Source of the DNA: a virus
UHGV virus genome: UHGV-1366603
DNA length: 64,000 bases
Strand: one strand, 5' to 3'
Made by a program: the position numbers and the translations under genes
Shown: positions 1 to 64,000 of the stretch, in pieces
How positions within the stretch are numbered: position 1 is the stretch's first letter
How the letters are laid out: each line of letters opens with the position of its first letter
Notes under the pieces: model-generated
Seen by the model: only the letters and a program-made list of their open reading frames with translations
Databases searched by the model: none
Told to the model about the DNA's origin: nothing

Positions 1-1643
1 GTGGTGCTACTGCGGTAGGTGAAGGTGAACTGTTAATCGGATGGTCGGGCACGAGTGGTGCGCACGCTCCAGTTTATATTCGTAGTCGACGTGATTCAGC
101 GGATGCGCCGTGGTCAGATTGGGCACAAGTTTATACTGCCCGTGACAGTATTCCTGGCGTAAATACCACCGGTAATCAGGATACTACTGGCAATGCCGCT
201 ACCGCGACGAAACTGAAAACCGCTCGCAGAATCGGCGGCGTTACATTTGACGGTACTGGGGATATCAATTTACCGGGGGTTAACCAAGCCGGTAACCAGA
301 ATACGTCAGGTAATGCTGCGACAGCGACTAAACTTCAGACTGCGCGAAATATAGGCGGTGTGGCTTTTGATGGTACTAAAGACATCAGTTTACCTGGTGT
401 AAACCAGACGGGTAATCAGTCGACTACCGGAAACGCAGCCACGGCAACAAAGTTGCAGACAGCGCGTACCATTAACGGTATCGCATTTGACGGTACTAGA
501 AATATATCGTTAGGGCCTGCCGATATAGGTTGTCCGGCTTCGCCCACTGGTTGGTTGGAGACTGGTAAAGACGGCGGCGCAATAACTACAGCACAGCTAG
601 TGACGTTATTGCAAAATAACGGCGCGTTTACCACAAAATCATGGGTTGCTCGCTGTGCATGGGCTTATGCTGCTAGTGCGTCCATACCGAACAGCGAGAC
701 GGGTTGTGGTGTTATTCCGTTAGCTGGGGCTGTTATAGAAGTGATTAGTAACAGCGCAAACAACTACACGATTCGTATAACGACCCCCACAACGGCGAGC
801 GTCGACGGCGCACTCACTAATGCGGAGTTTATCTACGTAAATAACGGTGATGCTTACTCACCAGGTTGGCGTCGCGCTTACAATACGAGAAACAAGCCTA
901 CTGCTGCGGATGTTGGGGCGTTGCCATTATCTGGCGGAACAATGACTGGTGTGCTGACGCTGCAAAATGTGAGTCAGCCTCTCAAGACGCCGGGTGGCGG
1001 CATTCTGGCAAATGATGGAAATTTATACATCAATAAGTCAGGATTTGCAGGCTGGATTGATGCGCTGTTTTTGAAGAACAGCGGCGGTACTCTGACTGGC
1101 GGCTTGACTGTTAATGGTAAACTGGTTACGAAGCATCCTGATTTTCGAATCGCTTATGGTAGCTGCGGTTTCATTTTACGTAATGATGGTGCCAATACCT
1201 ATTTCTTAGTAACCGACTCCGGACAAGCCGCAACGGGTTCCTGGAACGGACTACGTCCGTTGTATTTTAATAACTCTAACGGTCAAGTAACCTTTGGTCA
1301 TAACGTTTCTAGCAACGGTAACGGTTCGTTTAACGATGTACAGATTCGTTCTGACCGTCGAAACAAACGTAATCTGGTGAAACTGGATAACGCGTTAGAC
1401 CGTTTAGAAGCGCTTACCGGGTATCTGTACGAGGTTCAACATCCAGACGACGGTTGGAATACCTCAGTGGGTTTAATTGCCCAGGATGCACTCGTTGCGT
1501 TACCTGAATTGGTTACTGAAGACGATGATGCTATTTCTGGTGAAAAACGTTTGCGTTTGAACTATAATGGCGTTATTGCGTTGTTAGTAGAGGGGATGAA
1601 AGCGTTGCGTCAAGAGGTTAACGAAATTAAAGGAAGATCCTAA
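1..1643 (+). CDS. Long tail fibre distal subunit (gp37-like), 5'-partial, with C-terminal intramolecular chaperone (peptidase S74-like) domain
   Basis: Open frame runs from window start (frame 3) to stop at 1641-1643. Three 40-aa fibre repeats (GNQxTxGNAATATKLxTARxIxGxxFDGT). C-terminal SDRRNKRNL...LIAQDALVALPEL...LRLNYNGVIALLVEGMKALRQE matches the auto-cleaving chaperone domain of fibres/tailspikes. Confidence 0.8.
   Translation, partial: GATAVGEGELLIGWSGTSGAHAPVYIRSRRDSADAPWSDWAQVYTARDSIPGVNTTGNQDTTGNAATATKLKTARRIGGVTFDGTGDINLPGVNQAGNQNTSGNAATATKLQTARNIGGVAFDGTKDISLPGVNQTGNQSTTGNAATATKLQTARTINGIAFDGTRNISLGPADIGCPASPTGWLETGKDGGAITTAQLVTLLQNNGAFTTKSWVARCAWAYAASASIPNSETGCGVIPLAGAVIEVISNSANNYTIRITTPTTASVDGALTNAEFIYVNNGDAYSPGWRRAYNTRNKPTAADVGALPLSGGTMTGVLTLQNVSQPLKTPGGGILANDGNLYINKSGFAGWIDALFLKNSGGTLTGGLTVNGKLVTKHPDFRIAYGSCGFILRNDGANTYFLVTDSGQAATGSWNGLRPLYFNNSNGQVTFGHNVSSNGNGSFNDVQIRSDRRNKRNLVKLDNALDRLEALTGYLYEVQHPDDGWNTSVGLIAQDALVALPELVTEDDDAISGEKRLRLNYNGVIALLVEGMKALRQEVNEIKGRS
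171..530 (+). repeat. Three tandem 120-bp coding repeats (40-aa tail fibre repeat units)
   Basis: Units begin at 171, 291 and 411, each starting ggtaa(t/c)cag and encoding GNQ..GNAATATKL.TAR.I.G..FDGT..I.L. Confidence 0.7.
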
Positions 1644-2425
1644 TGGCAGTTGTCGGCGTAGGTGGTTGGATTGGTTCTTCAGCAAAAGCTGAAACTGGTA
1701 ACGATTGGATGTCTGGCGCGATGCGCACACTTGGTGTGCCGGTTCCAGGCTGGATGTCGCAATTGGCGGGAAAATCAAAAGAGGCTCAGTATTCGATCGG
1801 GGCTAATCACAATTACAATAAAGATACGCTTATTAACTATTTACGTTCCATAGGCTCTACTGCTGTCGTTGTGACCATTACAGGGGATTTAGTGTCTTAT
1901 AGTAGCGGGGTTCCTTGTTTAGAGTTCCCTAGCAATCTTCCAAATTCGTATATTACCCTCATCATCAATCCTGGGGTTACAGTATACGGCAGAGGAGGCA
2001 ACGGCGGTTCTAACTCACCAGGCGGTGCAGGTGGAACCGCAATACAGAACGGAATAGGAAACAGACTGCGTATAACCAACCGTGGCGCTATTGCCGGAGG
2101 CGGTGGCGGCGGTGGCGGCGGTAACAGGGGTAGACTAATATTTGGTGGTGGCGGTGGTCGCCCATTCGGTGCTGGTGGGTCTTCCTCTCATATGAGTTCC
2201 GGTGCGGCTGCTGGTACTATTTCCGCTCCTGGTAGAGGATCTGTTGGTGAGGGGTCTCTTAGTGCATATACAGGCGGTTCGGGTGGTAATGTCGGTGCTG
2301 GTGGAGGAAGATGTAATACTCATGGTAACGGTACAGAATATAACGGCGGAGCAGCTGGTAAAGCTGTTACTGGTAATGCGCCAAGATGGGACGCAGTAGG
2401 TGCAATATACGGTTCACGTGTTTAA
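1643..2425 (+). CDS. T2-type gp38-like tail fibre adhesin with glycine-rich motifs
   Basis: ATG overlaps upstream stop (TAATG). N-terminus MAVVGVGGWIGSSAKAETGNDWM and ITGDLVSYS, RLRITNRGAIAGGGGGGGGG, GGGGGRPFG segments fit adhesins that cap gp37 in T2-like phages (from memory of the family). Confidence 0.7.
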   Translation: MAVVGVGGWIGSSAKAETGNDWMSGAMRTLGVPVPGWMSQLAGKSKEAQYSIGANHNYNKDTLINYLRSIGSTAVVVTITGDLVSYSSGVPCLEFPSNLPNSYITLIINPGVTVYGRGGNGGSNSPGGAGGTAIQNGIGNRLRITNRGAIAGGGGGGGGGNRGRLIFGGGGGRPFGAGGSSSHMSSGAAAGTISAPGRGSVGEGSLSAYTGGSGGNVGAGGGRCNTHGNGTEYNGGAAGKAVTGNAPRWDAVGAIYGSRV

Positions 2426-2441
2426 TTAAAAAGGAGGGTAG

Positions 2442-2954
2442 ATGGGGGTAGCGTCAGGATGGGTCGGATCTTCAGCTAGGAATGAAACTGGCCAACAATG
2501 GATGAGCGCTGCGGGTAGTAAATTAGGATTGGGTAGACCTTTTATGATGAGCCAAATGGTAGGCCGATCTACGGGTTGTAAAATTGCGACCGCTTACTAC
2601 AAAGGGAATCCTCCTGATAAAGTTGAAAACTGGGGGGCCGTAGGTTCAGATTGGCCATTGGCTGAAAAGAACAAAGGCACAATTACTGGTGCTACGAGCT
2701 GTGGTTTAGGTCGTTTAGTGGGGATCGTACTTACGCAAGCTCACTACATTTCTGGTGTTCCACCCACTGCGGCTTTATATATCGCAGGAGGAAGGGCGAG
2801 TAACATTACGGTGACGGTTGGTGGTGTTTCGCAAGCATTTACTTACCATGATGTTATTAACGGTTTTCACTATTATTGGCAAGGAACACCGAGTTCGGCC
2901 TTTATAGCAGCAATGAAGAAAACGGGCGTTACACAAGATTTGAAAGTTCGCTAA
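2442..2954 (+). CDS. Second gp38-like protein: shared N-terminal fibre-attachment region, unrelated C-terminal domain without Gly-rich motifs
   Basis: RBS aaggaggg before ATG. N-terminus GWVGSSARNETGQQWMSAAG parallels the upstream adhesin (GWIGSSAKAETGNDWMSGA); remainder diverges. Confidence 0.5.
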   Translation: MGVASGWVGSSARNETGQQWMSAAGSKLGLGRPFMMSQMVGRSTGCKIATAYYKGNPPDKVENWGAVGSDWPLAEKNKGTITGATSCGLGRLVGIVLTQAHYISGVPPTAALYIAGGRASNITVTVGGVSQAFTYHDVINGFHYYWQGTPSSAFIAAMKKTGVTQDLKVR

Positions 2955-3116
2955 CTAATTAGGGGTAAAACGACAACTAAAACTAGTAAAATAAGAGTTC
3001 GTGAATTCGTAATTCAATATTTTTTATAGAAATGCTGATTTATTAGAATCGGGGGAGGGGGTGAAATGTTTTTAGCCAACATTTTACGTCTCCTCAATCA
3101 TAGGAGGTAACCATAC

Positions 3117-3629
3117 GTGGAACAATTCACGCCTGATTTGTCGTTAACTTCACTTAACATGGTTATTTCACTGGTTAACCATGACCTCCAGCTCGACTTG
3201 CAAGAGAACGAGGTTGAAGTCAGCGACGTAAAGACCAGTAACGAAATGGATCGTGACACCACTGCTGTTGTAAAGATAAAACGTCCCGGTAACAGAACGT
3301 TACAAATCTATTACAACCGTTTAACCGCAGAACGTTGGTTAAACCAGCAACCTATTCTGGTGCAAGTAACTGGAGAGGGGTTTAGCACACACGATTTAAT
3401 CGATGCGATTAACGCAGCCTGTGGCAGTAACCTGCAACCCGAAGATCTTCAGGACGATTCATTTACAGTAGGAAAAGACGCTGTAACGTTACAGGTATCA
3501 CCTAACTCCCTAAGTTATAAAGGCCAATTCTCTGTTTTGGTTTTTGGTAACGGCGAAGAAGCCGCAGTAACAAAAGATGACAACCTAATCGTTACCGCAG
3601 ATAATCGCGTCTTAACCTTTGGAGGTTAA
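3117..3629 (+). CDS. Hypothetical protein; possible weak member of the dispersed NTKVTLTA/Y-R-L family
   Basis: GTG start after RBS aggaggt; 170-aa ORF; motif TTAVVKIKRPGNRTLQIYYNRLT. Confidence 0.45.
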   Translation: MEQFTPDLSLTSLNMVISLVNHDLQLDLQENEVEVSDVKTSNEMDRDTTAVVKIKRPGNRTLQIYYNRLTAERWLNQQPILVQVTGEGFSTHDLIDAINAACGSNLQPEDLQDDSFTVGKDAVTLQVSPNSLSYKGQFSVLVFGNGEEAAVTKDDNLIVTADNRVLTFGG

Positions 3630-3631
3630 CA

Positions 3632-4252
3632 GTGGCTGAACTGGTAGGAAAGGTACGCATTCACGAGCTACCGTCACTTTCAGAAGACATCACTGGTGTG
3701 GTGGTGTTAGCGTCTAAGGAACAAACCGAATATCAACTCCCGATTGAGAATTTAGGGGGCGGCGAGGTTACAGTGAGTCCGTCAGCGAATAACATCCTTA
3801 AGTCTAACAGCGACGGACTGTTTGTTGACGGCGCACATCCTATTGTACCGAAAATGGATGCAAAAACCTTATCGGGAAATATGGTGGTAGAAAAAACGTT
3901 GACAGGCGGTGCAGTAATCTGCAAAACAACAGTTGACGTTAATAATAGACTGGGGGTTTCGCAATTATCTGGAGTGTCAATTTATAGCCAGTGTCTGCTG
4001 GAAAATAAATTGGTTTACCTGGCAGAAGACGGCAGTATTATTGATGCGTACTTCTACATTAGTAATACAAAGACCACAGCCAGTACAATAACCCACACCA
4101 TTCGGGTTGTCTTAGCGAAAGTACCTTCTAAAGTTGTCGATATCACCGATTTATCTGAAACTGAGGTGCAGTACGAGAATGGTAATTTGCCTGTTAAGAT
4201 CGTTATTAAGCATCTTACAGGGACAACACTTTCCCAGAACGGAATGAAATAA
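3632..4252 (+). CDS. Hypothetical protein
   Basis: 206-aa ORF, GTG start 2 nt after upstream stop; followed by terminator. Confidence 0.5.
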   Translation: MAELVGKVRIHELPSLSEDITGVVVLASKEQTEYQLPIENLGGGEVTVSPSANNILKSNSDGLFVDGAHPIVPKMDAKTLSGNMVVEKTLTGGAVICKTTVDVNNRLGVSQLSGVSIYSQCLLENKLVYLAEDGSIIDAYFYISNTKTTASTITHTIRVVLAKVPSKVVDITDLSETEVQYENGNLPVKIVIKHLTGTTLSQNGMK

Positions 4253-4262
4253 ATTTTAGGTA

Positions 4263-4306
4263 GTAGGGGCTAAGCCCCTACTACCTTTCTTTTTTTTTAT
4301 TTTTTC
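4263..4306 (+). terminator. Intrinsic terminator
   Basis: Hairpin gtaggggc-taa-gcccctac followed by a long T-run. Confidence 0.7.
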
Positions 4307-4332
4307 TCAGATATATATTACCTAGAGGAGAG
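4307..4332 (+). promoter_or_regulatory. Copy 1 of recurring promoter-like motif TCAGATATATATTACCTAG(A/G)GGAGAG
   Basis: Near-identical motif also at 8362, 40079 and 44424, always upstream of a + strand gene and followed by a short hairpin. Confidence 0.5.
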
Positions 4333-4378
4333 CGAAATTTACATTCGCACTATTAGTTATAGCCGAAAGGAGGATTAG

Positions 4379-5230
4379 ATGTATCACCCGTATTATCTCC
4401 CGCACATTCTAGCAAATAGGGACCCTGGTTATTACTACGAACAAACAAAGGGGTCTTTTAATCGACTTTACATTCGCGAATTTAATACCGTCGAAATGAC
4501 GGATGACCAGTATCTGGAGTATCTAAAAGACCTTTACGGTTTTTCAAAATCGAATAAAGGTGACTTTGGACGTTCCGCAGTCATTAGGGTTGGTGAATAT
4601 CGTCATTTGGCTAAGCCTGTTACGTACCCTATTGTTACGCGTGCTTATACATCGGATAGGCAATATATTGCTGAACTAAAATTTCCTTTACGGATAGACG
4701 GGCCTCAAATTAGCGCTATAGAAGTAGAAATTCAACCAATTGCTGAAGACTATATTGAAGACTACTTCAAGAAAGCTAAAGAGGTACTCGAGGAGGGTTT
4801 AAGCTACTCTGAAGAAGGAACGATTTGTCTTCTCTCGTTACTCTCGAAGACTTATGTCACAGCAAATTTCCGTATCTCCGATTCTAGTAACTACAATACA
4901 CTTACTCCCTCTAAGACAAAACCGGTTTATTGGGACGATCGGTTAGTCGACAGACACCGTTGGCTTACTATCTTAGATAAAGTAAAATTCGAACCCCCTA
5001 AACACACCGAAGACAACTTTATTTTATTACACAACTTCGAACCGATCTATATCCCGACGCATTTTGAACAAGCCTTACGTCATCGATTGAAGTATGTGTT
5101 GGAATTACGGTACGGGAAGATAAACGGACTAACCTGTTCTGGTGAATTGAGTGAAGAAGAACGCGAGAAGATAAAAATCGTGTTTGATAAGTTGGTTGAA
5201 GATTACATTAAGAAGGAAGGACAATTATGA
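4379..5230 (+). CDS. Hypothetical protein
   Basis: 283-aa ORF with RBS aaggagga. Confidence 0.55.
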   Translation: MYHPYYLPHILANRDPGYYYEQTKGSFNRLYIREFNTVEMTDDQYLEYLKDLYGFSKSNKGDFGRSAVIRVGEYRHLAKPVTYPIVTRAYTSDRQYIAELKFPLRIDGPQISAIEVEIQPIAEDYIEDYFKKAKEVLEEGLSYSEEGTICLLSLLSKTYVTANFRISDSSNYNTLTPSKTKPVYWDDRLVDRHRWLTILDKVKFEPPKHTEDNFILLHNFEPIYIPTHFEQALRHRLKYVLELRYGKINGLTCSGELSEEEREKIKIVFDKLVEDYIKKEGQL

Positions 5231-5670
5231 AACCAAATTCTACTAACGGCATTATGTTACTTTGTGATTCTGAAACGTTAGCAAATCGTATTCGTGGTTT
5301 GATGGAAGTACGTTGGAAGCAAAAGGTTCGCGTGGATTACGCTGCTCCGTTTGTTCACGTTACTTGGTTACCAGAAGCTAGTGATTTCAAAGAAAGTATA
5401 ACCACGAGAAGAATTAAAGAATGGTTATCGGCAATCATTAATAAACAGATTACCGTTATCAATTTCCAACTTTTCGGGACTACTGAAGAACATGAAATCT
5501 TGAAACAGTGTTTAAGAGCGTTGGCTGTTTCCTTTTCTGTTCGTGGTAGCTGCTACACGGCTTACTTTATCGGTTCACTTGAACTGTTTAAGAATACGCT
5601 AATGCTTCAGCTAAAAGAAGACTACAAACTTTTAAATAAAATCGATTTTGAATTTCCAGGTATGATTTAA
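5227..5670 (+). CDS. Hypothetical protein
   Basis: 147-aa ORF; ATGA start-stop overlap with upstream gene. Confidence 0.5.
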   Translation: MKPNSTNGIMLLCDSETLANRIRGLMEVRWKQKVRVDYAAPFVHVTWLPEASDFKESITTRRIKEWLSAIINKQITVINFQLFGTTEEHEILKQCLRALAVSFSVRGSCYTAYFIGSLELFKNTLMLQLKEDYKLLNKIDFEFPGMI

Positions 5671-5680
5671 GGAGTATAAA

Positions 5681-6208
5681 ATGCATCAGAAATTAATGAC
5701 TAGTAACAAAGTTCTCCGTTTTAACCAACGTGAGTTAGAAGTTAGCGGAGAACGAATTGGTCGAGTTCGTAATCTTTTAACTGTGTTAGGTTTGGTCGGC
5801 GTTACATTTACATACACAGGTAAAATTCTTTACGCGACCTGGGCTTCATGCGAAAGTGACGCTACCTACGATAAAATTCTCGATGGTATTAAAGACGACT
5901 CAGTTTATTGTAATGTTTTCCGTGGCGTTTCGTACATCGTTGGTGATAAGTTAATGGATAAACTGAACGCCAAATACGGAGACGGTATTATCACCACCGT
6001 CTTCTTTGGTGGCGATATGCTAATCGTAACGAAAAAGGAAATTAGTCTGGAACTTCAAAGTGATATAAACTACGAACTTCAGATTGGCCCACAATTTAGC
6101 TGTAGAATTAATGTTGTTGTCGGTAAAGATGATTTCTACGATGAAGACGAGTCAGTAGAAATTCGAAAAATTGCGAGTCGCTACATGGATTCTATTTTCC
6201 GTAGTTAA
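5681..6208 (+). CDS. Hypothetical protein
   Basis: 175-aa ORF with RBS aaggag. Confidence 0.5.
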   Translation: MHQKLMTSNKVLRFNQRELEVSGERIGRVRNLLTVLGLVGVTFTYTGKILYATWASCESDATYDKILDGIKDDSVYCNVFRGVSYIVGDKLMDKLNAKYGDGIITTVFFGGDMLIVTKKEISLELQSDINYELQIGPQFSCRINVVVGKDDFYDEDESVEIRKIASRYMDSIFRS

Positions 6209-6264
6209 TAATCAAAAAGGGCTGTAAGTCCCCCACATAGTGTAAACCCCTAAAGGAGCATTAA

Positions 6265-6780
6265 ATGTCTGTAACAATCAACATGAATCTTTATACCAAA
6301 CGTGAACGTCAAATCTTGGCTAATCAGCCAGGCGTTACTACTATCGACGGTAAACCTATCGACCCATTAAAAGTCGTTGTCGCACACAACTGTTTCGAGA
6401 AAGACTGGGACATCATGTATTTCCGTTGCCGTTCTGTCGCCAACGCACTTACCCAGCTCTCTAACTATCATCCCGGTCCAGTATTAAAAGACTGGGTTTG
6501 GTTAGTCCCTAAAACACCTTCAGCGATTGAGTATCCGTCGGGTATGGTCTATATTCGTCCTGTCGCTTATCCAGAACGTTTAAAAGAATATCTGGAGGTT
6601 ATCTGGGACCGACCTCGTAAAGAGCTGGTGACGATTATCCGTTTACTTCAAATGTGCGATATCCCCAATGTTTCGAATCTGAAACTTACGTCTCGCGATG
6701 TTAACCAGGCTTACTGGGAACTGGAGTGGACTGAACCGAAATTCGAAAACACTAACCGCATCTTCTTGCACCGGGGGTAA
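6265..6780 (+). CDS. Hypothetical protein
   Basis: 171-aa ORF with RBS aaggag. Confidence 0.5.
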   Translation: MSVTINMNLYTKRERQILANQPGVTTIDGKPIDPLKVVVAHNCFEKDWDIMYFRCRSVANALTQLSNYHPGPVLKDWVWLVPKTPSAIEYPSGMVYIRPVAYPERLKEYLEVIWDRPRKELVTIIRLLQMCDIPNVSNLKLTSRDVNQAYWELEWTEPKFENTNRIFLHRG

Positions 6781-6782
6781 AA

Positions 6783-7064
6783 ATGTTAGATTGGTTGTTG
6801 GGCTTAATTAACTCACGTCAACAGGAGCTTTATAAAGAAAACACGCGATTGCGGCAGGAACTTAGTAACAATCGTCAGACCAAACGACAATTAATTCGGA
6901 TGGTAAAACAACAGGCGCGTTGTATACGAGATATTGATTATCAGTATCACCGTCTGAATACCTTAGACCCAACAACAAAAGCTTTAGGCAGTACGATTGG
7001 ACACGCACGGAAAGTCAGTCACGATGCGTTAGTTCGAATCGACACAATAGAAGAGAAACTGTGA
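6783..7064 (+). CDS. Hypothetical coiled-coil protein
   Basis: 93-aa ORF immediately after upstream stop; Q/R/L-rich heptad-like sequence. Confidence 0.45.
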   Translation: MLDWLLGLINSRQQELYKENTRLRQELSNNRQTKRQLIRMVKQQARCIRDIDYQYHRLNTLDPTTKALGSTIGHARKVSHDALVRIDTIEEKL

Positions 7065-7071
7065 TATAACC

Positions 7072-7095
7072 CCTCTCAGGAATTCCTGAGAGGGT
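7072..7095. promoter_or_regulatory. Perfect 10-4-10 palindrome (ccctctcagg-aatt-cctgagaggg)
   Basis: Stem-loop centred on GAATTC between genes, no downstream T-tract; possible operator or RNA structure. Confidence 0.35.
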
Positions 7096-7106
7096 GGAGT
7101 AACAAT

Positions 7107-7481
7107 ATGTCATTACTGTTATACAAATTCAGATGTTGGCTAGACACCTCGTTTAAAACCTGGGCTTGTGGTGAGAACGTCAGAACGATCGTTAAAGCAA
7201 CAGACTGGTATACCGAAATTGTGGTACTCCCTGACGGTAAACTAATTAATGTTCAGGTACGCAATATCACCGTCAGGATAGGTCGTAAAGGCGGTGCTAT
7301 TTTTCTTCCCGAACTCTATCTGGTTTCTGCATTGGAACTGAAGGCAGGACCGATGTTATTTGGTCGAACAGCGCAACACTATTTCGATACGCTTATTAAA
7401 CTTAGTAATAGTGTAAAGAAATTAGGTGAGTCGGTCCATAGATTTATTAAAGAAACTGAACGAACTACGGTGGAGATTTAA
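7107..7481 (+). CDS. Hypothetical protein
   Basis: 124-aa ORF. Confidence 0.5.
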   Translation: MSLLLYKFRCWLDTSFKTWACGENVRTIVKATDWYTEIVVLPDGKLINVQVRNITVRIGRKGGAIFLPELYLVSALELKAGPMLFGRTAQHYFDTLIKLSNSVKKLGESVHRFIKETERTTVEI

Positions 7482-7484
7482 AGG

Positions 7485-7793
7485 ATGGAAAGTAAAATCA
7501 CAAACACATCAGCACCTGAGAACATTGTCAACTATATTCTCAGTGGCGGATTGTTAGAAGACAACAAAGAAACGTGTGATAAACTCGTTTCTCAACTATT
7601 GCCGATTCGTTCAGAATACTGCGAAGTCGTTATCCTGGGTTCTGAGTATTGCGTACGTTCGTACTGTCGTCGTTTCGAAGCCTTACGCGTTCCGCGTACG
7701 TTAGGTGGCGTGATACTCTTAGTCTCTAACTTTCACAATGCACACGTTCGTGTTGCAACCTGGATTGCAAACGGTGGCGATAATGGTTTTTAA
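7485..7793 (+). CDS. Hypothetical protein
   Basis: 102-aa ORF with RBS aaggatgg. Confidence 0.5.
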   Translation: MESKITNTSAPENIVNYILSGGLLEDNKETCDKLVSQLLPIRSEYCEVVILGSEYCVRSYCRRFEALRVPRTLGGVILLVSNFHNAHVRVATWIANGGDNGF

Positions 7794-8079
7794 ACTAATT
7801 CGACTATTTAAACGTAAGAGATGTCCTGTATGTGAAATTAATGAAAAGATTATTGCTGAGCAAGACGAGCTAATCAAGCAACAAGATAAGTTGCTCACTG
7901 AAATGGGCGAACTCTATTTTAAACTTTGTGCTATTACCGAACTGATTAGTGAAGGTCTGTTAACGAAAGACGGTGGGTTAGAGTTGGTCAAGAAGGCAAC
8001 GATTCACTGTCGCCCTGAAGTAGAAAAATATAAACTTGAAGTGAAACGTGAAATGTGGGAGATTATTAATGAAGCGTGA
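7783..8079 (+). CDS. Hypothetical protein with CPVC motif
   Basis: Start trimmed from the track's 7738 to an internal ATG at 7783 (11-nt overlap with upstream stop). Confidence 0.4.
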   Translation: MVFKLIRLFKRKRCPVCEINEKIIAEQDELIKQQDKLLTEMGELYFKLCAITELISEGLLTKDGGLELVKKATIHCRPEVEKYKLEVKREMWEIINEA

Positions 8080-8350
8080 AACAGTTGTATTTTGTAGTAA
8101 TGGTGATGTGGTTTTGTTTCGTGGTAAGAAACGTATTCGTACGTTAGAATACCGAGAAGCAAAACGTTTTGTTGAAGAGTGCGCATGGTTAATGCATTAC
8201 GAAGGGAACTATCGTGCTATCTTAGAAGCGCCGCGTTTAGAACGTGCGGTTGCACAGATGGCAATAGGTAATCCTAAGAACTGTTACCTGGCACGTAAGC
8301 CAAAATACATACAACGCCTTTCGTTAGGCAGCTTTATTGCTGGATTTTAA
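8069..8350 (+). CDS. Hypothetical protein
   Basis: Start trimmed from 8048 to ATG at 8069 (MKRETVV...). Confidence 0.4.
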   Translation: MKRETVVFCSNGDVVLFRGKKRIRTLEYREAKRFVEECAWLMHYEGNYRAILEAPRLERAVAQMAIGNPKNCYLARKPKYIQRLSLGSFIAGF

Positions 8351-8361
8351 TAAAAATAATT

Positions 8362-8387
8362 TCAGATATATATTACCTAGGTGAGAG
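8362..8387 (+). promoter_or_regulatory. Copy 2 of recurring promoter-like motif
   Basis: TCAGATATATATTACCTAGGTGAGAG followed by inverted repeat gtgagag...ctctcac (8381-8402). Confidence 0.5.
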
Positions 8388-8431
8388 TTCAGTTACTCTC
8401 ACTTAACAAAACCATTTTAGGAGAATATACC

Positions 8432-8926
8432 ATGAACTTCACTAGACTTGATTACACTAACGAATTAGTTGACAAAGAAAAGTACAAATTCACTGTTGAC
8501 TTGGGTTACGGATTACTGGACGTAGAAAAAGATGTTCTGCACAAAGAATTCCGTGAGCAGTTCGGTGCTTTGTTCTACGCAGGTTTCCGCAGAAATACTA
8601 TCGATATCGGTTATAGCGCAACACCACATACCGACGAAGAAATGTTTAAGCTGGTAACACAGATTATCGGAACGCGTGGAGCCAAACGACTCAATTATTC
8701 CAACGAGCTTGTTTCGAAAGAACATTACAAGTTCACCGTTAGACTACCAGTTCACCTCACAGAAGAAGATAAGAACATCCTCTATAAAGCCCTTCAAACC
8801 GAATTCGGTAAAACGCTCAAAGTAGGGTTCCGTAATCGTAGTATCGATATCGGAATTAGTGTGGATGTGTGTAGTGACGATGACCTTTACGAATTAGTTT
8901 CGGAAGTTATCGGAAAACATCTCTAA
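8432..8926 (+). CDS. Hypothetical protein with internal tandem domain duplication
   Basis: Start at ATG 8432 (RBS aggaga). Two ~80-aa halves align: YTNELVDKEKYKFTVDLG...GFRRNTIDIGYS versus YSNELVSKEHYKFTVRLP...GFRNRSIDIGIS. Confidence 0.55.
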   Translation: MNFTRLDYTNELVDKEKYKFTVDLGYGLLDVEKDVLHKEFREQFGALFYAGFRRNTIDIGYSATPHTDEEMFKLVTQIIGTRGAKRLNYSNELVSKEHYKFTVRLPVHLTEEDKNILYKALQTEFGKTLKVGFRNRSIDIGISVDVCSDDDLYELVSEVIGKHL

Positions 8927-8974
8927 ACCTAAATTAACTCATTAACACTTCGACTTGTAAATAAGGAATAGAAT

Positions 8975-9448
8975 ATGTTTAGCTTAGAATTCAACAACAA
9001 CGTTCATGCCGCTTTCCATTCAGTAGAAAAAACCTATAAAATTAAAGATCTGTTTACTGGCAAAAGCGATGCTTTTTCGCTGATTAAAAATGGATGGAGA
9101 AAAAGCAAAGAGCTGAAACGTGATTCAAACCTTTACATTATTGAACGTTTAACTGTAACCGACAATCATGTCACTGCACGTTATGACTTTGTTGTAATGG
9201 ACGCTTTCATCCCGTTAGACAAACTGGTTATCTTGGCTGACAATGGGGAACGCTACGAGGCGGGCGAGAACGGTGAACGTTCATTTACTAATGACGGTAA
9301 ACTAAAAGTTCGCCATTCTGTAATGGCAGTTTGCTACGACGGTGAATGGCTAGGATCTCTGAATAAAGGATTGGATTTGATTGACGCCGATGATTTAGAA
9401 AATTTCGCCGATGTTTTCTCCAGTTATTTGTTTGAATATAAGTGGTGA
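8975..9448 (+). CDS. Hypothetical protein
   Basis: 157-aa ORF with RBS aaggaa. Confidence 0.5.
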   Translation: MFSLEFNNNVHAAFHSVEKTYKIKDLFTGKSDAFSLIKNGWRKSKELKRDSNLYIIERLTVTDNHVTARYDFVVMDAFIPLDKLVILADNGERYEAGENGERSFTNDGKLKVRHSVMAVCYDGEWLGSLNKGLDLIDADDLENFADVFSSYLFEYKW

Positions 9449-9453
9449 GTTCG

Positions 9454-9885
9454 ATGAGAAAAGAACTAAAATCAGAGTTACGCGATTACATTCGTAAATA
9501 CCCAGCCAGTATTCCGGTACTGGCTTCACTCTCTCTGTCGGGTATGGACCTTAATACCTTAACGGTAGAAAAATTCCACGAAGTGGTAAAATCGTCGTAT
9601 CAAATTGTTACCGATATGTCGGTGCGGAAACGTGCTGATTACCCAGACGGTGATTTCGGTACAGAGATGTTCACAGACTACGCAGTTGCGTATCTGATGG
9701 GACGTCACTTTATCGATAAACTCAATACGGTTGTAGAAGGAGAAACAGTCACGGAAATTGTCAATGCTTGGCAACAACGTATTGTGAGTGACGCTTACTG
9801 TCGTCAAGCCTTAAAGAAAATGTCGGCGGTAGCATTAACCAATGACCAACGTGCTTTAGAGTTCCTTAAGCACAATTACGAATAA
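9454..9885 (+). CDS. Hypothetical protein, paralog of 10746..11177
   Basis: ATG at 9454 chosen over the track's GTG at 9442. N-terminus RKELKSELRDYIRKYP..VLA parallels LKDDIRNYIRNNP..VLA in the paralog. Confidence 0.5.
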   Translation: MRKELKSELRDYIRKYPASIPVLASLSLSGMDLNTLTVEKFHEVVKSSYQIVTDMSVRKRADYPDGDFGTEMFTDYAVAYLMGRHFIDKLNTVVEGETVTEIVNAWQQRIVSDAYCRQALKKMSAVALTNDQRALEFLKHNYE

Positions 9886-9906
9886 TTTACCAAAAGGAAA
9901 AGTACC

Positions 9907-10668
9907 ATGTTTAATATTGAGATTACCCCACTCGTTAAAACTGAAATCCGTCCGGTTCCTGAAGCACAGTTACTCGATCAACTTTATCATGTATTCCTGG
10001 ATAAAGGTGTACATTTCCGTGTAGAGCAGCTCAATGACGAAAGCATCGTATTCTACTGGACTCACAGCAACGATTATCTTTGCGATACTATCGCGAAAGA
10101 AATCGGCGAGTTACTCAACCCAGCAGAAGGTACCACGAACGCCTGGGCGGAACCTACCGAGACCGAACAACCGAAAGTCGAAGAACAGCAGAAAGACGAA
10201 CCACACGTCCTCTGGTACGAAGGTAAGAAGATTAAGGAAATTAAAGAAGCGTTAGAGACCCTCTATCCTGACGATTTAGGCATTTATTCGGATAACAGCA
10301 AGCTCGTCGTTCGATTGAAGAAAGACGATCGTAATCTCATGGAAGAAATTAGTTCTATCGTTAAGCTGATCGATAATGATGCCGTTCGACTTATTTCGAT
10401 TCATGGTATCGGAAAAGATACCGCTGATGAACTCATGCGTGTGGCTGTTCACGAACACAAGGAGAAAATTCATCAATCCGTTTACAAAGGCGAAACGCTC
10501 ACCGTTTTGATCGACAACGATGTTGAGGTTTTCAAATCATTAACGAACTTTTTGCGAATTGTTTCAACGGATTCTTATATCGAAAAAACACGTGCCCTGC
10601 TTCTCGAAAAGCTTTTTAATATTTACAACAAAGATTGCGATTGTCCTAATTGTCAAAAACGTCGTTAA
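9907..10668 (+). CDS. Hypothetical protein with C-terminal CDCPNC motif
   Basis: 253-aa ORF; acidic central region. Confidence 0.5.
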   Translation: MFNIEITPLVKTEIRPVPEAQLLDQLYHVFLDKGVHFRVEQLNDESIVFYWTHSNDYLCDTIAKEIGELLNPAEGTTNAWAEPTETEQPKVEEQQKDEPHVLWYEGKKIKEIKEALETLYPDDLGIYSDNSKLVVRLKKDDRNLMEEISSIVKLIDNDAVRLISIHGIGKDTADELMRVAVHEHKEKIHQSVYKGETLTVLIDNDVEVFKSLTNFLRIVSTDSYIEKTRALLLEKLFNIYNKDCDCPNCQKRR

Positions 10669-10692
10669 TTAACGACGTTCTAAATTCATCTA

Positions 10693-10725
10693 AAGGGGTG
10701 GTAAACCACCCCTCTATTATTGTAT
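10693..10725 (+). terminator. Intrinsic terminator
   Basis: Hairpin aggggtgg-taaa-ccacccct followed by T-rich tract. Confidence 0.55.
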
Positions 10726-10745
10726 TTACCTAAAGGAGTATTAAA

Positions 10746-11177
10746 ATGTTTTTCGTATTAAAAGATGATATCCGTAACTACATTCGTAACAATCCGATTG
10801 CTCTAGGCGTTTTAGCAGGTTTCTGTCGTCCAAATACTGACTTCGATTTAGTTAAGTTAGAAGAATATCAGGAAATTGTGAACACTACCTACATGCAGAT
10901 CTGTAGCTGGGGTAAACGTCCTCGTGAGGAGTACCCTGTTGGTGAGTTAGGTGACACCATGCACCGTGACCAGAACCTGATGCACGAATTCGTTGAATAC
11001 ACACTGGAAAATCTTAACTATCCACTCCTGGTCGACACTGTACCAGAAATGGTTGACGAATGGTTAAAACGTGTTTATAGCGATCCTACCGCCAACAAGT
11101 TACTGAGCCAGATGTCACAAACTTCTCGTGACATCGACACTCGTACGCTGATGTACTTAGCGCACAACGTACGTTAA
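10746..11177 (+). CDS. Hypothetical protein, paralog of 9454..9885
   Basis: 143-aa ORF with RBS aaggag; conserved N- and C-terminal blocks with the paralog. Confidence 0.5.
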   Translation: MFFVLKDDIRNYIRNNPIALGVLAGFCRPNTDFDLVKLEEYQEIVNTTYMQICSWGKRPREEYPVGELGDTMHRDQNLMHEFVEYTLENLNYPLLVDTVPEMVDEWLKRVYSDPTANKLLSQMSQTSRDIDTRTLMYLAHNVR

Positions 11178-11186
11178 TCTCTCTCC

Positions 11187-11240
11187 GCTATAGACTTCGG
11201 TCTATAGCGGAATTAATTTTCTTTCCCTTTTCTTTTTTGT
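11187..11240 (+). terminator. Intrinsic terminator
   Basis: Hairpin ccgctatagac-ttcg-gtctatagcgg followed by long T-rich tract. Confidence 0.7.
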
Positions 11241-11344
11241 TATTTTGACACCACTTTACTTACACCCCACCCGACTATTCCTATGCTGGCTGAGGGATGT
11301 AAAACGACCTCTTAAACCTTTTTTACTTACTGTGAGTTAACGCG

Positions 11345-12193
11345 ATGTCTCTTACGTCAAAACAGAAACTGCTAAAACTCATCAACACTGAAAACAATAT
11401 TAGTCCACCGTTGACTTTCAGTGATGTTGATATCGGAGAACCTACCGGTACTGGGGTTGATACCCAGGTGGTTCTGACCTCTAAACTCAAAGGCGATGAG
11501 TCTACTACTTTAACAGTGACTTACCACCGTCGTAATTTACCTGACTACCTAACCGGCGAGTTGGTATTCGGTAACGACAGTGTGGTAACCGCATCGGATT
11601 TGCTTAATGCGATTAACGCAAAATACAACCTAAATATTTTACCCTCGGATATCGTTGACGCAAAAGTTGAAGGCGAAACCCATCAGCTTACCGCTAACGA
11701 GAAATCTTACGAGTGGTGCGGTGTAGTAACACTTACGCTGCGTGATCCTATTGACCTGACTGAACTGTTACCGGTTACACAATTAGAGAATCTGGTAGAG
11801 TATCCGTCCACGAAGAAAGGTAACGCGGCGGTTTATTCTCACCCGATTGATTTCACCGCAGAAAAAGATTACCTTGACCCGATTACTATCAACGACACCG
11901 TCGACCTGGCTGAGTTAGCCACTAAACTGGCTAACGTCGTTGATGAGAAATGGGTAAGCGTGCCTAAGAACGCGGCTAACAACCTGTTCGGTGCGAGGGT
12001 TATTTACGATGGTCCAACCGCAGGTTACGAAGGCGCAAATACGAAGTTCACACGTGTGTTGGTGCTGACGCTCAGCCCGCTGTGTTCTAACCTGACCGGT
12101 AATCTGTTAATCCACTTTAACGGCACCGATCGTCCGAAGTCGAAGATTGAATTAGCGCAGACTAATCCGGTCTTACCGGGATTCTTAGATTAA
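11345..12193 (+). CDS. Hypothetical protein, member of dispersed NTKVTLTA/Y-R-L family
   Basis: 282-aa ORF; N-terminal SDVDIGEPTG...TTLTVTYHRRNL. Confidence 0.5.
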   Translation: MSLTSKQKLLKLINTENNISPPLTFSDVDIGEPTGTGVDTQVVLTSKLKGDESTTLTVTYHRRNLPDYLTGELVFGNDSVVTASDLLNAINAKYNLNILPSDIVDAKVEGETHQLTANEKSYEWCGVVTLTLRDPIDLTELLPVTQLENLVEYPSTKKGNAAVYSHPIDFTAEKDYLDPITINDTVDLAELATKLANVVDEKWVSVPKNAANNLFGARVIYDGPTAGYEGANTKFTRVLVLTLSPLCSNLTGNLLIHFNGTDRPKSKIELAQTNPVLPGFLD

Positions 12194-12206
12194 GAGGATT
12201 ACAGTA

Positions 12207-12704
12207 ATGGCCAATCAAGAAACTATCTTCGACCTTATTAAAAAGGCTAACCCAGACGCCGAGTTCGACACCACTAAAGTCACGCTGGGTGATCCGGTCG
12301 TAACCACTGGTACTTACAATACCGAAATTACGGTTGCGTCGATTAAGAATCTCGGTTACACTAACAAACAAACGTTCCAGTATAACCGCATTGACGCAGG
12401 TTTGTATTTCCTGAACGTATTACCGAAGCTGTTAGTGGAGTCTGCAACGACTACCGCTGACTTACTGCCCGTCATTAACGAGCAGTACAGCCTAACCCTT
12501 ACAGAAGACGACGTGTGGGTAGAACAGGTTGGTGAGTTACCGTTAGACGGTAGCGCAATCGAACACGGTATTTTCTTCCGTCCTGAATGTTTAACCTGGG
12601 TAGGCGGTTTTACGGTGCGCGTTGCACGTAAACCTGCTGAAGATGTTGAACCTGCGCCGAAAGCAGCTAAAGCACGTACAACTCGTGCACGAAAATCCAA
12701 GTAA
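12207..12704 (+). CDS. Hypothetical protein, same family, with Lys/Arg-rich C-terminal tail
   Basis: 165-aa ORF; TKVTLGDPVV...TFQYNRID; C-terminus PKAAKARTTRARKSK. Confidence 0.5.
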   Translation: MANQETIFDLIKKANPDAEFDTTKVTLGDPVVTTGTYNTEITVASIKNLGYTNKQTFQYNRIDAGLYFLNVLPKLLVESATTTADLLPVINEQYSLTLTEDDVWVEQVGELPLDGSAIEHGIFFRPECLTWVGGFTVRVARKPAEDVEPAPKAAKARTTRARKSK

Positions 12705-12708
12705 GATT

Positions 12709-12746
12709 TGGGTGGGGTAAAACCCACCCAACGTTTTTCTTTTTTG
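12709..12746 (+). terminator. Intrinsic terminator
   Basis: Hairpin tgggtgggg-taaaa-ccccaccca followed by T-run. Confidence 0.7.
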
Positions 12747-12768
12747 TGTAAAATGGGAGTTAAACAAA

Positions 12769-13359
12769 ATGGCTGAACGTTGGACTAAAGAAGGTATTAT
12801 TGAATCCAAAACGGATTTAGAAGGCGGGTACGTCAACGACCCTGACGATTTAGGTGCAGAAACGAACCACGGTATCACGGTAACGACTGCACGTGAGTAC
12901 GGTTATAAAGGGAAAATGAAAGACCTTACCCGTACTCAAGCATTCGATATCTACGATCGTGGTTGGTGGAAGAAACTCAAACTCGATGAGATTTTCGCTA
13001 TCTCGCCTTTACTGGCTGACAGAATGTTTGATTTCGGGATTAACGCAGGGCGTGCTAACTGTGTGAAATCGCTACAGCGTATTCTCAACGTGTTGAACAA
13101 CGAAGGTAAACTCTACGCGGACATCGATGTTGACGGTGGAATGGGGCCTAAAACGCTGGGTGCGTTGAACGCGTACCTGAAATACCGTAAAGATGAAGGG
13201 CTAAGCATTTTAATCTTTGCGTTAATCTCGCACCAAGTAACTTACTACACGGAAATCTCCGAGAAACGTAAGCGAAACGAGAAATACACCTACGGCTGGT
13301 ACGGCCGCGTGTTCAGAGAAATGGCAGATTATGCGGTAAAAGCGGGGTTAGTAAAATGA
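12769..13359 (+). CDS. Endolysin: GH108-like lysozyme with C-terminal peptidoglycan-binding domain
   Basis: N-terminal EGGYVNDPDDLGAETNHGIT is characteristic of glycoside hydrolase family 108; C-terminal region resembles a PG_binding_3-type domain. Confidence 0.75.
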   Translation: MAERWTKEGIIESKTDLEGGYVNDPDDLGAETNHGITVTTAREYGYKGKMKDLTRTQAFDIYDRGWWKKLKLDEIFAISPLLADRMFDFGINAGRANCVKSLQRILNVLNNEGKLYADIDVDGGMGPKTLGALNAYLKYRKDEGLSILIFALISHQVTYYTEISEKRKRNEKYTYGWYGRVFREMADYAVKAGLVK

Positions 13360-13460
13360 ACTGGTTTGCTAAACTCTTAGCGTTATTGTGGAAAGCGTTA
13401 ACGTCTGGTCGAAAACGTAAAGACGAAAAACGTGGGCAAGAATTCTTCTGGTTTTTGTAA
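13356..13460 (+). CDS. Small ORF (34 aa) with hydrophobic N-terminus and basic C-terminus
   Basis: ATGA overlap with the endolysin stop; MNWFAKLLALLWKALTSGRKRKDEKRGQEFFWFL. Below the ORF-track length cut-off. Confidence 0.3.
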   Translation: MNWFAKLLALLWKALTSGRKRKDEKRGQEFFWFL

Positions 13461-13466
13461 GGAAAG

Positions 13467-14141
13467 GTGTGGGTAATGGAGAAGCTTCAATATAAACGTT
13501 TAGATAATAAGTGGTTTGTATTAACGGAGGATTACCATTATCCGTTTACGTTACGTGAGATTTATCACGACCACGTACACTTAGACCGTGCGGTTTATTT
13601 AACGGGCGTATTACCTGACACGCAACTGTGGTTAACAGCACCGAAAGGGTTCGTAACGGACTTAGCGTCGATACCCGAACACTTACAGGGAATTTTCCAT
13701 CCCGACGGGCCTTGGGCACCGGCTGCGTGTATTCACGACTTGTTATACCAGAAATGCAGTACGGAACGTAGCTACCCTATGACACCCGGTGGTAACGTTT
13801 CTCGAATTATCGATAAAGAGTTCGCTGACTTAACGTTTCTGCGTATTATGCAGTCGTTAGAAATCTCACCGTATATCTGCCAAACGTTTTATAAAGCTGT
13901 TGTAGGTTTCGGTTGGGATGCTTACGTAGACCCTAACGCGAAACCGTCTTATTCCACTAACGACTACCGTACGTTAGATTACAATCGAAACTATTTGTTC
14001 GTTCGCGAGTTTAAGGAACCTGCTATTCCTGACCACGAACGTGTTGATATCACCACAGGTTGTCCCGTTAATGTCAAATACCTGAACATTAAACGGGCTT
14101 TTCTGTCTGGGAGGGAAGATGTTTCATCCAAATCCGAGTAA
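13467..14141 (+). CDS. Hypothetical protein, possibly DUF1353-like
   Basis: Motif GFVTDLASIP...IHDLLYQ resembles DUF1353-type proteins (from memory). Confidence 0.45.
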   Translation: MWVMEKLQYKRLDNKWFVLTEDYHYPFTLREIYHDHVHLDRAVYLTGVLPDTQLWLTAPKGFVTDLASIPEHLQGIFHPDGPWAPAACIHDLLYQKCSTERSYPMTPGGNVSRIIDKEFADLTFLRIMQSLEISPYICQTFYKAVVGFGWDAYVDPNAKPSYSTNDYRTLDYNRNYLFVREFKEPAIPDHERVDITTGCPVNVKYLNIKRAFLSGREDVSSKSE

Positions 14142-14634
14142 TTTTAAAATCAAAGAGTTAGTACCACAATCGTACATCGCCAAATACGGCGATTCTGCAA
14201 TTCGGTTTATGAACCCGTTGTTAATGATTTCGCTACAACAGATTCGTAACCGTTTCGGCAGAATGGTGATTAACTCGTCTGCTGCGCAACAGCGTGGCCT
14301 AAGAACCTTAGACTTTTTCATCAACCAAGAAAAGCCTAAGGGCGGTAACTATAAACAACGTGCGTTACAACTCTACTCTGATTCAGGGAGTCAGCACAAG
14401 TTCGGCAACGCATTTGATGCGACTCTGTTAGATTCAACGGTAAAACAAGTCCACGATTACATCGCCGCCAATCCTGATGAGTTTCCGTTTATTCACTTTA
14501 TTGAATGCGACATCAGTTGGTTACATATCGATGTTCGTAACCAACCGAATATCACGTTCTGGTCACCGAATCGGGGTACTGTGAAAGTCGTGAAACAAAG
14601 CCCTATCGATTGGAGCGCCTTAGTTAAAATCTAA
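14119..14634 (+). CDS. Peptidase M15-like cell wall hydrolase
   Basis: SQHKFGNAFDA and WLHIDV fit the zinc-binding H..D / H motifs of M15 peptidoglycan peptidases. Confidence 0.6.
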   Translation: MFHPNPSNFKIKELVPQSYIAKYGDSAIRFMNPLLMISLQQIRNRFGRMVINSSAAQQRGLRTLDFFINQEKPKGGNYKQRALQLYSDSGSQHKFGNAFDATLLDSTVKQVHDYIAANPDEFPFIHFIECDISWLHIDVRNQPNITFWSPNRGTVKVVKQSPIDWSALVKI

Positions 14635-14725
14635 GCGCGTAATCCGAAACTTAGGGTGATTGTACCTTATTTTGTATAAACCGTCTTAGAACGCGTTCTA
14701 GCGCGTTTTACGGACAAAATAAACC

Positions 14726-14757
14726 TACCCTCCTGCTAAGCAGGAGGGTATTTATTA
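14726..14757. terminator. Bidirectional intrinsic terminator between convergent genes
   Basis: Hairpin taccctcctg-ctaa-gcaggagggta flanked by T-rich sequence on both strands. Confidence 0.65.
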
Positions 14758-15234
14758 TTCTACCGGGTGCAACATAGTGCCGGTATCTGGAATGCTGCCT
14801 TCGTGACATCTGAAGAACGTTACACCTTTACCTTCACCCGTTTTGTAGTTGACGGTAGAATACGCAAACGTTGGGGTTTTCGACAGTAACCCGTTTACAC
14901 GGTAATAGCGCTCACCGGTAACGACGTTTAAGTTACCGTCCACCTTACCTAACAGGTCTTTATAAAGTTGCGGAGATTCAATTTTACCTTCGTCCCATGT
15001 AGCGACCCAATTCGCCCCTGTATCCATGACTAACACCGAAAGGGGCATCAGTTTTAGACTAGACGGTACGGGTTTAAAATCGTCGAATTCTTGAGAAGCA
15101 CCTGTACAGGTGTAAATGACCATATCGTGTTGGTCAACAGGTACGGTGGAGAACTGACCTTCTGCGTTCGGCTGAATAGCACAACTTGCCAATGTCATTA
15201 CAAAAGCAACGACCACGAGAATGCGTTTTAGCAT
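14755..15234 (-). CDS. Putative lipoprotein
   Basis: Signal peptide MLKRILVVVAFVMTLASC with lipobox L-A-S-C; 159 aa; opposite orientation to neighbours. Confidence 0.6.
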   Translation of the reverse strand: MLKRILVVVAFVMTLASCAIQPNAEGQFSTVPVDQHDMVIYTCTGASQEFDDFKPVPSSLKLMPLSVLVMDTGANWVATWDEGKIESPQLYKDLLGKVDGNLNVVTGERYYRVNGLLSKTPTFAYSTVNYKTGEGKGVTFFRCHEGSIPDTGTMLHPVE

Positions 15235-15372
15235 AATCTCACCCTTATTAAAATTAAGAAAAATTATTTTTTCAGGTTAGCGCCTACTGCCAACCGTCAT
15301 ATCTATATTTTAGTAAATGTCTAAAATAACTTTCTTATGCAATCCACCCCTACCACTTACGAGGTAAAAACG

Positions 15373-15909
15373 ATGGCTAAAGCCTTCAATCAGCAGCTTA
15401 TCGAAGCTGTAAAAGCCAAAAACCCTGAAACTGCTTCTAATCTAACCGTAGAAGACGTTGACTTTGGTGCCGTAGAAGCACATAGCGGAAACGGTGGCCG
15501 TAACACCAAAGTTACGCTGACTGCAAAAGAAGAAAGTGCTAACTTTACTGGCAGTAAAGAATTCCACTACACTCGTCTGGCTTCTCAAGATCTGATCGGT
15601 GCCAAAGCTTACGAACAAGCCGGTAGCCTCGATCTGGAAAACTCTGTCATCGTAACCAAACTCAACGAAGAAATGGTTACTAAAGGTTATACCGATGACG
15701 CTTTCGCTGAAGGCGAACTGACCATTGAGAAAACTGAAGGGGATAGCGGCGCTAAAGTTTACACCGTTAAAGTAAACGATGCACACATTAAATTCCTGGC
15801 TGGTACTATTGCCGTCTTCACTTATTCCAACCCAGCTCCTGAGAAGGTAGCACTGAGCGGTCTGGAAGGTGAACTTGATGGCTTCACTGCACCGGGTGTC
15901 GGTGGCTAA
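15373..15909 (+). CDS. Hypothetical protein, NTKVTLTA family, paralog of 15980..16510
   Basis: Start at ATG 15373 (RBS gaggtaaaaacg). Shares NTKVTLTA...(F)HYxRL and C-terminal GELDGFTA with the next gene. Confidence 0.55.
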   Translation: MAKAFNQQLIEAVKAKNPETASNLTVEDVDFGAVEAHSGNGGRNTKVTLTAKEESANFTGSKEFHYTRLASQDLIGAKAYEQAGSLDLENSVIVTKLNEEMVTKGYTDDAFAEGELTIEKTEGDSGAKVYTVKVNDAHIKFLAGTIAVFTYSNPAPEKVALSGLEGELDGFTAPGVGG

Positions 15910-15917
15910 GTAAGCGA

Positions 15918-15950
15918 AATCGGGGGGGGGTGACCTCCCCCGATATTTCT
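15918..15950 (+). terminator. Intrinsic terminator
   Basis: G/C-rich hairpin atcggggg...cccccgat followed by T-rich tract. Confidence 0.65.
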
Positions 15951-15979
15951 CTATCTCGTTTTATTAAGGACCTAAGATA

Positions 15980-16510
15980 ATGGCCGCTACTAACCAGATG
16001 ATGTTGGTCGCGCTTTATAATGCTGCTAACACTGAGCTACCGCATCAGATTACTGATAAAGAAGTGTCCTTTGGTCTCCCTACTGCGCTGGAAGGCGAAA
16101 GTAAGAATACCAAAGTTACCATGACTGCACTACCGGGTTCTGAGAATTTCAAAGGCGAAATCGAACTGCATTACGATCGTCTGGAGCCGGGTGTTGTAGG
16201 ACGGATTGAACTAACTGACGATCTGTCTCGCTGGGTTCAAGAAAATGAACTCCGCGCTTGGTTACAATATTACATCAACAAAGTAAAACCTGACGACGCT
16301 ATCGCACCAGGCGACGTTGTGTACAACACCGAAGACCAGAAAGACGAACATGAAAACGTCACTCTGCGTACCGTGACGTGCACCGTTACCGAAAAGAACC
16401 TCCGTTATAAACCGGGTGTAATGGCAACTTTCGTAATTACACCGAAGGTTGTCGATAATCGTATTGACCTGGCCACCACCAACGGTGAGTTGGACGGTTT
16501 TACTGCTTAA
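15980..16510 (+). CDS. Hypothetical protein, NTKVTLTA family
   Basis: 176-aa ORF; NTKVTMTALPGSENFKGEIELHYDRL; ends GELDGFTA. Confidence 0.55.
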   Translation: MAATNQMMLVALYNAANTELPHQITDKEVSFGLPTALEGESKNTKVTMTALPGSENFKGEIELHYDRLEPGVVGRIELTDDLSRWVQENELRAWLQYYINKVKPDDAIAPGDVVYNTEDQKDEHENVTLRTVTCTVTEKNLRYKPGVMATFVITPKVVDNRIDLATTNGELDGFTA

Positions 16511-16540
16511 TCGCTAAGTCAACTACTATAACAAAAAATA

Positions 16541-16573
16541 ATAAGTTTACCTACCTCCGTAAAGGAGGTAGGT
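16541..16573. terminator. Bidirectional intrinsic terminator; 3' end of the long minus-strand operon
   Basis: Hairpin acctacctcc-gtaa-aggaggtaggt with T-runs on both sides. Confidence 0.7.
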
Positions 16574-16589
16574 ATTTTTTTGCCGCTAA

Positions 16590-17261
16590 TTACAGCCCTT
16601 GCTCTAATGCAAACGCTTTAATTGAATCGTAATCACGGGCTTCGGCCCAAGCTCTGACTTCTTTTTTCTGTTCCGTCATTGCCTGATGCAGTTGCTGGTC
16701 GCGTTGCACAATAGCACCCAACAGTGTTTTGCACTGCTCTACCGTAAACGGTTCGATACGGGTGTTGTTGGCCGTTAACCAGTACGCTGGCGCGGTTTCT
16801 GATTGAATATAACGACTCAGCGCTACCTGTGACTTCTCATCTGCCTGGAAAGTGAAATCACCCACCTGAATCTCGGCATAGCGCGCATCCTGATAACGGA
16901 ATTCCAATGCGCTCAGGATTTTCTGAACATCGGTAAAGATATAGCGTACGGTGGAACGTAACCCCGTACGAATCTCTTCCAAGTCAATTCCCAACGTGTC
17001 GTTAACAAAGTCTTTCGCTTTCTGTAGCGTAAAACGAGCTTCGATTTCAGACATGTCGTAGTTACGCATTTGTTCCAACGCTTCACGATCAGACATCCCA
17101 TCAATCAATTTATAGTGCAGTAACGCGCAAAAACCCGTACGACCATGATCTTCGCTACCGATTTTTTCCATATAGTTACCATGGCGGTCAATCGGTAAAT
17201 CGTGCTCAAAATAACGACGACGGATTTCTTCTTTCGTTAAGCCTTCACCAGTAGCAGACAT
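16590..17261 (-). CDS. Hypothetical protein, last gene of radical SAM cassette
   Basis: 223-aa ORF overlapping the upstream gene by 25 nt. Confidence 0.55.
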   Translation of the reverse strand: MSATGEGLTKEEIRRRYFEHDLPIDRHGNYMEKIGSEDHGRTGFCALLHYKLIDGMSDREALEQMRNYDMSEIEARFTLQKAKDFVNDTLGIDLEEIRTGLRSTVRYIFTDVQKILSALEFRYQDARYAEIQVGDFTFQADEKSQVALSRYIQSETAPAYWLTANNTRIEPFTVEQCKTLLGAIVQRDQQLHQAMTEQKKEVRAWAEARDYDSIKAFALEQGL

Positions 17262-17809
17262 TCATCGTCTCCTTTAATCAATCCTAATTCGATTAACAGT
17301 TCAAAATCGATATGGCGGAATCTTGTATCGAAATCCGATTCCCAATCGATGCGGATACCCTGGCACTCTTCTGCCGTTAGCTCGGGAAAAATTACGGTAT
17401 TAAATTTCTCACGCTCATCGTAAAACCCATCAATCGGTGAGTTCGGGTTACGCGTTGCGAAAATAGTAATACCGGGGAAAGATAATGCTAACACAGTGAT
17501 AGACTCTGCGCTGGGTTCGCTTAAAGAGCGGCGTAGAAACGCAATTTTGTGGCGTGGGAAGTCCAATACGCGTTCTTCAAACCCTGGATTACGTTTTTCG
17601 ATTTCCGCTACCGACAGGTCAGTAAGTTCGGTGCAATACATTGGGATGATTACAGTCACGCCGTGGCGAATCATTAAACGTTTTACGTCATCAGTAAAAT
17701 CTTCACCGTTAATCATCACGTAACAACCGAATAGCTTACTGTTCTCCAGAAACTTATCCAGAAGTCGAATTCTACGCTTCGTAATATTGTTGATCAGAAT
17801 TGGTTTCAT
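17237..17809 (-). CDS. Hypothetical protein in radical SAM cassette
   Basis: 190-aa ORF overlapping the radical SAM gene 3' end. Confidence 0.5.
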   Translation of the reverse strand: MKPILINNITKRRIRLLDKFLENSKLFGCYVMINGEDFTDDVKRLMIRHGVTVIIPMYCTELTDLSVAEIEKRNPGFEERVLDFPRHKIAFLRRSLSEPSAESITVLALSFPGITIFATRNPNSPIDGFYDEREKFNTVIFPELTAEECQGIRIDWESDFDTRFRHIDFELLIELGLIKGDDECLLLVKA

Positions 17810-19094
17810 CTTTGGCTTCTCTTAATAATTTTTCCTTTTGGGCGCGTTCACGAACACAGCGTGGGCAATAACACATACTCGTGTCGTGGAACGCTTTTGC
17901 TGACGTCGTACCCATCTTCTGTTTCCAGTATTCCGCCACCATCAGTTTCGCTGTCGTCCAGCCGCACTGACGTCGCTCAGCGTGATACGCTTTACGGTCT
18001 TCCAGTGTCCCTTCACCGTTTTCGTAAGAAGCCGCAGCGCAGCTACCACAAGCGTGCTTCATCGGACAACCTAAACAAGTCTCTGGATAGTTGGTATATT
18101 GTGTTTGAATCTCTTCTAACAATTTACCGTTGTCCAGACTGACGAATTCCCGACCTACCAACTCAAATACCGCAGAACGCGACGTTACGGTTGACATAAA
18201 GCGATTGCAACCGAAGATCTTACGATCAAATCCTAAACACGTCATGTGCGTTAATGTCCCACAGAACGGACGTAAACGTTCTGGGTTCAACCGTACTGTG
18301 TCATTATAAAGTAATTGGTCACGCCAGTTCGGTTCCCAAATCGTATCGAAATCCAACCCTTCTGGAATGATATGCGATAAGATATTACGTGGGTTGGTGT
18401 GTAATCCTTTCTCGACCCAATAATCAATCACATCCATCATCTGCAATGCAATTGAAGTAGCCATGCCGCGTGGCATAATGTCTTCGAAGGTTACGTTGCC
18501 GGAGATAGTTCCGCCACCAGTAATATCAATTAATGACTTCATTCCGGCAGCATAGTACGGTAACGTTTCTAACGTAAAGGTCGCCTTTACGCCAAGCTCT
18601 GCAATGCCAACCTCTTTTAAGTAGTTATAGCCTCGTACTGCGGCTTCGTAAGAACCCTGGCGCGTCGTTGTAAAGATACGATAACGGTCATGGGACTCAG
18701 GTAAGCCGTCAATTGAAACCCCAACCGAAAGTTTGTCTTTCCAACGCTCTACGATCTCACGGTTCAACGGGCGATCTAACAACGTCCCGTTTGTGGAAAT
18801 ACTAAACATAAACGGCCGATTATGTTCTTTACACAACTGCTCGGCGGTTTCAAATGCAGCCAGCAGCAACTTAGGCTGCATGAACGGTTCACCACCGATA
18901 ATGTCGATAATAACTTCAACATTCGGTTCGTTTTTATCACGTTCAAAACAGGCGTGCAAGAAATCAACAATATCTGCCGCTTTGTTGTTACGCGGGTACT
19001 TACGTTCGTAACAATATTCGCAGTCCAGGTTACACGAAAGATTCGTTACAATCTGATACGTTAGCTGCTTAGGGAATTCATTTACTTGACTCAT
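17772..19094 (-). CDS. Radical SAM enzyme with C-terminal SPASM-like Cys-rich domain
   Basis: CNLDCEYC (CxxxCxxC) near N-terminus; IGGEPF SAM-binding motif; C-terminal CLGCPMKHACGSC plus additional Cys (CGTLTHMTC, CYCPRC) fit an auxiliary Fe-S SPASM-type domain. Confidence 0.8.
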   Translation of the reverse strand: MSQVNEFPKQLTYQIVTNLSCNLDCEYCYERKYPRNNKAADIVDFLHACFERDKNEPNVEVIIDIIGGEPFMQPKLLLAAFETAEQLCKEHNRPFMFSISTNGTLLDRPLNREIVERWKDKLSVGVSIDGLPESHDRYRIFTTTRQGSYEAAVRGYNYLKEVGIAELGVKATFTLETLPYYAAGMKSLIDITGGGTISGNVTFEDIMPRGMATSIALQMMDVIDYWVEKGLHTNPRNILSHIIPEGLDFDTIWEPNWRDQLLYNDTVRLNPERLRPFCGTLTHMTCLGFDRKIFGCNRFMSTVTSRSAVFELVGREFVSLDNGKLLEEIQTQYTNYPETCLGCPMKHACGSCAAASYENGEGTLEDRKAYHAERRQCGWTTAKLMVAEYWKQKMGTTSAKAFHDTSMCYCPRCVRERAQKEKLLREAKDETNSDQQYYEA

Positions 19095-20001
19095 TTGCCG
19101 CCCCTCTATTACGCCCTGCCATCACTACGCGACGAATATATTCGTAAGCCTCTACACCGATAGAGAAGGCCAGTTGGTTACACCCGGATTCCAGTACGTT
19201 AGGTGCATTCTGGAGCTGGTGCTCACCACCGTCTGCATTAATCCAGAGACTTTCGCTGCAAACGTTACAGCCTTCTTCAAACACTTTACTTACCGTAAAA
19301 CCACATTCACGTCTGTTTACTACATTCAGTCGTTCAATGTTGTCCTGAACCTGATAGTAGCCGTAAATAAAGTTCATGACGTGGTCAGGTGATAACGGTT
19401 TTGGCATTTTCGCATCTAAGAGTAACGTCATTGCTCGGAAACCGTAATGGTAAATCGCGCTATGCAGCTGAATAATATCTTCATGCCAACGTTTATCCCC
19501 CAAACGGTCCCGTGTCAAGACACCCCAAGTCTGGACATTATCCAGCTCGTAGATCGTTTCCAGTGCTTCGTAACAGCCTTCGTCAATAAAGCGCATAAAT
19601 GGACGCTCAGACGACTTAAACCCATCGATGCTAACGTAGACATTGTCAAACTGTTTTAGCAACGGGAGATGCGATTTACGCATCTTTAAGCCATTGGTAT
19701 ACAACTGGTGTTTGAGTTCTGGACGAATCACTTTTAATTCGTCAACAAACGCCTCAATTTTACGGGTTGCCAGTAATGGCTCACCACCCGTCCACTGAAT
19801 TTCGGTAATGGTTGGATTAGCTTCCAACGCTTCCAAAATTCGCTCACGTTGAAACTCTCGCGGAGAATCTTCACGATTCATGTAATAGGCTCCACCGCAG
19901 AAGCTACAATCCAGGTTACACTTGGACGTAGCGACTACGGACAATACGGTGGGTTTATCGTATAAACGATTCGATAACCTTGGTTCTGCATTGGTTGTCA
20001 T
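19078..20001 (-). CDS. Radical SAM enzyme (second, shorter)
   Basis: CNLDCSFCGG (CxxxCxxC) and TGGEPLL motifs; C-terminal Cys cluster CGFTV...CNVCSES...SGCNQ. Confidence 0.8.
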   Translation of the reverse strand: MTTNAEPRLSNRLYDKPTVLSVVATSKCNLDCSFCGGAYYMNREDSPREFQRERILEALEANPTITEIQWTGGEPLLATRKIEAFVDELKVIRPELKHQLYTNGLKMRKSHLPLLKQFDNVYVSIDGFKSSERPFMRFIDEGCYEALETIYELDNVQTWGVLTRDRLGDKRWHEDIIQLHSAIYHYGFRAMTLLLDAKMPKPLSPDHVMNFIYGYYQVQDNIERLNVVNRRECGFTVSKVFEEGCNVCSESLWINADGGEHQLQNAPNVLESGCNQLAFSIGVEAYEYIRRVVMAGRNRGAANESSK

Positions 20002-20022
20002 TGCAGGTGACTCCGGTCGTTT

Positions 20023-20922
20023 TTAAATATAATCAATGGCGAACAAAGGATCGTCGTCTACGTTAGCACCAGGGGTTAACAAGAATGGAGAGTTATACGC
20101 TTCCAAAATACGGTTAAGGTCTTTATAACGGACATTTAAACGTTCTAAATCCGCTAACGTTACGTTACGGTCCAACACCGCCGACACTGCTGCTTTCTCT
20201 TCGTCAGTTAACGTGACTTTCGTCATTAAGAAACTAACGAGTTTTGCCAGATCCGCTTCTGTTGACGGATGCTCGCCAATACGTGTTTGAATCAAATGCT
20301 GCATCCAAGGCTTACGGATGCGTTTTGTGATTTCGTGCTCATCCGTCAGGGCAACCCACACAGAACGTTCACGATCCCACACGAACTTATAGCTATACGC
20401 CATTAAATCCGCTAAGCAATTAATCCCTAACGCTTCGTACCCTTCAATTTCGATATACGATTCCGTATCGAAATAGTTCTTCGTTTCTGGTGTTACCAGG
20501 GTAAAGAAATACGGGAACGAGCCTAAGTAATCCGGCGACCACCAACGACGGGCAACCGGTTTTGCACCCATTTCTTCAAACGGGGTAAAGAACAATTCCA
20601 TATCTACGGAGTTATTCAAAATCCCGTCACTAAAGAAATATTTACCTGCAACCAATTTACCACGCAACTCGGAGTCACCGGTAAAGACCACTACACTTTC
20701 TGCCGCCAGATCACGAATCTTAAACGTATTTTCTACACGATAGTTTTTACGATCGGTAAAGAAACGTCCGCGCACTTTAGGCCATTCGCCTGGCAATTGC
20801 GTCAGCAGACGAACTTCATCTGCTAAGTGTGCACGTACGGAATCAGGGGAAGAAATGTGAAGTGGATGATTGAAAATCGTTTTGTACGCTAAATGTAAAT
20901 CATTCTTCATTGATTGCTCCAA
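20023..20922 (-). CDS. Hypothetical protein in radical SAM cassette
   Basis: 299-aa ORF, directly abutting the 77-aa gene. Confidence 0.55.
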   Translation of the reverse strand: MEQSMKNDLHLAYKTIFNHPLHISSPDSVRAHLADEVRLLTQLPGEWPKVRGRFFTDRKNYRVENTFKIRDLAAESVVVFTGDSELRGKLVAGKYFFSDGILNNSVDMELFFTPFEEMGAKPVARRWWSPDYLGSFPYFFTLVTPETKNYFDTESYIEIEGYEALGINCLADLMAYSYKFVWDRERSVWVALTDEHEITKRIRKPWMQHLIQTRIGEHPSTEADLAKLVSFLMTKVTLTDEEKAAVSAVLDRNVTLADLERLNVRYKDLNRILEAYNSPFLLTPGANVDDDPLFAIDYI

Positions 20923-21156
20923 CTATTTTACGGTCAAACGGACGTTCAGGGTATAGAACCCACCCCGCCATTGTCTGCCGGTAACTTGAAACTCAGCAGT
21001 AAACCCATTCGATTTACTCGGTTGCTGGTTAATCGCCATACTACCGCCGGAATTACTTAAAACCTCTAAAGAGATAGAAGCAGAAGTCGCATTACCGATT
21101 GAGTCTATCTTAAAACTAGCCGCATCTGTAAAATTGACAGTAATACCATCACCCAT
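20923..21156 (-). CDS. Hypothetical small protein
   Basis: 77-aa ORF between Cys-rich genes and the modification-enzyme genes. Confidence 0.45.
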   Translation of the reverse strand: MGDGITVNFTDAASFKIDSIGNATSASISLEVLSNSGGSMAINQQPSKSNGFTAEFQVTGRQWRGGFYTLNVRLTVK

Positions 21157-21178
21157 CGCAACTTGGGGAAAGGCTTAC

Positions 21179-21385
21179 TTACCGCCCCCCTGCTCCCTTA
21201 CTACAGCTACCGCTGCACGACCAGCTACATCCACCGTTACAGTTGTAGTGGCTTAAAGGTAAACCGGCAAGGTTATTGGTTGAAGACACGGTACCCTGGT
21301 TTGCAATATAGTTGTTTGCGTTAGCGGTCGTAATATACCCTTCCGCTGTTACTAAACGATCACGAAGGTTCTTAAGGCTAATCAC
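21179..21385 (-). CDS. Cys-rich precursor-like protein C (short core)
   Basis: GTG start at 21383-21385 preceded by GGGAGG, which overlaps the stop of gene B. Translation (V)ISLKNLRDRL...HYNCNGGCSWSCSGSCSKGAGGR shares the leader motif and CGGSCSW core start with A and B. Confidence 0.55.
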   Translation of the reverse strand: MISLKNLRDRLVTAEGYITTANANNYIANQGTVSSTNNLAGLPLSHYNCNGGCSWSCSGSCSKGAGGR

Positions 21386-21387
21386 AA

Positions 21388-21786
21388 TTACCTCCCAGAA
21401 CACCCACCGGAACAAGAACCTGAACAGCCTGAAGAACAGTTCCCTGTACACGCGTTAGAACAGCTCCCCGTGCAACTTCCTGAACACCCACCGGAGCAGG
21501 TATTCGAACATCCGCTACAGCCCGCGCTACAACCTGATACGCAGTTTGCAGAACACGAGGAACCACAACCACCGGATGCGTTTCCTGTGCAGCCACCAGA
21601 ACAACTCGAACACGTCCAGCTACAACTACCTCCGCAGTCGTAGTGATTGCGGGCCTGTCCTCCGAATAAGTCTGCGTTGTTTGTCGCTTTCCCGCGAATA
21701 TAGTTTTGTACTGCACCCGTATTCTTCAATGCAGTGCTGTCAATGTTATTTAACCGCGCTTGTAGCGCAGGTAATCCAATTGCCAT
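21388..21786 (-). CDS. Cys-rich precursor-like protein B (~50-aa leader plus ~80-aa Cys/Gly/Ser core)
   Basis: RBS agaggtg. Core begins HYDCGGSCSWTCS and continues with about 20 Cys at mostly CxxxC spacing, ending GGCSGR. Confidence 0.65.
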   Translation of the reverse strand: MAIGLPALQARLNNIDSTALKNTGAVQNYIRGKATNNADLFGGQARNHYDCGGSCSWTCSSCSGGCTGNASGGCGSSCSANCVSGCSAGCSGCSNTCSGGCSGSCTGSCSNACTGNCSSGCSGSCSGGCSGR

Positions 21787-21796
21787 TTTTCACCTC

Positions 21797-22192
21797 TTAG
21801 GTTGGACCAGAACAGCCGCCAGAGCAGGCACCAGAACAACCCGTAGAACAACGGCCTGAGCAAGCACCCCCACAAGTTCCGCTACAACCTGAACACCCAC
21901 CTGAACACGTTGAGCTACATCCAGTACATTGGTTACCGCACGCAGAGGAGCAGCTGCCTACACACACAGACGTACAAGTACCCGAACAGCTCGTACAACC
22001 ATGCGTACAGCCGTTTGAGCACGTCCAGCTACAACTACCTCCGCAGTCTAACCGGTTTGGCGTCCAACCCGAAAATGTATCGGCTGCATTATGTGCTTTC
22101 GACGCAACTTGCGGATCAACACGTGGGCCAGTTGCCATTTGGTTCTCTACGTTGGTGATTCGGTCACGTACGTTTTTAACACTGATCGCCAT
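21797..22192 (-). CDS. Cys-rich precursor-like protein A
   Basis: ATG at 22190-22192 with RBS aagga (track ORF begins one codon earlier at GTG). Leader MAISVKNVRDRITNVENQ...; core NRLDCGGSCSWTCSNGC... ending SGGCSGPT. Confidence 0.65.
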   Translation of the reverse strand: MAISVKNVRDRITNVENQMATGPRVDPQVASKAHNAADTFSGWTPNRLDCGGSCSWTCSNGCTHGCTSCSGTCTSVCVGSCSSACGNQCTGCSSTCSGGCSGCSGTCGGACSGRCSTGCSGACSGGCSGPT

Positions 22193-22259
22193 CACGTATC
22201 CTTAAAATAAAAAAGAATGGAGGACTACGTCCATAAACATAGTTCCTCCTGTAATTAAA

Positions 22260-23465
22260 TTATTTTGTACCCGCTTCCGCCTGTACGTCATCACGAGACG
22301 TCAGGTTAGCGTTAACGTGTACTGGGGCCTGAACCACACCACCGTATCTCTTGTGGAGATAACCGCTGTGCGGGTTATCTGCCGCGATGTGGTTTTGTAG
22401 GTTCTGGTTCGCTTGACTGATTGCGTTCGTGTTATTGTTAACTTGCTGTTTAAGCGCATCCAGGTTCTGTTGTACCTGATCGATTTTCTGATCGGTTTCT
22501 TGACCCTGTTGCTCTAACGCGGCAACACGCTGAATAACCTGATTCAGTTTTGTGTTTAAATCGTTGATGCTCTTTTGCAGTTGTAACACTAACGAGTTCA
22601 GGTTCGCTAACGCTAATGCCATTTTCTGGTAGTTTTGAGCAACCACGTTAAGTTGGTCGTTCCACGCTTCCAGAGAGTTGACAACAGCGTCAATACGCTT
22701 ACCTAAAGCTTCGTCCGCTTTCTTCAGTGCATTGATTTCCGTAATCGTTGCGTCGATAGCAGACTGGACGTCACGGATAAGCGCACGGATTTCAGTTTCC
22801 GTTAACCCGTTAACCTGATGGATATCAAGATGGTGAACGTTACCGGTTGAGTTAATGTGTGCATTTAAAGCGTCTAAGAAGTCATTTTTCAGGCTTTCTA
22901 AAATCGCTTTAATGTTCTCTAACTGTACTGCGTCACCAGAACTAATAGCATCTTTAATACCCGCCAATACGGTAATGATATATTCAAAACCGTAGATGTC
23001 ACCCACGTCTTTATACGTCGGTGCAGACGGGAATGTATCCGGTACGTTACGCAAGTCTTTAAACGCAATCGTACGGTTATCGAGGTTTAATTCAGCAATC
23101 GCCTGTTCGATAGCCACGATGTTCGCAGACTGTGGGCCACCAACGACCTGCGCAGATACTGTAATATCTGTTGGAATCGCTGTGTTAGTGACCACCACCG
23201 CCATAACAATCTCGCGGTTTTTAGTCAGCTTTTCATAAGTCGGGTGTGCAAAAATCAACTCATAATCGGTACCACGTTCGTAGGTTGCATCCGGTCGGTT
23301 AGCAACGCGTAAACGGAACGTGTCCGCAAAGAACGGGCCGTCAGGAAAAGCAAAAGCACGGTTTACTTTACCTGTACCTAACGTAATCTGACGCTCCACA
23401 GCGTTAGACGTTAGCGAGCCCGTTAAATCTAAAGGATATTGATAAACAATGGAGGCCATGGCCAC
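22260..23465 (-). CDS. Tail fibre protein with N-terminal anchor module and long coiled-coil shaft
   Basis: N-terminal FPDGPFFADTFRLRV...GTDYELIF resembles the N-termini of the three large upstream proteins; residues ~230-360 are heptad-rich (LNTKLNQVIQRVAALEQQGQETDQKIDQVQQNLDALKQQ). Confidence 0.6.
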   Translation of the reverse strand: MAMASIVYQYPLDLTGSLTSNAVERQITLGTGKVNRAFAFPDGPFFADTFRLRVANRPDATYERGTDYELIFAHPTYEKLTKNREIVMAVVVTNTAIPTDITVSAQVVGGPQSANIVAIEQAIAELNLDNRTIAFKDLRNVPDTFPSAPTYKDVGDIYGFEYIITVLAGIKDAISSGDAVQLENIKAILESLKNDFLDALNAHINSTGNVHHLDIHQVNGLTETEIRALIRDVQSAIDATITEINALKKADEALGKRIDAVVNSLEAWNDQLNVVAQNYQKMALALANLNSLVLQLQKSINDLNTKLNQVIQRVAALEQQGQETDQKIDQVQQNLDALKQQVNNNTNAISQANQNLQNHIAADNPHSGYLHKRYGGVVQAPVHVNANLTSRDDVQAEAGTK

Positions 23466-23499
23466 TCTCCTTTATTCGAGACGTCCTTGTCCCGAGTCA

Positions 23500-26400
23500 T
23501 TAAGATGTAAACATAAGATTGAACTGGAGTTTGTCGATATCGCGAGTTTCTGCCGGATTCACGGCATCGTACGCGGTCGCTACGTAAACGGTTAGCGTGC
23601 CGTTAGCGTAAGACGATTTCACCGGTGGGTTAGTTCCGGTCTGACCATCTCGCACAATGAGTGTAGGTTCACTTGGGAGATTATCAAACTGACCCTTGAC
23701 CGCTTTATACACCAAACCAGATTGCGCAGACAGTTCACTGTCCGTAAAGACAAAGAACGGTGTGTCGATATCTGCCTGTTTAATCGTGGTACCGGTCTCG
23801 ACGTCAATCAACTGTACCGCCCCAAACTTCGTACGATAACTTTCATACTCGTTCTTCGGAATAACGAACGTGACGTGAACGCGAACCTCCTCGGCAGGTT
23901 TAAACCCAGCGTGCTCTTTTTCCAGGTACTGGTTGGCGGTTAACGTTACCGTTTGTTCAGTCATCGTACCACCGGCCTGGTTTATTGCATACCGAGCTTC
24001 AACAATACCGGTTGGTGCAGCAAGTCGCAGTTTCAAAGCACGATTCGCCGTTCCTGGATTACCTGGCACCTGAACGCGCAAACTCAATGCTAGGTAAGCA
24101 TACGTTCCGGTAGTCGGTTTCGTATACGCACCAATCCATTTCATGTTCGCAGACGCTGCCTGCGTGTTTTCAGAAGCAGTGGCTGTCGCAATGTTGGCGG
24201 CTACCGCTTTCTGCCAGAATTGGTCAGCGCAGTTCTCATACGCTACCCTGGCCACGCTCTTATAACCCGAGTAAGTTTCCTGAATTGGTAACTTAGGACG
24301 CGTCGTAATACCAGACAGTGAACCCCATTTTTGACCGTCAACATACCCTTCACCTTTCGTCGCAGACGCCGTAGGTGCTTTAACGGGTTTGTTAACCAGC
24401 GTTAATAGAGGACCGGTCTTTCTGTCAAACGCTGCTGCTACATCGTGTTGGTCGATAATTGCCGCGTGGTCTTCCAGCTCTTTCACACGACCCAAACGTT
24501 TTACTTTGTCGATACTGATATCGGTAATACGGCTGGAATCGGTGGTTACCGTCCCGACGAACAGTCTTGTTGAAGTATCAGCTAACTGCTCCAAACCGAT
24601 ACGGTATTGCGCAGTAGAACCTGACACCTCAGCGTGCACGTAGAACGTTTGGTTAGCGTGATTGGACGGGAACTCGCTGCTTAAATCCACAGACCACGTT
24701 GGAAGTGTGTAACTGCTGCTACCGAAGTCTAACTTGACTTCTTCTGTCAAATACAGAATCCAGCCTTCTGCTGTCTCCACACCGGCAATAATAACAGCCT
24801 GACCTCCGGTTGAGAACGTCGTGTCGTTAACGAACTCTGCGGCTGTATACGCGTTACCTGAACAGAAAACACGGTCAGCTTTAGAGTAAATCAACGCCAT
24901 CTTGTCCCAATTACCGGCACCCATATAGCACCCAGATTCTGGGTTATGTGCAGGGGCCATCTGTCGTAACTGTGACTTACCAGGAACGCGAGACCAACCT
25001 GAACCTGGGTCGTAGGTATACTTCGCGGCGTAACCTAGTGCATTTAAGTCCCCGATATTTCGGATAGTTAACGTATAAGGTAGCCAAATACCGAAGTTTA
25101 CACCGTCGGCAGAAGCAAAAATTGGCTGACCGACACGTCGTGTTTTATTACCCGCTTCTTCCCTCAGAGACTGATAACTTAAACCATAATCGAGGTCTAA
25201 GAACCAGTCCACCAACTTAAAGGTGGCTGAGTTGAAACGTAAGTAGCCGTTCTCTTTAGATGGACTCACCATGAAGTAATAGATGTCAAGAATTCGACGT
25301 CCGTTACTTGAGGTTTTCATGCACGAAACTTGCAACAAGTCAAATTCGCACACGGTGTTGATACCCAACATCCAAAGAGCAAACAATGCATTACCGGTTT
25401 GATGGGCAGCGCTAATACGTTCATTCGCGTAACCATTTGCTTGACCAGATGGCGCACCGTCAACGATCATCCGAATCATTTTCTGGCGATCGGCTTCTTC
25501 TAGCGTTAAGCGTTCGGAAGACAATGCGAAATTACCGTAGATGTTACGATACGGGAACGTTTCTGCTTTGGTCAAATACCAACCGTTTAACTGCCCGTGA
25601 CGCTCCTCAGGAGTCATGCACGCAGCCATACAGCTAAGCTGCTCGTAAAGCGTTGCATCGACTTCACGACGGTTGTTGTTCGGACCGTATCCGCTATAAC
25701 CCGGAACATCGTAAGGTTTGTTCGGATCAACTTCTACTTCGATGGTGTAACGGTTACGTGGGTTAGACAACCACACTTTGTTCGAACCACCAATTCCGAC
25801 AGGATGGGAAAGACCGATGGTATAAATAGAACCGCGACCTTTATCCCAGGTAAACGTTCCTTCGCCCGAGGTGTTGTTTGGGTTATCGTAACGCAGATAG
25901 TCGAAAAGCTCTTTGCCTTGTGTTCCTTTAATAGAAACGTTCGTCATCTGGTCCGCATCGTTAATCTGCCAACAGGAAAGCATCATTCCTGTACCGTTGG
26001 GTTTAGCATACGTCGCGAAACAACGGTTGTTTGCCTGGCCACCACCCCACTTACGACTGGTTTCTACAGTTGAGCCATCCGCGAACGAGAGTGTAGTAGC
26101 ATCAGCCTTGATGGGGAAGCGTTCGCGGCCTTCTAACGTAACCTTGCCCGTCAACGTATCGATTGTGAAACTTGTTGCCCATTGACGGAAATTAATCGTC
26201 GAACCGTCTGCCGCCGCAAACCACACAGTGGGCACATGGTTCACACGAATCACGCTATCGCGTACAGCACACGCGTGGTTACATTCTGGACCGTGAACAA
26301 AGTTACGTCCGATCGTCCATTTAGCACGACCCTCCGGTGTGAGATATGTAAAGAATTGACCAGTCTGCGACTCTTCGGTCTTCTGACCAATTCGTAAACA

Positions 26401-28683
26401 GAGGTTATCCCCGAATTGTCCCATCTCCCCGTTTAGGGTTACACGTTCAAATTCTAACGTAGTGTTAGTAGACAAATCGGCTTTACGTAATCGCCATGCT
26501 GCAACAGCGTAAGCAGAGTTATTTACCGTAGAGCGGAGAAGATAAACGTAGTCATCAACCAACACAACATCATCGGTTTCTGGCCACGGATTCCAGGTTT
26601 GTTCCGTAGTACCGCTGGGGTTGCCGTTACGGTACACAGGCATCGTAACGCGGCATACCACCGTGTGCTTAGTGTGGTCCATCGAGCCATTAAACAGTAC
26701 CAAATAACGGTTATTATCAGAACCCAGGCAAATAATCGCTTCCTGGCCGCCGATCAATATCGCTTTTAGGGTCACTCCAGGATATTTACTCATCCCGGCA
26801 GGGTGATATTTCACTGAGGTCTGCTGCGGATTTACAAACGCGTTTGACGTGTTAATGTCCGCGTAGCCGTAATAAATAGCTTCTGTACCCGGTACGCCAT
26901 TAGAACCGTTACGTAGCGAATAAACCTTACCCTGCTGATGCCCAACAACCCCTTTCTGGTAGGACTGGTTTTTGGTGTAGCCTGCGTAGTTACCTAACGC
27001 TGGGATAGGTAAGAAGTTCTTGTTACCGAATTTCGCACCGCCTACCGTCCACGCCGGTAAGATGGTATTCAGTTTATCAGAGACCTTCTTAATCTCTTTT
27101 GCGAACAACCACCCTTGACGTGACGTGACAGCTTTATCATTAGTGGTGTCAATCGCATCCCACAGCTGTAAGATACCGTCAACCGTTGCACTACCAATTG
27201 GGACGTTATCCAAGTCAGCAGTGGTGTGGGTGTGCGTTTTCAAACTCTTGTTTTTCAACACGTTCGTTAACGCTTTTGTCACCGGCTTAGCACTCGGTAT
27301 GGTGTTATCCATCTTATCGATACCGAAATCGGTTTTCGTTAAGGTTAACACCATCTTGTCGCCCGTCTTAACAAACCCTTTACCGTTAACGGTATAGTCA
27401 TCGTCAACGTACAAGTCCAAACGGTCTTTTAATTCTGTTACAGCTTTCTGGGAGATGGCAGTACCTAACGCCGCAGACGTAGAGATATTCGTAATCGAGA
27501 ACAGCCCGTAAACCGATTCGGACGCTGTGGGAATATTCGCGTTTAACGTGACCGGGTTAGTCTGTTTTGCGGTACCGTACGGTTTTACGGTGTCTGACGC
27601 TTTGAAATACGCGTTTGCTTCAAGCAACGTTACTGACGTCAGATACATGTTCACCATTTCCGGTGTGACCAGATACACGGAGTTATAAACTGGCGCTAAT
27701 ACATCCTGTTCTGACCCCGAGTGAACCCAAAGCGTATTCAGACCCGCACTGAATTCAACCGCTAAACCCGATTCATTGTTGTCCTGGTCTGCTTTAATCA
27801 CCAACGGTTGTGGCGAGGTAATTAACCACTTATCGCCACGAATACTGATGATGTGGCCACCTGACGTTTTAAACGTTAATTCATTACCGTTCGTGGTACC
27901 CCATCGACCGTAAACGGTGCCGAGGGCTTCACCCATTAACTGGTCAACATCAGATTGTTCGATACCCGCTGAACCCATCAGCGTGGCCAATTCGTCAATC
28001 GTTAACCCAAACGCTTTAGTAGCGTCAACCGCACGTCCTAATACGGGGAGCGCAGCAACGTCGTCAGTGGTATAGTGATGCGCGTTAGGGTTACGGTGAT
28101 GCTGGTATAATTCTTCGTCGAAAACCTTTTTCCCGTTCTCGTAAATCAGGTTAGTGACTTCACTGAACGCAGCATCTAATTCCGTAGAACGTTTGATGAT
28201 TTTCTTACGAATGTCTTCTAACGCCTTAACGACCTCATCCATCAGAATCGCTTCTTCTAAGTTAGCAGGCGGGTCGATAGGCTGGATAACCGGCGCATAC
28301 GCCATTAGTTCAGACCAGTCCACGTTACGTGGGTCTTTCAGGTCAGTGCGAACTAAGAACTTCCCGATTTCAGATTGCGGTACACGGTATTGACGTGCTA
28401 CCCCTAAAATCTCATATTCGATTTCTGTTGCGGTAAGCAACATAAACCCGCCGTAAATCTGATCTTGCTCAGCTTCTGCGAGTTCTTTAAAGTAATAGCC
28501 TAAATAGTAGTCCAACCCCTCAATCAGAGTACGACGTCCGTTAGGCGCGGTATCGTCGGCTACTGTGAGTTTTAATCCGATACGATAAAAAGGTCCTTCA
28601 GGCGGAATGACCACGTTAAATCGGTTAGGGTACGTTGCTGTGCTTAGCGTACCGTTAAACTGCGCCGCGTCTTCTCTCGGCAT
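23500..28683 (-). CDS. Large tail fibre / tailspike-like structural protein (1727 aa)
   Basis: Single uninterrupted ORF; N-terminal PPEGPFYRIGLKL...GLDYYLGYYF anchor-like module; RBS aggag upstream. Confidence 0.6.
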   Translation of the reverse strand: MPREDAAQFNGTLSTATYPNRFNVVIPPEGPFYRIGLKLTVADDTAPNGRRTLIEGLDYYLGYYFKELAEAEQDQIYGGFMLLTATEIEYEILGVARQYRVPQSEIGKFLVRTDLKDPRNVDWSELMAYAPVIQPIDPPANLEEAILMDEVVKALEDIRKKIIKRSTELDAAFSEVTNLIYENGKKVFDEELYQHHRNPNAHHYTTDDVAALPVLGRAVDATKAFGLTIDELATLMGSAGIEQSDVDQLMGEALGTVYGRWGTTNGNELTFKTSGGHIISIRGDKWLITSPQPLVIKADQDNNESGLAVEFSAGLNTLWVHSGSEQDVLAPVYNSVYLVTPEMVNMYLTSVTLLEANAYFKASDTVKPYGTAKQTNPVTLNANIPTASESVYGLFSITNISTSAALGTAISQKAVTELKDRLDLYVDDDYTVNGKGFVKTGDKMVLTLTKTDFGIDKMDNTIPSAKPVTKALTNVLKNKSLKTHTHTTADLDNVPIGSATVDGILQLWDAIDTTNDKAVTSRQGWLFAKEIKKVSDKLNTILPAWTVGGAKFGNKNFLPIPALGNYAGYTKNQSYQKGVVGHQQGKVYSLRNGSNGVPGTEAIYYGYADINTSNAFVNPQQTSVKYHPAGMSKYPGVTLKAILIGGQEAIICLGSDNNRYLVLFNGSMDHTKHTVVCRVTMPVYRNGNPSGTTEQTWNPWPETDDVVLVDDYVYLLRSTVNNSAYAVAAWRLRKADLSTNTTLEFERVTLNGEMGQFGDNLCLRIGQKTEESQTGQFFTYLTPEGRAKWTIGRNFVHGPECNHACAVRDSVIRVNHVPTVWFAAADGSTINFRQWATSFTIDTLTGKVTLEGRERFPIKADATTLSFADGSTVETSRKWGGGQANNRCFATYAKPNGTGMMLSCWQINDADQMTNVSIKGTQGKELFDYLRYDNPNNTSGEGTFTWDKGRGSIYTIGLSHPVGIGGSNKVWLSNPRNRYTIEVEVDPNKPYDVPGYSGYGPNNNRREVDATLYEQLSCMAACMTPEERHGQLNGWYLTKAETFPYRNIYGNFALSSERLTLEEADRQKMIRMIVDGAPSGQANGYANERISAAHQTGNALFALWMLGINTVCEFDLLQVSCMKTSSNGRRILDIYYFMVSPSKENGYLRFNSATFKLVDWFLDLDYGLSYQSLREEAGNKTRRVGQPIFASADGVNFGIWLPYTLTIRNIGDLNALGYAAKYTYDPGSGWSRVPGKSQLRQMAPAHNPESGCYMGAGNWDKMALIYSKADRVFCSGNAYTAAEFVNDTTFSTGGQAVIIAGVETAEGWILYLTEEVKLDFGSSSYTLPTWSVDLSSEFPSNHANQTFYVHAEVSGSTAQYRIGLEQLADTSTRLFVGTVTTDSSRITDISIDKVKRLGRVKELEDHAAIIDQHDVAAAFDRKTGPLLTLVNKPVKAPTASATKGEGYVDGQKWGSLSGITTRPKLPIQETYSGYKSVARVAYENCADQFWQKAVAANIATATASENTQAASANMKWIGAYTKPTTGTYAYLALSLRVQVPGNPGTANRALKLRLAAPTGIVEARYAINQAGGTMTEQTVTLTANQYLEKEHAGFKPAEEVRVHVTFVIPKNEYESYRTKFGAVQLIDVETGTTIKQADIDTPFFVFTDSELSAQSGLVYKAVKGQFDNLPSEPTLIVRDGQTGTNPPVKSSYANGTLTVYVATAYDAVNPAETRDIDKLQFNLMFTS

Positions 28684-28715
28684 CGTAAAGACTCCTACTT
28701 TTAAATAAAATGGAT

Positions 28716-28740
28716 ACCCCTCCCCATTACAGGGAGGGGT
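28716..28740 (-). terminator. Intra-operon hairpin with U-rich tail (possible partial terminator or attenuator)
   Basis: On the minus strand, acccctccc-tgtaatg-gggaggggt is followed by atccattttatttaaaag, just before the RBS of the 1727-aa gene. Confidence 0.45.
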
Positions 28741-28777
28741 TACCTACGGACACACAACTGCCCGCAGGCAGCCTGTC

Positions 28778-31700
28778 CTAAGTACGATCCCCTAACTGCT
28801 TCCCGTTAAGTTCTCGTTTCAGTACAGAAAGTATCCATTTCCACGCTTTACTCGTGATATGGTACGGATTGCGTTTCTCCATTAAGAACTGCTTTTCACC
28901 GCTACGCAGTTCGAAGCTCTGCGCATTAAGCTGATCCTGACGAGTGCTTTGCTCATCAGTCACTTCTAACGAACAGGTAAAGTTAAGCTCGTAACCTTCA
29001 GGATTATTACCCGGCGGGTCTAAGACAATATAGATGTCCTGACCTACACGTAAATCCGTTGGAGTGATGGTAATCGCTTTACCCACATCGGCGTTAGTCG
29101 ACAGAGCAAACTCTGCACTATCGGTAGACGCTAAGAATGGGTCTTTCCCTGCGTCACCGATAATCACCTTACCCGGCCAGTTACTTTTTATCGTTCCTGA
29201 CACTCTTGCAATTCGGTACTGTTGTTTATCAACACCTTGTGCAAAACGGAGAATGAGTTTGTGACGATAACGACTTGCAGCAGCCTTAGTCGTACTCCAC
29301 TCGTTGTTCCAGGAAGTATGCAGTTCGTTTTTCTTCGCCATCAGCGCACCGCGAGACAGCTTACGGTCAAAGAACTGCGCAGGTAACTGCCCATCGTGAG
29401 AAACCGCAACGCTTCCCTGACCAGTTGGTAAAGCAATGCTTTCCGTAACGCGGTATTTTTGACTAATCTCATAAGTCGCAGGGTCAATCACAGACTGACT
29501 ATAATCAGCGTCTTTGTTATCAGCCAAATACCCAACGGATGAATCCAGATACGACTCAAACAGCGAACGTAAGTAATGATACTTATCAATGTTGATGTTG
29601 TTCGTAACCGGATCAATCAGCGCATGGCTAATCGTTACTCGGCATTTCGCACTCAGTTCTTTAAACGACAACCCTATTCCGTCACCGGTAAAATAATCCA
29701 CTAAGTCGAACGGGAATTGAATTTCCAACTGACGTTGTTTAACTGTCGTCGTCCCAAACTGCGAGAACGACAACGCTAAACGTAACACACGCGTACTCAC
29801 GTTATAGCGATAACGAATCATGCCACGAGGCGCATGGTTTGCAGAGATTTTATCTCGGGCGGCACCCCAACCAATCAAATCGAGAATCGCGGGGTTGGTT
29901 TCTTCACCGTTGAACAACACGTCCTTAAACGTTGCGTCAATCGCTGTTTCCCCAGACTCTTCCATTACCAACGGAATGTCAGTAACGTCTGAAACCGAAC
30001 GGGAACCAATCCCCAACTTACACTCTTTGGCCGTCAGGTCAATACGTACGTAACGACGCTTAACACTCGCACCTTGCGTTGACGTACACAGCACCAAATC
30101 CGGTGCAGCAGTAAGCGCTTGCGCCCCACCGACGTCGTCAACATCGAATGCAAACGAGCCTTCGAAGGTCGGTGCGTTGTTTTCTTTCGGGTTAAACGGT
30201 GTAAACCAACAATACGGCGTAGCACCTTCAGGTATCACAACGTATTGAAGACTGGATTTCACGTTTTGGTTGTGTGCGTAAGTATAAAGACCGCGACTGA
30301 CAAGATGGAAAACATCACCTGTACCGGCTGTTAACGCTTTCCTAAAGATACACGCTCTTGGTTCGGCAACAGCACGGTTTAATAACGGCAACCGTGGGTT
30401 ATCCGTTAACGCCCAGTCCACAGAACTGAGTCCGTGTGCTTTACGCGTGGCGATGTGTCCACTAACCTCGGCACTTTTCCCGAAATCAAACGTGGTTTCG
30501 AACCCAACTGTTTTATTCGCGTAATTCTCACCAGCAACAATATCAACGTAACCGATATAGCCACGTTCAGGATCAACTGCGATGCTCTGAATCGGTTCAG
30601 CACGCGAATATAGAGAGCCTGTGAGCATGTTAACGTACAGATAGTGACGAATCCCTACGTGCGTGGTAACAAACTCCTGGAGAAGCTCTACGCGCGTTTC
30701 AGGGCCACTGAAGTAAACAGGGTAATTCCCATCGTAAACTTCAAACTGTACCGCTGCGGACTTAGCCGTATCGCTACACTCAGCTTTAACCGCTACTGTG
30801 TAGTTTTCAACGTCCGATGACGTTTCGTACACTGCAACGAGCGGAGACTCGCCTGACGCTGCCAGGACACCGTTAATGTAAACCGTAACCGGACCGCCGC
30901 CCGCAGCATAAACCCAGAGCTTCGGTTGGTACGCCCTTACACGCGTTTTTGCCAATACCGTAACCACTGACTGGTCACCCATCTGCGTGGCAGTTTTACC
31001 CACCGGGACAGACTGGAACCCCATCAACGGCGGTTCTTCAATACCTGTCCAGTTGATTCCCGTACCGTTACTCACCTTACCCGTAGGCCAGGTCAGTTCA
31101 AGCTGGTTGTTCGGTGAGAACCAGTTAAACATCGGGGTGGTTTGCAGGTCAATCGCACCAGTAACGGTGCTGTCGCCTTTCGTCCCGTCCAGCAAATAGA
31201 AATATTTCAAATCCTGAACGGAGATTGACGTACCCTGGCTATTAAAACGCCAGTCCGCACCTTTCACAGCAGCGAAGTCAGTTACCGTGCCTTCTTTCGC
31301 GTTTGCAATTGCCGCAGCGACCACATCTAAACGTGCTGAAAGCTCTTTTAGGATGTTCGGTACCACTGCACGGTTTTCAACTAAGCCGTTCTGGTTAGTT
31401 GCGTAACGACCAATACCGTAAATCGTCTGCGAGGCTTTATAAATGCCTAACTCTGACCAGTCGTGATGGTGCCCGACGTCTGCTAAACCACTAACCGAAG
31501 CATTCAGTGCGGTCGACAACGGTTTGTCGAGGTCTGCGGTGTTATCCGCTTGCCCTAATCCCAGGTCAGCTTTCGTGATTGTCCTGGAACCGTCGTTCAT
31601 CGGCTTACCGTTAATCATGGTCGTTTTAGTCACGTACCCTGATAAGTCGGTTGAATACGGCGTTAATGATGCAGGCGTTGCAGCAACCCCAACCGTTTCT

Positions 31701-32962
31701 GTGCCTTTACCGGTTTTAAGCTTAACAACACCTTTTTCAGCGGTGGACGCTTTCGTTGGGTCGATAGTCCCCACGATAGGATCGGCACGAGAGCCTTTAC
31801 CGGTAAAACTAATCCCGTTACGGCCTTCGATATACACTTTGGAGTCATCAGGATCGCTACCGCCACTCCCGCCAGCATCAGGGTCTTGCTGATACTCCAT
31901 CAGCGCTGTGGTGGTCAACAACGGGTTACCGTTCAGGGTGAGTTTGTTCATCCCTAAAGCGTCGCCGGTTGACTCGATACGTAAGGTGTTTTTACCCGCA
32001 CGCCAGTTAATGTAACGTCCCGCACCTGTGCCTTCCAGATGCCCTACCGCTAATACCACAGAACCGTTGGATTTTAACGTAAAGCCATCATTCGCAAAAA
32101 TGATTTCTGACTCGCCGTTTTTCGAACGGAACTGTGCGCGGTTTCCTGACACCGTACAGTTAAACACACCCCGTACTTCCGAAGAAATCCAGTGAGAGAT
32201 ATACGTGTCGATAACCGACTGCGGTAAACGAAACGCTTTGAGTTCTTCCGTTAACGCTTTCAACTTTAACCCATACGCCATAAAGGTGTCGGGTGTTTTC
32301 AGGTTAACGGGATGGGCATTAATTTGTGCGCTCGTGGTTTCGTGCGGGTTCGTCGCGGCGATATGTGCTGGGTAGTTGAACGCTTCAATTTCTTTACCCA
32401 GCGCAGTCACTAACGCTTTAACTTCGGCTAATTTATCTTTAATTAGCTGGTTAGCATCATCGGTTTTCAGCTCAATATCGTGAATCGCTGACGCTAAATA
32501 TTTTTTGTTCAGCAAATCCGCCCAAGACGTTGCCGCAGGCGTAGCTGGATATAACGACGGCCTTCCGTCTAACAACAGCCAGTCTGCACTGACCGGGTTA
32601 TTCAAATATTTCACCAGCTCGTCGAGCATGTCAACGAACGGGTCGTAGAACGTACCGCCGAGCATTTGTCCTTCAAAGGTTACGATGCCTTTGATGGATG
32701 GGTTGATAAGGTGTACCCCACAATACACGTTGGCTGCTACCGAGTCATCCAGTTCCGTCAGCTGATATTGCAGTTCGTAGTCCACCCCACGGCTCAGTGG
32801 GGTGGTTGAACCTGGTTGTCTGACGACTAAATCTTCAAAGAACGGGCGATGGTCTAAAATCACCACCCGATCGTTGTTGTTTTCTGACCCGATGATACGC
32901 TCCTCTAAGAAGTGATTCTCGGTTTTCGTCCCCCGAGGATCGTAAGGATACGCTTTCATCAA
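28778..32962 (-). CDS. Large tail fibre / tailspike-like structural protein (1394 aa)
   Basis: N-terminal HRPFFEDLVVRQ...GVDYELQY anchor-like module; Gly/Thr/Ser/Asn-rich beta-type composition. Confidence 0.6.
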   Translation of the reverse strand: MMKAYPYDPRGTKTENHFLEERIIGSENNNDRVVILDHRPFFEDLVVRQPGSTTPLSRGVDYELQYQLTELDDSVAANVYCGVHLINPSIKGIVTFEGQMLGGTFYDPFVDMLDELVKYLNNPVSADWLLLDGRPSLYPATPAATSWADLLNKKYLASAIHDIELKTDDANQLIKDKLAEVKALVTALGKEIEAFNYPAHIAATNPHETTSAQINAHPVNLKTPDTFMAYGLKLKALTEELKAFRLPQSVIDTYISHWISSEVRGVFNCTVSGNRAQFRSKNGESEIIFANDGFTLKSNGSVVLAVGHLEGTGAGRYINWRAGKNTLRIESTGDALGMNKLTLNGNPLLTTTALMEYQQDPDAGGSGGSDPDDSKVYIEGRNGISFTGKGSRADPIVGTIDPTKASTAEKGVVKLKTGKGTETVGVAATPASLTPYSTDLSGYVTKTTMINGKPMNDGSRTITKADLGLGQADNTADLDKPLSTALNASVSGLADVGHHHDWSELGIYKASQTIYGIGRYATNQNGLVENRAVVPNILKELSARLDVVAAAIANAKEGTVTDFAAVKGADWRFNSQGTSISVQDLKYFYLLDGTKGDSTVTGAIDLQTTPMFNWFSPNNQLELTWPTGKVSNGTGINWTGIEEPPLMGFQSVPVGKTATQMGDQSVVTVLAKTRVRAYQPKLWVYAAGGGPVTVYINGVLAASGESPLVAVYETSSDVENYTVAVKAECSDTAKSAAVQFEVYDGNYPVYFSGPETRVELLQEFVTTHVGIRHYLYVNMLTGSLYSRAEPIQSIAVDPERGYIGYVDIVAGENYANKTVGFETTFDFGKSAEVSGHIATRKAHGLSSVDWALTDNPRLPLLNRAVAEPRACIFRKALTAGTGDVFHLVSRGLYTYAHNQNVKSSLQYVVIPEGATPYCWFTPFNPKENNAPTFEGSFAFDVDDVGGAQALTAAPDLVLCTSTQGASVKRRYVRIDLTAKECKLGIGSRSVSDVTDIPLVMEESGETAIDATFKDVLFNGEETNPAILDLIGWGAARDKISANHAPRGMIRYRYNVSTRVLRLALSFSQFGTTTVKQRQLEIQFPFDLVDYFTGDGIGLSFKELSAKCRVTISHALIDPVTNNINIDKYHYLRSLFESYLDSSVGYLADNKDADYSQSVIDPATYEISQKYRVTESIALPTGQGSVAVSHDGQLPAQFFDRKLSRGALMAKKNELHTSWNNEWSTTKAAASRYRHKLILRFAQGVDKQQYRIARVSGTIKSNWPGKVIIGDAGKDPFLASTDSAEFALSTNADVGKAITITPTDLRVGQDIYIVLDPPGNNPEGYELNFTCSLEVTDEQSTRQDQLNAQSFELRSGEKQFLMEKRNPYHITSKAWKWILSVLKRELNGKQLGDRT

Positions 32963-32972
32963 AAAATTCTCC

Positions 32973-35900
32973 TTAATCGCGAATGATTACCGCCTGCACT
33001 TTATTGTTGGTGTCGATAAACGACATTACGCGCTCCTTGTTAAGATAAGGAGGTATCGGTAACGCAGCGTAATCCGCCAGGTTGTTATTAAACTCGGTTG
33101 CCACTAGCGCATTAAGCGTTTCGGGGTCTGAGCTTGTCCCGGCCAATTCCATGACACGTACACGATTTAACGAGGAGTAGTTGCTAATATAATCCAGCAG
33201 CGTACCGTAGAGTTTGTTCCCGGTTATGCTGTCTGCCGTAGAACGGATATTAGCACGCACTTCGTCCTCATAAAGTCCCCCTAAACCGTAGTAAATAGGG
33301 GTGTACGGATCGTTAACGATAGGTGCAATATTGAACCCGGTTAAACGGTCGCTTAGTGGGATTTTCTGCGTAGTGCCGCCTGCTGCTGTACAGCTTACGT
33401 ATTTATCTACCGCAGACAAGTACACCACGATAGTGTAAACGGTACCTGCTAAGGTCAGCGATGCGTTAAACGTTAAGTCGTTATTCGCACCACGCGTGTG
33501 TGTAAAAGTCACATCGGGTTGTAACGTACTCCACGGTGCAGGTGTAACACGTTTGGTGGGCGTGAAGCCTAACACCACAGATTTCCCGTTACCGAAGTTT
33601 AAACCAAACCCGGCGTAACAATACTCGCCGTTGCTATCAGTTAACCGATAACCACGGGTGACAAGTAACGACAACCGCATAAACTCGCCATCGGTGTTTT
33701 TCCAGCAACCCAGGACGGTTTCTAGCACCGTTCCGGTTTTTGCGTTGCTTTCGGTTTCCCAACTGACTCGCATCCCCGCATTGTTAAATACTGGGAACAA
33801 GTTGTGGATAAACCCGTGAACGTTATCACTTACCCCTTTCGCATCAAACACCCACTTCGACGCAAGCTGGTCGTATTTCACACCATCGAGTGCTTTATAT
33901 CCACCGCCAACCACATAACGCCAATCTGCCTCGCCACGCACAACCGCTTGAAGTCCAGAAGCCCAGCAGGGCGCACCTACTGTTAAATTGCTTAACCCCA
34001 GCACTGCACGCGGAGCAGAACGCTGAATATGTGCGTTGTCATTAGCGACGTGGTCTTTCAATTCACGGAAATCGCCTAACCGTGTCACGTTACGTAGTTC
34101 AGTAACGAACACTTCAGAAAGGTCGTTAATACCGATCAGCCCCACGCGCGTCATGGTATCCGTTTCAGCCTGACTGTAGCTGTCGTGAATAATATACTTC
34201 GCTTTGTTATCGACAATGTCAACAAAAATCCCTGCGTAAATTTCCTTATTCAGATTCGGGAAACGTTCAGTGACGTTAACCGACATCAACGGCACGTCGT
34301 ACGTTTCGCCGCCAATGAAATACGTGGAAGCAGGAAGTGTCACCAGGATTTTGTCTTTAACCGTAACGTCAATTAGGTCGTTACCGGACTTACCAAAGCG
34401 AATAATGTCAACGCGAGCACCCGAGTCAACCCCACCGACGGTATTCTCCAAATCTTCAATCTGGGAAGTCTGCGCCATCACCACACTACCATCGAGTGCT
34501 AAGGTGACATCATCCACATCCAGACCGAACTTAATCAGACCCCGTTTCGTGGTGTCTGCGTTTTCAACACCGAACACAGAAGACGGGTGTTGGTGAACCT
34601 TCGGTGAGTATTTGTCTAACTCAGTCTGTTGTGCAACAGAAATCGGTAAGTCAACGTCCGGGGTATTCGCAACGTTACCTAAACCAAAGGTAATTTTGTC
34701 GATAGTAACCGAACTGGTAAGCTGCATGTCGTTGATGTACGACTTGGCAGCAACCAACTTACCAGTAAACTCTGCGTCCAGTTTTTCAATTAGCGCAGGA
34801 GTCGCCGCGAGGTTTTCAGCCGTACCAAACTCGTCAGTCAACTGCCAACACGCTAACGTAGTAACGTCTTCGGCAACCGGAAGGATAAACGTTGCGACAA
34901 ACGGCGATGCTTTAATCCCGCTACCGGTAAGTTCCACCGTAGACGTCGACGCACCGTAGAACAGACCTGTACCGCCTGCGGTATTACCCGGCAAATACGG
35001 ACCGACCGTAGTGGGGTCTAAGAGCTTCTTACCACGCCACAACAATCCACGGTCATCGGGGTATAGCACAAGCTGGTTACCGCCTGCTTGTAACGTAACA
35101 GGGTTATTACCCACGTTAACATCGGTAGAACCTTGACCGATGAACTTAATGGATTTCGGATCAACGACGAACTGGGCACCTAAACGTTTTTCGTCAACTA
35201 CACCAGGTGCTTTCTTAATGGTAACCGTGTTACCTTTGTTTTGCGAACTAATAGAGACGCCGTCAGCAACATTATTGATCAGCGATTTAAAGTGATGCTG
35301 ATTCTCTAATGCTTCTAACGCAGCGTCCATGTTATCGAAGTTAATCCGGGAGCTATACGTTTTACCGTTTAAGCTAATAACGGCGTCAAACACGTTCCCT
35401 GTACGCTTCAGTTGAAAACGCAGCGTAAAATCCCCATCCGGTATTGCTGGATCAGGAGCTTGAGAAATGTACCGAACTGACGGTACCGGATTCCCGTAAC
35501 CGTGCAACGACAGTTCGATAGTAAGAGTACCACTCCGGACTTCACCGAAAATCTCTACGTACTTACCGGAGTTACTACCGGGATTTTCGTAGAAACGTAA
35601 ACCGGCCCTACCGACTGCCTCATTACCAGACGCTGTTTTACGTCCAGTAACAATAAAGTCAATATCTTGCAGGCTGGCGGGTACCGCGTTAAAAGAAGCA
35701 CTAAATCCATTCTTCGTTCCTGTGTAACGAAGTGCGCCGTGATACGTGCGACCTTGACTAACATAGCTTTCGCTAAAATAAGGATTCACGTATTTAGACA
35801 TCGAAACCGGATCAACTTCTGTCGTGAACGAAGTAAAACCGGATAGCGTTCCAATGGTTCCGTCGGCCGTTTTCGTAGTTGACGTGCGCAGTAGTTTCTT

Positions 35901-37295
35901 TTGCGCAGTCAATGTTGCTTGCGTTGGATACTTAGCATTAACATAATCTGTTAACTGCGGCTTCGTTTTTCCGTAAGCTAACGCTGCATCCGTCGCAATA
36001 CCATTCAACTCTAACGCACGAATCGGGCCCCAAGTGTCAGCGTGTGGGTTATCCTTACGAGTGACGTGTTCGTGTGCAGGGGCGTTGCGATAGAGTTGTT
36101 CTACTAACTGATGGTACTTAACGATTAGCTGATAAACGTCATTACTTACGTCGGCTTCTGGCGCACCAGGTAACGCAAGGAATTGAGCGTAATCGTTTTC
36201 AGCCGCCCACCAGTTTAAGTTAACGTTGGTTTTGTATTTCAGCCACTTCGCAACGTCGGTTTTGCTGTAACCTGCTGAGAATTCGTCTGGCGGTGTGTCA
36301 ACGTTAAACGTATAGTCCATGGACTGTTTGTTAGTCGTTACCTCGATAACGTATACACCATTACCCGGCTGACGAACGACACTAAACGTTAACTCGCCTT
36401 TTAATTCATCGTCGGTCAAACCGTTGATTAACGTATAATCGTAATCGGTCGAACCACTGCCTAACGCAACCGTTAGACGTAGGCCGATTTTACGTTGTTT
36501 TAATTGGAGACGAAGGATACTTGCGCCACCGTTCGCGTAACACAACATCCAATCGATTTGTTCGTTCGGATTAATACTCCCCATATTCGGAAAAATAGCC
36601 GGAATGCGGTATTTCATCGACAGGGAATATTCATTTAACGTGGTGGTTTTGTACGTAACAGAGAAACGACGTTTAGCGGTATTGTAAGTATACCCACCTT
36701 TGTTGTCGTACGTTGCGTACTGTTCAGACGTGATAACCGTGCCATTAGCGCGATGCTCGATATCTAACGTGTTACGTGCAATCGGGTCTACCCGATTCAC
36801 CACGTTACCTAACGAATCACCTAAGCCTGCAATGGCCTGCATTAATTCCAGTTCACCTTTCCAGTTTTCCCAGTCAAACTGAATATCAACCGGTGGAAAG
36901 TAAACGTCTCCGATAACGGTATCCCATTGACACGCAGACGGGTATTTATCTTTATTGAGTTCGCGTTCTGCGGTAATCTGTTCTTGGGTCGCTTCACCAC
37001 AACCTACGGCGTGGTAATCTACCGTGAAATTCGATTTGTATTTGTCGTTAACAATCCAAATCATCCCGTGCACGAGATAGGCTGTGCGCAACATACCGGT
37101 CTCGTACGGGTGTGTAATAACGTAATCGTCGCCTAAGGTCAGTATTTTGCCGCCGCTCTTGACCACCAGGGATGTGGTGAAAAAAGGGGCGTGGGCAGGT
37201 ACCAACATTCGGTACTTCGTACCAATGACGGCGACCGCTTCACCGGTTATTTTATTCCCCGGTTCTTTGAAGTGTGGGTCTAGGACGACAGCCAT
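32973..37295 (-). CDS. Large tail fibre / tailspike-like structural protein (1440 aa); first gene of the operon in this window
   Basis: N-terminal AHAPFFTTSLVVK...GDDYVITHPY module; RBS aggag upstream; divergent from the + gene at 37363. Confidence 0.6.
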   Translation of the reverse strand: MAVVLDPHFKEPGNKITGEAVAVIGTKYRMLVPAHAPFFTTSLVVKSGGKILTLGDDYVITHPYETGMLRTAYLVHGMIWIVNDKYKSNFTVDYHAVGCGEATQEQITAERELNKDKYPSACQWDTVIGDVYFPPVDIQFDWENWKGELELMQAIAGLGDSLGNVVNRVDPIARNTLDIEHRANGTVITSEQYATYDNKGGYTYNTAKRRFSVTYKTTTLNEYSLSMKYRIPAIFPNMGSINPNEQIDWMLCYANGGASILRLQLKQRKIGLRLTVALGSGSTDYDYTLINGLTDDELKGELTFSVVRQPGNGVYVIEVTTNKQSMDYTFNVDTPPDEFSAGYSKTDVAKWLKYKTNVNLNWWAAENDYAQFLALPGAPEADVSNDVYQLIVKYHQLVEQLYRNAPAHEHVTRKDNPHADTWGPIRALELNGIATDAALAYGKTKPQLTDYVNAKYPTQATLTAQKKLLRTSTTKTADGTIGTLSGFTSFTTEVDPVSMSKYVNPYFSESYVSQGRTYHGALRYTGTKNGFSASFNAVPASLQDIDFIVTGRKTASGNEAVGRAGLRFYENPGSNSGKYVEIFGEVRSGTLTIELSLHGYGNPVPSVRYISQAPDPAIPDGDFTLRFQLKRTGNVFDAVISLNGKTYSSRINFDNMDAALEALENQHHFKSLINNVADGVSISSQNKGNTVTIKKAPGVVDEKRLGAQFVVDPKSIKFIGQGSTDVNVGNNPVTLQAGGNQLVLYPDDRGLLWRGKKLLDPTTVGPYLPGNTAGGTGLFYGASTSTVELTGSGIKASPFVATFILPVAEDVTTLACWQLTDEFGTAENLAATPALIEKLDAEFTGKLVAAKSYINDMQLTSSVTIDKITFGLGNVANTPDVDLPISVAQQTELDKYSPKVHQHPSSVFGVENADTTKRGLIKFGLDVDDVTLALDGSVVMAQTSQIEDLENTVGGVDSGARVDIIRFGKSGNDLIDVTVKDKILVTLPASTYFIGGETYDVPLMSVNVTERFPNLNKEIYAGIFVDIVDNKAKYIIHDSYSQAETDTMTRVGLIGINDLSEVFVTELRNVTRLGDFRELKDHVANDNAHIQRSAPRAVLGLSNLTVGAPCWASGLQAVVRGEADWRYVVGGGYKALDGVKYDQLASKWVFDAKGVSDNVHGFIHNLFPVFNNAGMRVSWETESNAKTGTVLETVLGCWKNTDGEFMRLSLLVTRGYRLTDSNGEYCYAGFGLNFGNGKSVVLGFTPTKRVTPAPWSTLQPDVTFTHTRGANNDLTFNASLTLAGTVYTIVVYLSAVDKYVSCTAAGGTTQKIPLSDRLTGFNIAPIVNDPYTPIYYGLGGLYEDEVRANIRSTADSITGNKLYGTLLDYISNYSSLNRVRVMELAGTSSDPETLNALVATEFNNNLADYAALPIPPYLNKERVMSFIDTNNKVQAVIIRD

Positions 37296-37362
37296 TATCT
37301 ACTCCTATAGTCCGTGGGCGTCGAGTTCATACTATGACTTGAATCTATTGAGGAAAAGAGCT

Positions 37363-38625
37363 GTGACTACTGCTTATCAAGTGCGGCCTGACAGCGCTTT
37401 TGGCTTCTCTCGTGAGACCCGTACCTGGGGAGCCATCGACGTCACGCAACCCTTAGAAACCTTGTGTTCTGATTACCATATTTTCGAAGTCGGTCTGAGT
37501 GCGCTTGGTAAAGACTATACGTTAATTAGCCAATATCACCTCGCTGACTTACAAAACCGTACCGATACATTACAAGACTGGCTGAATGAAAAAGCCGGTG
37601 TGGTTATCTCTGCGTTGAAAGACGGTTTACCGACGTTAGAGTTTGATTGGGCACACTATCAATCGATTAATGCTGATGTTCCAGTAGAAACCTATCTGTG
37701 TCCTCCTGGTTATCACTACAGTCAAGAATTCAGTATAGACGATGCTGACGACGTTGTGATTGTTTGCGAAGATAAATGGAAAGACAAATACCGTAACGGG
37801 GTGCTGTATAACATCAACGGTCAATGGGTACCACATCAGTCGGATACTGTTGGTGTACGTTTACCGGGTGCAGGTAAGATAGTACGTCGTGCAGGGACAC
37901 CGGATATCGGGTGCATGGTCTTTAGTAAATTGGGGAATGTTAAAACGTACCCCATTGCTAACTTGACCTTAAACAAACTCGACACCACCCGTGACTATTA
38001 TTCCACGTTAATGATTTCTTTACCGGAATCTATTACAGGTAAAACCGTGGGGTTTGTTATCGGGGGACTGATACACTGGTTACCGGTTACTGGGTACTTC
38101 TCCGACAAAGCCATTATGGTGTCGCTACCGAACTTTGACGTTGCGCGTACTGTGTTAGAAACACGTCGCTATTACGATTGGGACAGTATTGGTGTTGGCG
38201 ATTTATCATCGCCGACCAGCGTACAGCGTATCCGCAACCCAGAAACGTTAAAGGCGCTTTTAACCCACGAGTCGTCGTTTATCTTTACGGTGGATAATCC
38301 GTATCTGGAAGAAGAAGTTGTGGGGGTTTCTCACAACGCTATCTGGGGACGTTTATACCTTAAAGATCCTACTGACCCTGACGGGGAAAAGCAGCTGGGG
38401 TATCTGTTAAACCGCTTCGGTAAAACCGTTGCCTATTGGCCGACGTGGGAAGAAGGGGAATGGGTATTTAACACCACGGAGTTCGACAGTCAAAACTACG
38501 TGTTCCGTGAAGCCCGCTGGTATAACCAGAAGAAAATTAACGATGCACAGGCAATCGTAGGGCCTTTCGGTCCCTGGGAAAAAGTCTATTTGGAAATGCA
38601 TCGTTTCCGTGCAAGAAAAAAATAA
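37363..38625 (+). CDS. Hypothetical protein (420 aa)
   Basis: Track ORF starts at 37147 inside the 1440-aa gene; trimmed to an in-frame GTG at 37363 with RBS gaggaaaagag. Confidence 0.45.
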   Translation: MTTAYQVRPDSAFGFSRETRTWGAIDVTQPLETLCSDYHIFEVGLSALGKDYTLISQYHLADLQNRTDTLQDWLNEKAGVVISALKDGLPTLEFDWAHYQSINADVPVETYLCPPGYHYSQEFSIDDADDVVIVCEDKWKDKYRNGVLYNINGQWVPHQSDTVGVRLPGAGKIVRRAGTPDIGCMVFSKLGNVKTYPIANLTLNKLDTTRDYYSTLMISLPESITGKTVGFVIGGLIHWLPVTGYFSDKAIMVSLPNFDVARTVLETRRYYDWDSIGVGDLSSPTSVQRIRNPETLKALLTHESSFIFTVDNPYLEEEVVGVSHNAIWGRLYLKDPTDPDGEKQLGYLLNRFGKTVAYWPTWEEGEWVFNTTEFDSQNYVFREARWYNQKKINDAQAIVGPFGPWEKVYLEMHRFRARKK

Positions 38626-38629
38626 GTAA

Positions 38630-38671
38630 CCTCCTACCCTCTTAGAGGGTAGGAGTAGCACGTTTTTTTTT
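38630..38671. terminator. Bidirectional intrinsic terminator
   Basis: Hairpin ctcctaccctc-ttag-agggtaggag followed by a 10-T run. Confidence 0.7.
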
Positions 38672-38675
38672 TCAC

Positions 38676-38885
38676 TTAGTCTTTTTTGTAGACGATCGCG
38701 TTACCGTGCAGTTTGTTGTTACCGGAAATACCGATAACTTTAAACGCTTCACCGCCGATCTTTTCAGCTTCGACAGCCAGCTTAGCAGTAACGTCGTCTA
38801 CGGTGTCACCGAAAGCGCTTACGTTACCAATTTTCTTGAACTCTTCAGGAATGTGTTCAGCAGAAGAGAATTCTTTAATAGCCAT
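38676..38885 (-). CDS. DUF1471 (YhcN/BhsA/McbA-family)-like small protein lacking a signal peptide
   Basis: KKIGNVSAFGDTVDDVTAKLAVEAEKIGGEAFKVIGISGNNKLHGNAIVYKKD matches the conserved core pattern of enterobacterial DUF1471 proteins (from memory); RBS ggagag; no hydrophobic N-terminus. Confidence 0.55.
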   Translation of the reverse strand: MAIKEFSSAEHIPEEFKKIGNVSAFGDTVDDVTAKLAVEAEKIGGEAFKVIGISGNNKLHGNAIVYKKD

Positions 38886-39084
38886 AGCTACTCTCCAGTT
38901 AAAGAAAGGAAGGACTGTATCGTGTTACAACCAAAGCATAAGATAGCTCCTCCCCGAAGGGAGGAGTGAGTGCGCGAAAAAAGTGGCCTGCTTAACTAAA
39001 CGATGAGGTTTAAGAAAAGTGTTGATAAGAAGCTTACCAACGTCAGGTCACAATATATAATACCAACGTAAGAAAAAGGGGAAA

Positions 39085-40050
39085 TTAGCGTGGGCCTGAA
39101 GTTGGGCCATGTACACCGTCGTGGATGTGTACGCTGAAGGTAATACCGGAAATCACCGCATCCTTAACTGTAAAGACACCCACACCTTCACCCGTACCAC
39201 CGTATTTGAAGTTCTTAGCAACTTCCAAATTACCGGTGAACATCGCTTCATTACCCTCTTGCTTAAAGTTCGGCGTTTTATACGTTGTGGAACCGGAGGC
39301 TTCGGTTAGCCACGTTTCTGTTTTAAAGGTAACCGATTTCGACGCTTCGGTATTCCGAACTTCGCATTTCTCATTAATCGTTTTCGTTTCCAGGTTAATC
39401 GAACGTTTTGCGTAAATGAACGCATCTTCTTTGTTGATGTTCACTTTCGAGAGCATCGCGTTCTCAAAACCTAAATCGTCTTCCACCGAGTTAATGTAAT
39501 ACTTATTCCCTTTATGGTCAACGCACTGCCACGACCCGTTAGCGTTATCGAATTGGAATAACCACGCCGCTTTCTCCCCGTTCACCATACTTGTTCTTAG
39601 GGTAACGTGTTTGTCAATCGTTGAGACGTTTAACACATACGCGTTCGACAAGTCATCCGCCATCTGGTTTTCAGGGTCAGCAGACCACGCGTAAACCGCA
39701 TCCTCTAATCGCTTAACGTTAGCGAAATTCAAATCAATCCAAAAATAAATATCGGTTTGCCCTAGACGTAGCAAGATAACATAATCTTCACGCTTAACGT
39801 CTGGGGAATTAATTCGATTGGAATTAAACTTCCACCACTTTGCGGTAATCGTGTTACCGGTTTTAATCGTTAGGTTGTCGGTAGCACCCCCGGCTTCGTG
39901 TACCTTTTCAGCGGTTGAGGAAACTGACTGTACAACGGTAGGGTTCGCAAAGTTGGTTTCAATGGGAATAACACTCACCCGATCCGTACCACGAGGTTTA
40001 TCTTCCGCGACGATACCAATCGAGAAAAAGTCAACGCTGGATTTCTCCAT
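39085..40050 (-). CDS. Hypothetical protein (321 aa), possibly structural
   Basis: Long ORF with beta-rich composition; no recognisable motif. Confidence 0.5.
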   Translation of the reverse strand: MEKSSVDFFSIGIVAEDKPRGTDRVSVIPIETNFANPTVVQSVSSTAEKVHEAGGATDNLTIKTGNTITAKWWKFNSNRINSPDVKREDYVILLRLGQTDIYFWIDLNFANVKRLEDAVYAWSADPENQMADDLSNAYVLNVSTIDKHVTLRTSMVNGEKAAWLFQFDNANGSWQCVDHKGNKYYINSVEDDLGFENAMLSKVNINKEDAFIYAKRSINLETKTINEKCEVRNTEASKSVTFKTETWLTEASGSTTYKTPNFKQEGNEAMFTGNLEVAKNFKYGGTGEGVGVFTVKDAVISGITFSVHIHDGVHGPTSGPR

Positions 40051-40078
40051 TAGGTCGTTCCTTAGATCGGAAATGTAA

Positions 40079-40130
40079 TCAGATATATTTTACTTAGGTG
40101 AGTAGGGGCTGAAGTGCGAATTCAGCCCCT
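40079..40130 (+). promoter_or_regulatory. Copy 3 of recurring promoter-like motif plus downstream hairpin
   Basis: TCAGATATATTTTACTTAGGTGAG followed by inverted repeat aggggctgaa-gtgcgaa-ttcagcccct. Confidence 0.45.
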
Positions 40131-40438
40131 ATGGGCACGTTTCTTTCGAAACGGAGTTACCATGTGATTAGGAGACAGACCAATGTCTACTGAGAAGAAA
40201 AGCGGATTGGACGAAGTCATCGAATTGTTCAAACGCTACAACCCGGCTATTCCTCGGTAATCATAGTATTACTTAAAATTTACAGATTGTCCCTTTATTC
40301 TGCTACTCGGGATACCGGTAGGGGGTAGGGGGCAATATGTATACGGATATAAATAGCGGAGGTATACGTAGTATACCGACATACTCTTCCCAGAGGAACG
40401 TAGTGACTTCCTTATTCCTTTTTAGGAGAATAAACCTC

Positions 40439-41173
40439 ATGAGAGAATTATTAGACGATATCTTTACCAACACCAGTTTAGAACTTTCTTCTACAGTGGT
40501 TAACGAACTAATAAAACAATCGCAACCTGCTAAGTTAGTCACTGTCAGGGTAGTTAACCCTAAAGATTATCTAGGCTGCGATATCATAAACGGTACGATC
40601 GATGAGTACGCAATTGGTATTTACGCCGACTGGGTCTTCTTTGTTCTTAATACCGAAACCGGTGTCATGTTAACCTACACGATGAGTAGTGATGTCGAAC
40701 ACGAAGTTGTAGCGAAACATATTCGCCACATTGCCAGCACGCCTACCTTTTCCGACGTTACGTTTATTGGGGGAAGCACTATGCTGACGTTATTCTCTTA
40801 CTTCCCACTGTTTAGACATGGGGTAGGGTTAATCAAGCATGTAGAAAACCTTCCCGCTGATGTAGAATTAACGTTGCTCGGTCGGGACATTAGTCTTTAT
40901 CCCTTAAAAGATAACGGTAAGTTATACGGTTTACGTATCTATGTTTCTTGGTTAGAGGGATACCGCGTTATTGAACTGATTGCATCGGATTTAACAAAAC
41001 AAATCCCAGAGGTGGAAACGATTTCTAAAGCCACCCACCTGGTTGAGATTAACCCAGACGATCCGTTTTTACAGTATCACAATGAAATTGCCCTTCGTGG
41101 TATCGCTGCCGTAAAAGGGTGGGGGTGTGCTGAGATTACGAAGGGGTATCTGCTGTTAATTAAAACCGCGTAA
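40439..41173 (+). CDS. Hypothetical protein, member 1 of a tandem four-gene paralog family
   Basis: Start at ATG 40439 (RBS aggag). Shares C-terminal G-W...G..LLF-type motif with the next three genes (weakest in this member). Confidence 0.5.
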   Translation: MRELLDDIFTNTSLELSSTVVNELIKQSQPAKLVTVRVVNPKDYLGCDIINGTIDEYAIGIYADWVFFVLNTETGVMLTYTMSSDVEHEVVAKHIRHIASTPTFSDVTFIGGSTMLTLFSYFPLFRHGVGLIKHVENLPADVELTLLGRDISLYPLKDNGKLYGLRIYVSWLEGYRVIELIASDLTKQIPEVETISKATHLVEINPDDPFLQYHNEIALRGIAAVKGWGCAEITKGYLLLIKTA

Positions 41174-41198
41174 GTAAAAACCTAAAGGAGAAAATATC

Positions 41199-41753
41199 AT
41201 GTTTCAAACTGAACTGAAAATTGAAATTATCCAAACCCTTGAAAAAGGCGTAGGCGAACATTTCTTTAGCTGTCCTTATACCGTACTGACCAATACCATT
41301 ATTCAGCCAGGCGCGATGATAGTAGGGGTGAGGGTACAAGCTGTGGAGGAAACCCCGCTGCGTCGCAACATCACTCGTAAAAACCATATCCCATTTAGAA
41401 CGGGTTTTACAGATTACTTTCAGAGCTTACTGAAAGATAGCGTTTGGAAAACGGGCAGCTTCTTCCACGAAGGGAAGACGTCCACGCTGGTTTATAAAGA
41501 AAATACCAAGTATCTGGTTGATTTTCTCTTAGCGCGGCAATACGATTTCTTTCCATCCCCTTCTGGCACCACCCCTGATAATCCAGGTAAGTTATTAAAC
41601 CAAGACGAAGCCGAAGCACTCTTTACAAAACTTCGGAATGAGCAGTGCGATGTTGACGACTGGGAAACATTGATCGCGGTCGCTAAAGCCCACGGTTGGT
41701 ATACTGTACGTAAACTCGGCCAGCAGTTGTTGTTCTTAGCTTATAATGTTTAA
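41199..41753 (+). CDS. Hypothetical protein, tandem paralog family member 2
   Basis: RBS aaaggag; C-terminus AHGWYTVRKLGQQLLFLAYNV. Confidence 0.5.
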   Translation: MFQTELKIEIIQTLEKGVGEHFFSCPYTVLTNTIIQPGAMIVGVRVQAVEETPLRRNITRKNHIPFRTGFTDYFQSLLKDSVWKTGSFFHEGKTSTLVYKENTKYLVDFLLARQYDFFPSPSGTTPDNPGKLLNQDEAEALFTKLRNEQCDVDDWETLIAVAKAHGWYTVRKLGQQLLFLAYNV

Positions 41754-41781
41754 GTAACGAAAACCCTAAAGGAGAGTAAAA

Positions 41782-42933
41782 ATGCGAAATATTATTTCTA
41801 AACCAGGACATGTCAAAATCCTAAAAGAACTGATGGACAGATGCTATAATCAGACTTGGCCTCTGCCAAGCTTAACCATCGAGTCTTCATTACAACGTGA
41901 GTTGTTTGGTTATAACTTGGGCTGCTGTGTACTTACTGAATACAATGAGATTATCGCGCCTGTCGATATCTGTACTTACGATGAAGAAATTGAAGGTTAC
42001 AAGTTCGCGGTTTACACAAATTCTGGACTAAATTACCGTAAACTCGTTGTTAGAGAAAAGAGTAGCAACCGGAAGATTATGTTTAAAGTCTTCCCAAGTG
42101 GTAAAGTCAGTAATTTATGTTTTCAGCTTGAGCAAGTGCCCTTTCACGGTGCGGACATTTTAACTAAACCAGAACTCGCGTTATTAAGCGGGTTAATCGG
42201 CTTTGAAGCAAAAACCATCAAAGTTGAGCAGGAACTTACACAAAACGATTTCGGCTCAAGTTGGTACGAAAGTTTCTTCCGCTACGAAATGTTAAGTGAT
42301 AAAGCTATCAAACTCACTTACCGTTCTACCGACGATCTCGTTTACCACATTTTAATTAGCGGCGAACCCCACCTGATTATTGAAGACAAAGGAGAAAATC
42401 AAATGTCTGCCTTAAAAGACGAATTAGCCCAATTCATTCGTGACGTTGAAGAGAAAAGCAAGAGCGATCATATTTTCTCACAACGCTATCCTGAACTTAT
42501 TGACGAAACCACCGATAGTGTTGTCGATGGTATACGCATTTTCCCAAGTGGTCTTGCAATTTACCGACTGCCTAGCGTTAACCAGCTTAAAGTCATGGAA
42601 ATGCTAAAAGACGTTTTAGCAGAAGCGGGTTGGGAATATCGCTTCGATTGCAATTTCGAAGGGATGGCGTTATTCGTTACAAAGAAAAACTATACCTTGT
42701 CAATCGATCTGCCTAAAAGTCAATACTACAGTTTCTTCCCAAAAGCGTATGACCGCACTGAAAAAGAACCTGCGATGTTACTTGATGCGGCAGAATCCAA
42801 TACGTTAATGATGCATTTGCGGTCAATTGACAAAAAGTTAAATACTAGTCATTTAACGACGATCGGTAAAGATTACGGTTGGAAATCTGTCGAACCGTAC
42901 GGCAGTCAGCTGCTGTTTGTTGCTGACCTTTAA
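41782..42933 (+). CDS. Hypothetical protein, tandem paralog family member 3
   Basis: RBS aaaggag; C-terminus DYGWKSVEPYGSQLLFVADL. Confidence 0.5.
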   Translation: MRNIISKPGHVKILKELMDRCYNQTWPLPSLTIESSLQRELFGYNLGCCVLTEYNEIIAPVDICTYDEEIEGYKFAVYTNSGLNYRKLVVREKSSNRKIMFKVFPSGKVSNLCFQLEQVPFHGADILTKPELALLSGLIGFEAKTIKVEQELTQNDFGSSWYESFFRYEMLSDKAIKLTYRSTDDLVYHILISGEPHLIIEDKGENQMSALKDELAQFIRDVEEKSKSDHIFSQRYPELIDETTDSVVDGIRIFPSGLAIYRLPSVNQLKVMEMLKDVLAEAGWEYRFDCNFEGMALFVTKKNYTLSIDLPKSQYYSFFPKAYDRTEKEPAMLLDAAESNTLMMHLRSIDKKLNTSHLTTIGKDYGWKSVEPYGSQLLFVADL

Positions 42934-43000
42934 TAAGTGAAAATACACTTTCTCTAACTGCCGCGCTTTAGTCGCGGCTTTTGTTAAGAAGGAAATAGAA

Positions 43001-43774
43001 ATGAAAGTCCATTTAGACGATATCTTTAAAACCGAACCGTATATGATCGAAGGTCCGCTAACGTCCCTACTATTCGCCGATAGACTAGATCGTACGTTGC
43101 AATTACAATCGGTCGAATCTGCACCGATTAACGATGTAGAGCGCTACGAGCGTATCAACCATACGCGGGGTGAGTATCGTCGCTATAAGCCAAACTCACT
43201 AACCATCAAACTTTGGAAAGTAAGCACAGGTAAAGTATTAACTTATCGCGCCGTTGGTAGTTATTACATTCAACAGGCCAAAGAGTGGTTAGAAAAAGTT
43301 AAAGAACTGAACTTCGATCTACTGAGCAAAAAACTGCGCGATCATAACGCCAGTTTGCCGATACGTAATTATTTCGCCACGATTGAAAATAGTCGTTGCT
43401 TCGTTTCCAGCAAGTCTATGATCTTACCCGGGGCTGATGTTCAAACAACACTGAAAGATGTGGTTGTGAAGAAAATCTTTCATGAATCTGAACACGTTGG
43501 ATTTCGTATCTATTTAACGCACAAGAGGCCATTTACCGTGATTCATGTTGTTACCGCACCCGAAGGCTCAGCAGTCGTACGTGAACTTCCTGACGCACGT
43601 GACCGCAGCCCTAATGAGCCGCTTTACTTAATGTCAGGAACAAAATCAGAATCTTTGATGTCCCGTTACAGCATGGTTGATGTTGTTGATACTGCTATGA
43701 AGTTAGGTTGGAAAGAAGTACAGCAGCACGGCAAACAATTGCTGTTTATCGCAGATGTAAATCTCAATAACTAA
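43001..43774 (+). CDS. Hypothetical protein, tandem paralog family member 4
   Basis: C-terminus KLGWKEVQQHGKQLLFIADV. Confidence 0.5.
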   Translation: MKVHLDDIFKTEPYMIEGPLTSLLFADRLDRTLQLQSVESAPINDVERYERINHTRGEYRRYKPNSLTIKLWKVSTGKVLTYRAVGSYYIQQAKEWLEKVKELNFDLLSKKLRDHNASLPIRNYFATIENSRCFVSSKSMILPGADVQTTLKDVVVKKIFHESEHVGFRIYLTHKRPFTVIHVVTAPEGSAVVRELPDARDRSPNEPLYLMSGTKSESLMSRYSMVDVVDTAMKLGWKEVQQHGKQLLFIADVNLNN

Positions 43775-43786
43775 AGAGGTGGTACC

Positions 43787-44365
43787 GTGTACCGATTAAT
43801 AGAAATGAGAAAAGACGTTTGGTTGGAAAACCTCGTCGATGGGGAGCTTGAGGGAATAGAGCTTTCCTTACCAGAGAGAGCGGACACGGTATTGGCCTTT
43901 CTGGTAAAACAGGCAGACCGTGAACCGGTAGGAATCTTCACTGTGGACTATAAAGATCCACGAGGAATTCATTTACGGAACATTTGCAGTGGTTTGGAAA
44001 ACTTACCGGCTAATCCGTTCTTAAACTACGCAAAACGTAAACTCCAAACGGGACAACACCTCTGGGTAACGTTATCGCCTGACGTTAGGATCATACGTGA
44101 CGATTACTCGGCGTTTGTACAGGCAACGAAAGTCAGTCTGTATAACCCGAACGCAGAGCGTACCGATATGCCGTTTATAATTACCTTAGAAGACGATGGA
44201 ACGCAAGAAGGTATTGAGGCAATTACGGAATTAGTAAATTCTTATCCGGTTGCCACTATTGAGTTAGAAAACCCAAACCGATTACCGTTGGGTGACCTGC
44301 TCGAATGGATCGAACTGAATACAGAATTCTTAATCAATTCTCGTCAGTATCGATTCGACGTTTAA
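43787..44365 (+). CDS. Hypothetical protein
   Basis: GTG start with RBS aagaggtgg; 192 aa; followed by terminator. Confidence 0.45.
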   Translation: MYRLIEMRKDVWLENLVDGELEGIELSLPERADTVLAFLVKQADREPVGIFTVDYKDPRGIHLRNICSGLENLPANPFLNYAKRKLQTGQHLWVTLSPDVRIIRDDYSAFVQATKVSLYNPNAERTDMPFIITLEDDGTQEGIEAITELVNSYPVATIELENPNRLPLGDLLEWIELNTEFLINSRQYRFDV

Positions 44366-44369
44366 CAAC

Positions 44370-44400
44370 GGTGGGGTGTAAGCCCCACCTTTTATTTTTT
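44370..44400 (+). terminator. Intrinsic terminator
   Basis: Hairpin ggtgggg-tgtaa-gccccacc followed by a T-run. Confidence 0.7.
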
Positions 44401-44423
44401 GTTCGCTAACATTAAAAATAATC

Positions 44424-44449
44424 TCAGATATATATTACTCAGGTGAGAG
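44424..44449 (+). promoter_or_regulatory. Copy 4 of recurring promoter-like motif
   Basis: TCAGATATATATTACTCAGGTGAGAG followed by an imperfect inverted repeat; precedes the secreted-protein array. Confidence 0.5.
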
Positions 44450-44494
44450 TTAAGATTAACTCTTTTACTTGTTAACCCCACGAGGAGCAAAACA

Positions 44495-44956
44495 ATGAAA
44501 ATCTTCACTTCCTTTTTAATCGCCCTTTTCGCAATCGGATTCAATACTGCACACGCCGCAATCAATAGCTGGGAACAACTACCGAACCCAGGTCAGACTG
44601 TTTACGAAATTGAAGACACCGCCGGAAACGGACTGTCTATCAACTGTGACACTGAAACTGCGAATCGCAAATTTTACGGTCGTATGGTTTGGTATTACGG
44701 GGAACCTGTAGGTGCAACTAACGCTGAAGACAACACGATGGATATCGTCGTAAATGGCAAAACCTACAACATCCCTACGGTGGATGGCAGTGACAAAGCA
44801 GAGCTCGCTTGGGTGGCTTTCGTTAACGCTATCGGTAACGCCAAAACTTTCAGTGTGAACATCAATGGTAACGAAGCTGCTAACTTTACCGTAGAAGGCG
44901 AACGTCTGTCTGAAACTTTCTTCCAGAACTGTGGACACACCCGTCCTAACAAATAA
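44495..44956 (+). CDS. Small secreted protein 1 (signal peptide)
   Basis: MKIFTSFLIALFAIGFNTAHAA; two Cys in mature part. Confidence 0.55.
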   Translation: MKIFTSFLIALFAIGFNTAHAAINSWEQLPNPGQTVYEIEDTAGNGLSINCDTETANRKFYGRMVWYYGEPVGATNAEDNTMDIVVNGKTYNIPTVDGSDKAELAWVAFVNAIGNAKTFSVNINGNEAANFTVEGERLSETFFQNCGHTRPNK

Positions 44957-44978
44957 GTAATAATCTTTTTTAGAGTGC

Positions 44979-45371
44979 GTGAAAATGAATATCAGAACTA
45001 TACTTTATTCAATCATTATTTTCTGTGCAATCGGTATTACTGGCACTTATGCTTTCGGCGATTCGGACGTCCGCCATTACGAACCGGCTCCTGACTCGCC
45101 CATTATCAACCCGGATGAGTCCCCTACGTTAATGCGCAGTTTCGGTAAACTGCAAGTTTATCGCTTAGTACGTGGTGAAACGTGTACCGGATTACTCATT
45201 GCTGACACCCGTGCACAGGTCTACCAACGTCTGACGGATATCGCCTGCGAACAACCAAAAGTCATGTCGGTCAGTATTCATCCGTTAGAGGTCGGTAACT
45301 ATACTGCTGTGGACTTCTTCCATAATGCAGAACTGATTGGTCGTATCACTTTAAATCGTAGCGCTGAATAA
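44979..45371 (+). CDS. Small secreted protein 2 (signal peptide)
   Basis: GTG at 44979 or ATG at 44985; hydrophobic ILYSIIIFCAIGITGTYA N-terminus. Confidence 0.5.
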   Translation: MKMNIRTILYSIIIFCAIGITGTYAFGDSDVRHYEPAPDSPIINPDESPTLMRSFGKLQVYRLVRGETCTGLLIADTRAQVYQRLTDIACEQPKVMSVSIHPLEVGNYTAVDFFHNAELIGRITLNRSAE

Positions 45372-45389
45372 TTTAATGGAGAATTTACA

Positions 45390-45872
45390 ATGAAACGTTT
45401 ACACACCCTGATGCTTTTCGTGGCTATTCTGTTCACAGGCTTTACCTTTAACACAGAAGCGGCTACCGTAAAACAAGCACTTAGCTGTAACCCGGAAGCC
45501 TGGGCTGAACAACCTGGTGCGTGTCCTGACATCAATACGCTCTATACCGACGACGCGACTTATAAAGCCGCAATCGATAAAGCGTTGAAACCTGTCGGAC
45601 TAGACGGGTTATTCGGTAAAGATGGTGTAATGAATGGTCCTGGCGGCGATGTTATTCCCGTGCAAATCAACGGTAAAGTCTGGCTTGAGTCTACCGCTTG
45701 CAAAAGCAATGCTTGTGGTTGGGAATACATCACGACGCTTTATAACCCGCAGACCCATGTCGTGGTAGGTTACTATTACAACGTCGACCCAGGTTACCTG
45801 GTCTGGTTCGGCGATATCGGCGTTAACGAATTCGCCTATCTGGTTAAGAAATACGTAGCTACGGTTAATTAA
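45390..45872 (+). CDS. Small secreted protein 3 (signal peptide)
   Basis: MKRLHTLMLFVAILFTGFTFNTEAA; four Cys in mature part. Confidence 0.55.
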   Translation: MKRLHTLMLFVAILFTGFTFNTEAATVKQALSCNPEAWAEQPGACPDINTLYTDDATYKAAIDKALKPVGLDGLFGKDGVMNGPGGDVIPVQINGKVWLESTACKSNACGWEYITTLYNPQTHVVVGYYYNVDPGYLVWFGDIGVNEFAYLVKKYVATVN

Positions 45873-45887
45873 TTTAAGGAGTCTGTC

Positions 45888-46298
45888 ATGAAAACGTTTA
45901 TCAAAACTTTACTCGTTGCTGTAACTGTTCTGTTCTCTCTTAACGTAGCAGCAAAAACAATAAAGCTACCGGCGGGTATCAAATACGTCAACAGTACCGA
46001 TGAATTCTACTGCACTGAAATTGACGGCCTGTATTGCCAGACAAAGAATTTGTTTGAATACAAAGGTAACAGATATGTTTTCGTTGTTGAGCAAGGTGGT
46101 GCCTGGTGCTACGACAGCCCTATGTCGGTACTCAACCTGGAAACTTGGAAAGCACAGAAAATTGAATACAAAGACAACCAACTGTGTTCAGGCGAAAACA
46201 AACCGTTCTTCAAAATCAAAAATGGTGTGCCGACTGTAGGTATTATCGACACCTCTGGAGCACCCATCGTTGTAGCTCAGGACAAACTTAAAATCTAA
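45888..46298 (+). CDS. Small secreted protein 4 (signal peptide)
   Basis: MKTFIKTLLVAVTVLFSLNVAAK; four Cys. Confidence 0.55.
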   Translation: MKTFIKTLLVAVTVLFSLNVAAKTIKLPAGIKYVNSTDEFYCTEIDGLYCQTKNLFEYKGNRYVFVVEQGGAWCYDSPMSVLNLETWKAQKIEYKDNQLCSGENKPFFKIKNGVPTVGIIDTSGAPIVVAQDKLKI

Positions 46299-46308
46299 GG
46301 AGTAAACC

Positions 46309-46698
46309 ATGCGTCTTATCTGCGCTTTGTTGGCGTTTTTCTCAATCGGAGTTATGGCTTCTACACACATCGACGATTTATTACTTACCCCGGCAACGAA
46401 CACAGACTATCACTACAACCCACCGGGTTTTGAAGTCTGCGAAGGCGATGCAGGCGAATGCCAAGAAGTTGGCGCAGATGGACGCTATATACTCGTAAAA
46501 GCAGACGGCGGGACAACCTGCCCTGCGGGTTATTATTTCGTACTTGACGCTGTAGCAAAAGAGGTACTTCCTGTAACGACCAAAACGTGTGACCCCACAG
46601 TTGTACTAACGCTTGCGAAAAGCAAATCACGTGACCGCCATCTTATCGTCATCGAAGAACGCGGTGAGATGCTAGGCGCTATCGAATTAGATTACTGA
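46309..46698 (+). CDS. Small secreted protein 5 (signal peptide)
   Basis: MRLICALLAFFSIGVMAS; Cys pairs CEGDAGEC and CPAG...C. Confidence 0.55.
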   Translation: MRLICALLAFFSIGVMASTHIDDLLLTPATNTDYHYNPPGFEVCEGDAGECQEVGADGRYILVKADGGTTCPAGYYFVLDAVAKEVLPVTTKTCDPTVVLTLAKSKSRDRHLIVIEERGEMLGAIELDY

Positions 46699-46710
46699 TG
46701 TGTAGTCTTG

Positions 46711-46747
46711 ACCCCGGTTCGTGCCGATTCGTCCGGGGTCCTTTTTA
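46711..46747 (+). terminator. Intrinsic terminator
   Basis: Hairpin gaccccgg-(15 nt loop)-ccggggtc followed by ttttt. Confidence 0.65.
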
Positions 46748-46777
46748 CGACCTGTTTTACCTAAAGGAGAATTAAAA

Positions 46778-47254
46778 ATGCGTTTATCTAATGTTTATCA
46801 AGCGGCCCAATTCCATCACGAACTGACGGCTAAGCCTGAATATATTCGCCACAACTTAACGGTGGCTTGGAAACTGCTATTGATTGCTGACGCAGCACGG
46901 CACAACGACCAGGAAACTATTATCAAAACCGTGCGTACTTTACGCCCTATTGACCTGGAAACAATTTGGTCGTTTGACTTAATTCGAATTTATCATCGTC
47001 GTTTTAATGCGGCGGTGGATGCGATACGTCCTTATTTCCACTATTTGCAAGCAACATCAGACTGTGGTCCATCCTTAGAGTGGGTCTTGGTACAAAGCGT
47101 ATGGAGCGATTACATTTATCTCCTATCTTTAGAGACGGGTGAATGCATTATCGCTAACGAGGTATTCTCAACCAACGCTGAAATGTATCGTTCCCACGCT
47201 ACTATCCAGGGTGTCTCACAGCCTATCTTATCACTCACGCACTTAGGGCTGTGA
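46778..47254 (+). CDS. Hypothetical protein
   Basis: Start trimmed to ATG 46778 (RBS aaaggaga) because the track's 46721 start lies inside the terminator hairpin. Confidence 0.5.
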   Translation: MRLSNVYQAAQFHHELTAKPEYIRHNLTVAWKLLLIADAARHNDQETIIKTVRTLRPIDLETIWSFDLIRIYHRRFNAAVDAIRPYFHYLQATSDCGPSLEWVLVQSVWSDYIYLLSLETGECIIANEVFSTNAEMYRSHATIQGVSQPILSLTHLGL

Positions 47255-47261
47255 TTAGCCC

Positions 47262-47289
47262 GGCCCCGCTGTGTACGGGGCTTCTTTTT
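47262..47289 (+). terminator. Intrinsic terminator
   Basis: Hairpin gccccg-ctgtgta-cggggc followed by T-run. Confidence 0.7.
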
Positions 47290-47308
47290 TGCCCAAGGAA
47301 ACTGAAAC

Positions 47309-47917
47309 ATGAACGAAATTACTTTGGTTCGTTTTATTGAAGCGATGCATCTAAACGAAGCTAATCCGCACTCTCCGTTATTCATCGATTTAATGGAGGA
47401 AGAAGTCGAAGGGTTCTTAGCGTACCCGCGTTTGAAAGACTACTTCGAACGTAAAACACCAACCGCTTACGAAAAGCTGATGTACGCGTTAGATAACCGT
47501 ACTACGCTAAACAATACGCCGTTTAAAGCGCTGGAAGCAATAGACCCTACCGGGGGTGCAGGTATCCCACAACGTGTTGTGTTCTACTACATCGACAACG
47601 GACGTATTAAAGCCGACGTTGTAAACTGGATCTCCGAAGGGGAAATCCCAGAAACGCGTACTTTTAACCTCTGTCCGGTAGAAGAAGGTTGGGTTGCAGG
47701 AACGCATTATTCCTATCCGTATCAAAGCATCAAATCACCTTATCTGTATCCGGTGTATTTAGATGACGTTACGCCAGGGAAATGTATTCCCGTTACCAAT
47801 CTGATTTGTTTACTGACGATGGAAGTTGTTGCGTCGGACGCAGGCCAGGCTTGGGTTGAGCAATCGAAGAATATCCAAAACTGGCAGGAGATGGGTTACA
47901 AACTCTATCAGCCGTAA
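47309..47917 (+). CDS. Hypothetical protein
   Basis: 202-aa ORF with RBS aaggaaa; no phosphoesterase (Mre11/SbcD) motifs seen. Confidence 0.5.
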   Translation: MNEITLVRFIEAMHLNEANPHSPLFIDLMEEEVEGFLAYPRLKDYFERKTPTAYEKLMYALDNRTTLNNTPFKALEAIDPTGGAGIPQRVVFYYIDNGRIKADVVNWISEGEIPETRTFNLCPVEEGWVAGTHYSYPYQSIKSPYLYPVYLDDVTPGKCIPVTNLICLLTMEVVASDAGQAWVEQSKNIQNWQEMGYKLYQP

Positions 47918-47924
47918 TACCACG

Positions 47925-47974
47925 AGAGAACCTTCGGGTTCTCTCCCTTCTCTTTTATTTTTTTTTCTTTTTAC
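47925..47974 (+). terminator. Intrinsic terminator
   Basis: Hairpin gagagaacc-ttcg-ggttctctc followed by a T-run longer than 15 nt. Confidence 0.75.
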
Positions 47975-48002
47975 ACCACGCTCCGTGAATATGGAGGTGG
48001 AC

Positions 48003-50507
48003 ATGTTAAAAGTTGAACGTATTGTACTTAAAGGATTTACCGGAATGGGATTACACGAAATCGAAACCTTCGATTTTACTATCCATTCCCCGACCACCAT
48101 TATCCTCGGTGGTAACGGGTGCGGTAAGACCAGCTTACTGTCCGTGTTTCTACCTATCGCACCTTCGAAATCCGAATTCCGTGACGGGGGTTCTTACACC
48201 AACATCTGTTTGGTTAACGACCATCGTTACAAATTTAAGGTTGCACGTAAAGGCAACTCACTGGTTTGCGATATCGAGAACCTGACGACGGGTACCAAAA
48301 TCGTCGAACAAGGTAATGCGAAAGTGTATAACTCTCGTGTAGAAGAAATCACGGGCATTACAAAAGAGATTAAAGAGTTACTGAACGGAGAAGTGCTTTT
48401 AACGGATGCAGGAACGGAGCTGCGTCGTAAGTGGTTCTACCGTTTAAGTACGTCAGACTTAACTTACGCGTTAGGTTTTTATCAACGTTTACGAAAAAAC
48501 CTGACGATGCTAAACGGTGGTATTGAAATCACCAGCCGTAAAATTGCAGAGTTGCGTACCCGCGTAATTGATAACGAGGAAGAACGTCAGCAGTTAGCAA
48601 CACGGTTAAAAGCATTAGAAGTAGATTTACGTGAACTCAACAAACAGATTGAACAACTGCCTGGTCTGAATCGTGACGTTACGGTGGCAACTATTCAATC
48701 GCTATTGCTTAAAATCGAAGCACCGATTAATGCTATCTTGGAACACCGTGGCGGATTACCTACGGAAGAACAGGTAGAGGAAGCACGACGGATTGAAGCC
48801 ACTGCCCGTGAAGCGGTGGTCTCTGCTGAAACAGAACTATCCATGCTAAACAAAGATTTGTCTTTGTTGATGGACGAGTCCACTCGCCAAGATTACCTGA
48901 TGCGGAATCACGAGGGGTTAAAAAACACGGTTGCGAAACTGCGCGAGTTATTAAAGCAGTGGGACACTGAGCATCTTTTCCCTGAACTGTTTGCGGAGAC
49001 CGTTAACATCGACCAGCTTAAAGCAGCGACGGATGCGCGTGTCTGGGGACAACGTTTAGGAACAACGCTGGATGCTATTAAATCAACGGAACGGTTGAAC
49101 GTACTGGAAGAGAAACTGTTGACCTTAGACCAAAACTCATCTGGGTTGCGTGACCGGTTACAACGCGTTGAAAACGTATTGCAGAACCTCAACCACGAAC
49201 GGAATCACTATTTGGAAACTGCCGAGGTTGATTGTCCGCAGTGTCAATTTAAATTCCGTCCGGGTGTCCGTCGATCGCTGCCTGAATTGGAAGAAGCCAT
49301 TCGTGGTCAGATGGAGCAACGTAATACGTTACAGACTCAACTTGATTCCGTATTGCGAGACCGTACGGAATTAGAGTCAGACGTTAATTACATGCGTCAA
49401 GTACGGGAAATTGTTTTAACATACTCGAAAGACCCGGTATTGAGCTTGTTCTTTAAACGACTCCAGGAGCGGAATGTCTTTACGGATAACCGTAGTCAGT
49501 TTGGTAGTTTGTGCGCAGAGTTTGATCGTGAACTTTATTCTGCAATTGAGTACCACGAAACGAAACACCGTTTCGCTAAAGCGGAAAAAGAGTGGGAAAA
49601 TGCAGTTGCAGCGGTAGGTAACGTTGACGGTGCACTACAGCAGAAAATTGCCTTCCAGCAGGAACGTTTGGGTAAGGCAACAGAAACGCTCTCAGAGCGC
49701 CGTAGAGAGCACGCAGTTGCTAATGATACCTTTTGTTATCTAAACGAACTTAAAGCCACTGTAGACAATTTTAATGCGGTTTTTGAGCGTTTAGAGAACG
49801 ATGTTAAGGTAACATTAACCAACACGGTGGTCGAAACGTTATTAAACGCCCGAGAAAACAAGTTGGATGCGTTCACCACAGCACGGGAACGGTACCGTCA
49901 GATGGAAAACGAACTCAACCAACTTACTGCGTTAGAAAAGGAGTTATCAGATTTACAAGCGCAGCAATTCAATAACAAGCTGATGATTCAAGCGTTCTCA
50001 CCTGAGAAAGGGGTATTACGCAAATACTTCTACAACGCTATCGTGAGAATCACGGAATTGATGACGCGGTATATCGAACAAGTCTGGACCTACCCTATGC
50101 GGGTCATGCCGTGCGACTTAACCGACGGTGACTTAGACTACACGTTCCCAGTGCAGTTGAAAACCCATCCTGAGCCGGTACCTGACGTGCGGAAAGGGTC
50201 GAAAGCGCAGCGAGCCATCTTTAATTTGATGTTTCGTTTAACCGCTTACAAAGCCCTGAAACTTCATCAGTATCCGCTACTGTTGGATGAACCGTCAGAA
50301 GGGATGGATGAGGAACACCGAAATAACCTCGTCGGGTTTATTAAAACCCTGGCGAATTCCGGTGAGTTCTCTCAGTTACTGGTGGTATCTCACGAAGCAG
50401 AAATTCATTCAAAACTTAACGAAGCCGCATACTGTGTTATTGAACCTGAAGGCGTAACACTGCCTGCGGTATACAACGAGGGAGTAAAAATTGTCTACGC
50501 AAACTGA
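48003..50507 (+). CDS. SbcC/Rad50-like SMC-family ATPase
   Basis: Start trimmed to ATG 48003 (RBS ggaggtgg). Walker A GGNGCGKTS; long central coiled coil with CPQC zinc-hook-like motif; C-terminal LLLDEPSEGMDEEH (Walker B) and VVSHE. Confidence 0.7.
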   Translation: MLKVERIVLKGFTGMGLHEIETFDFTIHSPTTIILGGNGCGKTSLLSVFLPIAPSKSEFRDGGSYTNICLVNDHRYKFKVARKGNSLVCDIENLTTGTKIVEQGNAKVYNSRVEEITGITKEIKELLNGEVLLTDAGTELRRKWFYRLSTSDLTYALGFYQRLRKNLTMLNGGIEITSRKIAELRTRVIDNEEERQQLATRLKALEVDLRELNKQIEQLPGLNRDVTVATIQSLLLKIEAPINAILEHRGGLPTEEQVEEARRIEATAREAVVSAETELSMLNKDLSLLMDESTRQDYLMRNHEGLKNTVAKLRELLKQWDTEHLFPELFAETVNIDQLKAATDARVWGQRLGTTLDAIKSTERLNVLEEKLLTLDQNSSGLRDRLQRVENVLQNLNHERNHYLETAEVDCPQCQFKFRPGVRRSLPELEEAIRGQMEQRNTLQTQLDSVLRDRTELESDVNYMRQVREIVLTYSKDPVLSLFFKRLQERNVFTDNRSQFGSLCAEFDRELYSAIEYHETKHRFAKAEKEWENAVAAVGNVDGALQQKIAFQQERLGKATETLSERRREHAVANDTFCYLNELKATVDNFNAVFERLENDVKVTLTNTVVETLLNARENKLDAFTTARERYRQMENELNQLTALEKELSDLQAQQFNNKLMIQAFSPEKGVLRKYFYNAIVRITELMTRYIEQVWTYPMRVMPCDLTDGDLDYTFPVQLKTHPEPVPDVRKGSKAQRAIFNLMFRLTAYKALKLHQYPLLLDEPSEGMDEEHRNNLVGFIKTLANSGEFSQLLVVSHEAEIHSKLNEAAYCVIEPEGVTLPAVYNEGVKIVYAN

Positions 50508-50691
50508 TTGGTGGCGTCAGTTACTAAGCGTTTTAGGGTTTAGCGTCATGGTGCTGGTTGCCATTCTGTACGTGCTATTTTGTATAACGGCGATTTTATG
50601 GGTGGTCTTAGCGTACGCGATTAGACTCGCCTGGGGTTCAATTTGGCACCAACGCGAATGTGAGTGGCGGTGTGTTGGAGGGAAGTCATGA
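50491..50691 (+). CDS. Small membrane protein
   Basis: TTG start with RBS ggag; hydrophobic stretch LLSVLGFSVMVLVAILYVLFCITAILWVVLAYAI. Confidence 0.4.
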   Translation: MSTQTDWWRQLLSVLGFSVMVLVAILYVLFCITAILWVVLAYAIRLAWGSIWHQRECEWRCVGGKS

Positions 50692-50798
50692 TTGAGGGTA
50701 TTCTGTTAACACTTGGGTCGTTGTGGATTATTGGGAAATCCCTCAACTGGCTGATTAATAAGTACGGATGGGCTTTCAAAGGCTCTACGCACAGTTAA
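50688..50798 (+). CDS. Small hydrophobic peptide (36 aa)
   Basis: ATGA overlap with the previous ORF; MIEGILLTLGSLWIIGKSLNWLINKYGWAFKGSTHS. Confidence 0.25.
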   Translation: MIEGILLTLGSLWIIGKSLNWLINKYGWAFKGSTHS

Positions 50799-50848
50799 GT
50801 TAGAACCCCCTCCTGGGTAACTGGGAGGGCGTTTTACGAGGGAAAACC

Positions 50849-50977
50849 ATGACTGTTGTCAATACTACCAATGCTGCAATTGGCGCTTTATACAACGCGG
50901 AACTAACATGGGGTGCGGGTTTTATCACCGTACTGCTTCTCGCCGCAGCCGCTTTTATCATTGGACGTTGGTTTTAA
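50849..50977 (+). CDS. Small hydrophobic peptide (42 aa)
   Basis: RBS gagggaaaacc; MTVVNTTNAAIGALYNAELTWGAGFITVLLLAAAAFIIGRWF. Confidence 0.3.
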   Translation: MTVVNTTNAAIGALYNAELTWGAGFITVLLLAAAAFIIGRWF

Positions 50978-51010
50978 TTTCATCTTTTTTGCGTCTGTAA
51001 GGTCTGATAA

Positions 51011-51454
51011 ATGGAAATTTATTTGTTGAACGCACTTTCTAAAATCGGTGAAGAACAAGCGAAAGATTTACTCGCACTTCATTACCGTTACTTAGATCAT
51101 CAAGCAACGATGCTGAAAATCAAAACCGCTGTACCGAAATTAAACGTGCGTCAACTGATCGAAGGCAACTGTGTTGTTCTGATTTATATCGACGATGTTG
51201 CGGTGGGTTATTGCAGTTACCGCAATCGCAACGGGGTACTCAAAATTCGTTCGTTATACGTGCTGCCTGATTACCGTCAACGCGGGGTAATGAAAGAAAT
51301 CTTCAAAGCGATAGCCGCTGATGAAGCATTCGGTGAAATTGCCATTGGGATGTACACGAAGTGCAAAGAAGCGAAAGAGTATTTCATTCGTCGTGGCTAC
51401 AAAGCAACCTATTCTCACGATAAAGAATGGGTGGATTTCAGCAAAACTTTCTAA
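51011..51454 (+). CDS. Possible GNAT-family acetyltransferase
   Basis: 147 aa; LYVLPDYRQRGVMKEIF loosely fits GNAT motif A; weak. Confidence 0.4.
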   Translation: MEIYLLNALSKIGEEQAKDLLALHYRYLDHQATMLKIKTAVPKLNVRQLIEGNCVVLIYIDDVAVGYCSYRNRNGVLKIRSLYVLPDYRQRGVMKEIFKAIAADEAFGEIAIGMYTKCKEAKEYFIRRGYKATYSHDKEWVDFSKTF

Positions 51455-51520
51455 AACAATAAAGGCTCTCTTGACGTTCCTCACTATGAGTGTGAGATTT
51501 TTACGTCAGGAGAGCTACTT

Positions 51521-51757
51521 ATGTTAAACAGTTTCGGTGTAGGTGGAATGGATACAAGCATTTGCTGGAAAGAATACGAACGCGCAAAAGCATTTCTCCA
51601 GCATCCCAACGTGGGTAAGATCGGTCAGGTGTGTTTTGGTAAACCTGAACTGACGGCCTGTATTCAAGGTGCGTTAGGAACGCTGCCACCTGAATCACCT
51701 TTCGAGCCTAAGGAGAATCCAGATGTTACCAGGAACCCAAACCCCGTATCTATTTAG
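51521..51757 (+). CDS. Hypothetical protein
   Basis: 78-aa ORF. Confidence 0.4.
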   Translation: MLNSFGVGGMDTSICWKEYERAKAFLQHPNVGKIGQVCFGKPELTACIQGALGTLPPESPFEPKENPDVTRNPNPVSI

Positions 51758-52097
51758 TGAACCACTGGATAACAGCGACATCTTACAAATCTGTTATCAG
51801 TGTCACGAAATCGGTGGTAGCGAACTTACGCGGATTAATAAACTACTGTGGCTGATTCCAGAAATCGAATTACCGTTCGTTAAACCGAGTTTGTGGCGTC
51901 GTGGTGCGTGTCGTGAAGCGTATATGCTGTCAAAATTTAACATTAATCTGGAGAAAGTCTGGGAGAAAATGAATGATGCTCAAACCCGAGAACAGATTAC
52001 GCACACGCTGGAATTGCATCTTGCCATGAAACGCCTCGGTCTTGAGCATGAAGGGCTAGAGTCCGTTATCAGTCAATGGGTGAAAAGGAATCGTTAA
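51723..52097 (+). CDS. Hypothetical protein
   Basis: 124-aa ORF overlapping the previous by 35 nt. Confidence 0.4.
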   Translation: MLPGTQTPYLFSEPLDNSDILQICYQCHEIGGSELTRINKLLWLIPEIELPFVKPSLWRRGACREAYMLSKFNINLEKVWEKMNDAQTREQITHTLELHLAMKRLGLEHEGLESVISQWVKRNR

Positions 52098-52170
52098 TGT
52101 CTAAAACGTATATAGCGATTTTGGTTGAGTTAGCGATTGGCGGAACGCGGTTTATCCCTGTGCATCAATT

Positions 52171-52695
52171 ATGCTTACCTCACTCGGTAAGACCGTTATG
52201 CTAACGATACTTCCAGAATCGGTTATTGACAACGACCTGTTTAACGCCCCTGAGCGCTTCAAGGTCGTTACGATAAATTGCGTAGGGGCAATGGGTCGGG
52301 GTATCGCTTTAGCGTGCAGAGAACGCTATCCTGGGCTTTATCAGGACTACCGGGAACGTTGCTTCGCTAACGAAATACGAATAGGGAATGTGTACGTTTA
52401 TCCCGAGGAAAACTGCATTCTCTTACCAACCAAAACACATTGGAAACTAAAATCCCAGGTTTCTTATGTTATCGCGGGTATCACCGCGTTGGCAGATGCC
52501 GCAGAAAACTTAGAGGGTGGGGTGGCTTTACCGCCGTTAGGGATGGCTAACGGTTGGTTGACAAAAGCTGAACGTCAACAAATCTTTTTGTTTATCGAAA
52601 AGAAACTCGTACCGAGGAGACAACATTACCGTTTCTATTTACCCGATACGCTTTATCAAGAAGCAAAACCTTTAATTCCAAACCTTTTTAAATAG
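52171..52695 (+). CDS. Hypothetical protein, possible macro-domain-like (ADP-ribose binding/processing) fold
   Basis: VVTINCVGAMGRGIALACRERYPGLY resembles the N-x-V/G-x-M-G-x-G-I-A stretch of some macro-domain families; recognition from memory only. Confidence 0.35.
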   Translation: MLTSLGKTVMLTILPESVIDNDLFNAPERFKVVTINCVGAMGRGIALACRERYPGLYQDYRERCFANEIRIGNVYVYPEENCILLPTKTHWKLKSQVSYVIAGITALADAAENLEGGVALPPLGMANGWLTKAERQQIFLFIEKKLVPRRQHYRFYLPDTLYQEAKPLIPNLFK

Positions 52696-52795
52696 ATATT
52701 ATCATTAGGGCACACAACAAAGGAGTTCCAGCTGTCCGCGCCGTGATTTCGTTCTACGGAACACGGAAATGTATAAATCCAACTGGAGAACTAGT

Positions 52796-53482
52796 ATGTT
52801 TCGTATTTTCTTTCTTTTACTGGTAACACTTTTCGCGTTTAACGCATACGCATCCAAATCCGCACCCAGTGCCAAACACCATCGTGAATTCGAAATGATT
52901 CAAGACCGTTTCGAACGTGTAAAACCGTTGATTGTGGAAATCTCCCGAAAGCAGGGCGTCGATCCTAAGTTGATGACCACGCTAATCTATCGGGAATCGC
53001 GGTTTAATCCGAAGGCGTATAATCGAACGTCTAAAGCGCACAGTCTGGTTCAGATGCTACCGAGCACAAAGCGTAATTTGCTAAAACTCTACGGTGCCGA
53101 AATCGGACTTAGTCGTAACGCGGATTTGTATAATCCTCGTAATGCGGTGCTATTGGCTTCCGTCTACGTTAAACATTTAGAAAAGGGGTTGACTAAACGA
53201 CTCAAACGCAAGCCCACTATTGCAGAAATTGCATTGGCTTATCACTGGGGTGAAAGTGGTGCACACGCCAGGATTAAAAGCAAGTCTCGGGCAGCACAAC
53301 GAGAAATGGCGAGCTTTATGAAAGATGCAACGTTCTACAGTGCGAAAATCGACAAGCCTGTAGCATCTCGTCAGCTTGCGTTTGCGAAGAAACCAGAACG
53401 CCAGATTCAGTTAGCGGAAGTTAACCGAATTTGGGATACGATAAACACCAGTTTTCCATTTAAACAAGGAGTCACCCTTTGA
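52796..53482 (+). CDS. Lytic transglycosylase (SLT domain) with signal peptide
   Basis: Start at ATG 52796 (RBS ggaga). Signal peptide MFRIFFLLLVTLFAFNAYA; catalytic-region pattern LIYRESRFNPKAYN...AHSLVQMLPST...AYHWGE typical of SLT-type transglycosylases. Confidence 0.7.
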   Translation: MFRIFFLLLVTLFAFNAYASKSAPSAKHHREFEMIQDRFERVKPLIVEISRKQGVDPKLMTTLIYRESRFNPKAYNRTSKAHSLVQMLPSTKRNLLKLYGAEIGLSRNADLYNPRNAVLLASVYVKHLEKGLTKRLKRKPTIAEIALAYHWGESGAHARIKSKSRAAQREMASFMKDATFYSAKIDKPVASRQLAFAKKPERQIQLAEVNRIWDTINTSFPFKQGVTL

Positions 53483-53988
53483 GCATCGTTGTAACCGATT
53501 GGTATAAAGGTATCACTAAGGCTACCCAAATTACTGCCCAGGACGTGTACAGTATCGTTCGTAGCAGTAACGAAGACCAGATAAAGTCCGACGAAGACTT
53601 TGCAACGCGTCATGAGTTTTACGATGCCCTTAAAACGGCTTTCGGTGATGACGAAGAAGAAGGTTTAGAGTTTGACTGGAACGTCAACCTTGCCTTGTTG
53701 TGGATTTGCGGATTACGTCCGAGTGTGAAAGACACGGAGCAAGGGAAAGTTCTGTTGTGGCGCTACACCGGTAAATACAATCCGAACCAGGTCTTTAAAG
53801 AAGCGTATATGGAAGCCACTGTAGAGTTACAGAATCTGCTGTTGGGTGAGAACACCTACTGTCAACGCAGCTTCCTGACGATTCTGGAGAAACTGGCGAC
53901 TACACACAAAATCTGGCGTCAAGCAGATGCCCCTGAACACATCTTCGTTCTGGAATATGCTGTGATTCCAAACCAACCGTTCTTTTAA
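53479..53988 (+). CDS. Hypothetical protein
   Basis: 169-aa ORF with TTG start overlapping the upstream stop. Confidence 0.4.
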   Translation: MSIVVTDWYKGITKATQITAQDVYSIVRSSNEDQIKSDEDFATRHEFYDALKTAFGDDEEEGLEFDWNVNLALLWICGLRPSVKDTEQGKVLLWRYTGKYNPNQVFKEAYMEATVELQNLLLGENTYCQRSFLTILEKLATTHKIWRQADAPEHIFVLEYAVIPNQPFF

Positions 53989-54051
53989 TACTTGCCCCTA
54001 ATCCGATTGGATTAGGGGTACTTTTATTTATTCCCCTAAAGGAGCAAAGGT

Positions 54052-54531
54052 ATGTTGAAGTTTATCTGGCGTTACCCAACCCGCTTTTGGTTCGTGGTAT
54101 TAGAGGTAATCACCGTTTTACTGTTAGTGACGTTCGTAAACGCCTCTACGAAACAAATGGTGATTTTCTGTGTATTCGTGGCTATACCGCTGTGGGTGTT
54201 TGCAAAGATTATTAAGTTTTACATGATAAGCTGGGCGAACTACACCTGTCCATTTAAACCCAGAGAAATCATGAACTGGTTGATGTATATCGAAGACCGT
54301 TTACCCGCTCAGTCTAAAACGTTAGGTTGGCAATCGATGTTGGATATTGCGCTAGAAACAAACGCAAAATTCCCTGGGTCAAAGAATCCTTATTTGCTGC
54401 TGGCTGTTATTGTTGCCCAGCAGAAACGTGCAGGCGAACGTTGGTTACCGAAAGAAGCGAAAGAGTATATTCGTAAACATCCGAAGGCTTTCTATTCCGT
54501 AGGTCAATGGCGTAACCTCCCACTCTTTTAA
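54052..54531 (+). CDS. Hypothetical membrane protein
   Basis: Two hydrophobic segments (FWFVVLEVITVLLLVTFV; MVIFCVFVAIPLWVFAKII); RBS aaaggag. Confidence 0.5.
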   Translation: MLKFIWRYPTRFWFVVLEVITVLLLVTFVNASTKQMVIFCVFVAIPLWVFAKIIKFYMISWANYTCPFKPREIMNWLMYIEDRLPAQSKTLGWQSMLDIALETNAKFPGSKNPYLLLAVIVAQQKRAGERWLPKEAKEYIRKHPKAFYSVGQWRNLPLF

Positions 54532-54583
54532 CTTTTTACAAAACCCTTAGTTGATTTGAACAAACCTAAAGAGGACTATTAAA

Positions 54584-55516
54584 ATGACTTTTCCATCTGA
54601 AGTAATTTACGAACTGGCTAACACACTGCGCCGTCGTTATAACTACCATATGCTGCAAACCAGCGTAGGTGCAACCGCTACCTTTCTGCGCAACCATTTC
54701 CTAGGCAGTAATCAATCTTCAATTACGCAGGAAATGGTTTTCTCTATCGATCGAACCACCAAAATTCTTCCGATTGACAGTGCAATTGCGGTTCAAAATG
54801 GTGATATGTTCAACTTCTCCATGGGAATGCGCCATACAACCGTTACTGTTGACCCAAACGTAGGGATCGAACATTCTTTCATGCGCAACCCGTATCCTCT
54901 CCCGGATAGCTGGTTCGTTGTTGTAGAACAAGGGGTGAATCAGTACGAAGTTGTTGCGGCACGCGACGAGTCTTTCTTTGACTTGGGGCAGATTTCGCGC
55001 CGCCTGGAAATTGCTCTCGAACTTCGCCAAGGCAATATCGGATTAAATGGGGGCGTCGTCTACTTCATCCTGAGCAACTGGGCGCATGTGAGCTACGTCC
55101 TGAGAAAAGCTGACGCAACGTTCCACGCAACAGAAGTAAATTACCTCTCCGCTGAGAATGAAGATCAAGACGAAGAAGAAACCGTCCCTGGTACAGAAGT
55201 CGCCGTTTGCGAAGACTACGATGATCTGAAATCTGTGCTTGTTAAGCGCGATGTTTTCGAATCGTTAAACCTGGATTTCCCTGGTGACGAAAATGAAATA
55301 TCCGTAGCTGACCTGGTAGAAGCATTGTGTCAGAAAGACCAAGCTAATGAAATCAGTGACGAAGAAGCGGAACTCTTCCAAGTTCAACAACTCGTCAGCA
55401 AGGTTATCGGCGGCCAGGAAATCGTTGACACCCTTATGGCTTTACCAGCGAAGAAACGCACTCAAAAGTACATTCGTGAACTGGTTCTTAAAAATCTGGG
55501 TCAAACCAAAAAGTAA
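54584..55516 (+). CDS. Hypothetical acidic protein, paralog of 55577..56125
   Basis: Shared N-terminus (MTFPSEVIYELA vs MFPSSEYLTHLA) and motif GGVVYFILSNWAHV vs GNTVYFIFRTWNDV. Confidence 0.5.
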   Translation: MTFPSEVIYELANTLRRRYNYHMLQTSVGATATFLRNHFLGSNQSSITQEMVFSIDRTTKILPIDSAIAVQNGDMFNFSMGMRHTTVTVDPNVGIEHSFMRNPYPLPDSWFVVVEQGVNQYEVVAARDESFFDLGQISRRLEIALELRQGNIGLNGGVVYFILSNWAHVSYVLRKADATFHATEVNYLSAENEDQDEEETVPGTEVAVCEDYDDLKSVLVKRDVFESLNLDFPGDENEISVADLVEALCQKDQANEISDEEAELFQVQQLVSKVIGGQEIVDTLMALPAKKRTQKYIRELVLKNLGQTKK

Positions 55517-55523
55517 TATAAGT

Positions 55524-55558
55524 CCCCTACTCCTCCGGGAGTAGGGTTATTCTTTTTT
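55524..55558 (+). terminator. Intrinsic terminator
   Basis: Hairpin cccctactcc-tccg-ggagtaggg followed by T-run. Confidence 0.7.
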
Positions 55559-55576
55559 CCATCTTAGGAGTATTAA

Positions 55577-56125
55577 ATGTTTCCATCGTCTGAATATTTA
55601 ACCCACCTGGCTTACGGTATTCGTCGTGGTTCTGTTTTCCGTACACGTTTAAAGGATATAAATTTCCTGGCTAATTTCTTATTTGATCGTTTGGGAGATG
55701 GCAATAGCGTTTACAAAAAGATCACCACAACACAACTTTATTCCCTTATAGCAGCATCGGAAATTGTACCTACAGATATTTGGCGATTCAAACGGTATTG
55801 CGAGGGAATTACGATCAGTTTTCTTGATCATTCTCCGATTACCGTTGAAATCGTCGATCGCGTTGATATTAATAGTGAAGTATCAGGTTGGAAGATTCTG
55901 TTCGATTGTGGCAATCGTTATGCGGTACTTGGTTCCTCTGATGAGCGTGACTTCCCATTCGACAAACCCTACTACTACCTCAACGAGGATGAATTCCCGG
56001 ATAAAGAATCCAATATCTTTTTAAACGGGAATACCGTTTACTTCATTTTTCGTACCTGGAACGATGTTGCTGCTATGATTGCTCAAGGCGTCATCGATTA
56101 CCGTAAACTAGAAGTCGACATTTAA
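55577..56125 (+). CDS. Hypothetical protein, paralog of 54584..55516
   Basis: 182-aa ORF with RBS aggag. Confidence 0.5.
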   Translation: MFPSSEYLTHLAYGIRRGSVFRTRLKDINFLANFLFDRLGDGNSVYKKITTTQLYSLIAASEIVPTDIWRFKRYCEGITISFLDHSPITVEIVDRVDINSEVSGWKILFDCGNRYAVLGSSDERDFPFDKPYYYLNEDEFPDKESNIFLNGNTVYFIFRTWNDVAAMIAQGVIDYRKLEVDI

Positions 56126-56136
56126 AATAAAAGCTA

Positions 56137-56168
56137 CCCTACTCCCGAAAAGGAGTAGGGTAATTTCT
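56137..56168. terminator. Bidirectional intrinsic terminator
   Basis: Hairpin ccctactcc-cgaaa-aggagtaggg, T-rich on both sides, between convergent genes. Confidence 0.65.
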
Positions 56169-56169
56169 T

Positions 56170-56793
56170 TTAGTTAACTAACCCGTTAGCTTTAAGAATC
56201 TCTAACATCTGGTTGTTTAACTCTTTTAATTTTTTGTTTTCGTTTGTCAACGAAGTAACCTGTTCTGACAACGGAATAGCCTCCCGAATTTTCCTTTTCC
56301 GAGCTGCTTCCATTTGCAGGTGTTGCTCCTCCGTCACTTTCCCTTCATACTCCATGGTCGTGATTTCGACTTTCGGGTCGATACCCAACGTTCGGGTAAG
56401 AATATCCGAAACGTCTTTAGTCATCACCGACACATCTACGTAATCCGGTACAAACGATAAGTCCACTACCATCACATTACGCTGATACGCAATCCCCGAT
56501 AAACCAGGACACGATTCTACGTAAGTATCGGGGATATAAACGACTTGGCCATCGCGTGATTTAAACGTAAGTATTGACGCGTTAACGGTGGCATCAGCAA
56601 GATATTCTTCTCGCTCCAACCCGACAGGCTTGTAATACTCGTTGTAAACATCAATATTCTGACGTACTAAATCTGGGAAGGTACGTGATGCCTCCACCGT
56701 GAAGATAACCGTTTCGGCTAACGTAAACGGTGTTTTTACCTTAAATAAACCCGTTGTGTTAACGGGAACCAAAAGAGGTAAACGCGTAGCCAT
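56170..56793 (-). CDS. Hypothetical protein
   Basis: 207-aa ORF; C-terminal coiled-coil-like segment. Confidence 0.5.
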   Translation of the reverse strand: MATRLPLLVPVNTTGLFKVKTPFTLAETVIFTVEASRTFPDLVRQNIDVYNEYYKPVGLEREEYLADATVNASILTFKSRDGQVVYIPDTYVESCPGLSGIAYQRNVMVVDLSFVPDYVDVSVMTKDVSDILTRTLGIDPKVEITTMEYEGKVTEEQHLQMEAARKRKIREAIPLSEQVTSLTNENKKLKELNNQMLEILKANGLVN

Positions 56794-56796
56794 TCA

Positions 56797-58170
56797 TTAC
56801 TCCTCGTCGATTTCAGTGTACCATTTCGCTTTACGAGACAGTATGCGATATTCGACGTTATCGTATTCGAACACCCAGAAGTAGTTATCGGGATCAGCTT
56901 CATCAACGAGTTTCACGACATCCAGACTGGTCTGGTACGGATGGTATTCTTCCGCTGCGATTAACGCCTGGAAGAACAACGCTAACCACTCGGTGGTGGA
57001 TTTCGACATTCGTGCAATGTCTGGGTTTGTTGTTGCAATCAGTGCATAGTCTGGTAACGTTTCGTGTAAGGTATTCTTACGGGTGTCATTCTCAGGACCA
57101 CTGATAACCACCATGTTCAGTGATTTATACACAGTAGGTAAATCGGTAACATCCGTCGTCGGTTTGCTTACCGTTTTACTATTTCTTTCTGCAACAGACT
57201 GATCAGACCATTCCCCAAACTTTGTAATGGCTTTGACCCAGAAATCATATGGAAGGATGGGGGAATAGAGAGCCGCCACGTCTTCCTCATTCGGTATACC
57301 ACGGATTTTCCACCCCGGAACCATTGTGAATTTCGTGGTGGTAAAGATCTCAGGGAATACCTTCACTCCAATCGGAACCGTAAAGCTGGAGTTTGCAAGA
57401 ATATGTTCACGCAACGCTTGCTTTATTTTCGTTGGGTTTTTTCCTGCGCGTCCGTAAATGATAACCGACATTGGAACAACCAGTGTTGACTCGTAGTTTT
57501 CTTGGTCATGCCAGGTGTAGTAGTTAGTCTGGATGGCAGTATACGGGAACCCTGCCATTAACTCGTTGATTTTCTTATGGTGTTCGGTAAGGTTAAACCC
57601 TTCCATCGCTTTTTCAACGACTGACTTCGTGGCCAAAAACGTGTCGATTGGCTCAATCGGCATTTGCACTTCGATTTCATAACCCGTGTAGTCCTGGTCG
57701 AAGTCTTCATCCGAGAACCAAACTATGATTTGGTTATCTACATCAGTGTCATCTTGTACTTGATCTGCTGTTGCTTCATATTTCCAGCTCACCCAACGTG
57801 GGAACCAGTTACTGTTCGTCTGGATCATCGCACCGGATTGAACACCGGAAATGGTTGATTGGAATTGGCCTAATAATAGGCGCTGGAATTCAAGTTCGTC
57901 ATTTCTCAGATTCCCCAAGATGGCTTGCTGGTAAATCCATTGAGAAACGGTTAGAATATGATCAGAAAACTCGGCTGGAACAACAACCGTCTGTTTTTCT
58001 CGTTTAGACGTAAATGTCACCAACTGCACTTGCAGATTGGATTTAGTAAACGTCTGTTTACTCTTCGCGTACGAGAGGGTCAGATCAGACAGCTCACCTA
58101 CCGGAGCGGTGACGCCGTCCTGATTGTCAAACAGAGCCGGTATCTGAATAAAACCTTGTAAGTCTAACAT
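56797..58170 (-). CDS. Hypothetical protein (about 457 aa)
   Basis: Track ORF ends at 58230; trimmed to internal ATG at 58168-58170 (GGAG about 13 nt upstream) to avoid overlap with the divergent + gene. Confidence 0.45.
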   Translation of the reverse strand: MLDLQGFIQIPALFDNQDGVTAPVGELSDLTLSYAKSKQTFTKSNLQVQLVTFTSKREKQTVVVPAEFSDHILTVSQWIYQQAILGNLRNDELEFQRLLLGQFQSTISGVQSGAMIQTNSNWFPRWVSWKYEATADQVQDDTDVDNQIIVWFSDEDFDQDYTGYEIEVQMPIEPIDTFLATKSVVEKAMEGFNLTEHHKKINELMAGFPYTAIQTNYYTWHDQENYESTLVVPMSVIIYGRAGKNPTKIKQALREHILANSSFTVPIGVKVFPEIFTTTKFTMVPGWKIRGIPNEEDVAALYSPILPYDFWVKAITKFGEWSDQSVAERNSKTVSKPTTDVTDLPTVYKSLNMVVISGPENDTRKNTLHETLPDYALIATTNPDIARMSKSTTEWLALFFQALIAAEEYHPYQTSLDVVKLVDEADPDNYFWVFEYDNVEYRILSRKAKWYTEIDEE

Positions 58171-58195
58171 AATTAAAAATACTCCGAGGTGAGCA

Positions 58196-58699
58196 ATGGG
58201 TTCATTTCTTAAAGTGCTTCCGTTCTTCATTCAGATGTTGATGGAAGCATTTAAACCAGGAGAAGGAGAAAACGTATCAAGAGCAAACAAGATAATGACT
58301 TTAATCATCACGGTCTTGTTATCCTATTCGACTTTCGTCTCCTATGCGTACGTAGTGCAGTTTCACAAGCTCGTTACAGTACAATCTCATGATCAATACA
58401 TGTCGCAATCTTACCAAGAGATGAAGCAAGATCGTGACAAACTGAAAGATGATAATGGTAGATTATACGACAAGCTCTTTATTTGCCTCGGCCAGAAACC
58501 GCCATATGAAAGCGGGTACAGCACGGTAAAAGAAGACAACTCTACCAAAGATTTAACACCTAAGAAACCAGAAACTCCTGTTAGCCCAGCTTCAACACCA
58601 GAACAACGCAAAGAAGCTTCGGCGCGACCTGTTGGTAGTCAAAACGCTAACAGTTTCCGTCAGGAGATCATAAAGACGTTATCCTCACCTAAGGAGTAA
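58196..58699 (+). CDS. Membrane-anchored protein with coiled coil and Pro-rich tail
   Basis: RBS gaggtg; hydrophobic segment IMTLIITVLLSYSTFVSYAYVV, then charged heptad-like region. Confidence 0.5.
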   Translation: MGSFLKVLPFFIQMLMEAFKPGEGENVSRANKIMTLIITVLLSYSTFVSYAYVVQFHKLVTVQSHDQYMSQSYQEMKQDRDKLKDDNGRLYDKLFICLGQKPPYESGYSTVKEDNSTKDLTPKKPETPVSPASTPEQRKEASARPVGSQNANSFRQEIIKTLSSPKE

Positions 58700-58702
58700 C
58701 TG

Positions 58703-59158
58703 ATGAAATTGCTGTTATTCATCATGATTTTGTGCGTGGGTTTGGTGAGTAATAGCTATGGAGAACCCGGTAAACGGCCATCCTATACTGCGTTACAACC
58801 TCCGCCAGCGCCGCCTATCATGCTAAATTGGAAGATTGATAAAGACGCGATGCGGGAATATGTTGCGGATGTGAATACATACGCTTATTACGTTTATCTC
58901 TACACACGAAACTTAAATCAACAAGCAGTCAAGCGCGGGTGGAATCCACCGATGTTAGCGCCTATCTGCGAACGGTTTGAAATTCCTAAATTACATTCCG
59001 TTCCAGAGAAGATGTTATTAGACGACAAAGCGTTAACGCCACAAGAAATCAGTCGCGATTTATCACGTAAACTGAATTCGTTGTTGTGGAATTATCGCTC
59101 TGACCGGCAAGCTTTATTAGACGCCTACGATCAGTATCTGACAACGTGTTTGAACTGA
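58703..59158 (+). CDS. Secreted protein with Pro-rich N-terminal mature region
   Basis: Signal peptide MKLLLFIMILCVGLVSNSYG; mature start EPGKRPSYTALQPPPAPP. Confidence 0.5.
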   Translation: MKLLLFIMILCVGLVSNSYGEPGKRPSYTALQPPPAPPIMLNWKIDKDAMREYVADVNTYAYYVYLYTRNLNQQAVKRGWNPPMLAPICERFEIPKLHSVPEKMLLDDKALTPQEISRDLSRKLNSLLWNYRSDRQALLDAYDQYLTTCLN

Positions 59159-59163
59159 CAACG

Positions 59164-59203
59164 CCTCCTGTATCCTTCGGGGTACAGGAGGTATTTTCTT
59201 TTT
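59164..59203 (+). terminator. Intrinsic terminator
   Basis: Hairpin cctcctgtatcc-ttcg-gggtacaggagg followed by T-run. Confidence 0.7.
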
Positions 59204-59245
59204 AACGTTTAACCCCCTTCTAATGTATAGAGAAAGGAGCTTAAC

Positions 59246-59980
59246 ATGACATACCCGAAAACGATTCAACCTACCTTACCGACGCTGGTAATCGGTGCTG
59301 ACGCAGAAACCAAATCACTGCGTCCTGATGCGTATCTGTTAACCACAGGCTTAGTTGCCTTTGACGTACCGACTTTAAAAATGGTAGGGTCGTCGTATAT
59401 GCGTATTGATCCTAACGACCCTAAAGCAAAAGCTGTGTTCCACGAAGACCCGCAAACCGTGGGGTGGTGGGAAGGTAAAGGAGAACCTGAATACGCACCG
59501 TCTCGCGAAGCCTATACGGAAGCATGGGGCGGTACTACACCTATGCCGGAAGCGCTGTGGGCGATGCGTAAGTGGTTAGACGAAATCACCGGTAAACACA
59601 ATTTTGTTATCACCATGCGTGGCCCGGATTTCGATTCTCCGATTTTCATGAACGCGTTCGCACAATGTGACGTCCCTCCAGGTAAGTTCCGTAAATTCAG
59701 CGCGTTAGACAGCGACCGCACCGCAGAACGTTTAGCGTTGGCGTTTGGTTTTGAACCTGACTTGACCGTTGAGCAAGTTTACTGGACGCGTGGCAAACCT
59801 GCATTTGAACACCATGCTTTGTGGGACGCTGCGAAAGAAGCGTACACCACCGCACGTATTTATCACCTTGCACTGATTACCCGCGAGTATGGGTACGAAC
59901 GTGCTAAAGCCTGTCACGAAGAACTGAAAACCGGTGAATATATTCCACCACAGATTCGTGATCAGTTAACCAGGGATTAA
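59246..59980 (+). CDS. DEDDh-type (DnaQ-like) 3'-5' exonuclease
   Basis: Exo I-like GADAET (D-x-E) near N-terminus and Exo III-like HHALWDAAKEA (H-x4-D) near C-terminus. Confidence 0.55.
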   Translation: MTYPKTIQPTLPTLVIGADAETKSLRPDAYLLTTGLVAFDVPTLKMVGSSYMRIDPNDPKAKAVFHEDPQTVGWWEGKGEPEYAPSREAYTEAWGGTTPMPEALWAMRKWLDEITGKHNFVITMRGPDFDSPIFMNAFAQCDVPPGKFRKFSALDSDRTAERLALAFGFEPDLTVEQVYWTRGKPAFEHHALWDAAKEAYTTARIYHLALITREYGYERAKACHEELKTGEYIPPQIRDQLTRD

Positions 59981-59982
59981 GA

Positions 59983-61494
59983 ATGAAGAACGTTGATGTT
60001 GCTGTACTTTATACCGACGGTAGCCATTTAACCTCACCGATGGGAACAGGCGGTGGGATTCACGGTTACCTGTTTAATAAGGAAGAAATTGTTGACGGTG
60101 GCGTTTATCGCCACCCTACCATTCCCGAAGGGATTACAACCTCCGGCTATCGCCAGATTAACAAAGAGGAAAAACTTCCTGCGTTACCAGACTCTGTTGA
60201 GTTCGTGGACTGTGTTATTCCGGTACCGAAACACCACCACTCTGACGTTGCAGAGATTGTTGCTTTTTTAACCGTTTTCGAAAAAGCACCGTTCGTTGCA
60301 AAGAACTACATTATCTATATCGATGCGTCTTACGTTGTGAATACGTTTAACGATTGGATTGACGGTTGGGCTAAGCGGGACTGGCGACGGGCTGATGGAA
60401 CCCCTATCGCGAACCTTGAGCTGGTTCAACGGATGTGGGAAATTAAGAAACGTCTGAAGCGTGAAGGAAAAGGGATTCGTGTTCTTAAAATCAAAGGACA
60501 CTCTGGTCACTACGGTAACGAACGGGCTGACGGGCTGGCACGAAAAGGATCGTCCATCTCTGCACACGGAGAAGGCTTAGATTATCAGGCGTACTGGTCA
60601 GCAGACGAAATCCCGGAAGAACAGCAGGAAGAAATCGTCAGTGAAGGCGTTAACGTTGCCGCGTTTCCTGATATTTGCGTAACTAAGTTCTGTTACCCGA
60701 TGGTAAATGAGCAGCACCCTACAGTTAAAGTAAACGGTGAAAATCTCTATTACATGTTCGGGGGTAACCACGCAAAACAGAAGGACGATATTGTCTTCGT
60801 CGGAAAATACATTCCTGATGCGCAGTTTTGTGTGATGTTTACACGTGAGCCGTGGACAAACGTTTACGATTTGGTTAACACCCACGCTGCTAAAGCCTGG
60901 GAAGGTGTGCCGCGTTTGCGTCAGTTTGACCCTATCGCAGTTGTTTTTAACCTGTTCGTAAAACGTAAGAAGTTTGCGGAAGCAGCGGCTAACGGTATTC
61001 CGGTTGACAAAATGCACTTTAGCGAAGACAAAAACCTGTGGATGTACGAAGACTTGTCCATCAGTCGTATTCTGCGTCCTGCGTTATTGTCTTACCGTTG
61101 CATTTCCATTCGTGATGAACTGGCAGTGTGGCTGCGTGACTGTTTGGAAGGCAAATCAAACGTTGTCTTAAATGACATTACCGATTTGCTTTATGACGAA
61201 AAAGGTAAACCCACCAAAGACTTTTACCGAAACGTGGATAAAGGGTTTGACGTCTCCATTAAAATCCCTAACGGGAAGGTTGCCGTTAAAACTATTTTGA
61301 CGCGTGCTATCGACTTACCGACGCGTACGGAAATCAACCGTATCAAAGAACCGAATGGACGATTCTACGTCGCTGTACGTCGTCCAGAACGTCAGTACGT
61401 TGAATACGCGTTAGTGTATATCGGTGAGAAGTATCACGGTCTGTGGTGTGGTTATTATTCAAACAAACGAATATTGACCGATAAGGAACTTTGA
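59983..61494 (+). CDS. RNase H-like (RNase HI-type) domain protein with C-terminal extension
   Basis: LYTDGS, IYIDASY and KIKGHSGHYGNERADGLARKG fit the catalytic Asp/Glu/Asp/His pattern of RNase HI-type domains. Confidence 0.6.
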   Translation: MKNVDVAVLYTDGSHLTSPMGTGGGIHGYLFNKEEIVDGGVYRHPTIPEGITTSGYRQINKEEKLPALPDSVEFVDCVIPVPKHHHSDVAEIVAFLTVFEKAPFVAKNYIIYIDASYVVNTFNDWIDGWAKRDWRRADGTPIANLELVQRMWEIKKRLKREGKGIRVLKIKGHSGHYGNERADGLARKGSSISAHGEGLDYQAYWSADEIPEEQQEEIVSEGVNVAAFPDICVTKFCYPMVNEQHPTVKVNGENLYYMFGGNHAKQKDDIVFVGKYIPDAQFCVMFTREPWTNVYDLVNTHAAKAWEGVPRLRQFDPIAVVFNLFVKRKKFAEAAANGIPVDKMHFSEDKNLWMYEDLSISRILRPALLSYRCISIRDELAVWLRDCLEGKSNVVLNDITDLLYDEKGKPTKDFYRNVDKGFDVSIKIPNGKVAVKTILTRAIDLPTRTEINRIKEPNGRFYVAVRRPERQYVEYALVYIGEKYHGLWCGYYSNKRILTDKEL

Positions 61495-62162
61495 TGCTGA
61501 TTGTTTTTAGTCATGCGTTATCGATGGCACCGAGTTATATTCAGATACGCTTTTCAGCAATTGCGCGTCAGCAGTGGGGCTTTAAAGCCCCCTATTCTGA
61601 CGACCACTATACTCTTGGTGAAGTAGCACTTGAACTTGCCTTACGCTCATTGTGGGAAATCATCGCATTGTATAATGCAGGTTGTGATATACCGAAAGAT
61701 TGTTTCCCGCAACGGTTGATTGCGCAAGGTACTACGAACACTTACGGTAATCCGGCATTGGTAGAAGAGTGCTTAGGCTACGCTAACCAGTCTGGGGAAC
61801 TGCAACACAACTTTAATCTGGTGATTAACAAAGTCTGGAGTGAGCTGGAAAGCTATCCTGAAAAGATTATCTGGTTTGATCGTAACCAATTCGTTAAGGA
61901 GGTGGCCAGTAAACGACCTGTTCGTTTAGTTACCTTAAAACCCGCCGACCTTGATTTGAAACAAACGTATCCCTTCCCGGAAGAAATTCGGCTTTCTCCA
62001 GAAACTGTAGGTCACACTATTTTCAAACAAGGTGACGCCTGGATATTGCCTCACGATCTAGACCGTTTCCTGCTCAACTCCGATCAGATTCACTCCGGCT
62101 ATGATTCTCTCGTGAAAGCGTTTCACATCGATCCCTATTTCGCTAAAAACTTTCTTAGATAG
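61491..62162 (+). CDS. Hypothetical protein
   Basis: 223-aa ORF; ATGA overlap with upstream gene. Confidence 0.5.
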   Translation: MMLIVFSHALSMAPSYIQIRFSAIARQQWGFKAPYSDDHYTLGEVALELALRSLWEIIALYNAGCDIPKDCFPQRLIAQGTTNTYGNPALVEECLGYANQSGELQHNFNLVINKVWSELESYPEKIIWFDRNQFVKEVASKRPVRLVTLKPADLDLKQTYPFPEEIRLSPETVGHTIFKQGDAWILPHDLDRFLLNSDQIHSGYDSLVKAFHIDPYFAKNFLR

Positions 62163-62199
62163 ATATTATTCAGGTGTAGAACCCTCGGAGTTAATCACC

Positions 62200-62937
62200 A
62201 TGTTGAAAGTTTATGTCCCTCAATTACAACGTATTAATCCCTCGTTGTTCGAGGGACTCTTTTATAAAATTTGGCCACAATACTTCAATGAACGCCTGAA
62301 AGACCCAAAATGGTCAACTGTCCAAGGAGAATTCTTTTACACCGCACAAACAGCCTGTACAAATGTCTTTACTCACCTCATCTCTGAGGTTATTGACGCT
62401 ATCAACACCAACCGAAACTTTGACCTTCGTGACATCATAATAGATCTCTCAGCAATCTTCGATAACTACGATTGTGATGACGCCGTATTCGAACATTTCT
62501 CCTCTGAAGATGTCTGGGAGGCCGTTTATCAATGGCTAGAATACTACGTAAATTTTCTACTTTCCCCGAACATGTTAGAAAATTACAATAAAGCACTCTT
62601 TCCCATTTATAACGACTTAATGAACGTCAAACGAACAAAGAATCTCGTTGGTTTCTGGTATTCGACTTATGACGCTGAATGTAAGTTGTGGGAAAAAGAA
62701 ATGATTGCTTACGGTATCGAGCGCGATGATTTTGATGAATTACATCGTGGTTATTGGCCGTTCAATCATTACGAAAATGGGTGTCATGGCGATCCGTATT
62801 TGTGGTCTTTTTATTTCTGTAATCAGACTGGTGTTATCTATCTTGAAGACACCGGTGTGCGAATCCCTAACGGTGCGGATGTGACATACTGCCAGTTACG
62901 TAAAGACCGGGCTGACGTCATTTATCAGGATTATTAA
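62200..62937 (+). CDS. Hypothetical protein
   Basis: 245-aa ORF; degenerate copy of the promoter-like motif (agatattattcaggtg) at 62163-62181. Confidence 0.5.
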   Translation: MLKVYVPQLQRINPSLFEGLFYKIWPQYFNERLKDPKWSTVQGEFFYTAQTACTNVFTHLISEVIDAINTNRNFDLRDIIIDLSAIFDNYDCDDAVFEHFSSEDVWEAVYQWLEYYVNFLLSPNMLENYNKALFPIYNDLMNVKRTKNLVGFWYSTYDAECKLWEKEMIAYGIERDDFDELHRGYWPFNHYENGCHGDPYLWSFYFCNQTGVIYLEDTGVRIPNGADVTYCQLRKDRADVIYQDY

Positions 62938-62938
62938 C

Positions 62939-63487
62939 ATGAAATTACTTATTGATTTCTCTCTGAGCTCGTCACGAGACAGGCTAAATAAAATACTTAC
63001 TGAAATGCGAAATAAAGTGACGTTAGAACTGCACGACGCGATAGCGGTGTACGAGAGAAAGCTAACAAAAGAGAACAACGGGGAAACCGTGGTGATCTTA
63101 GACGCTAAGGCGATGGTGGATTTTCTGGTAGACGTATTAGAAAGGCGGATTCACGCAGTGATAGAACGACCTTATCTGGTTCGTGTAACTGACCCAGACA
63201 CTACGGTAGAATCAATACTGGAAAAGGCGTTCGTCGACGCAGCACACTATTTACAAAACCATTCCCCAGACGATTTCGAAACGATTTACGTTGGCGTTAT
63301 ACAGCAACAGAATGCTGAAACCAACATCGTGGATACCGTCTGCTGGAGCGATATCCTTACTAATGAAACCATGTCTCGTATTCGAGATATCTTTATTGAA
63401 AATCTGGCATTAGTGAAAAGGGTGTGTAGTTCCGAGATTATTTATTTATCATCAAAACTTCAACCCGCTAAGACAAGCACCGTTTAA
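62939..63487 (+). CDS. Hypothetical protein
   Basis: 182-aa ORF starting 2 nt after upstream stop. Confidence 0.5.
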   Translation: MKLLIDFSLSSSRDRLNKILTEMRNKVTLELHDAIAVYERKLTKENNGETVVILDAKAMVDFLVDVLERRIHAVIERPYLVRVTDPDTTVESILEKAFVDAAHYLQNHSPDDFETIYVGVIQQQNAETNIVDTVCWSDILTNETMSRIRDIFIENLALVKRVCSSEIIYLSSKLQPAKTSTV

Positions 63488-63504
63488 CTTAAGGAGATTA
63501 AAAC

Positions 63505-63993
63505 ATGAATTTAAATCAAATTATCGCTTTGAAAAACTCAGACATCATTCATGAATTCCTCAACCATACCGACCGTGTACATGCCACGATCAGAAATAAA
63601 CTCGCACCAATGGTCGTCGATACTCCCTGGATGGCTGGCGTTGCCAGCGACTACATCGAAAATAGTTACAGAGCCCGACTTATAACGAATCTGGATGATT
63701 TCTTTGTTGGTTTCTTTGGCGGAATCACAAAATCATTTATCGATAGACGGTTATACGGAATCCGTATTGAAACATTACAATCGCTAATTAACGAATACCA
63801 TAACGGTTTTATCCCAGCAATTGTACCGCCTTATGCAGAAGGTGAGTGGCGTCGTTTCTATAGTCAAATTTGGGGCAATGAAGCACACTCACACGGTATT
63901 GTGGAAATCATTAGCTACGATCAAGGTATGCTCGCACTACACCTGTGGGAATGGCTAAAAGCTAACTATCCAAATTACGTCAAGATCGACTAA
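63505..63993 (+). CDS. Hypothetical protein
   Basis: 162-aa ORF with RBS aaggag. Confidence 0.5.
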   Translation: MNLNQIIALKNSDIIHEFLNHTDRVHATIRNKLAPMVVDTPWMAGVASDYIENSYRARLITNLDDFFVGFFGGITKSFIDRRLYGIRIETLQSLINEYHNGFIPAIVPPYAEGEWRRFYSQIWGNEAHSHGIVEIISYDQGMLALHLWEWLKANYPNYVKID

Positions 63994-64000
63994 TATACAC

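What the first reader, a model, noticed from the sequence alone, without database searches (positions are those of the whole stretch)
48003..50507. SbcC/Rad50-like ATPase with no adjacent SbcD/Mre11 nuclease
The protein has Walker A and B motifs, a long coiled coil and a CPQC hook-like motif, but neither neighbouring gene shows calcineurin-type phosphoesterase motifs. In most phages the Rad50-like and Mre11-like genes are adjacent, so the partner is either elsewhere or this is a different SMC-type function.
Basis: partly seen in the sequence, partly recalled or inferred. Interest (0 to 1): 0.4.

Follow-up and report, generated by a model that had tools for sequence, protein, structure and literature searches.

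The report
Jumbo-phage SbcC/Rad50 gene; partner encoded elsewhere
This gene encodes the Rad50/SbcC-type ATPase of a phiKZ-like (nucleus-forming) jumbo phage, and its missing Mre11/SbcD nuclease partner lies about 87 kb away in near-identical genomes, a split already described for this phage family, so the finding is real but ordinary.

Summary
Window 48003-50507 (+) encodes an 834-aa ABC-type ATPase with Walker A, Walker B/D-loop and H-loop motifs. It has two roughly 250-residue helical arms and an invariant C-P-x-C hook at the midpoint. No SbcD/Mre11-like nuclease is adjacent or anywhere else in the 64-kb window.

It is the orthologue of Erwinia phage Asesino gp207 (69% identity), Salmonella phage SPN3US gp186 (58%) and phiKZ gp165. 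SPN3US gp186 is an essential gene. Thomas et al. 2016 already reported that SbcC and SbcD are "drastically separated" in these genomes.

The window matches a 223-kb human-gut metagenome contig exactly over the 22.5 kb compared. In genomes 96-97% identical to it, an SbcD gene with all phosphoesterase metal-binding motifs lies about 86-87 kb downstream on the same strand. Among 50,697 phage records, 290 hold an SbcC homologue and 290 hold an SbcD homologue.

Verdict: a split-gene SbcCD (Mre11-Rad50) end-processing and recombination complex. It is already known and of low interest.

The parts
47924..47945 (+). Terminator-like hairpin (GAGAGAACC-TTCG-GGTTCTCTC) followed by a T-rich run. It separates the upstream gene from the SbcC gene.
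   Evidence: Pattern scan; sequence read. This is a consensus match only; function was not tested.
47993..47997 (+). Shine-Dalgarno GGAGG, 5 nt upstream of ATG 48003.
   Evidence: Sequence read. All homologues begin at the equivalent Met.
48003..50507 (+). SbcC/Rad50-like ABC ATPase gene, 834 aa. Orthologue of Asesino gp207, SPN3US gp186 and phiKZ gp165.
48108..48131 (+). Walker A / P-loop GGNGCGKT (aa 36-43).
   Evidence: G36, N38, G41 and K42 are invariant.
48414..49217 (+). Ascending helical (coiled-coil) arm, aa 138-405.
   Evidence: AlphaFold2 secondary structure.
49233..49244 (+). CPQC, the putative zinc hook at the apex (aa 411-414).
   Evidence: C411, P412 and C414 are invariant in 19 homologues. 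The motif sits between the two helical arms in the model.
49278..49997 (+). Descending helical arm, aa 426-665.
   Evidence: AlphaFold2 secondary structure.
50199..50210 (+). Degenerate ABC signature motif S-K-A-Q (aa 733-736).
   Evidence: S733 is invariant. The family pattern is S-x-(A/G)-Q in 17 of 19 sequences.
50277..50309 (+). Walker B and D-loop, LLLDEPSEGMD (aa 759-769).
   Evidence: L761, D762, E763 and D769 are invariant.
50388..50393 (+). H-loop Ser-His (aa 796-797).
   Evidence: H797 is invariant.
50491..50691 (+). A 66-aa hydrophobic (transmembrane-like) peptide with a TTG start. It overlaps the SbcC stop by 17 nt and is equivalent to Asesino gp208 and SPN3US gp187.
   Evidence: phrog_16515 at 3e-6. 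Maximum Kyte-Doolittle 19-residue score 2.93, and the ORF is conserved at the same overlapping position in relatives. Discussed in PMC5105663. A link to SbcC function is inferred only.

Best explanation
The gene encodes the Rad50/SbcC-type ATPase subunit of a phage Mre11-Rad50 (SbcCD) complex in a phiKZ-like, nucleus-forming jumbo phage related to Erskinevirus and Seoulvirus.

The inferred mechanism follows the solved Rad50/SbcC complexes. The two ABC half-domains (aa 1-137 and 673-834) fold into one head. Two heads dimerise around ATP. The roughly 250-residue antiparallel coiled coil ends in a Cys-Pro-x-Cys hook that pairs with a second hook through a zinc ion. The head and coiled-coil base bind a dimer of the SbcD/Mre11 nuclease. 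That nuclease is encoded about 87 kb downstream on the same strand, not next door.

The complex would use ATP to clamp and process DNA ends and hairpins. This would feed recombination-dependent replication and repair of the phage genome, as T4 gp46/gp47 do.

What is shown here:
- The sequence motifs and the predicted fold.
- Orthology to SPN3US gp186.
- An intact SbcD gene elsewhere in near-identical genomes.
- Co-occurrence of the two genes across the family.

What is taken from the literature: essentiality in SPN3US.

What is inferred: physical SbcC-SbcD association, zinc binding, nuclease activity and the role in recombination.
For: Family assignment:
- phrog_77 'SbcC-like subunit of palindrome specific endonuclease' at 5e-91 over the full length.
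- Profile of 19 homologues against PDB sequences: the five best hits are P. furiosus Rad50 (3e-9 to 3e-8). The first non-Rad50 hit is at 1e-4.
- Foldseek top hit is C. thermophilum Rad50 in the MRN complex, 2.4e-18.

Anatomy:
- C-P-x-C is invariant at the midpoint, with no globular hinge.

Orthology:
- 69% identity to Asesino gp207 and 58% to SPN3US gp186, with a conserved neighbourhood.

The partner:
- SbcD (phrog_100, 2e-63) sits 86-87 kb downstream on the same strand in relatives 96-97% identical at the nucleotide level. One of these is the closed circular record NZ_CP134650.1.
- The SbcD family conserves D22/H24, G57/D58, G97-T-P-S-H-D102, H180 and H212/H214.
- 290 phage records hold an SbcC homologue and 290 hold an SbcD homologue, with nearly the same genus breakdown.

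Literature:
- SPN3US gp186 is essential, gp27 is the SbcD subunit, and the two genes are 'drastically separated' in SPN3US, phiKZ and related phages (PMC5105663).
- SbcCD is practically universal in jumbo phages (PMC7824862).
- phiKZ gp165, 'SbcC-like nuclease', is listed among core-genome genes and shows a knock-down phenotype (PMC12571901).
Against: - No curated model reaches its cut-off. Pfam SMC_N scores 35.1 bits against a cut-off of 40, and no NCBIfam family reaches its threshold. The protein is a divergent phage clade rather than a close SbcC orthologue.
- The ABC signature is degenerate (S-K-A-Q instead of S-G-G-Q/E).
- The SbcD gene of the window's own contig (ENA ERZ918879 k127_150560) was not retrieved. 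Its presence is inferred from genomes 96-97% identical.
- No direct evidence exists for an SbcC-SbcD interaction, zinc binding or nuclease activity in any phiKZ-like phage.
Confidence: 0.9

Rival explanations
1. It is a stand-alone SMC-like ATPase that works without SbcD. It might condense, tether or segregate the replicating genome inside the phage nucleus, with SbcD acting separately.
For: The two genes are about 87 kb apart and not co-transcribed. The fold is shared with SMC, MukB and JetC. The coiled coil is about 300 residues longer than in T4 gp46 (PMC5105663).
Confidence: 0.05
2. It is a Lamassu LmuB-like or other defence or counter-defence SMC-family ATPase carried by the phage.
Against: The score is far below phrog_77 (307.6 bits). 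No LmuA or LmuC-like neighbour is present. The gene is essential in SPN3US and belongs to the core genome of the family, unlike accessory defence genes. LmuB is itself a Rad50 relative, so a weak cross-hit is expected.
Confidence: 0.02
3. It is a RecN- or RecF-type recombination mediator rather than Rad50/SbcC.
For: The NCBIfam RecF model hits the P-loop region only (2.7e-6, 26.8 bits against a cut-off of 172).
Confidence: 0.01

Closest known systems
Salmonella phage SPN3US gp186 (SbcC subunit), with Erwinia phage Asesino gp207 and Pseudomonas phage phiKZ gp165
   Same: Full-length orthologues, 58% and 69% identity for SPN3US and Asesino. They share the same length (834-836 aa) and the same neighbourhood, including the overlapping small hydrophobic ORF downstream. 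SbcD is encoded about 90-95 kb away. SPN3US gp186 is essential (PMC5105663).
   Different: The window's phage is a distinct species-level lineage. It has no megablast match in the 50,697-record phage collection. It is present in a human-gut metagenome and as 'plasmids' of Enterobacter and E. coli isolates. Its genome is about 222-225 kb, against 240-246 kb for the named phages.
T4 gp46/gp47 and E. coli SbcC/SbcD (bacterial and phage Mre11-Rad50)
   Different: The two genes are not adjacent or co-transcribed here. Sequence similarity is too low for BLASTP (PMC5105663) or for the curated SbcC models. At 834 aa the protein lies between T4 gp46 (63.6 kDa, against 95.7 kDa for SPN3US gp186) and E. 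coli SbcC (1,048 aa) (PMC5105663). The signature motif is S-K-A-Q.
Archaeal and eukaryotic Rad50
   Different: Sequence identity is only 12-20%. The coiled coil is much shorter than in eukaryotic Rad50. No Nbs1 or Xrs2-type third subunit is known.

Membership tests
Rad50/SbcC ATPases (Mre11-Rad50 / SbcCD complex) | Bipartite ABC ATPase head: N-terminal Walker A, and C-terminal signature, Walker B, D-loop and H-loop. | tested here: met
   GGNGCGKT at 36-43, LLLDEPSEGMD at 759-769, SH at 796-797. The signature is degenerate (S-K-A-Q, 733-736) with an invariant Ser.
Rad50/SbcC ATPases (Mre11-Rad50 / SbcCD complex) | Long antiparallel coiled coil inserted between the two head halves. | tested here: met
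   AlphaFold2 model, pLDDT 83.9, with helices at 138-405 and 426-665.
Rad50/SbcC ATPases (Mre11-Rad50 / SbcCD complex) | CxxC zinc hook at the coiled-coil apex, instead of an SMC hinge. | tested here: met
   C411-P-Q-C414 lies at 49% of the length. C-P-x-C is invariant in 19 homologues down to 18% identity, and only about 20 residues lie between the arms. Zinc binding itself cannot be tested with these tools.
Rad50/SbcC ATPases (Mre11-Rad50 / SbcCD complex) | Head fold closer to Rad50/SbcC than to other SMC-like ATPases. | tested here: met
Rad50/SbcC ATPases (Mre11-Rad50 / SbcCD complex) | A cognate Mre11/SbcD phosphoesterase encoded in the same genome. | tested here: inconclusive
   It is absent from the 64-kb window. 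It is present, with all metal-binding motifs, in genomes 96-97% identical and in all relatives examined. The remainder of the window's own contig could not be read.
Rad50/SbcC ATPases (Mre11-Rad50 / SbcCD complex) | Score above the curated family thresholds (Pfam SMC_N, NCBIfam SbcC). | tested here: not met
   Pfam SMC_N scores 35.1 bits against a gathering score of 40. No NCBIfam model reaches its cut-off. The PHROG phage family phrog_77 does match strongly. The failure reflects divergence, not a conflicting family.
Rad50/SbcC ATPases (Mre11-Rad50 / SbcCD complex) | Physical complex with Mre11/SbcD and ATP-dependent nuclease activity. | not testable with these tools
   This needs biochemistry or multimer modelling.
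SMC / MukB / JetC (hinge-containing SMC proteins) | Globular hinge dimerisation domain at the coiled-coil apex. | tested here: not met
   Only residues 406-425 separate the two arms, and they carry the CPQC motif.
RecF / RecN | RecF: a head with no long coiled coil. RecN: a shorter coiled coil without a CxxC hook. Either should be the closest fold. | tested here: not met
Lamassu LmuB | Encoded with LmuA (effector) and LmuC partners; an accessory defence gene. | tested here: not met
   There is only a weak LmuB model hit, 59.6 bits. The neighbours have no PADLOC hits. The gene is core and essential in the family.

The most novel reading that the evidence does not exclude
The most novel reading the evidence leaves open is that the conserved separation from SbcD has functional meaning. 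It goes together with a small hydrophobic peptide that is conserved and overlaps the SbcC stop codon (50491-50691). The ATPase might be expressed, localised or tethered differently from the nuclease. For example, it could be anchored at a membrane or at the early infection vesicle or nuclear shell, and act partly on its own as a DNA-end tether before SbcD joins. Thomas et al. 2016 raised the membrane-anchor idea by analogy with T4 gp47.1. Nothing here tests it.
Probability: 0.08. Interest if true: 0.4.

Novelty: already known. Interest (0 to 1): 0.1.

Why it matters
It matters little beyond correct annotation. RefSeq labels both this gene and its SbcD partner 'hypothetical protein' in the 'plasmid' copies of this phage, so they can now be named.

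The case is also a reminder that gene adjacency is not a reliable criterion for Mre11-Rad50 pairs in phiKZ-like jumbo phages. Functionally linked genes are routinely dispersed in those genomes.

If the SbcC-SbcD interaction or the role of the coupled membrane peptide were studied, SPN3US amber mutants would be the natural system.

Tried and rejected
- Megablast of 47000-52000 against the phage collection found no match. The phage is not in that collection at 85% identity or more. Protein-level searches were needed.
- I tried to reach the SbcD gene on the window's own contig (ENA ERZ918879 k127_150560). I looked up four SbcD sequence variants (P0001, P0133, P0121, P0131). They returned many other contigs of about 220 kb, but not that one. 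The claim therefore rests on relatives 96-97% identical.
- Pfam, NCBIfam and PADLOC on the neighbouring genes gave nothing relevant to nucleases.
- I considered the DEDD-type exonuclease (59246-59980) and the RNase H-domain protein (59983-61494), about 9 kb downstream, as alternative partners. I rejected them. They are unrelated folds, core genes in their own right, and a bona fide SbcD exists elsewhere.
- I considered a Lamassu-like defence role and rejected it.
- The large representative-protein search was not run. The family assignment was already clear.

Full report
**The observation.** The window has an ORF at 47826-50507 (+). The real start is ATG 48003. It is preceded by GGAGG at 47993-47997, and every one of 18 aligned homologues starts at the equivalent Met. 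The product is 834 aa.

- Walker A GGNGCGKT, aa 36-43.
- Walker B plus D-loop LLLDEPSEGMD, aa 759-769.
- H-loop SH, aa 796-797.
- CPQC, aa 411-414.

In an alignment of 19 homologues reaching down to 18% identity, C411, P412 and C414 are invariant. So are the catalytic P-loop, Walker B, D-loop and H-loop residues. The ABC signature is degenerate (S-K-A-Q), but its Ser is invariant.

An AlphaFold2 model (mean pLDDT 83.9) has five parts: an N-terminal head lobe (1-137), helices 138-405, a 20-residue apex carrying CPQC, helices 426-665, and a C-terminal head lobe (673-834). There is no additional domain.

The downstream ORF (50491-50691) is a 66-aa hydrophobic peptide that overlaps the SbcC stop codon by 17 nt.

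A profile HMM built from 119 SbcD homologues found nothing in any of the 624 stop-to-stop segments of the window (best E 0.75). tblastn with SPN3US SbcD found nothing either. The observation 'SbcC-like ATPase, no adjacent nuclease' is therefore confirmed, and it extends to the whole 64 kb.

**What the protein is.**
- PHROGs places it in phrog_77, 'SbcC-like subunit of palindrome specific endonuclease', at 5e-91 over the full length.
- A profile of the 19 homologues searched against PDB sequences puts P. furiosus Rad50 first (3e-9). Other Rad50 entries follow. The best non-Rad50 hit is at 1e-4.
- Foldseek ranks C. thermophilum Rad50 in the MRN complex first (2.4e-18), followed by Smc5/6, condensin, MukB, JetC and Lamassu LmuB.

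The curated bacterial models do not reach their thresholds. Pfam SMC_N scores 35.1 against 40, and nothing passes in NCBIfam. This is a divergent phage clade.

**Which phage.** No nucleotide-level match exists in the phage collection. At the protein level the best matches are Erwinia phages Asesino, phiEaH2 and Stratton (68-69% identity). SPN3US-like Seoulvirus phages follow at about 58%. In all, 290 phiKZ-like jumbo phages of Pseudomonas, Erwinia, Salmonella, Vibrio and other hosts match.

The gene neighbourhood is conserved in Asesino and in the SPN3US-like phage SPLA3. In both, no SbcD gene is adjacent.

The window is 100% identical, over the 22.5 kb compared, to a 223,427-bp contig from a human-gut metagenome (ENA ERZ918879).

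**Where the partner is.** SPN3US encodes an SbcD-like protein at 21020-22168, about 147 kb from its SbcC on the linear map, or about 90 kb downstream if the map is circularised.

Using it as a probe, an SbcD homologue appears on the same IMG/VR contig that carries an SbcC gene 96% identical at the DNA level to the window. On UViG_3300045988_078609, SbcC is at 130793-133294 and SbcD at 43658-44803. Both are on the same strand, 86 kb apart.

A closed circular record, NZ_CP134650.1, is deposited as a plasmid of Enterobacter ludwigii. It is 222,441 bp and 97% identical to the window. It has SbcC at 16946-19450 and SbcD at 106244-107389, both on the + strand, 86.8 kb apart.

This SbcD matches phrog_100, 'SbcD-like subunit', at 2e-63. 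Its family conserves the calcineurin-type metal ligands: D22-x-H24, G57-D58, G97-T-P-S-H-D102, H180 and H212-x-H214. It looks catalytically competent.

In Asesino, phiEaH2, pEa_SNUABM_29 and SPAsTU the same arrangement holds, with SbcD about 93-95 kb downstream on the same strand. Across the phage collection, 290 records hold an SbcC homologue and 290 hold an SbcD homologue, with nearly identical genus counts.

I could not read the rest of the window's own contig. Look-ups of four SbcD variants returned other contigs. For this exact genome, the presence of SbcD is a strong inference rather than an observation.

**What is already published.**
- Thomas et al. 2016 (PMC5105663) showed by amber mutagenesis that SPN3US gp186, the SbcC subunit and phiKZ ORF165 homologue, is essential. 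They identified gp27 as the SbcD subunit. [quoted passage not shown] They also pointed out the small transmembrane protein encoded just downstream (gp187).
- Iyer et al. [quoted passage not shown]
- An antisense-oligomer screen lists phiKZ gp165, 'SbcC-like nuclease', among core-genome genes with a knock-down phenotype (PMC12571901).

The finding therefore rediscovers a known feature of this family.

**Mechanism.** By homology with the solved Rad50/SbcC complexes, the most likely mechanism is an SbcCD (Mre11-Rad50) machine. It would have ATP-driven head dimerisation, zinc-hook pairing of the coiled coils, and an SbcD nuclease dimer bound to the head. It would process DNA ends and hairpins for recombination-dependent replication and repair. 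I put this at about 0.9.

The motifs, fold, orthology and the distant partner gene are shown here. Essentiality comes from the literature. Complex formation, zinc binding and activity are inferred.

Three rivals are each unlikely, for the reasons given in their entries: an SbcD-independent SMC-like role, a Lamassu-like defence ATPase (PADLOC LmuB at 59.6 bits), and RecN or RecF.

**Verdict.** The interpretation 'partner elsewhere' is supported. The feature is already known and interest is low.

Noticed in passing
whole window; related records NZ_CP134650.1 and NZ_CP173450.1: The window's phage is a Chimalliviridae-type jumbo phage. It matches a 223-kb human-gut metagenome contig exactly over the 22.5 kb compared. 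Copies 97% identical are deposited as closed circular 'plasmids' of Enterobacter ludwigii (gull cloaca) and E. coli 98232 (human). Its protein clusters hold hundreds of members from Salmonella, E. coli and Shigella isolate assemblies, on contigs of about 220-228 kb. This fits the 'persistent virulent Seoul-like jumbo phages in isolates' described in bioRxiv 10.1101/2024.12.31.630880. In the RefSeq copies both SbcC and SbcD are labelled 'hypothetical protein'.
   Followed up: partly
window 50491-50977 (+): Three small hydrophobic ORFs lie directly after SbcC: 66 aa (TTG start, overlapping the SbcC stop by 17 nt, phrog_16515, conserved in relatives), 36 aa (50688-50798) and 42 aa (50849-50977). 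The metagenome gene caller missed the first one.
   Followed up: partly
window 44495-46698 (+): A run of five small genes (129-160 aa), each with an N-terminal hydrophobic, signal-peptide-like segment. One carries a precomputed Pfam YfjT hit. They look like secreted or periplasmic proteins of unknown role.
   Followed up: no
window 22260-37295 (-): Four consecutive paralogous virion structural genes, three of them giant (1,727, 1,394 and 1,440 aa; phrog_7449, phrog_8078, phrog_7557, all cross-matching phrog_2163). This is probably the SPN3US gp168 baseplate/fibre paralogue family (PMC5105663).
   Followed up: no
window 59246-61494 (+): A DEDD-type exonuclease (phrog_255, Pfam Rv2179c-like) sits immediately before an RNase H-domain protein of 503 aa (phrog_3265), about 9 kb downstream of SbcC. 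These are nucleases near SbcC, but of unrelated folds.
   Followed up: partly
window 17772-19094 (-), 51011-51454 (+), 52171-52695 (+): Auxiliary genes: a radical SAM protein (phrog_1802), a GNAT acetyltransferase, and a Macro-domain / Appr-1-p-processing-like protein.
   Followed up: no
window 47924-47975 (+): A strong terminator-like hairpin and a long T-rich tract lie between the upstream gene and SbcC. This suggests that SbcC starts its own transcription unit.
   Followed up: no

What the first reader, a model, noticed from the sequence alone, without database searches (positions are those of the whole stretch)
50491..50977. Three consecutive tiny hydrophobic ORFs after the ATPase gene
ORFs of 66, 36 and 42 codons each encode a single strongly hydrophobic helix, and the first two are linked by overlapping start and stop codons. 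Clusters of such peptides in phages often act as membrane-targeted regulators of lysis timing, exclusion or host transporters.
Basis: seen in the sequence. Interest (0 to 1): 0.35.

Follow-up and report, generated by a model that had tools for sequence, protein, structure and literature searches.

The report
Tiny membrane-protein genes after phage SbcC
The three tiny hydrophobic reading frames are real, selected genes for miniature inner-membrane proteins, part of a cassette shared by SPN3US-like jumbo phages; what they do is still unknown, so the finding is sound but fairly ordinary.

Summary
ORF1 (50491-50691, TTG, 66 aa), ORF2 (50688-50798, 36 aa, ATGA overlap) and ORF3 (50849-50977, 42 aa) exist, each behind a GGAG-type ribosome-binding site. 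Such a trio is rare by chance: 1 of 5000 shuffles, and nowhere else in the window.

They are genes:
- All three frames persist in relatives at dS about 1, with dN/dS 0.16-0.33.
- Among 11 near-identical genomes, polymorphisms are 10 synonymous to 2 non-synonymous in ORF1 and 8 to 0 in ORF3. ORF2 is 3 to 3.
- Indels are intergenic only.

The window is an SPN3US-like, nucleus-forming-type jumbo phage. The ORFs match SPN3US gp187 (phrog_16515), an often unannotated gene (phrog_13448) and gp189 (phrog_29196). They belong to a tightly overlapping cassette, SbcC-A-B-(C)-D-(E)-acetyltransferase; this lineage has lost C and E.

No family with a known function matches. My best guess, at low confidence, is accessory inner-membrane micro-proteins made with the SbcC message that act on the host envelope, in superinfection exclusion or lysis timing. 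They are probably not the main holin, because a better-placed 2-TM candidate lies near the secreted SLT endolysin. They are also unlikely to be an SbcCD membrane anchor. Interest is modest.

The parts
47997..50507 (+). SbcC/Rad50-like SMC ATPase gene (836 aa from the ATG at 47997). Homolog of SPN3US gp186. Its last 17 nt overlap ORF1.
   Evidence: phrog_77 'SbcC-like subunit' E 6.9e-92. 76-79% nt identity to SMC genes of Asesino and SPN3US-group phages. SPN3US gp186 is essential (PMC5105663).
50478..50484 (+). Shine-Dalgarno-like GAGGGAG, 6 nt before the ORF1 TTG, lying inside the SbcC coding sequence.
   Evidence: Read from the sequence.
50491..50691 (+). ORF1, family A: 66 aa, TTG start. Short polar N-terminus, about 38 hydrophobic residues, then a charged C-terminal tail with the conserved R-x-CEWR motif. 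Ortholog of SPN3US gp187.
   Evidence: phrog_16515 E 3e-6; SPN3US gp187 matches the same phrog at E 3e-30. Frame kept in L003-L006, Asesino, SPN3US and SNUABM_29. dN/dS 0.30-0.33. SNPs 10 synonymous to 2 non-synonymous, P 1.6e-5, the best of six frames.
50677..50682 (+). Shine-Dalgarno-like GGAGGG, 5 nt before the ORF2 ATG, inside ORF1.
   Evidence: Read from the sequence.
50688..50798 (+). ORF2, family B: 36 aa. N-terminal hydrophobic segment, then a basic amphipathic tail with the conserved ...LW.IGK...W.IK..GWAF.G motif. ATGA overlap with ORF1.
   Evidence: phrog_13448 E 1.8e-12. tblastn hits in 31 SPN3US-group phage genomes, always at the same position. Aligned across four clades. dN/dS 0.26-0.32. 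SNPs 3 synonymous to 3 non-synonymous, inconclusive.
50801..50836 (+). GC-rich hairpin (core CCCUCCUGG/CUGGGAGGG) followed by GUUUU. Probably a terminator, attenuator or transcript-stabilising element between ORF2 and ORF3. It occupies the place where relatives carry gene C.
   Evidence: MFE -22.8 kcal/mol, z -2.85. A hairpin of different sequence sits at the same place in L005 and L006. The simple terminator scan did not list it, because it has only 4 U.
50838..50843 (+). Shine-Dalgarno-like GAGGGA, 5 nt before the ORF3 ATG.
   Evidence: Read from the sequence.
50849..50977 (+). ORF3, family D: 42 aa. Polar N-terminal half (MTVVNTTNA...), a C-terminal transmembrane segment, ending ...GRWF (tail-anchored type). 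Ortholog of SPN3US gp189.
   Evidence: hhalign of the window-clade profile against the Seoulvirus gp189 profile: 96% probability, E 4e-9. gp189 is phrog_29196. dN/dS 0.16-0.22. SNPs 8 synonymous to 0 non-synonymous, P 2e-5. The exact protein is called on hundreds of contigs.
51011..51454 (+). GNAT acetyltransferase gene, the conserved downstream boundary of the cassette (SPN3US gp191).
   Evidence: phrog_3810 E 2e-26. Pfam Acetyltransf_1 on the called genes. Synteny in all relatives.

Best explanation
Shown here: the three ORFs are genuine protein-coding genes of an SPN3US-like jumbo phage. They are the A, B and D members of a clade-specific cassette of miniature membrane proteins: SbcC - A - B - (C) - D - (E) - acetyltransferase. 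This lineage has lost C and E.

Inferred from the overlaps: ORF1 and ORF2 have no room for a promoter of their own. They are read from the SbcC message by start/stop-overlap coupling (a 17-nt overlap, then ATGA). ORF3 is initiated separately, from its own Shine-Dalgarno element after a conserved hairpin.

Inferred from hydropathy and charge distribution: the products insert into the host inner membrane.
- A is either a helical hairpin or one long helix, with a charged cytoplasmic tail.
- B is an N-out/C-in single span with a basic amphipathic tail.
- D is a tail-anchored peptide.
- A and B probably act together.

Inferred by analogy only: the most likely role is that of accessory micro-proteins made from the DNA-replication phase onward that act on the host envelope, through superinfection exclusion/immunity or fine control of lysis timing. 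They are less likely to be the primary holin or part of the DNA-repair machine.
For: Genes:
- Each ORF has a Shine-Dalgarno element.
- The trio is rare by chance: 1 of 5000 shuffles.
- Frames are retained at dS about 1, with dN/dS 0.16-0.33, against about 2 for an out-of-frame control.
- Within the population, ORF1 has 10 synonymous to 2 non-synonymous SNPs and ORF3 has 8 to 0. Indels are intergenic only.
- No Rfam match.

Families and cassette:
- phrog_16515, phrog_13448 and phrog_29196.
- The same order and tight overlaps are seen in Seoulvirus, Erskinevirus and Machinavirus.
- A and B are present in every relative examined. C, D and E come and go, which is typical of accessory genes.

Membrane targeting: Kyte-Doolittle maxima of 1.9-3.0, and Lys/Arg concentrated after the hydrophobic segments.

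Envelope theme of the neighbourhood:
- Four secreted small proteins lie upstream.
- A signal-peptide SLT transglycosylase and a 2-TM protein lie downstream.

Precedent: T4 imm and sp, small envelope exclusion genes, likewise sit inside DNA-replication gene clusters.

Fast evolution: 58-67% aa identity where the neighbouring acetyltransferase is 85%. This fits proteins that work at the host interface.
Against: - No experiment or homology ties any of the three to exclusion or lysis. All matching families are 'unknown function'.
- There is no similarity to T4 Imm or Sp or to the phiKZ holin.
- Expression timing is inferred only from linkage to SbcC.
- ORF2 alone shows no population-level excess of synonymous change (3 to 3).
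- Start/stop overlaps are common throughout this genome, so coupling to SbcC need not mean anything functional.
- Topologies are hand-inferred. Single-sequence AlphaFold2 was uninformative.
Confidence: 0.4

Rival explanations
1. Lysis module. ORF1 (and gene C in relatives) is a class II holin or pinholin, and the tiny single-span peptides are antiholins or lysis-timing partners. Together they control activation of the Sec-exported SLT endolysin by collapsing the membrane potential.
For: - ORF1 has holin-like size and layout: 66 aa, about 38 hydrophobic residues with small residues (FC-I/A/G) at the centre, and a charged C-terminal tail.
- The SLT enzyme at 52769-53482 and its SPN3US homolog gp198 ('putative endolysin') carry signal-peptide-like N-termini, so a depolarising partner would make sense.
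- Lysis genes of this clade are undescribed in the papers found.
Against: - The genes are not adjacent to the endolysin. About 1.8 kb and three unrelated genes (acetyltransferase, a 124-aa protein, a macro-domain protein) lie between.
- A 2-TM protein sits two genes downstream of the endolysin in both the window (54052-54531) and SPN3US (gp200). It is the better positional holin candidate.
- ORF1 and ORF2 are co-translated with an essential recombination gene, not with late genes.
- Klebsiella phage Miami has SbcC plus a signal-peptide SLT but no such tiny TM ORFs.
- No holin family in Pfam, NCBIfam or PHROGs matches.
Confidence: 0.2
2. Membrane partner of the SbcCD-like nuclease. ORF1 (perhaps with ORF2) binds the SbcC/SbcD complex and tethers or regulates it at the membrane, as was proposed for T4 gp47.1 with gp46/gp47.
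For: - The ORF1 start overlaps or abuts the SbcC stop in every relative examined (17, 17, 11 and 1 nt overlaps, or a 3-nt gap).
- Thomas et al. 2016 raised exactly this idea for SPN3US gp187 (PMC5105663).
- CR5 also has a membrane protein directly after SbcC.
- T4 gp47.1, a predicted membrane protein, overlaps gene 47.
Against: - No sequence similarity to T4 gp47.1.
- SPN3US and Asesino form a phage nucleus (review PMC13282480). From general knowledge of phiKZ-like phages (not tested here), DNA replication and recombination happen inside that compartment, so an inner-membrane tether for SbcC is hard to reconcile.
- More distant phages with the same SbcC (phiKZ, Miami, pVp-JHP1101, phiKT1028, SNUABM_54) have no membrane ORF directly after it.
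- Gene overlaps are common in this genome regardless of function.
Confidence: 0.12
3. Not genes: chance ORFs in a spacer, or ORFs read on the wrong strand.
For: - Gene callers never called ORF1 in eight related contigs.
- ORF2 is unannotated in several GenBank records.
- The antisense frame of ORF3 is also open in several relatives, and its SNPs score 7 synonymous to 1 non-synonymous, because third codon positions coincide.
Against: - Synonymous excess is strongest in the proposed frames.
- dN/dS is well below 1.
- Protein-level conservation reaches clades with no detectable nucleotide similarity in this stretch.
- The antisense ORF3 frame has a stop in pEa_SNUABM_29, and by visual comparison of the translations there its sequence is much less conserved than the + frame. 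All neighbouring genes are on the + strand.
- Shine-Dalgarno elements precede all three.
- The shuffle test gives 1 of 5000.
Confidence: 0.03

Closest known systems
SPN3US gp187, the unannotated ORF at JN641803 171588-171692, and gp189 (PHROGs 16515, 13448, 29196), with their equivalents in Erwinia phages Asesino/phiEaH2 and the Machinavirus group
   Same: - Orthologous by sequence.
- Same order and the same tight overlaps after the SbcC gene and before the acetyltransferase gene.
- Same sizes and hydrophobic layout.
   Different: - The window lineage lacks the 2-TM gene C (gp188, phrog_18173) and the 35-aa gene E. A hairpin-containing spacer stands where C would be.
- The proteins share only 29-59% (A), 31-66% (B) and 36-67% (D) identity with these relatives.
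- None of these relatives has an assigned function either.
T4 gp47.1 (46-aa predicted membrane protein overlapping gene 47, the SbcD homolog)
   Same: A tiny hydrophobic protein whose gene overlaps a gene of the phage SbcCD-type recombination nuclease. The analogy was already drawn for SPN3US gp187 (PMC5105663).
   Different: - No sequence similarity.
- T4 47.1 lies upstream of the SbcD gene, whereas ORF1 lies downstream of the SbcC gene.
- T4 has no phage nucleus.
- The function of gp47.1 is itself only a suggestion.
Class II holins/pinholins, and the phiKZ lysis cassette (gp141, 141.1, 142, 143, 144; PMC12894885)
   Same: Small proteins with one or two transmembrane segments and charged tails. 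The phage belongs to the same broad group of jumbo phages as phiKZ.
   Different: - Not adjacent to the endolysin gene.
- No similarity to phiKZ gp142 or to any holin family.
- The phiKZ holin has a large cytoplasmic domain and a soluble endolysin. Here the SLT enzyme has a signal-peptide-like N-terminus, and another 2-TM protein sits nearer to it.
T4 Imm (83 aa, membrane) and Sp (97 aa, periplasmic) superinfection-exclusion proteins
   Same: Small envelope-targeted accessory proteins encoded inside clusters of DNA-metabolism genes.
   Different: No sequence similarity. Exclusion activity is untested here.
Bacterial small membrane-protein regulators such as AcrZ, MgtS, KdpF and CydX (recalled from general knowledge, not tested)
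   Same: Single-span peptides of 30-50 aa that work by binding larger membrane proteins.
   Different: No homology was looked for beyond the family libraries. No target is known.

Membership tests
phrog_16515 / SPN3US gp187 family (ORF1) | Significant profile match | tested here: met
   E 3e-6 over residues 1-60 of 66. SPN3US gp187 matches the same profile at E 3e-30. tblastn hits only in Asesino/phiEaH2/STsAS-type phages, at the same locus.
phrog_16515 / SPN3US gp187 family (ORF1) | Position: start overlapping or abutting the stop of the SbcC/SMC gene | tested here: met
   17-nt overlap in the window. Overlaps of 17, 11 and 1 nt, or a 3-nt gap, in Asesino, SPN3US, Huxley and ChrisDB.
phrog_13448 (ORF2) | Significant profile match and position directly after gene A | tested here: met
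   E 1.8e-12. 31 phage genomes with tblastn hits at the syntenic site. Start overlaps the stop of A by 1-4 nt in the window, SPN3US, Asesino, Huxley and ChrisDB, and lies 11 nt after it in L005 and L006.
phrog_29196 / SPN3US gp189 family (ORF3) | Significant sequence relationship | tested here: met
   hmmscan alone is weak (E 0.64), and tblastn against the phage collection found nothing. Profile-profile comparison gives 96% probability, E 4e-9 over 40 of 42 columns. Same position before the acetyltransferase gene.
Holins (class II / pinholin) | At least one transmembrane domain, small size, charged C-terminus | tested here: met
   ORF1 fits by hydropathy and charge. These features are shared by many non-holin proteins.
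Holins (class II / pinholin) | Gene clustered with the endolysin and spanin genes | tested here: not met
   The SLT gene lies 1.8 kb downstream, with three unrelated genes between. Another 2-TM gene lies closer to it. No lipobox was apparent by eye in the N-termini of the neighbouring proteins; no systematic spanin search was run.
Holins (class II / pinholin) | Match to a described holin family | tested here: not met
   No Pfam, NCBIfam or annotated PHROG match. No similarity to phiKZ gp142.
Holins (class II / pinholin) | Timed lethality, with premature triggering by energy poisons | not testable with these tools
   Needs expression experiments.
T4 gp47.1-like SbcCD membrane partner | Tiny TM protein gene overlapping an SbcC/SbcD-homolog gene | tested here: met
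T4 gp47.1-like SbcCD membrane partner | Sequence similarity to gp47.1 | tested here: not met
   Best blastp E 0.15, over 9 residues.
T4 gp47.1-like SbcCD membrane partner | Physical association with the nuclease complex | not testable with these tools
   No multimer prediction or interaction data were available.
Superinfection-exclusion proteins (T4 Imm/Sp type) | Sequence similarity | tested here: not met
   No blastp hit better than E 0.7.
Superinfection-exclusion proteins (T4 Imm/Sp type) | Blocks DNA entry of secondary phage | not testable with these tools
   Needs plating or efficiency-of-plating assays.

The most novel reading that the evidence does not exclude
ORF1 and ORF2, the universally retained and translationally coupled A-B pair, form a dedicated membrane complex. 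This complex either docks the SbcCD-type nuclease at the inner membrane of a nucleus-forming phage, for example to destroy host or superinfecting DNA outside the phage nucleus, or it is a previously unrecognised lysis-timing device for Sec-exported endolysins in SPN3US-like jumbo phages.
Probability: 0.12. Interest if true: 0.6.

Novelty: new member of a known kind. Interest (0 to 1): 0.25.

Why it matters
Functions are unknown for most proteins of phiKZ/SPN3US-type giant phages (abstract of PMC5105663). Their smallest genes are the ones most often missed:
- ORF1 was not called in any of eight related contigs.
- The ORF2-type gene is missing from the SPN3US, Asesino and Proteus phage 7 records.

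Showing that these frames are under purifying selection gives annotators three (in relatives, five) real micro-protein genes. It also defines a compact, conserved A-B core that could be tested in the genetically tractable SPN3US system.

If the cassette controls exclusion or lysis timing, it would bear on how these long-latency, nucleus-forming phages manage the host envelope. Beyond the 2026 phiKZ lysis-cassette study, the papers found here say little about that. As it stands, the result is a solid annotation improvement rather than a surprise.

Tried and rejected
- **Family libraries.** Pfam, NCBIfam and a PDB profile search with the B-family alignment gave nothing. PHROGs gave only 'unknown function' families.
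- **Rfam.** The region 50300-51200 gave no RNA family, so an RNA-gene reading was dropped.
- **Exhaustive phmmer of ORF1 against 1.84 billion representatives.** It found only the sister-clade ortholog and one spurious repetitive 526-aa protein.
- **Word-indexed protein search.** It returned only near-identical copies. ORF2 was too short to submit.
- **tblastn of ORF3 against the phage collection.** It found nothing. The link to gp189 needed a local search and a profile comparison.
- **Single-sequence AlphaFold2 of ORF1.** It gave one long helix. I do not treat this as evidence on topology, and I did not run fold searches on it.
- **Pairwise comparisons.** The window's 159-aa and 169-aa proteins against phiKZ gp142 and gp143, and ORF1 against the 159-aa protein, gave no alignment. 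A weak ORF1-like tblastn hit to that protein in L006 (E 0.08) is therefore put down to composition.
- **Comparisons with T4 and phiKZ proteins.** T4 gp47.1, 46.1, 46.2, 45.2, Imm and Sp, phiKZ gp141, gp142 and gp166.1, and CR5 gp171 all gave nothing.
- **Promoter and terminator scan.** The sigma-70 scan found fewer sites than expected by chance; phiKZ-type phages are thought not to rely on host promoters (from memory).
- **TTTKACACCAC motif.** It occurs after two terminators but is not significantly enriched, so I did not use it.
- **SPN3US infection proteome paper.** It could not be retrieved, so no protein-level evidence was obtained.
- **Scan of IMG/VR with the B-family alignment.** It added no new lineages.


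Full report
**1. The observation**

- ORF1: 50491-50691, TTG start, 66 aa.
- ORF2: 50688-50798, ATG start, 36 aa.
- ORF3: 50849-50977, ATG start, 42 aa.

The ORF1 stop and the ORF2 start share ATGA (50688-50691).
- ORF1 begins 17 nt before the end of the upstream ATPase gene, which stops at 50507.
- Each ORF is preceded at 5-6 nt by a GGAG-type Shine-Dalgarno element: 50478-50484, 50677-50682 and 50838-50843.
- A GC-rich hairpin (50801-50836, -22.8 kcal/mol, z -2.85) fills most of the 50-nt gap between ORF2 and ORF3.

All three peptides are hydrophobic. The best 17-residue Kyte-Doolittle means are 2.97, 1.89 and 2.48.

The trio is unlikely by chance. Three same-strand, non-overlapping hydrophobic ORFs of at least 36 aa within 530 nt appeared in 1 of 5000 dinucleotide-preserving shuffles. 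This is the only such spot on either strand of the window.

**2. Are they genes?**

The window has no megablast match in the phage collection. Its ATPase gene is 72-79% identical at the nucleotide level to the 'SMC domain' or SbcC-like gene of Salmonella phage SPN3US, Erwinia phage Asesino and related jumbo phages.

Four IMG/VR contigs and eight further metagenomic or NCBI contigs of 220-230 kb carry the same locus.

*Comparison with the two diverged contigs (L005, L006).* Here dS is about 1, and the neighbouring acetyltransferase is 85% identical in protein.
- All three frames stay open.
- Length differences occur only at C-termini, in multiples of three.
- dN/dS is 0.30-0.33 for ORF1, 0.26-0.32 for ORF2 and 0.16-0.22 for ORF3.
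- For comparison, dN/dS is 0.05 for the acetyltransferase and about 2 for a stretch I accidentally extracted out of frame, which serves as a control.

*Polymorphism among 11 near-identical genomes.*
- ORF1 has 10 synonymous and 2 non-synonymous polymorphic sites (P 1.6e-5 against the expected 23% synonymous). This is the best of all six frames.
- ORF3 has 8 synonymous and 0 non-synonymous sites (P 2e-5).
- ORF2 has 3 and 3, which is inconclusive. All three non-synonymous changes are in one genome.
- Every indel is intergenic.
- Three of the synonymous ORF1 sites lie in codons 15-19, upstream of the internal ATG that one database entry used as the start (P0001, 47 aa). Together with conservation of the N-terminal 'QTDW.R' segment, this supports the long TTG-initiated form.

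*The antisense frame of ORF3.* It shares third codon positions with ORF3 and scores 7 synonymous to 1 non-synonymous. However, it has a stop in phage pEa_SNUABM_29, its translated sequence looks much less conserved than the + frame in the same comparison, and it lies opposite to all neighbouring genes.

No Rfam family matches the region. I conclude that all three ORFs are translated genes, with ORF2 resting mainly on between-clade conservation.

**3. What they are**

*Family assignments.*
- ORF1 matches phrog_16515 (E 3e-6), the family of SPN3US gp187.
- ORF2 matches phrog_13448 (E 1.8e-12). tblastn finds it in 31 phage genomes, always at the same site.
- ORF3 is related to SPN3US gp189 (phrog_29196) by profile-profile comparison, with 96% probability and E 4e-9. 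Plain searches missed this link.

*The cassette.* Reading the loci of SPN3US, Proteus phage 7, SPLA3, pEa_SNUABM_29, Asesino, ChrisDB, pEa_SNUABM_4 and Huxley shows one conserved cassette between the SbcC gene and a GNAT acetyltransferase gene:

| Gene | Size and features |
|---|---|
| A | 49-66 aa |
| B | 32-46 aa |
| C | about 70 aa, two TM segments, phrog_18173 |
| D | 42-43 aa, starts 'MT..N..NA', ends 'WF' or 'LF' |
| E | 34-39 aa, ends '...LTQGWF' in most relatives |

- The genes are packed with 1-20-nt overlaps from the SbcC stop onward.
- A and B are present in every relative examined.
- D is absent from Erskinevirus and Machinavirus.
- C and E are absent from the window's lineage, where the hairpin-containing spacer stands in place of C.

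*Annotation gaps.*
- B is unannotated in SPN3US, Asesino and Proteus phage 7.
- E is unannotated in SPN3US.
- ORF1 was not called in any of the eight contigs.

*Distribution.* The families are confined to this phage group. Exhaustive phmmer of ORF1 against 1.84 billion representatives returned only the sister-clade ortholog and one spurious repeat protein. An IMG/VR scan with the B alignment added no new lineage.

**4. Protein anatomy (inferred from sequence)**

*A (ORF1).*
- It has a short polar N-terminus with one Arg.
- A run of about 38 hydrophobic residues follows, with a conserved 'LY..FC' and small residues at its centre.
- The tail is charged, with Arg/Lys/His and a conserved 'R.CEWR' motif shared with Seoulvirus.
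- The hydrophobic run is too long for one span, so a hairpin with both ends in the cytoplasm is plausible. Single-sequence AlphaFold2 drew one continuous helix over residues 4-62 (pLDDT 87.6), which I regard as uninformative.

*B (ORF2).*
- It has a 16-22-residue N-terminal hydrophobic segment and a basic amphipathic tail.
- It carries the best-conserved motif of the cassette, 'LW.IGK...W.IK..GWAF.G'.
- The positive charges follow the segment, which suggests N-out/C-in.

*D (ORF3).* It has a polar N-terminal half and a C-terminal transmembrane segment that ends three residues before the stop, which is a tail-anchored layout.

No structure, domain or named family matches any of them.

**5. Context**

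*Upstream gene.* The upstream gene is the SbcC/Rad50-like ATPase (phrog_77, E 7e-92). Its SPN3US ortholog gp186 is essential (PMC5105663). SPN3US and Asesino are reported to form a phage nucleus (review PMC13282480).

*Transcription units.*
- A strong terminator-like hairpin precedes the SbcC gene (47924-47945).
- There is no space for a promoter between SbcC, ORF1 and ORF2, so these three are one unit.

*Downstream genes.*
- The acetyltransferase (51011-51454).
- A 124-aa protein.
- A weak macro-domain protein.
- An SLT transglycosylase with a signal-peptide-like N-terminus (52769-53482). This is the homolog of SPN3US gp198 'putative endolysin', which has the same kind of N-terminus.
- A 169-aa cytoplasmic protein.
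- A 159-aa protein with two TM segments (54052-54531). SPN3US has an 86-aa 2-TM protein, gp200, at the same position.

*Further upstream.* Four consecutive small proteins with signal-peptide-like N-termini lie at 44979-46698, behind one of four exact copies of CAGATATATWTTAC.

*More distant relatives.* The association with SbcC fades.
- CR5 has a 113-aa 2-TM protein right after SbcC.
- phiKZ, Klebsiella phage Miami, Vibrio phages pVp-JHP1101 and phiKT1028, and Erwinia phage pEa_SNUABM_54 have no membrane ORF directly after it.
- The SbcC ... macro domain ... SLT synteny nonetheless persists in pVp-JHP1101, and SbcC ... SLT in Miami.

**6. How it most likely works**

*Shown.*
- They are real genes.
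- They are clade-restricted.
- They encode hydrophobic peptides.
- A and B are tightly linked to SbcC and to each other.
- The outer members of the cassette turn over.

*Inferred.*
- Co-translation from the SbcC message.
- Insertion into the host inner membrane.
- Joint action of A and B.

*The functional guess.* I rank 'accessory envelope-acting micro-proteins (superinfection exclusion or lysis-timing control)' first, at a confidence of about 0.4 for the whole statement. Most of that rests on the gene and membrane part. The reasons are as follows.
- They would be made from the replication phase onward.
- They evolve fast: 58-67% identity against 85% for the neighbouring gene.
- Their outer members are gained and lost like accessory genes.
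- The neighbourhood is rich in exported proteins.
- T4 offers a precedent, with imm and sp embedded among replication genes.

*Rival: lysis module (0.2).*
- It is attractive because the SLT enzyme appears to be Sec-exported and ORF1 looks like a class II holin.
- It is weakened by the distance from the endolysin gene and by the better-placed 2-TM candidate.
- It is also weakened by the linkage to an essential recombination gene, and by Miami, which has the SLT without the peptides.
- The only characterised lysis cassette in this phage family, phiKZ gp141-144 (PMC12894885), is contiguous, and its holin and regulator show no similarity to the window proteins compared.

*Rival: SbcCD membrane tether (0.12).*
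- It was already suggested for gp187 by analogy with T4 gp47.1, and the conserved overlap fits it.
- There is no similarity to gp47.1.
- A membrane tether is hard to square with replication inside a phage nucleus.

*Rival: not genes (0.03).* The evidence in section 2 argues strongly against it.

**7. Comparison with what is known, and novelty**

- The ORFs are members of existing families of 'hypothetical' phage proteins, and one of them has already been remarked on in print.
- They are not members of any holin, spanin, exclusion or small-regulator family that could be tested.
- What is new here is modest:
  - evidence of selection on all three frames, weaker for ORF2;
  - the definition of the five-gene cassette with its conserved A-B core;
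  - its reduction to three genes in this widespread lineage, where the exact ORF3 protein is indexed in about 900 blocks of the public assembly collection (565 contigs counted for its cluster), including about 225-kb contigs and a Salmonella Chester assembly;
  - several annotation gaps in reference genomes.
- I rate it as a new member of a known kind, with interest 0.25.
- The most novel reading not excluded is an A-B complex that docks the SbcCD nuclease at the membrane of a nucleus-forming phage, or that forms a new lysis-timing device. I give this about 0.12 probability.

Noticed in passing
window 4308-4321, 8363-8376, 40080-40093, 44425-44438 (+ strand): CAGATATATWTTAC occurs four times exactly, all on the + strand (0.9 expected). 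Three copies lie in intergenic regions just after terminator-like hairpins. It resembles, from memory, the AT-rich early-promoter element of phiKZ-type phages. The copy at 44425 heads the operon of small secreted proteins.
   Followed up: partly
window 44979-46698: Four consecutive small ORFs (128-160 aa) each begin with a signal-peptide-like hydrophobic segment. Three match PHROGs of unknown function (9424, 8968, 5248). This looks like an operon of exported proteins of unknown role.
   Followed up: partly
window 52769-53482; SPN3US gp198 (L013 9059-9781): The SLT-domain transglycosylase (Pfam SLT, E 4e-14), homolog of the SPN3US 'putative endolysin', has a strongly hydrophobic N-terminus ending ...FNAYA/SKS. 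The SPN3US and Klebsiella phage Miami homologs have similar N-termini. This suggests a Sec-exported enzyme, unlike the soluble phiKZ gp144.
   Followed up: partly
window 53479-53988 and 54052-54531; SPN3US gp199 and gp200: Right after the SLT gene come a conserved cytoplasmic protein (phrog_8114) and a protein with two TM segments (159 aa here, 86 aa in SPN3US). The latter is a positional holin candidate for this clade. It has no similarity to phiKZ gp142 or gp143.
   Followed up: partly
L002 3386-3490 and 3783-3890 (SPN3US); L001 3392-3502 (Asesino); L007 (Proteus phage 7): Conserved small genes are missing from reference annotations. The B-type gene is missing in SPN3US, Asesino and Proteus phage 7. 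The 35-aa E-type gene is missing in SPN3US, whose annotated gp190 (L002 4136-4258) instead looks doubtful.
   Followed up: partly
window 50801-50836; L005 and L006 about 2803-2826: Stable hairpins sit at the same intergenic position but with different sequence (CCCUCCUGG...CUGGGAGGG versus AUACCCUC...GAGGGUAU). Similar GC-rich hairpins close many other intergenic gaps in the window. They are probably the phage's terminators.
   Followed up: partly
L015 (Vibrio phage pVp-JHP1101), L018 (Klebsiella phage Miami): The gene order SbcC ... macro-domain protein ... SLT transglycosylase is also found in Vibrio phage pVp-JHP1101, and SbcC followed closely by the SLT transglycosylase in Klebsiella phage Miami, two more distantly related jumbo phages. 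This suggests an old linkage between the recombination ATPase and the secreted transglycosylase.
   Followed up: no
whole window; L021-L028: The phage lineage has no megablast match in the 50,697-genome phage collection. Yet the exact ORF3 protein occurs in about 900 blocks of the public assembly collection, on contigs of 220-230 kb, and in a Salmonella enterica Chester assembly (GCA_008917135.1). It appears to be a common enterobacterial jumbo phage that is absent from this isolate collection.
   Followed up: partly
window 47826-47996: The mechanical ORF for the ATPase starts at a TTG at 47826. The conserved protein (836 aa, as in Asesino and SPN3US) starts at the ATG at 47997, after a terminator-like hairpin at 47924-47945 and a T-rich tract.
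   Followed up: yes

Follow-up and report, generated by a model that had tools for sequence, protein, structure and literature searches.

The viral DNA analysed here, a stretch of 64,000 nucleotides from the UHGV virus genome UHGV-1366603 (referred to as the window), encodes a stand-alone DarG-type macrodomain protein, and its gene very probably represents an orthologue of AdfM that serves as a counter-defence against DarTG2. AdfM, or 'anti-DarT factor macro', is a DarG2-like macrodomain that roughly half of the chimalliviruses encode (Morgan et al., Cell Rep 2026, PMC13309987), and the name has been given to PhiKZ gp104, PhiPA3 gp108, Goslar gp83 and Asesino gp217 (PMC13309987). PhiKZ gp104 strips DarT2-made ADP-ribose from a TNTC single-stranded DNA oligonucleotide in vitro, rescues DarT2 toxicity, is required for growth on DarTG2 hosts and enters the phage nucleus (PMC13309987). 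Nuclear localisation by microscopy has been reported for AdfM of Asesino, PhiKZ and PhiPA3, with import being PicA-dependent; enzymatic activity and the anti-DarT2 phenotype have been demonstrated on the PhiKZ/PhiPA3 side of the family only, the published result for Asesino gp217 being its localisation (PMC13309987). This kind of gene is thus already known, its function having been published in 2026, and the window gene adds a further member to the family.

The initial annotation of the window had described a possible macro-domain-like protein at positions 52171-52695, where an open reading frame is indeed found on the plus strand, the product of which contains the quoted stretch VVTINCVGAMGRGIALACRERYPGLY. 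The macro-domain assignment was borne out by DarG profiles, by the predicted structure and by the conserved catalytic residues, with the start corrected to 52198 (Table 1). This ATG, rather than that at 52171, is most likely the true start, because full-length homologues are nearly all 161-166 aa long and begin at the second methionine (MLTILPES; 60 database homologues), because a relative with 92% identity (L002) has ATA in place of the ATG at 52171 but retains that at 52198, and because the frame of the extension upstream of 52204 displays no synonymous and 11 non-synonymous differences from the same relative. On these grounds the longer product of 174 aa from ATG 52171 was dropped, and the macrodomain as translated probably does not include the extension. 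Comparison of the macro gene itself with the 92%-identical relative revealed 28 synonymous and 14 non-synonymous changes, corresponding to a dN/dS of 0.12, and it is therefore a functional coding gene under purifying selection.

A conserved 35-codon open reading frame was also observed immediately upstream, the ATG of which overlaps the stop codon of the preceding gene (TAATG) and the stop codon of which overlaps the macro gene start (ATGCTAA); translation of this frame and of the macro gene may be coupled. The frame is under purifying selection, with 7.5 synonymous and 3.5 non-synonymous changes from the 92%-identical relative, the remaining two frames being either broken or not conserved. 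The N-terminus of its product is similar to SPN3US gp071, and the frame was left out of the gene calls in the related contig.

Table 1. Coordinates of the AdfM-like gene of the window, of its putative ligand-binding elements and of the adjoining upstream reading frame.
Feature	Position	Strand	Basis
AdfM-like gene, single DarG-type macrodomain, 165 aa plus TAG stop	52198..52695	+	Open reading frame, homologue lengths, DarG matches, SPN3US/Asesino orthology
27-nt 5' extension of the longest open reading frame (9 codons)	52171..52197	+	ATG lost in relative, homologues without extension
Putative ADP-ribose-binding loop 1, N27-C-V-G-A-M-G-R-G35	52276..52302	+	Alignment to DarG
Predicted catalytic lysine motif T78-K79-T80-H81-W82, equivalent to Taq T79-K80-K81-H82-W83	52429..52443	+	Alignment to PTKKHW
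Putative ligand-grasping loop 2, P112-P-L-G-M-A-N-G-W120	52531..52557	+	Equivalent to Taq P114-P-L-G117-A-G119-N120-G121-G122
Conserved 35-codon upstream open reading frame, MSKTYIAILVELAIGGTRFIPVHQLCLPHSVRPLC	52097..52204	+	dN/dS 0.12 in own frame

Profile searches established that the window protein is a DarG-type macrodomain. The Pfam Macro family (PF01661), a search of which had been proposed in the initial annotation, was found at E 0.0014 over residues 34-128 (profile positions 3-107 of 118), with a score of 19 bits against a gathering cut-off of 22, so that on its own this match is equivocal; several closer homologues have a precomputed PF01661 match. In PHROGs the protein was assigned to phrog_335, labelled 'phosphatase', at 4.8e-30. 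DarG was the sole match in the PADLOC library (3e-31, profile positions 6-150 of 329), and antitoxin_DarG was likewise the sole match among NCBIfam profiles (5e-31, positions 7-154 of 338), at 108 bits as compared to an equivalog cut-off of 250, both DarG profiles being matched over their N-terminal macro half only. When the single sequence was searched against the PDB, DarG of Mycobacterium tuberculosis (5m3i, 2.5e-20), DarG of T. aquaticus (Taq DarG; 5m31, 5.8e-18) and DarTG of T. africanus (7omu, E 1e-10) were retrieved. With a family profile built from 33 homologues with identity down to 34% (A1), these values became 6e-38 for 5m3i, 2e-35 for 5m31 and 5e-23 for 7omu, the next class being human TARG1 at only 5e-6, followed by viral and Poa1p macrodomains at 3e-4 or weaker. 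A match to Hailong HalA (9nyi, E 0.004) in the single-sequence PDB search was discarded as chance because it was absent from the family-profile search. No further macro domain was identified when all six frames of the window were searched.

Structure prediction, which had likewise been suggested as a check on the initial annotation, was in agreement with the profile searches. The AlphaFold2 model built on the A1 alignment (pLDDT 94.4, pTM 0.90) has the three-layer alpha/beta/alpha macro fold. At E<=0.001 it matched 214 PDB entries, and the best 50 of these 214 were mostly macrodomains. The top Foldseek match was Taq DarG in complex with ADP-ribose (5m3e; E 6e-14, TM 0.78/0.84, rmsd 2.1 Å), and ranks 1-4 were all occupied by DarG structures (5m3e, 5m31, 5m3i and 7omu), TARG1 being next. 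Both profile and structural matches to macro domains were thus obtained for a protein which the initial annotation had assigned from a single N-terminal stretch.

The residues that line the ligand pocket of DarG were mapped onto the window protein (165-aa numbering) from the PDB-search alignments, taking into account that the PDB chain numbering of Taq DarG runs 10 ahead of that used by Jankevicius et al. 2016, an offset confirmed with the ligand contacts given there. In Taq DarG these contacts are N8, L9, T20, N22, V31, Q34, T79, G117, G119, N120 and G121, and G117, G119, N120 and G121 hydrogen-bond ADP-ribose; K80A is inactive, N22A has the next strongest effect, K29E reduces activity, and stacking of W83 on thymine has been proposed (Jankevicius et al. 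2016). The claim of the initial annotation that the N-terminal stretch resembles an ADP-ribose-binding loop was confirmed, as VVTINCVGAMGRGIALACRERYPGLY aligns with the first such loop of DarG, containing the ligand-contacting T20, N22, K29 and V31 (Taq numbering), and the above E values for 5m3i and the PADLOC DarG profile exceed chance similarity by far. Within this part of the protein Taq T20 corresponds to T25, N22 to N27 and K29 to R34; N27 is by alignment also equivalent to N23 of PhiKZ AdfM, the substitution of which by alanine reduces activity (PMC13309987). In the central motif Taq T79, K80, H82 and W83 correspond to T78, K79, H81 and W82, and in the second loop G117, G119, N120, G121 and G122 correspond to G115, A117, N118, G119 and W120, such that three of the four hydrogen-bonding residues of Taq DarG are kept. 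Conservation among the 33 homologues is pronounced at these positions, with T25, N27, V29, G30, A31, M32, G33 and G35 of the first loop region, T78 and K79 of the lysine motif, and P112, L114, G115 and G119 of the second loop being invariant, and N118 and W120 nearly so.

Departures from Taq DarG were noted at three of the mapped positions. Taq Q34 is replaced by Ala39 in the window protein and by Ser in PhiKZ AdfM, and Taq G119 is replaced by Ala117, an alanine that is also present in the active PhiKZ enzyme. The position following the conserved loop 2 glycine is occupied by Trp120, which is nearly invariant in the SPN3US/Erskinevirus clade, whereas DarG and PhiKZ AdfM have Gly (GMANGW as compared to GAGNGG and GCANGG, respectively). 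In Asesino gp217 (L003, 4995-5495), and in one further homologue (P0034), His replaces the loop 2 Asn that corresponds to Taq N120, giving GMAHGW in place of GMANGW.

Orthologues of the window gene occupy the same syntenic position in SPN3US (gp070) and Asesino (gp217). Genes matching the window protein were detected by tblastn in 246 phage records, the best matches being to SPN3US-like jumbo phages of Salmonella and E. coli at approximately 65% identity and to Erwinia jumbo phages at 56-63%; SPN3US gp070 is approximately 65% and Asesino gp217 62.8% identical to the window protein, and the annotated coding sequence under the latter match is exactly that of the published Asesino AdfM (YP_009290835.1). 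Identity to PhiKZ gp104 is 34% (E 5e-27). The neighbourhood of the macro gene is colinear with those of SPN3US and Asesino, the order being an SMC/SbcC-like gene, small open reading frames, a GNAT acetyltransferase gene, two to four hypothetical open reading frames and the macro gene, followed by a transglycosylase gene, hypothetical open reading frames and a virion structural protein gene on the minus strand. A megablast search with positions 50500-54600 against 50,697 phage records returned no match, and the window therefore derives from an undescribed relative of the SPN3US-like and Erwinia jumbo phages. Membership of the chimalliviruses is suggested by the synteny with SPN3US and Asesino, both of which are listed with a demonstrated nucleus-like compartment, SPN3US encoding the chimallin homologue gp244 (PMC9365700, PMC13282480); the main text of Prichard et al. 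2023 (PMC10299810) makes no mention of SPN3US, Asesino or macro. Among the 20 open reading frames of the window that were covered, neither chimallin nor PicA was identified, and with PADLOC and PHROGs the ten open reading frames flanking the macro gene gave no match to DarT or another toxin, nor to other defence components save for the ATPase similarity described below.

Several further features of the window and of the records consulted deserve description. Elsewhere in the window are genes for tail-fibre and baseplate proteins, for giant virion proteins that are paralogous to one another and for a ribonuclease of the RNase H-like type. The SMC/SbcC-like ATPase gene (47826-50507, plus strand; phrog_77, 1.8e-91) also matches the defence ATPase profiles LmuB (1e-16) and mad3 (7e-10), which most likely reflects generic SMC/ABC-ATPase similarity; its longest reading frame begins at a TTG located far ahead of the conserved region, and the true start is probably later. 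Two adjoining radical-SAM domain reading frames of 440 and 307 aa, both assigned to phrog_1802, are located at 17772-20001 (minus strand), and four paralogous virion structural genes of 401, 1727, 1394 and 1440 aa at 22260-37295 (minus strand), cross-matches of the latter to PHROGs 2163, 7449, 8078 and 7557 indicating a large paralogous family. In Salmonella phages SPFM1, 5, 6, 8, 12, 14, 15 and 20, 'hypothetical proteins' of 111-152 aa (P0049-P0060) are composed of parts of the macro protein in reversed order, with the C-terminal ones leading. These were rejected as biological gene fragments and are regarded as annotation artefacts, since other records of the SPFM series contain the gene intact. 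They account for odd matches that reach 90-95% identity but span 11% of the query. Three homologues (P0005, P0008 and P0012; 65-78% identity) reside on contigs of 79-243 kb that were deposited as Salmonella enterica assemblies, which suggests jumbo-phage genomes carried along in the sequencing of bacterial isolates; a preprint exists on persistent virulent phages in isolates.

The orthology with Asesino gp217 and the published function of the PhiKZ homologue support the proposal of the initial annotation that the protein could reverse an ADP-ribosylation-based host defence, while its alternative proposal, that NAD-derived signals might be processed, found no support. By analogy with these AdfM proteins, the substrate would be ADP-ribosylated thymidine (T-ADPr) in single-stranded DNA. 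Upon infection of a DarTG2 host, DarT2 would attach ADP-ribose to thymidines of phage DNA that is single-stranded. Loop 1 (N27 to G35) and loop 2 (G115 to W120) of the macrodomain would form the pocket that binds this ADP-ribose, Lys79, the counterpart of Taq DarG K80, would cleave the bond between ribose and thymine, and replication and packaging could proceed on the restored DNA. As judged from Asesino gp217 and PhiKZ gp104, the window protein probably enters the phage nucleus by import, and cleavage would probably take place there.

The closest solved structures, all of them of DarG (5m31, 5m3e, 5m3i and 7omu), share with the window protein the fold, the ligand loops and the equivalent Lys (K80/K79), Asn (N22/N27) and Trp (Trp83/Trp82). 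In contrast to the DarG (DarG2) antitoxin of DarTG2, to which it is approximately 31-32% identical, the window protein comprises 165 aa rather than about 330-400 aa, and possesses neither a C-terminal DarT-binding domain nor an adjoining DarT gene. Since the C-terminal domain is missing, the protein would act enzymatically only, without sequestration of DarT, and this absence together with the lack of a DarT neighbour points to an orphan, purely enzymatic antitoxin; being phage-encoded, it would be employed as a counter-defence, unlike cellular DarG. With AdfM it has in common the stand-alone DarG2-type macrodomain of approximately 160 aa, the jumbo phage origin and the conserved active-site Asn and Lys, whereas, besides the Trp-ended loop 2 that it shares with SPN3US and the Erwinia clade, it is without the acidic insertion of approximately 12 residues that precedes loop 2 in PhiKZ gp104. 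Other phage anti-DarT factors also neutralise DarT but are unrelated proteins with different mechanisms: orphan NADAR antitoxins of T4-like phages reverse the guanine ADP-ribosylation by DarT1 of DarTG1 (PMC11825919), AdfB of ICP1 acts by direct binding to DarT rather than as a hydrolase (PMC11481870), and AdfA of RB69/T4 is a further such factor.

It is quite improbable that the protein is instead a generic housekeeping macrodomain, such as an ADP-ribose-1''-phosphate phosphatase, an O-acetyl-ADP-ribose deacetylase or a TARG1-like protein mono-ADP-ribosyl (Glu/Asp) hydrolase, which might for example reset modifications introduced by a protein ADP-ribosyltransferase of phage or host. Homologues carry labels such as 'putative Appr-1-p processing protein', 'phosphatase' or 'protein-ADP-ribosylation protein', the weaker sequence and structure matches include TARG1 and Poa1p, and macrodomains are often promiscuous; these labels are however inherited annotation and do not represent tests, and the 'phosphatase' and 'Appr-1-p processing' labels were set aside as evidence. 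Human TARG1 (C6orf130; 4j5q, 4j5r, 4j5s) belongs to the same macrodomain subclass, has an equivalent catalytic lysine and also removes T-ADPr and U-ADPr, yet it is only 17-18% identical to the window protein, the position of its Asp125 is taken by the invariant Gly119, as in DarG, and in the A1 search of the PDB DarG is at least 30 orders of magnitude ahead of both TARG1 and Poa1p. The DarG profiles being the sole PADLOC and NCBIfam matches, and the experimentally characterised homologue working on DNA (PMC13309987), also argue against a housekeeping role, as does the genomic setting, where neither a further macro domain (six frames of the window) nor a DarT or toxin-type match (ten neighbours) was found. 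That the protein is an ADP-ribose 'reader' devoid of catalytic activity, or that the gene is decaying and currently functionless, is a very remote prospect: while the Pfam Macro score falls below the gathering threshold and two ligand-loop substitutions are present relative to Taq DarG, the catalytic Lys, the Asn and the loop glycines are invariant in homologues with identities down to 34%, the dN/dS is that of a constrained gene and the model is confident and complete.

An enzyme that removes ADP-ribose from nucleic acid with another target, be it RNA (uracil-ADPr or another RNA ADP-ribosylation by a host toxin) or differently modified DNA, is just as improbable as a housekeeping macrodomain. 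In that case the clade-specific Trp120 would reflect an altered specificity, and both the Trp120 and the Ala39 substitutions are predicted to lie in the ligand pocket. DNA is not the sole possible substrate, because macrodomains of the DarG and TARG1 types act on RNA U-ADPr in vitro, as seen with Taq DarG, SCO6735 and TARG1, all of which hydrolyse U-ADPr on single-stranded RNA; Taq DarG is nevertheless less efficient on U-ADPr than on T-ADPr, the nuclear Asesino orthologue is placed with phage DNA (PMC13309987), and no phage defence that ADP-ribosylates RNA uracil is cited in the literature consulted. It is also conceivable, given that Trp replaces the last loop Gly and that the contact made by Gln34 is absent, that the SPN3US/Erskinevirus AdfM clade including the window protein is a functional variant with a substrate range different from that of DarG2 and PhiKZ AdfM, although we consider this unlikely; if so, candidate substrates would be RNA, a different ADP-ribosylated base or whatever a divergent enterobacterial DarT produces.

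With its score below the Pfam threshold, the gene is missed by standard Pfam annotation, and a metagenomic protein that is 99% identical to the window protein carries no annotation in the database. The presence of a probable AdfM counter-defence gene in an SPN3US-like jumbo phage would aid the prediction of host range on enterobacteria that carry DarTG2.
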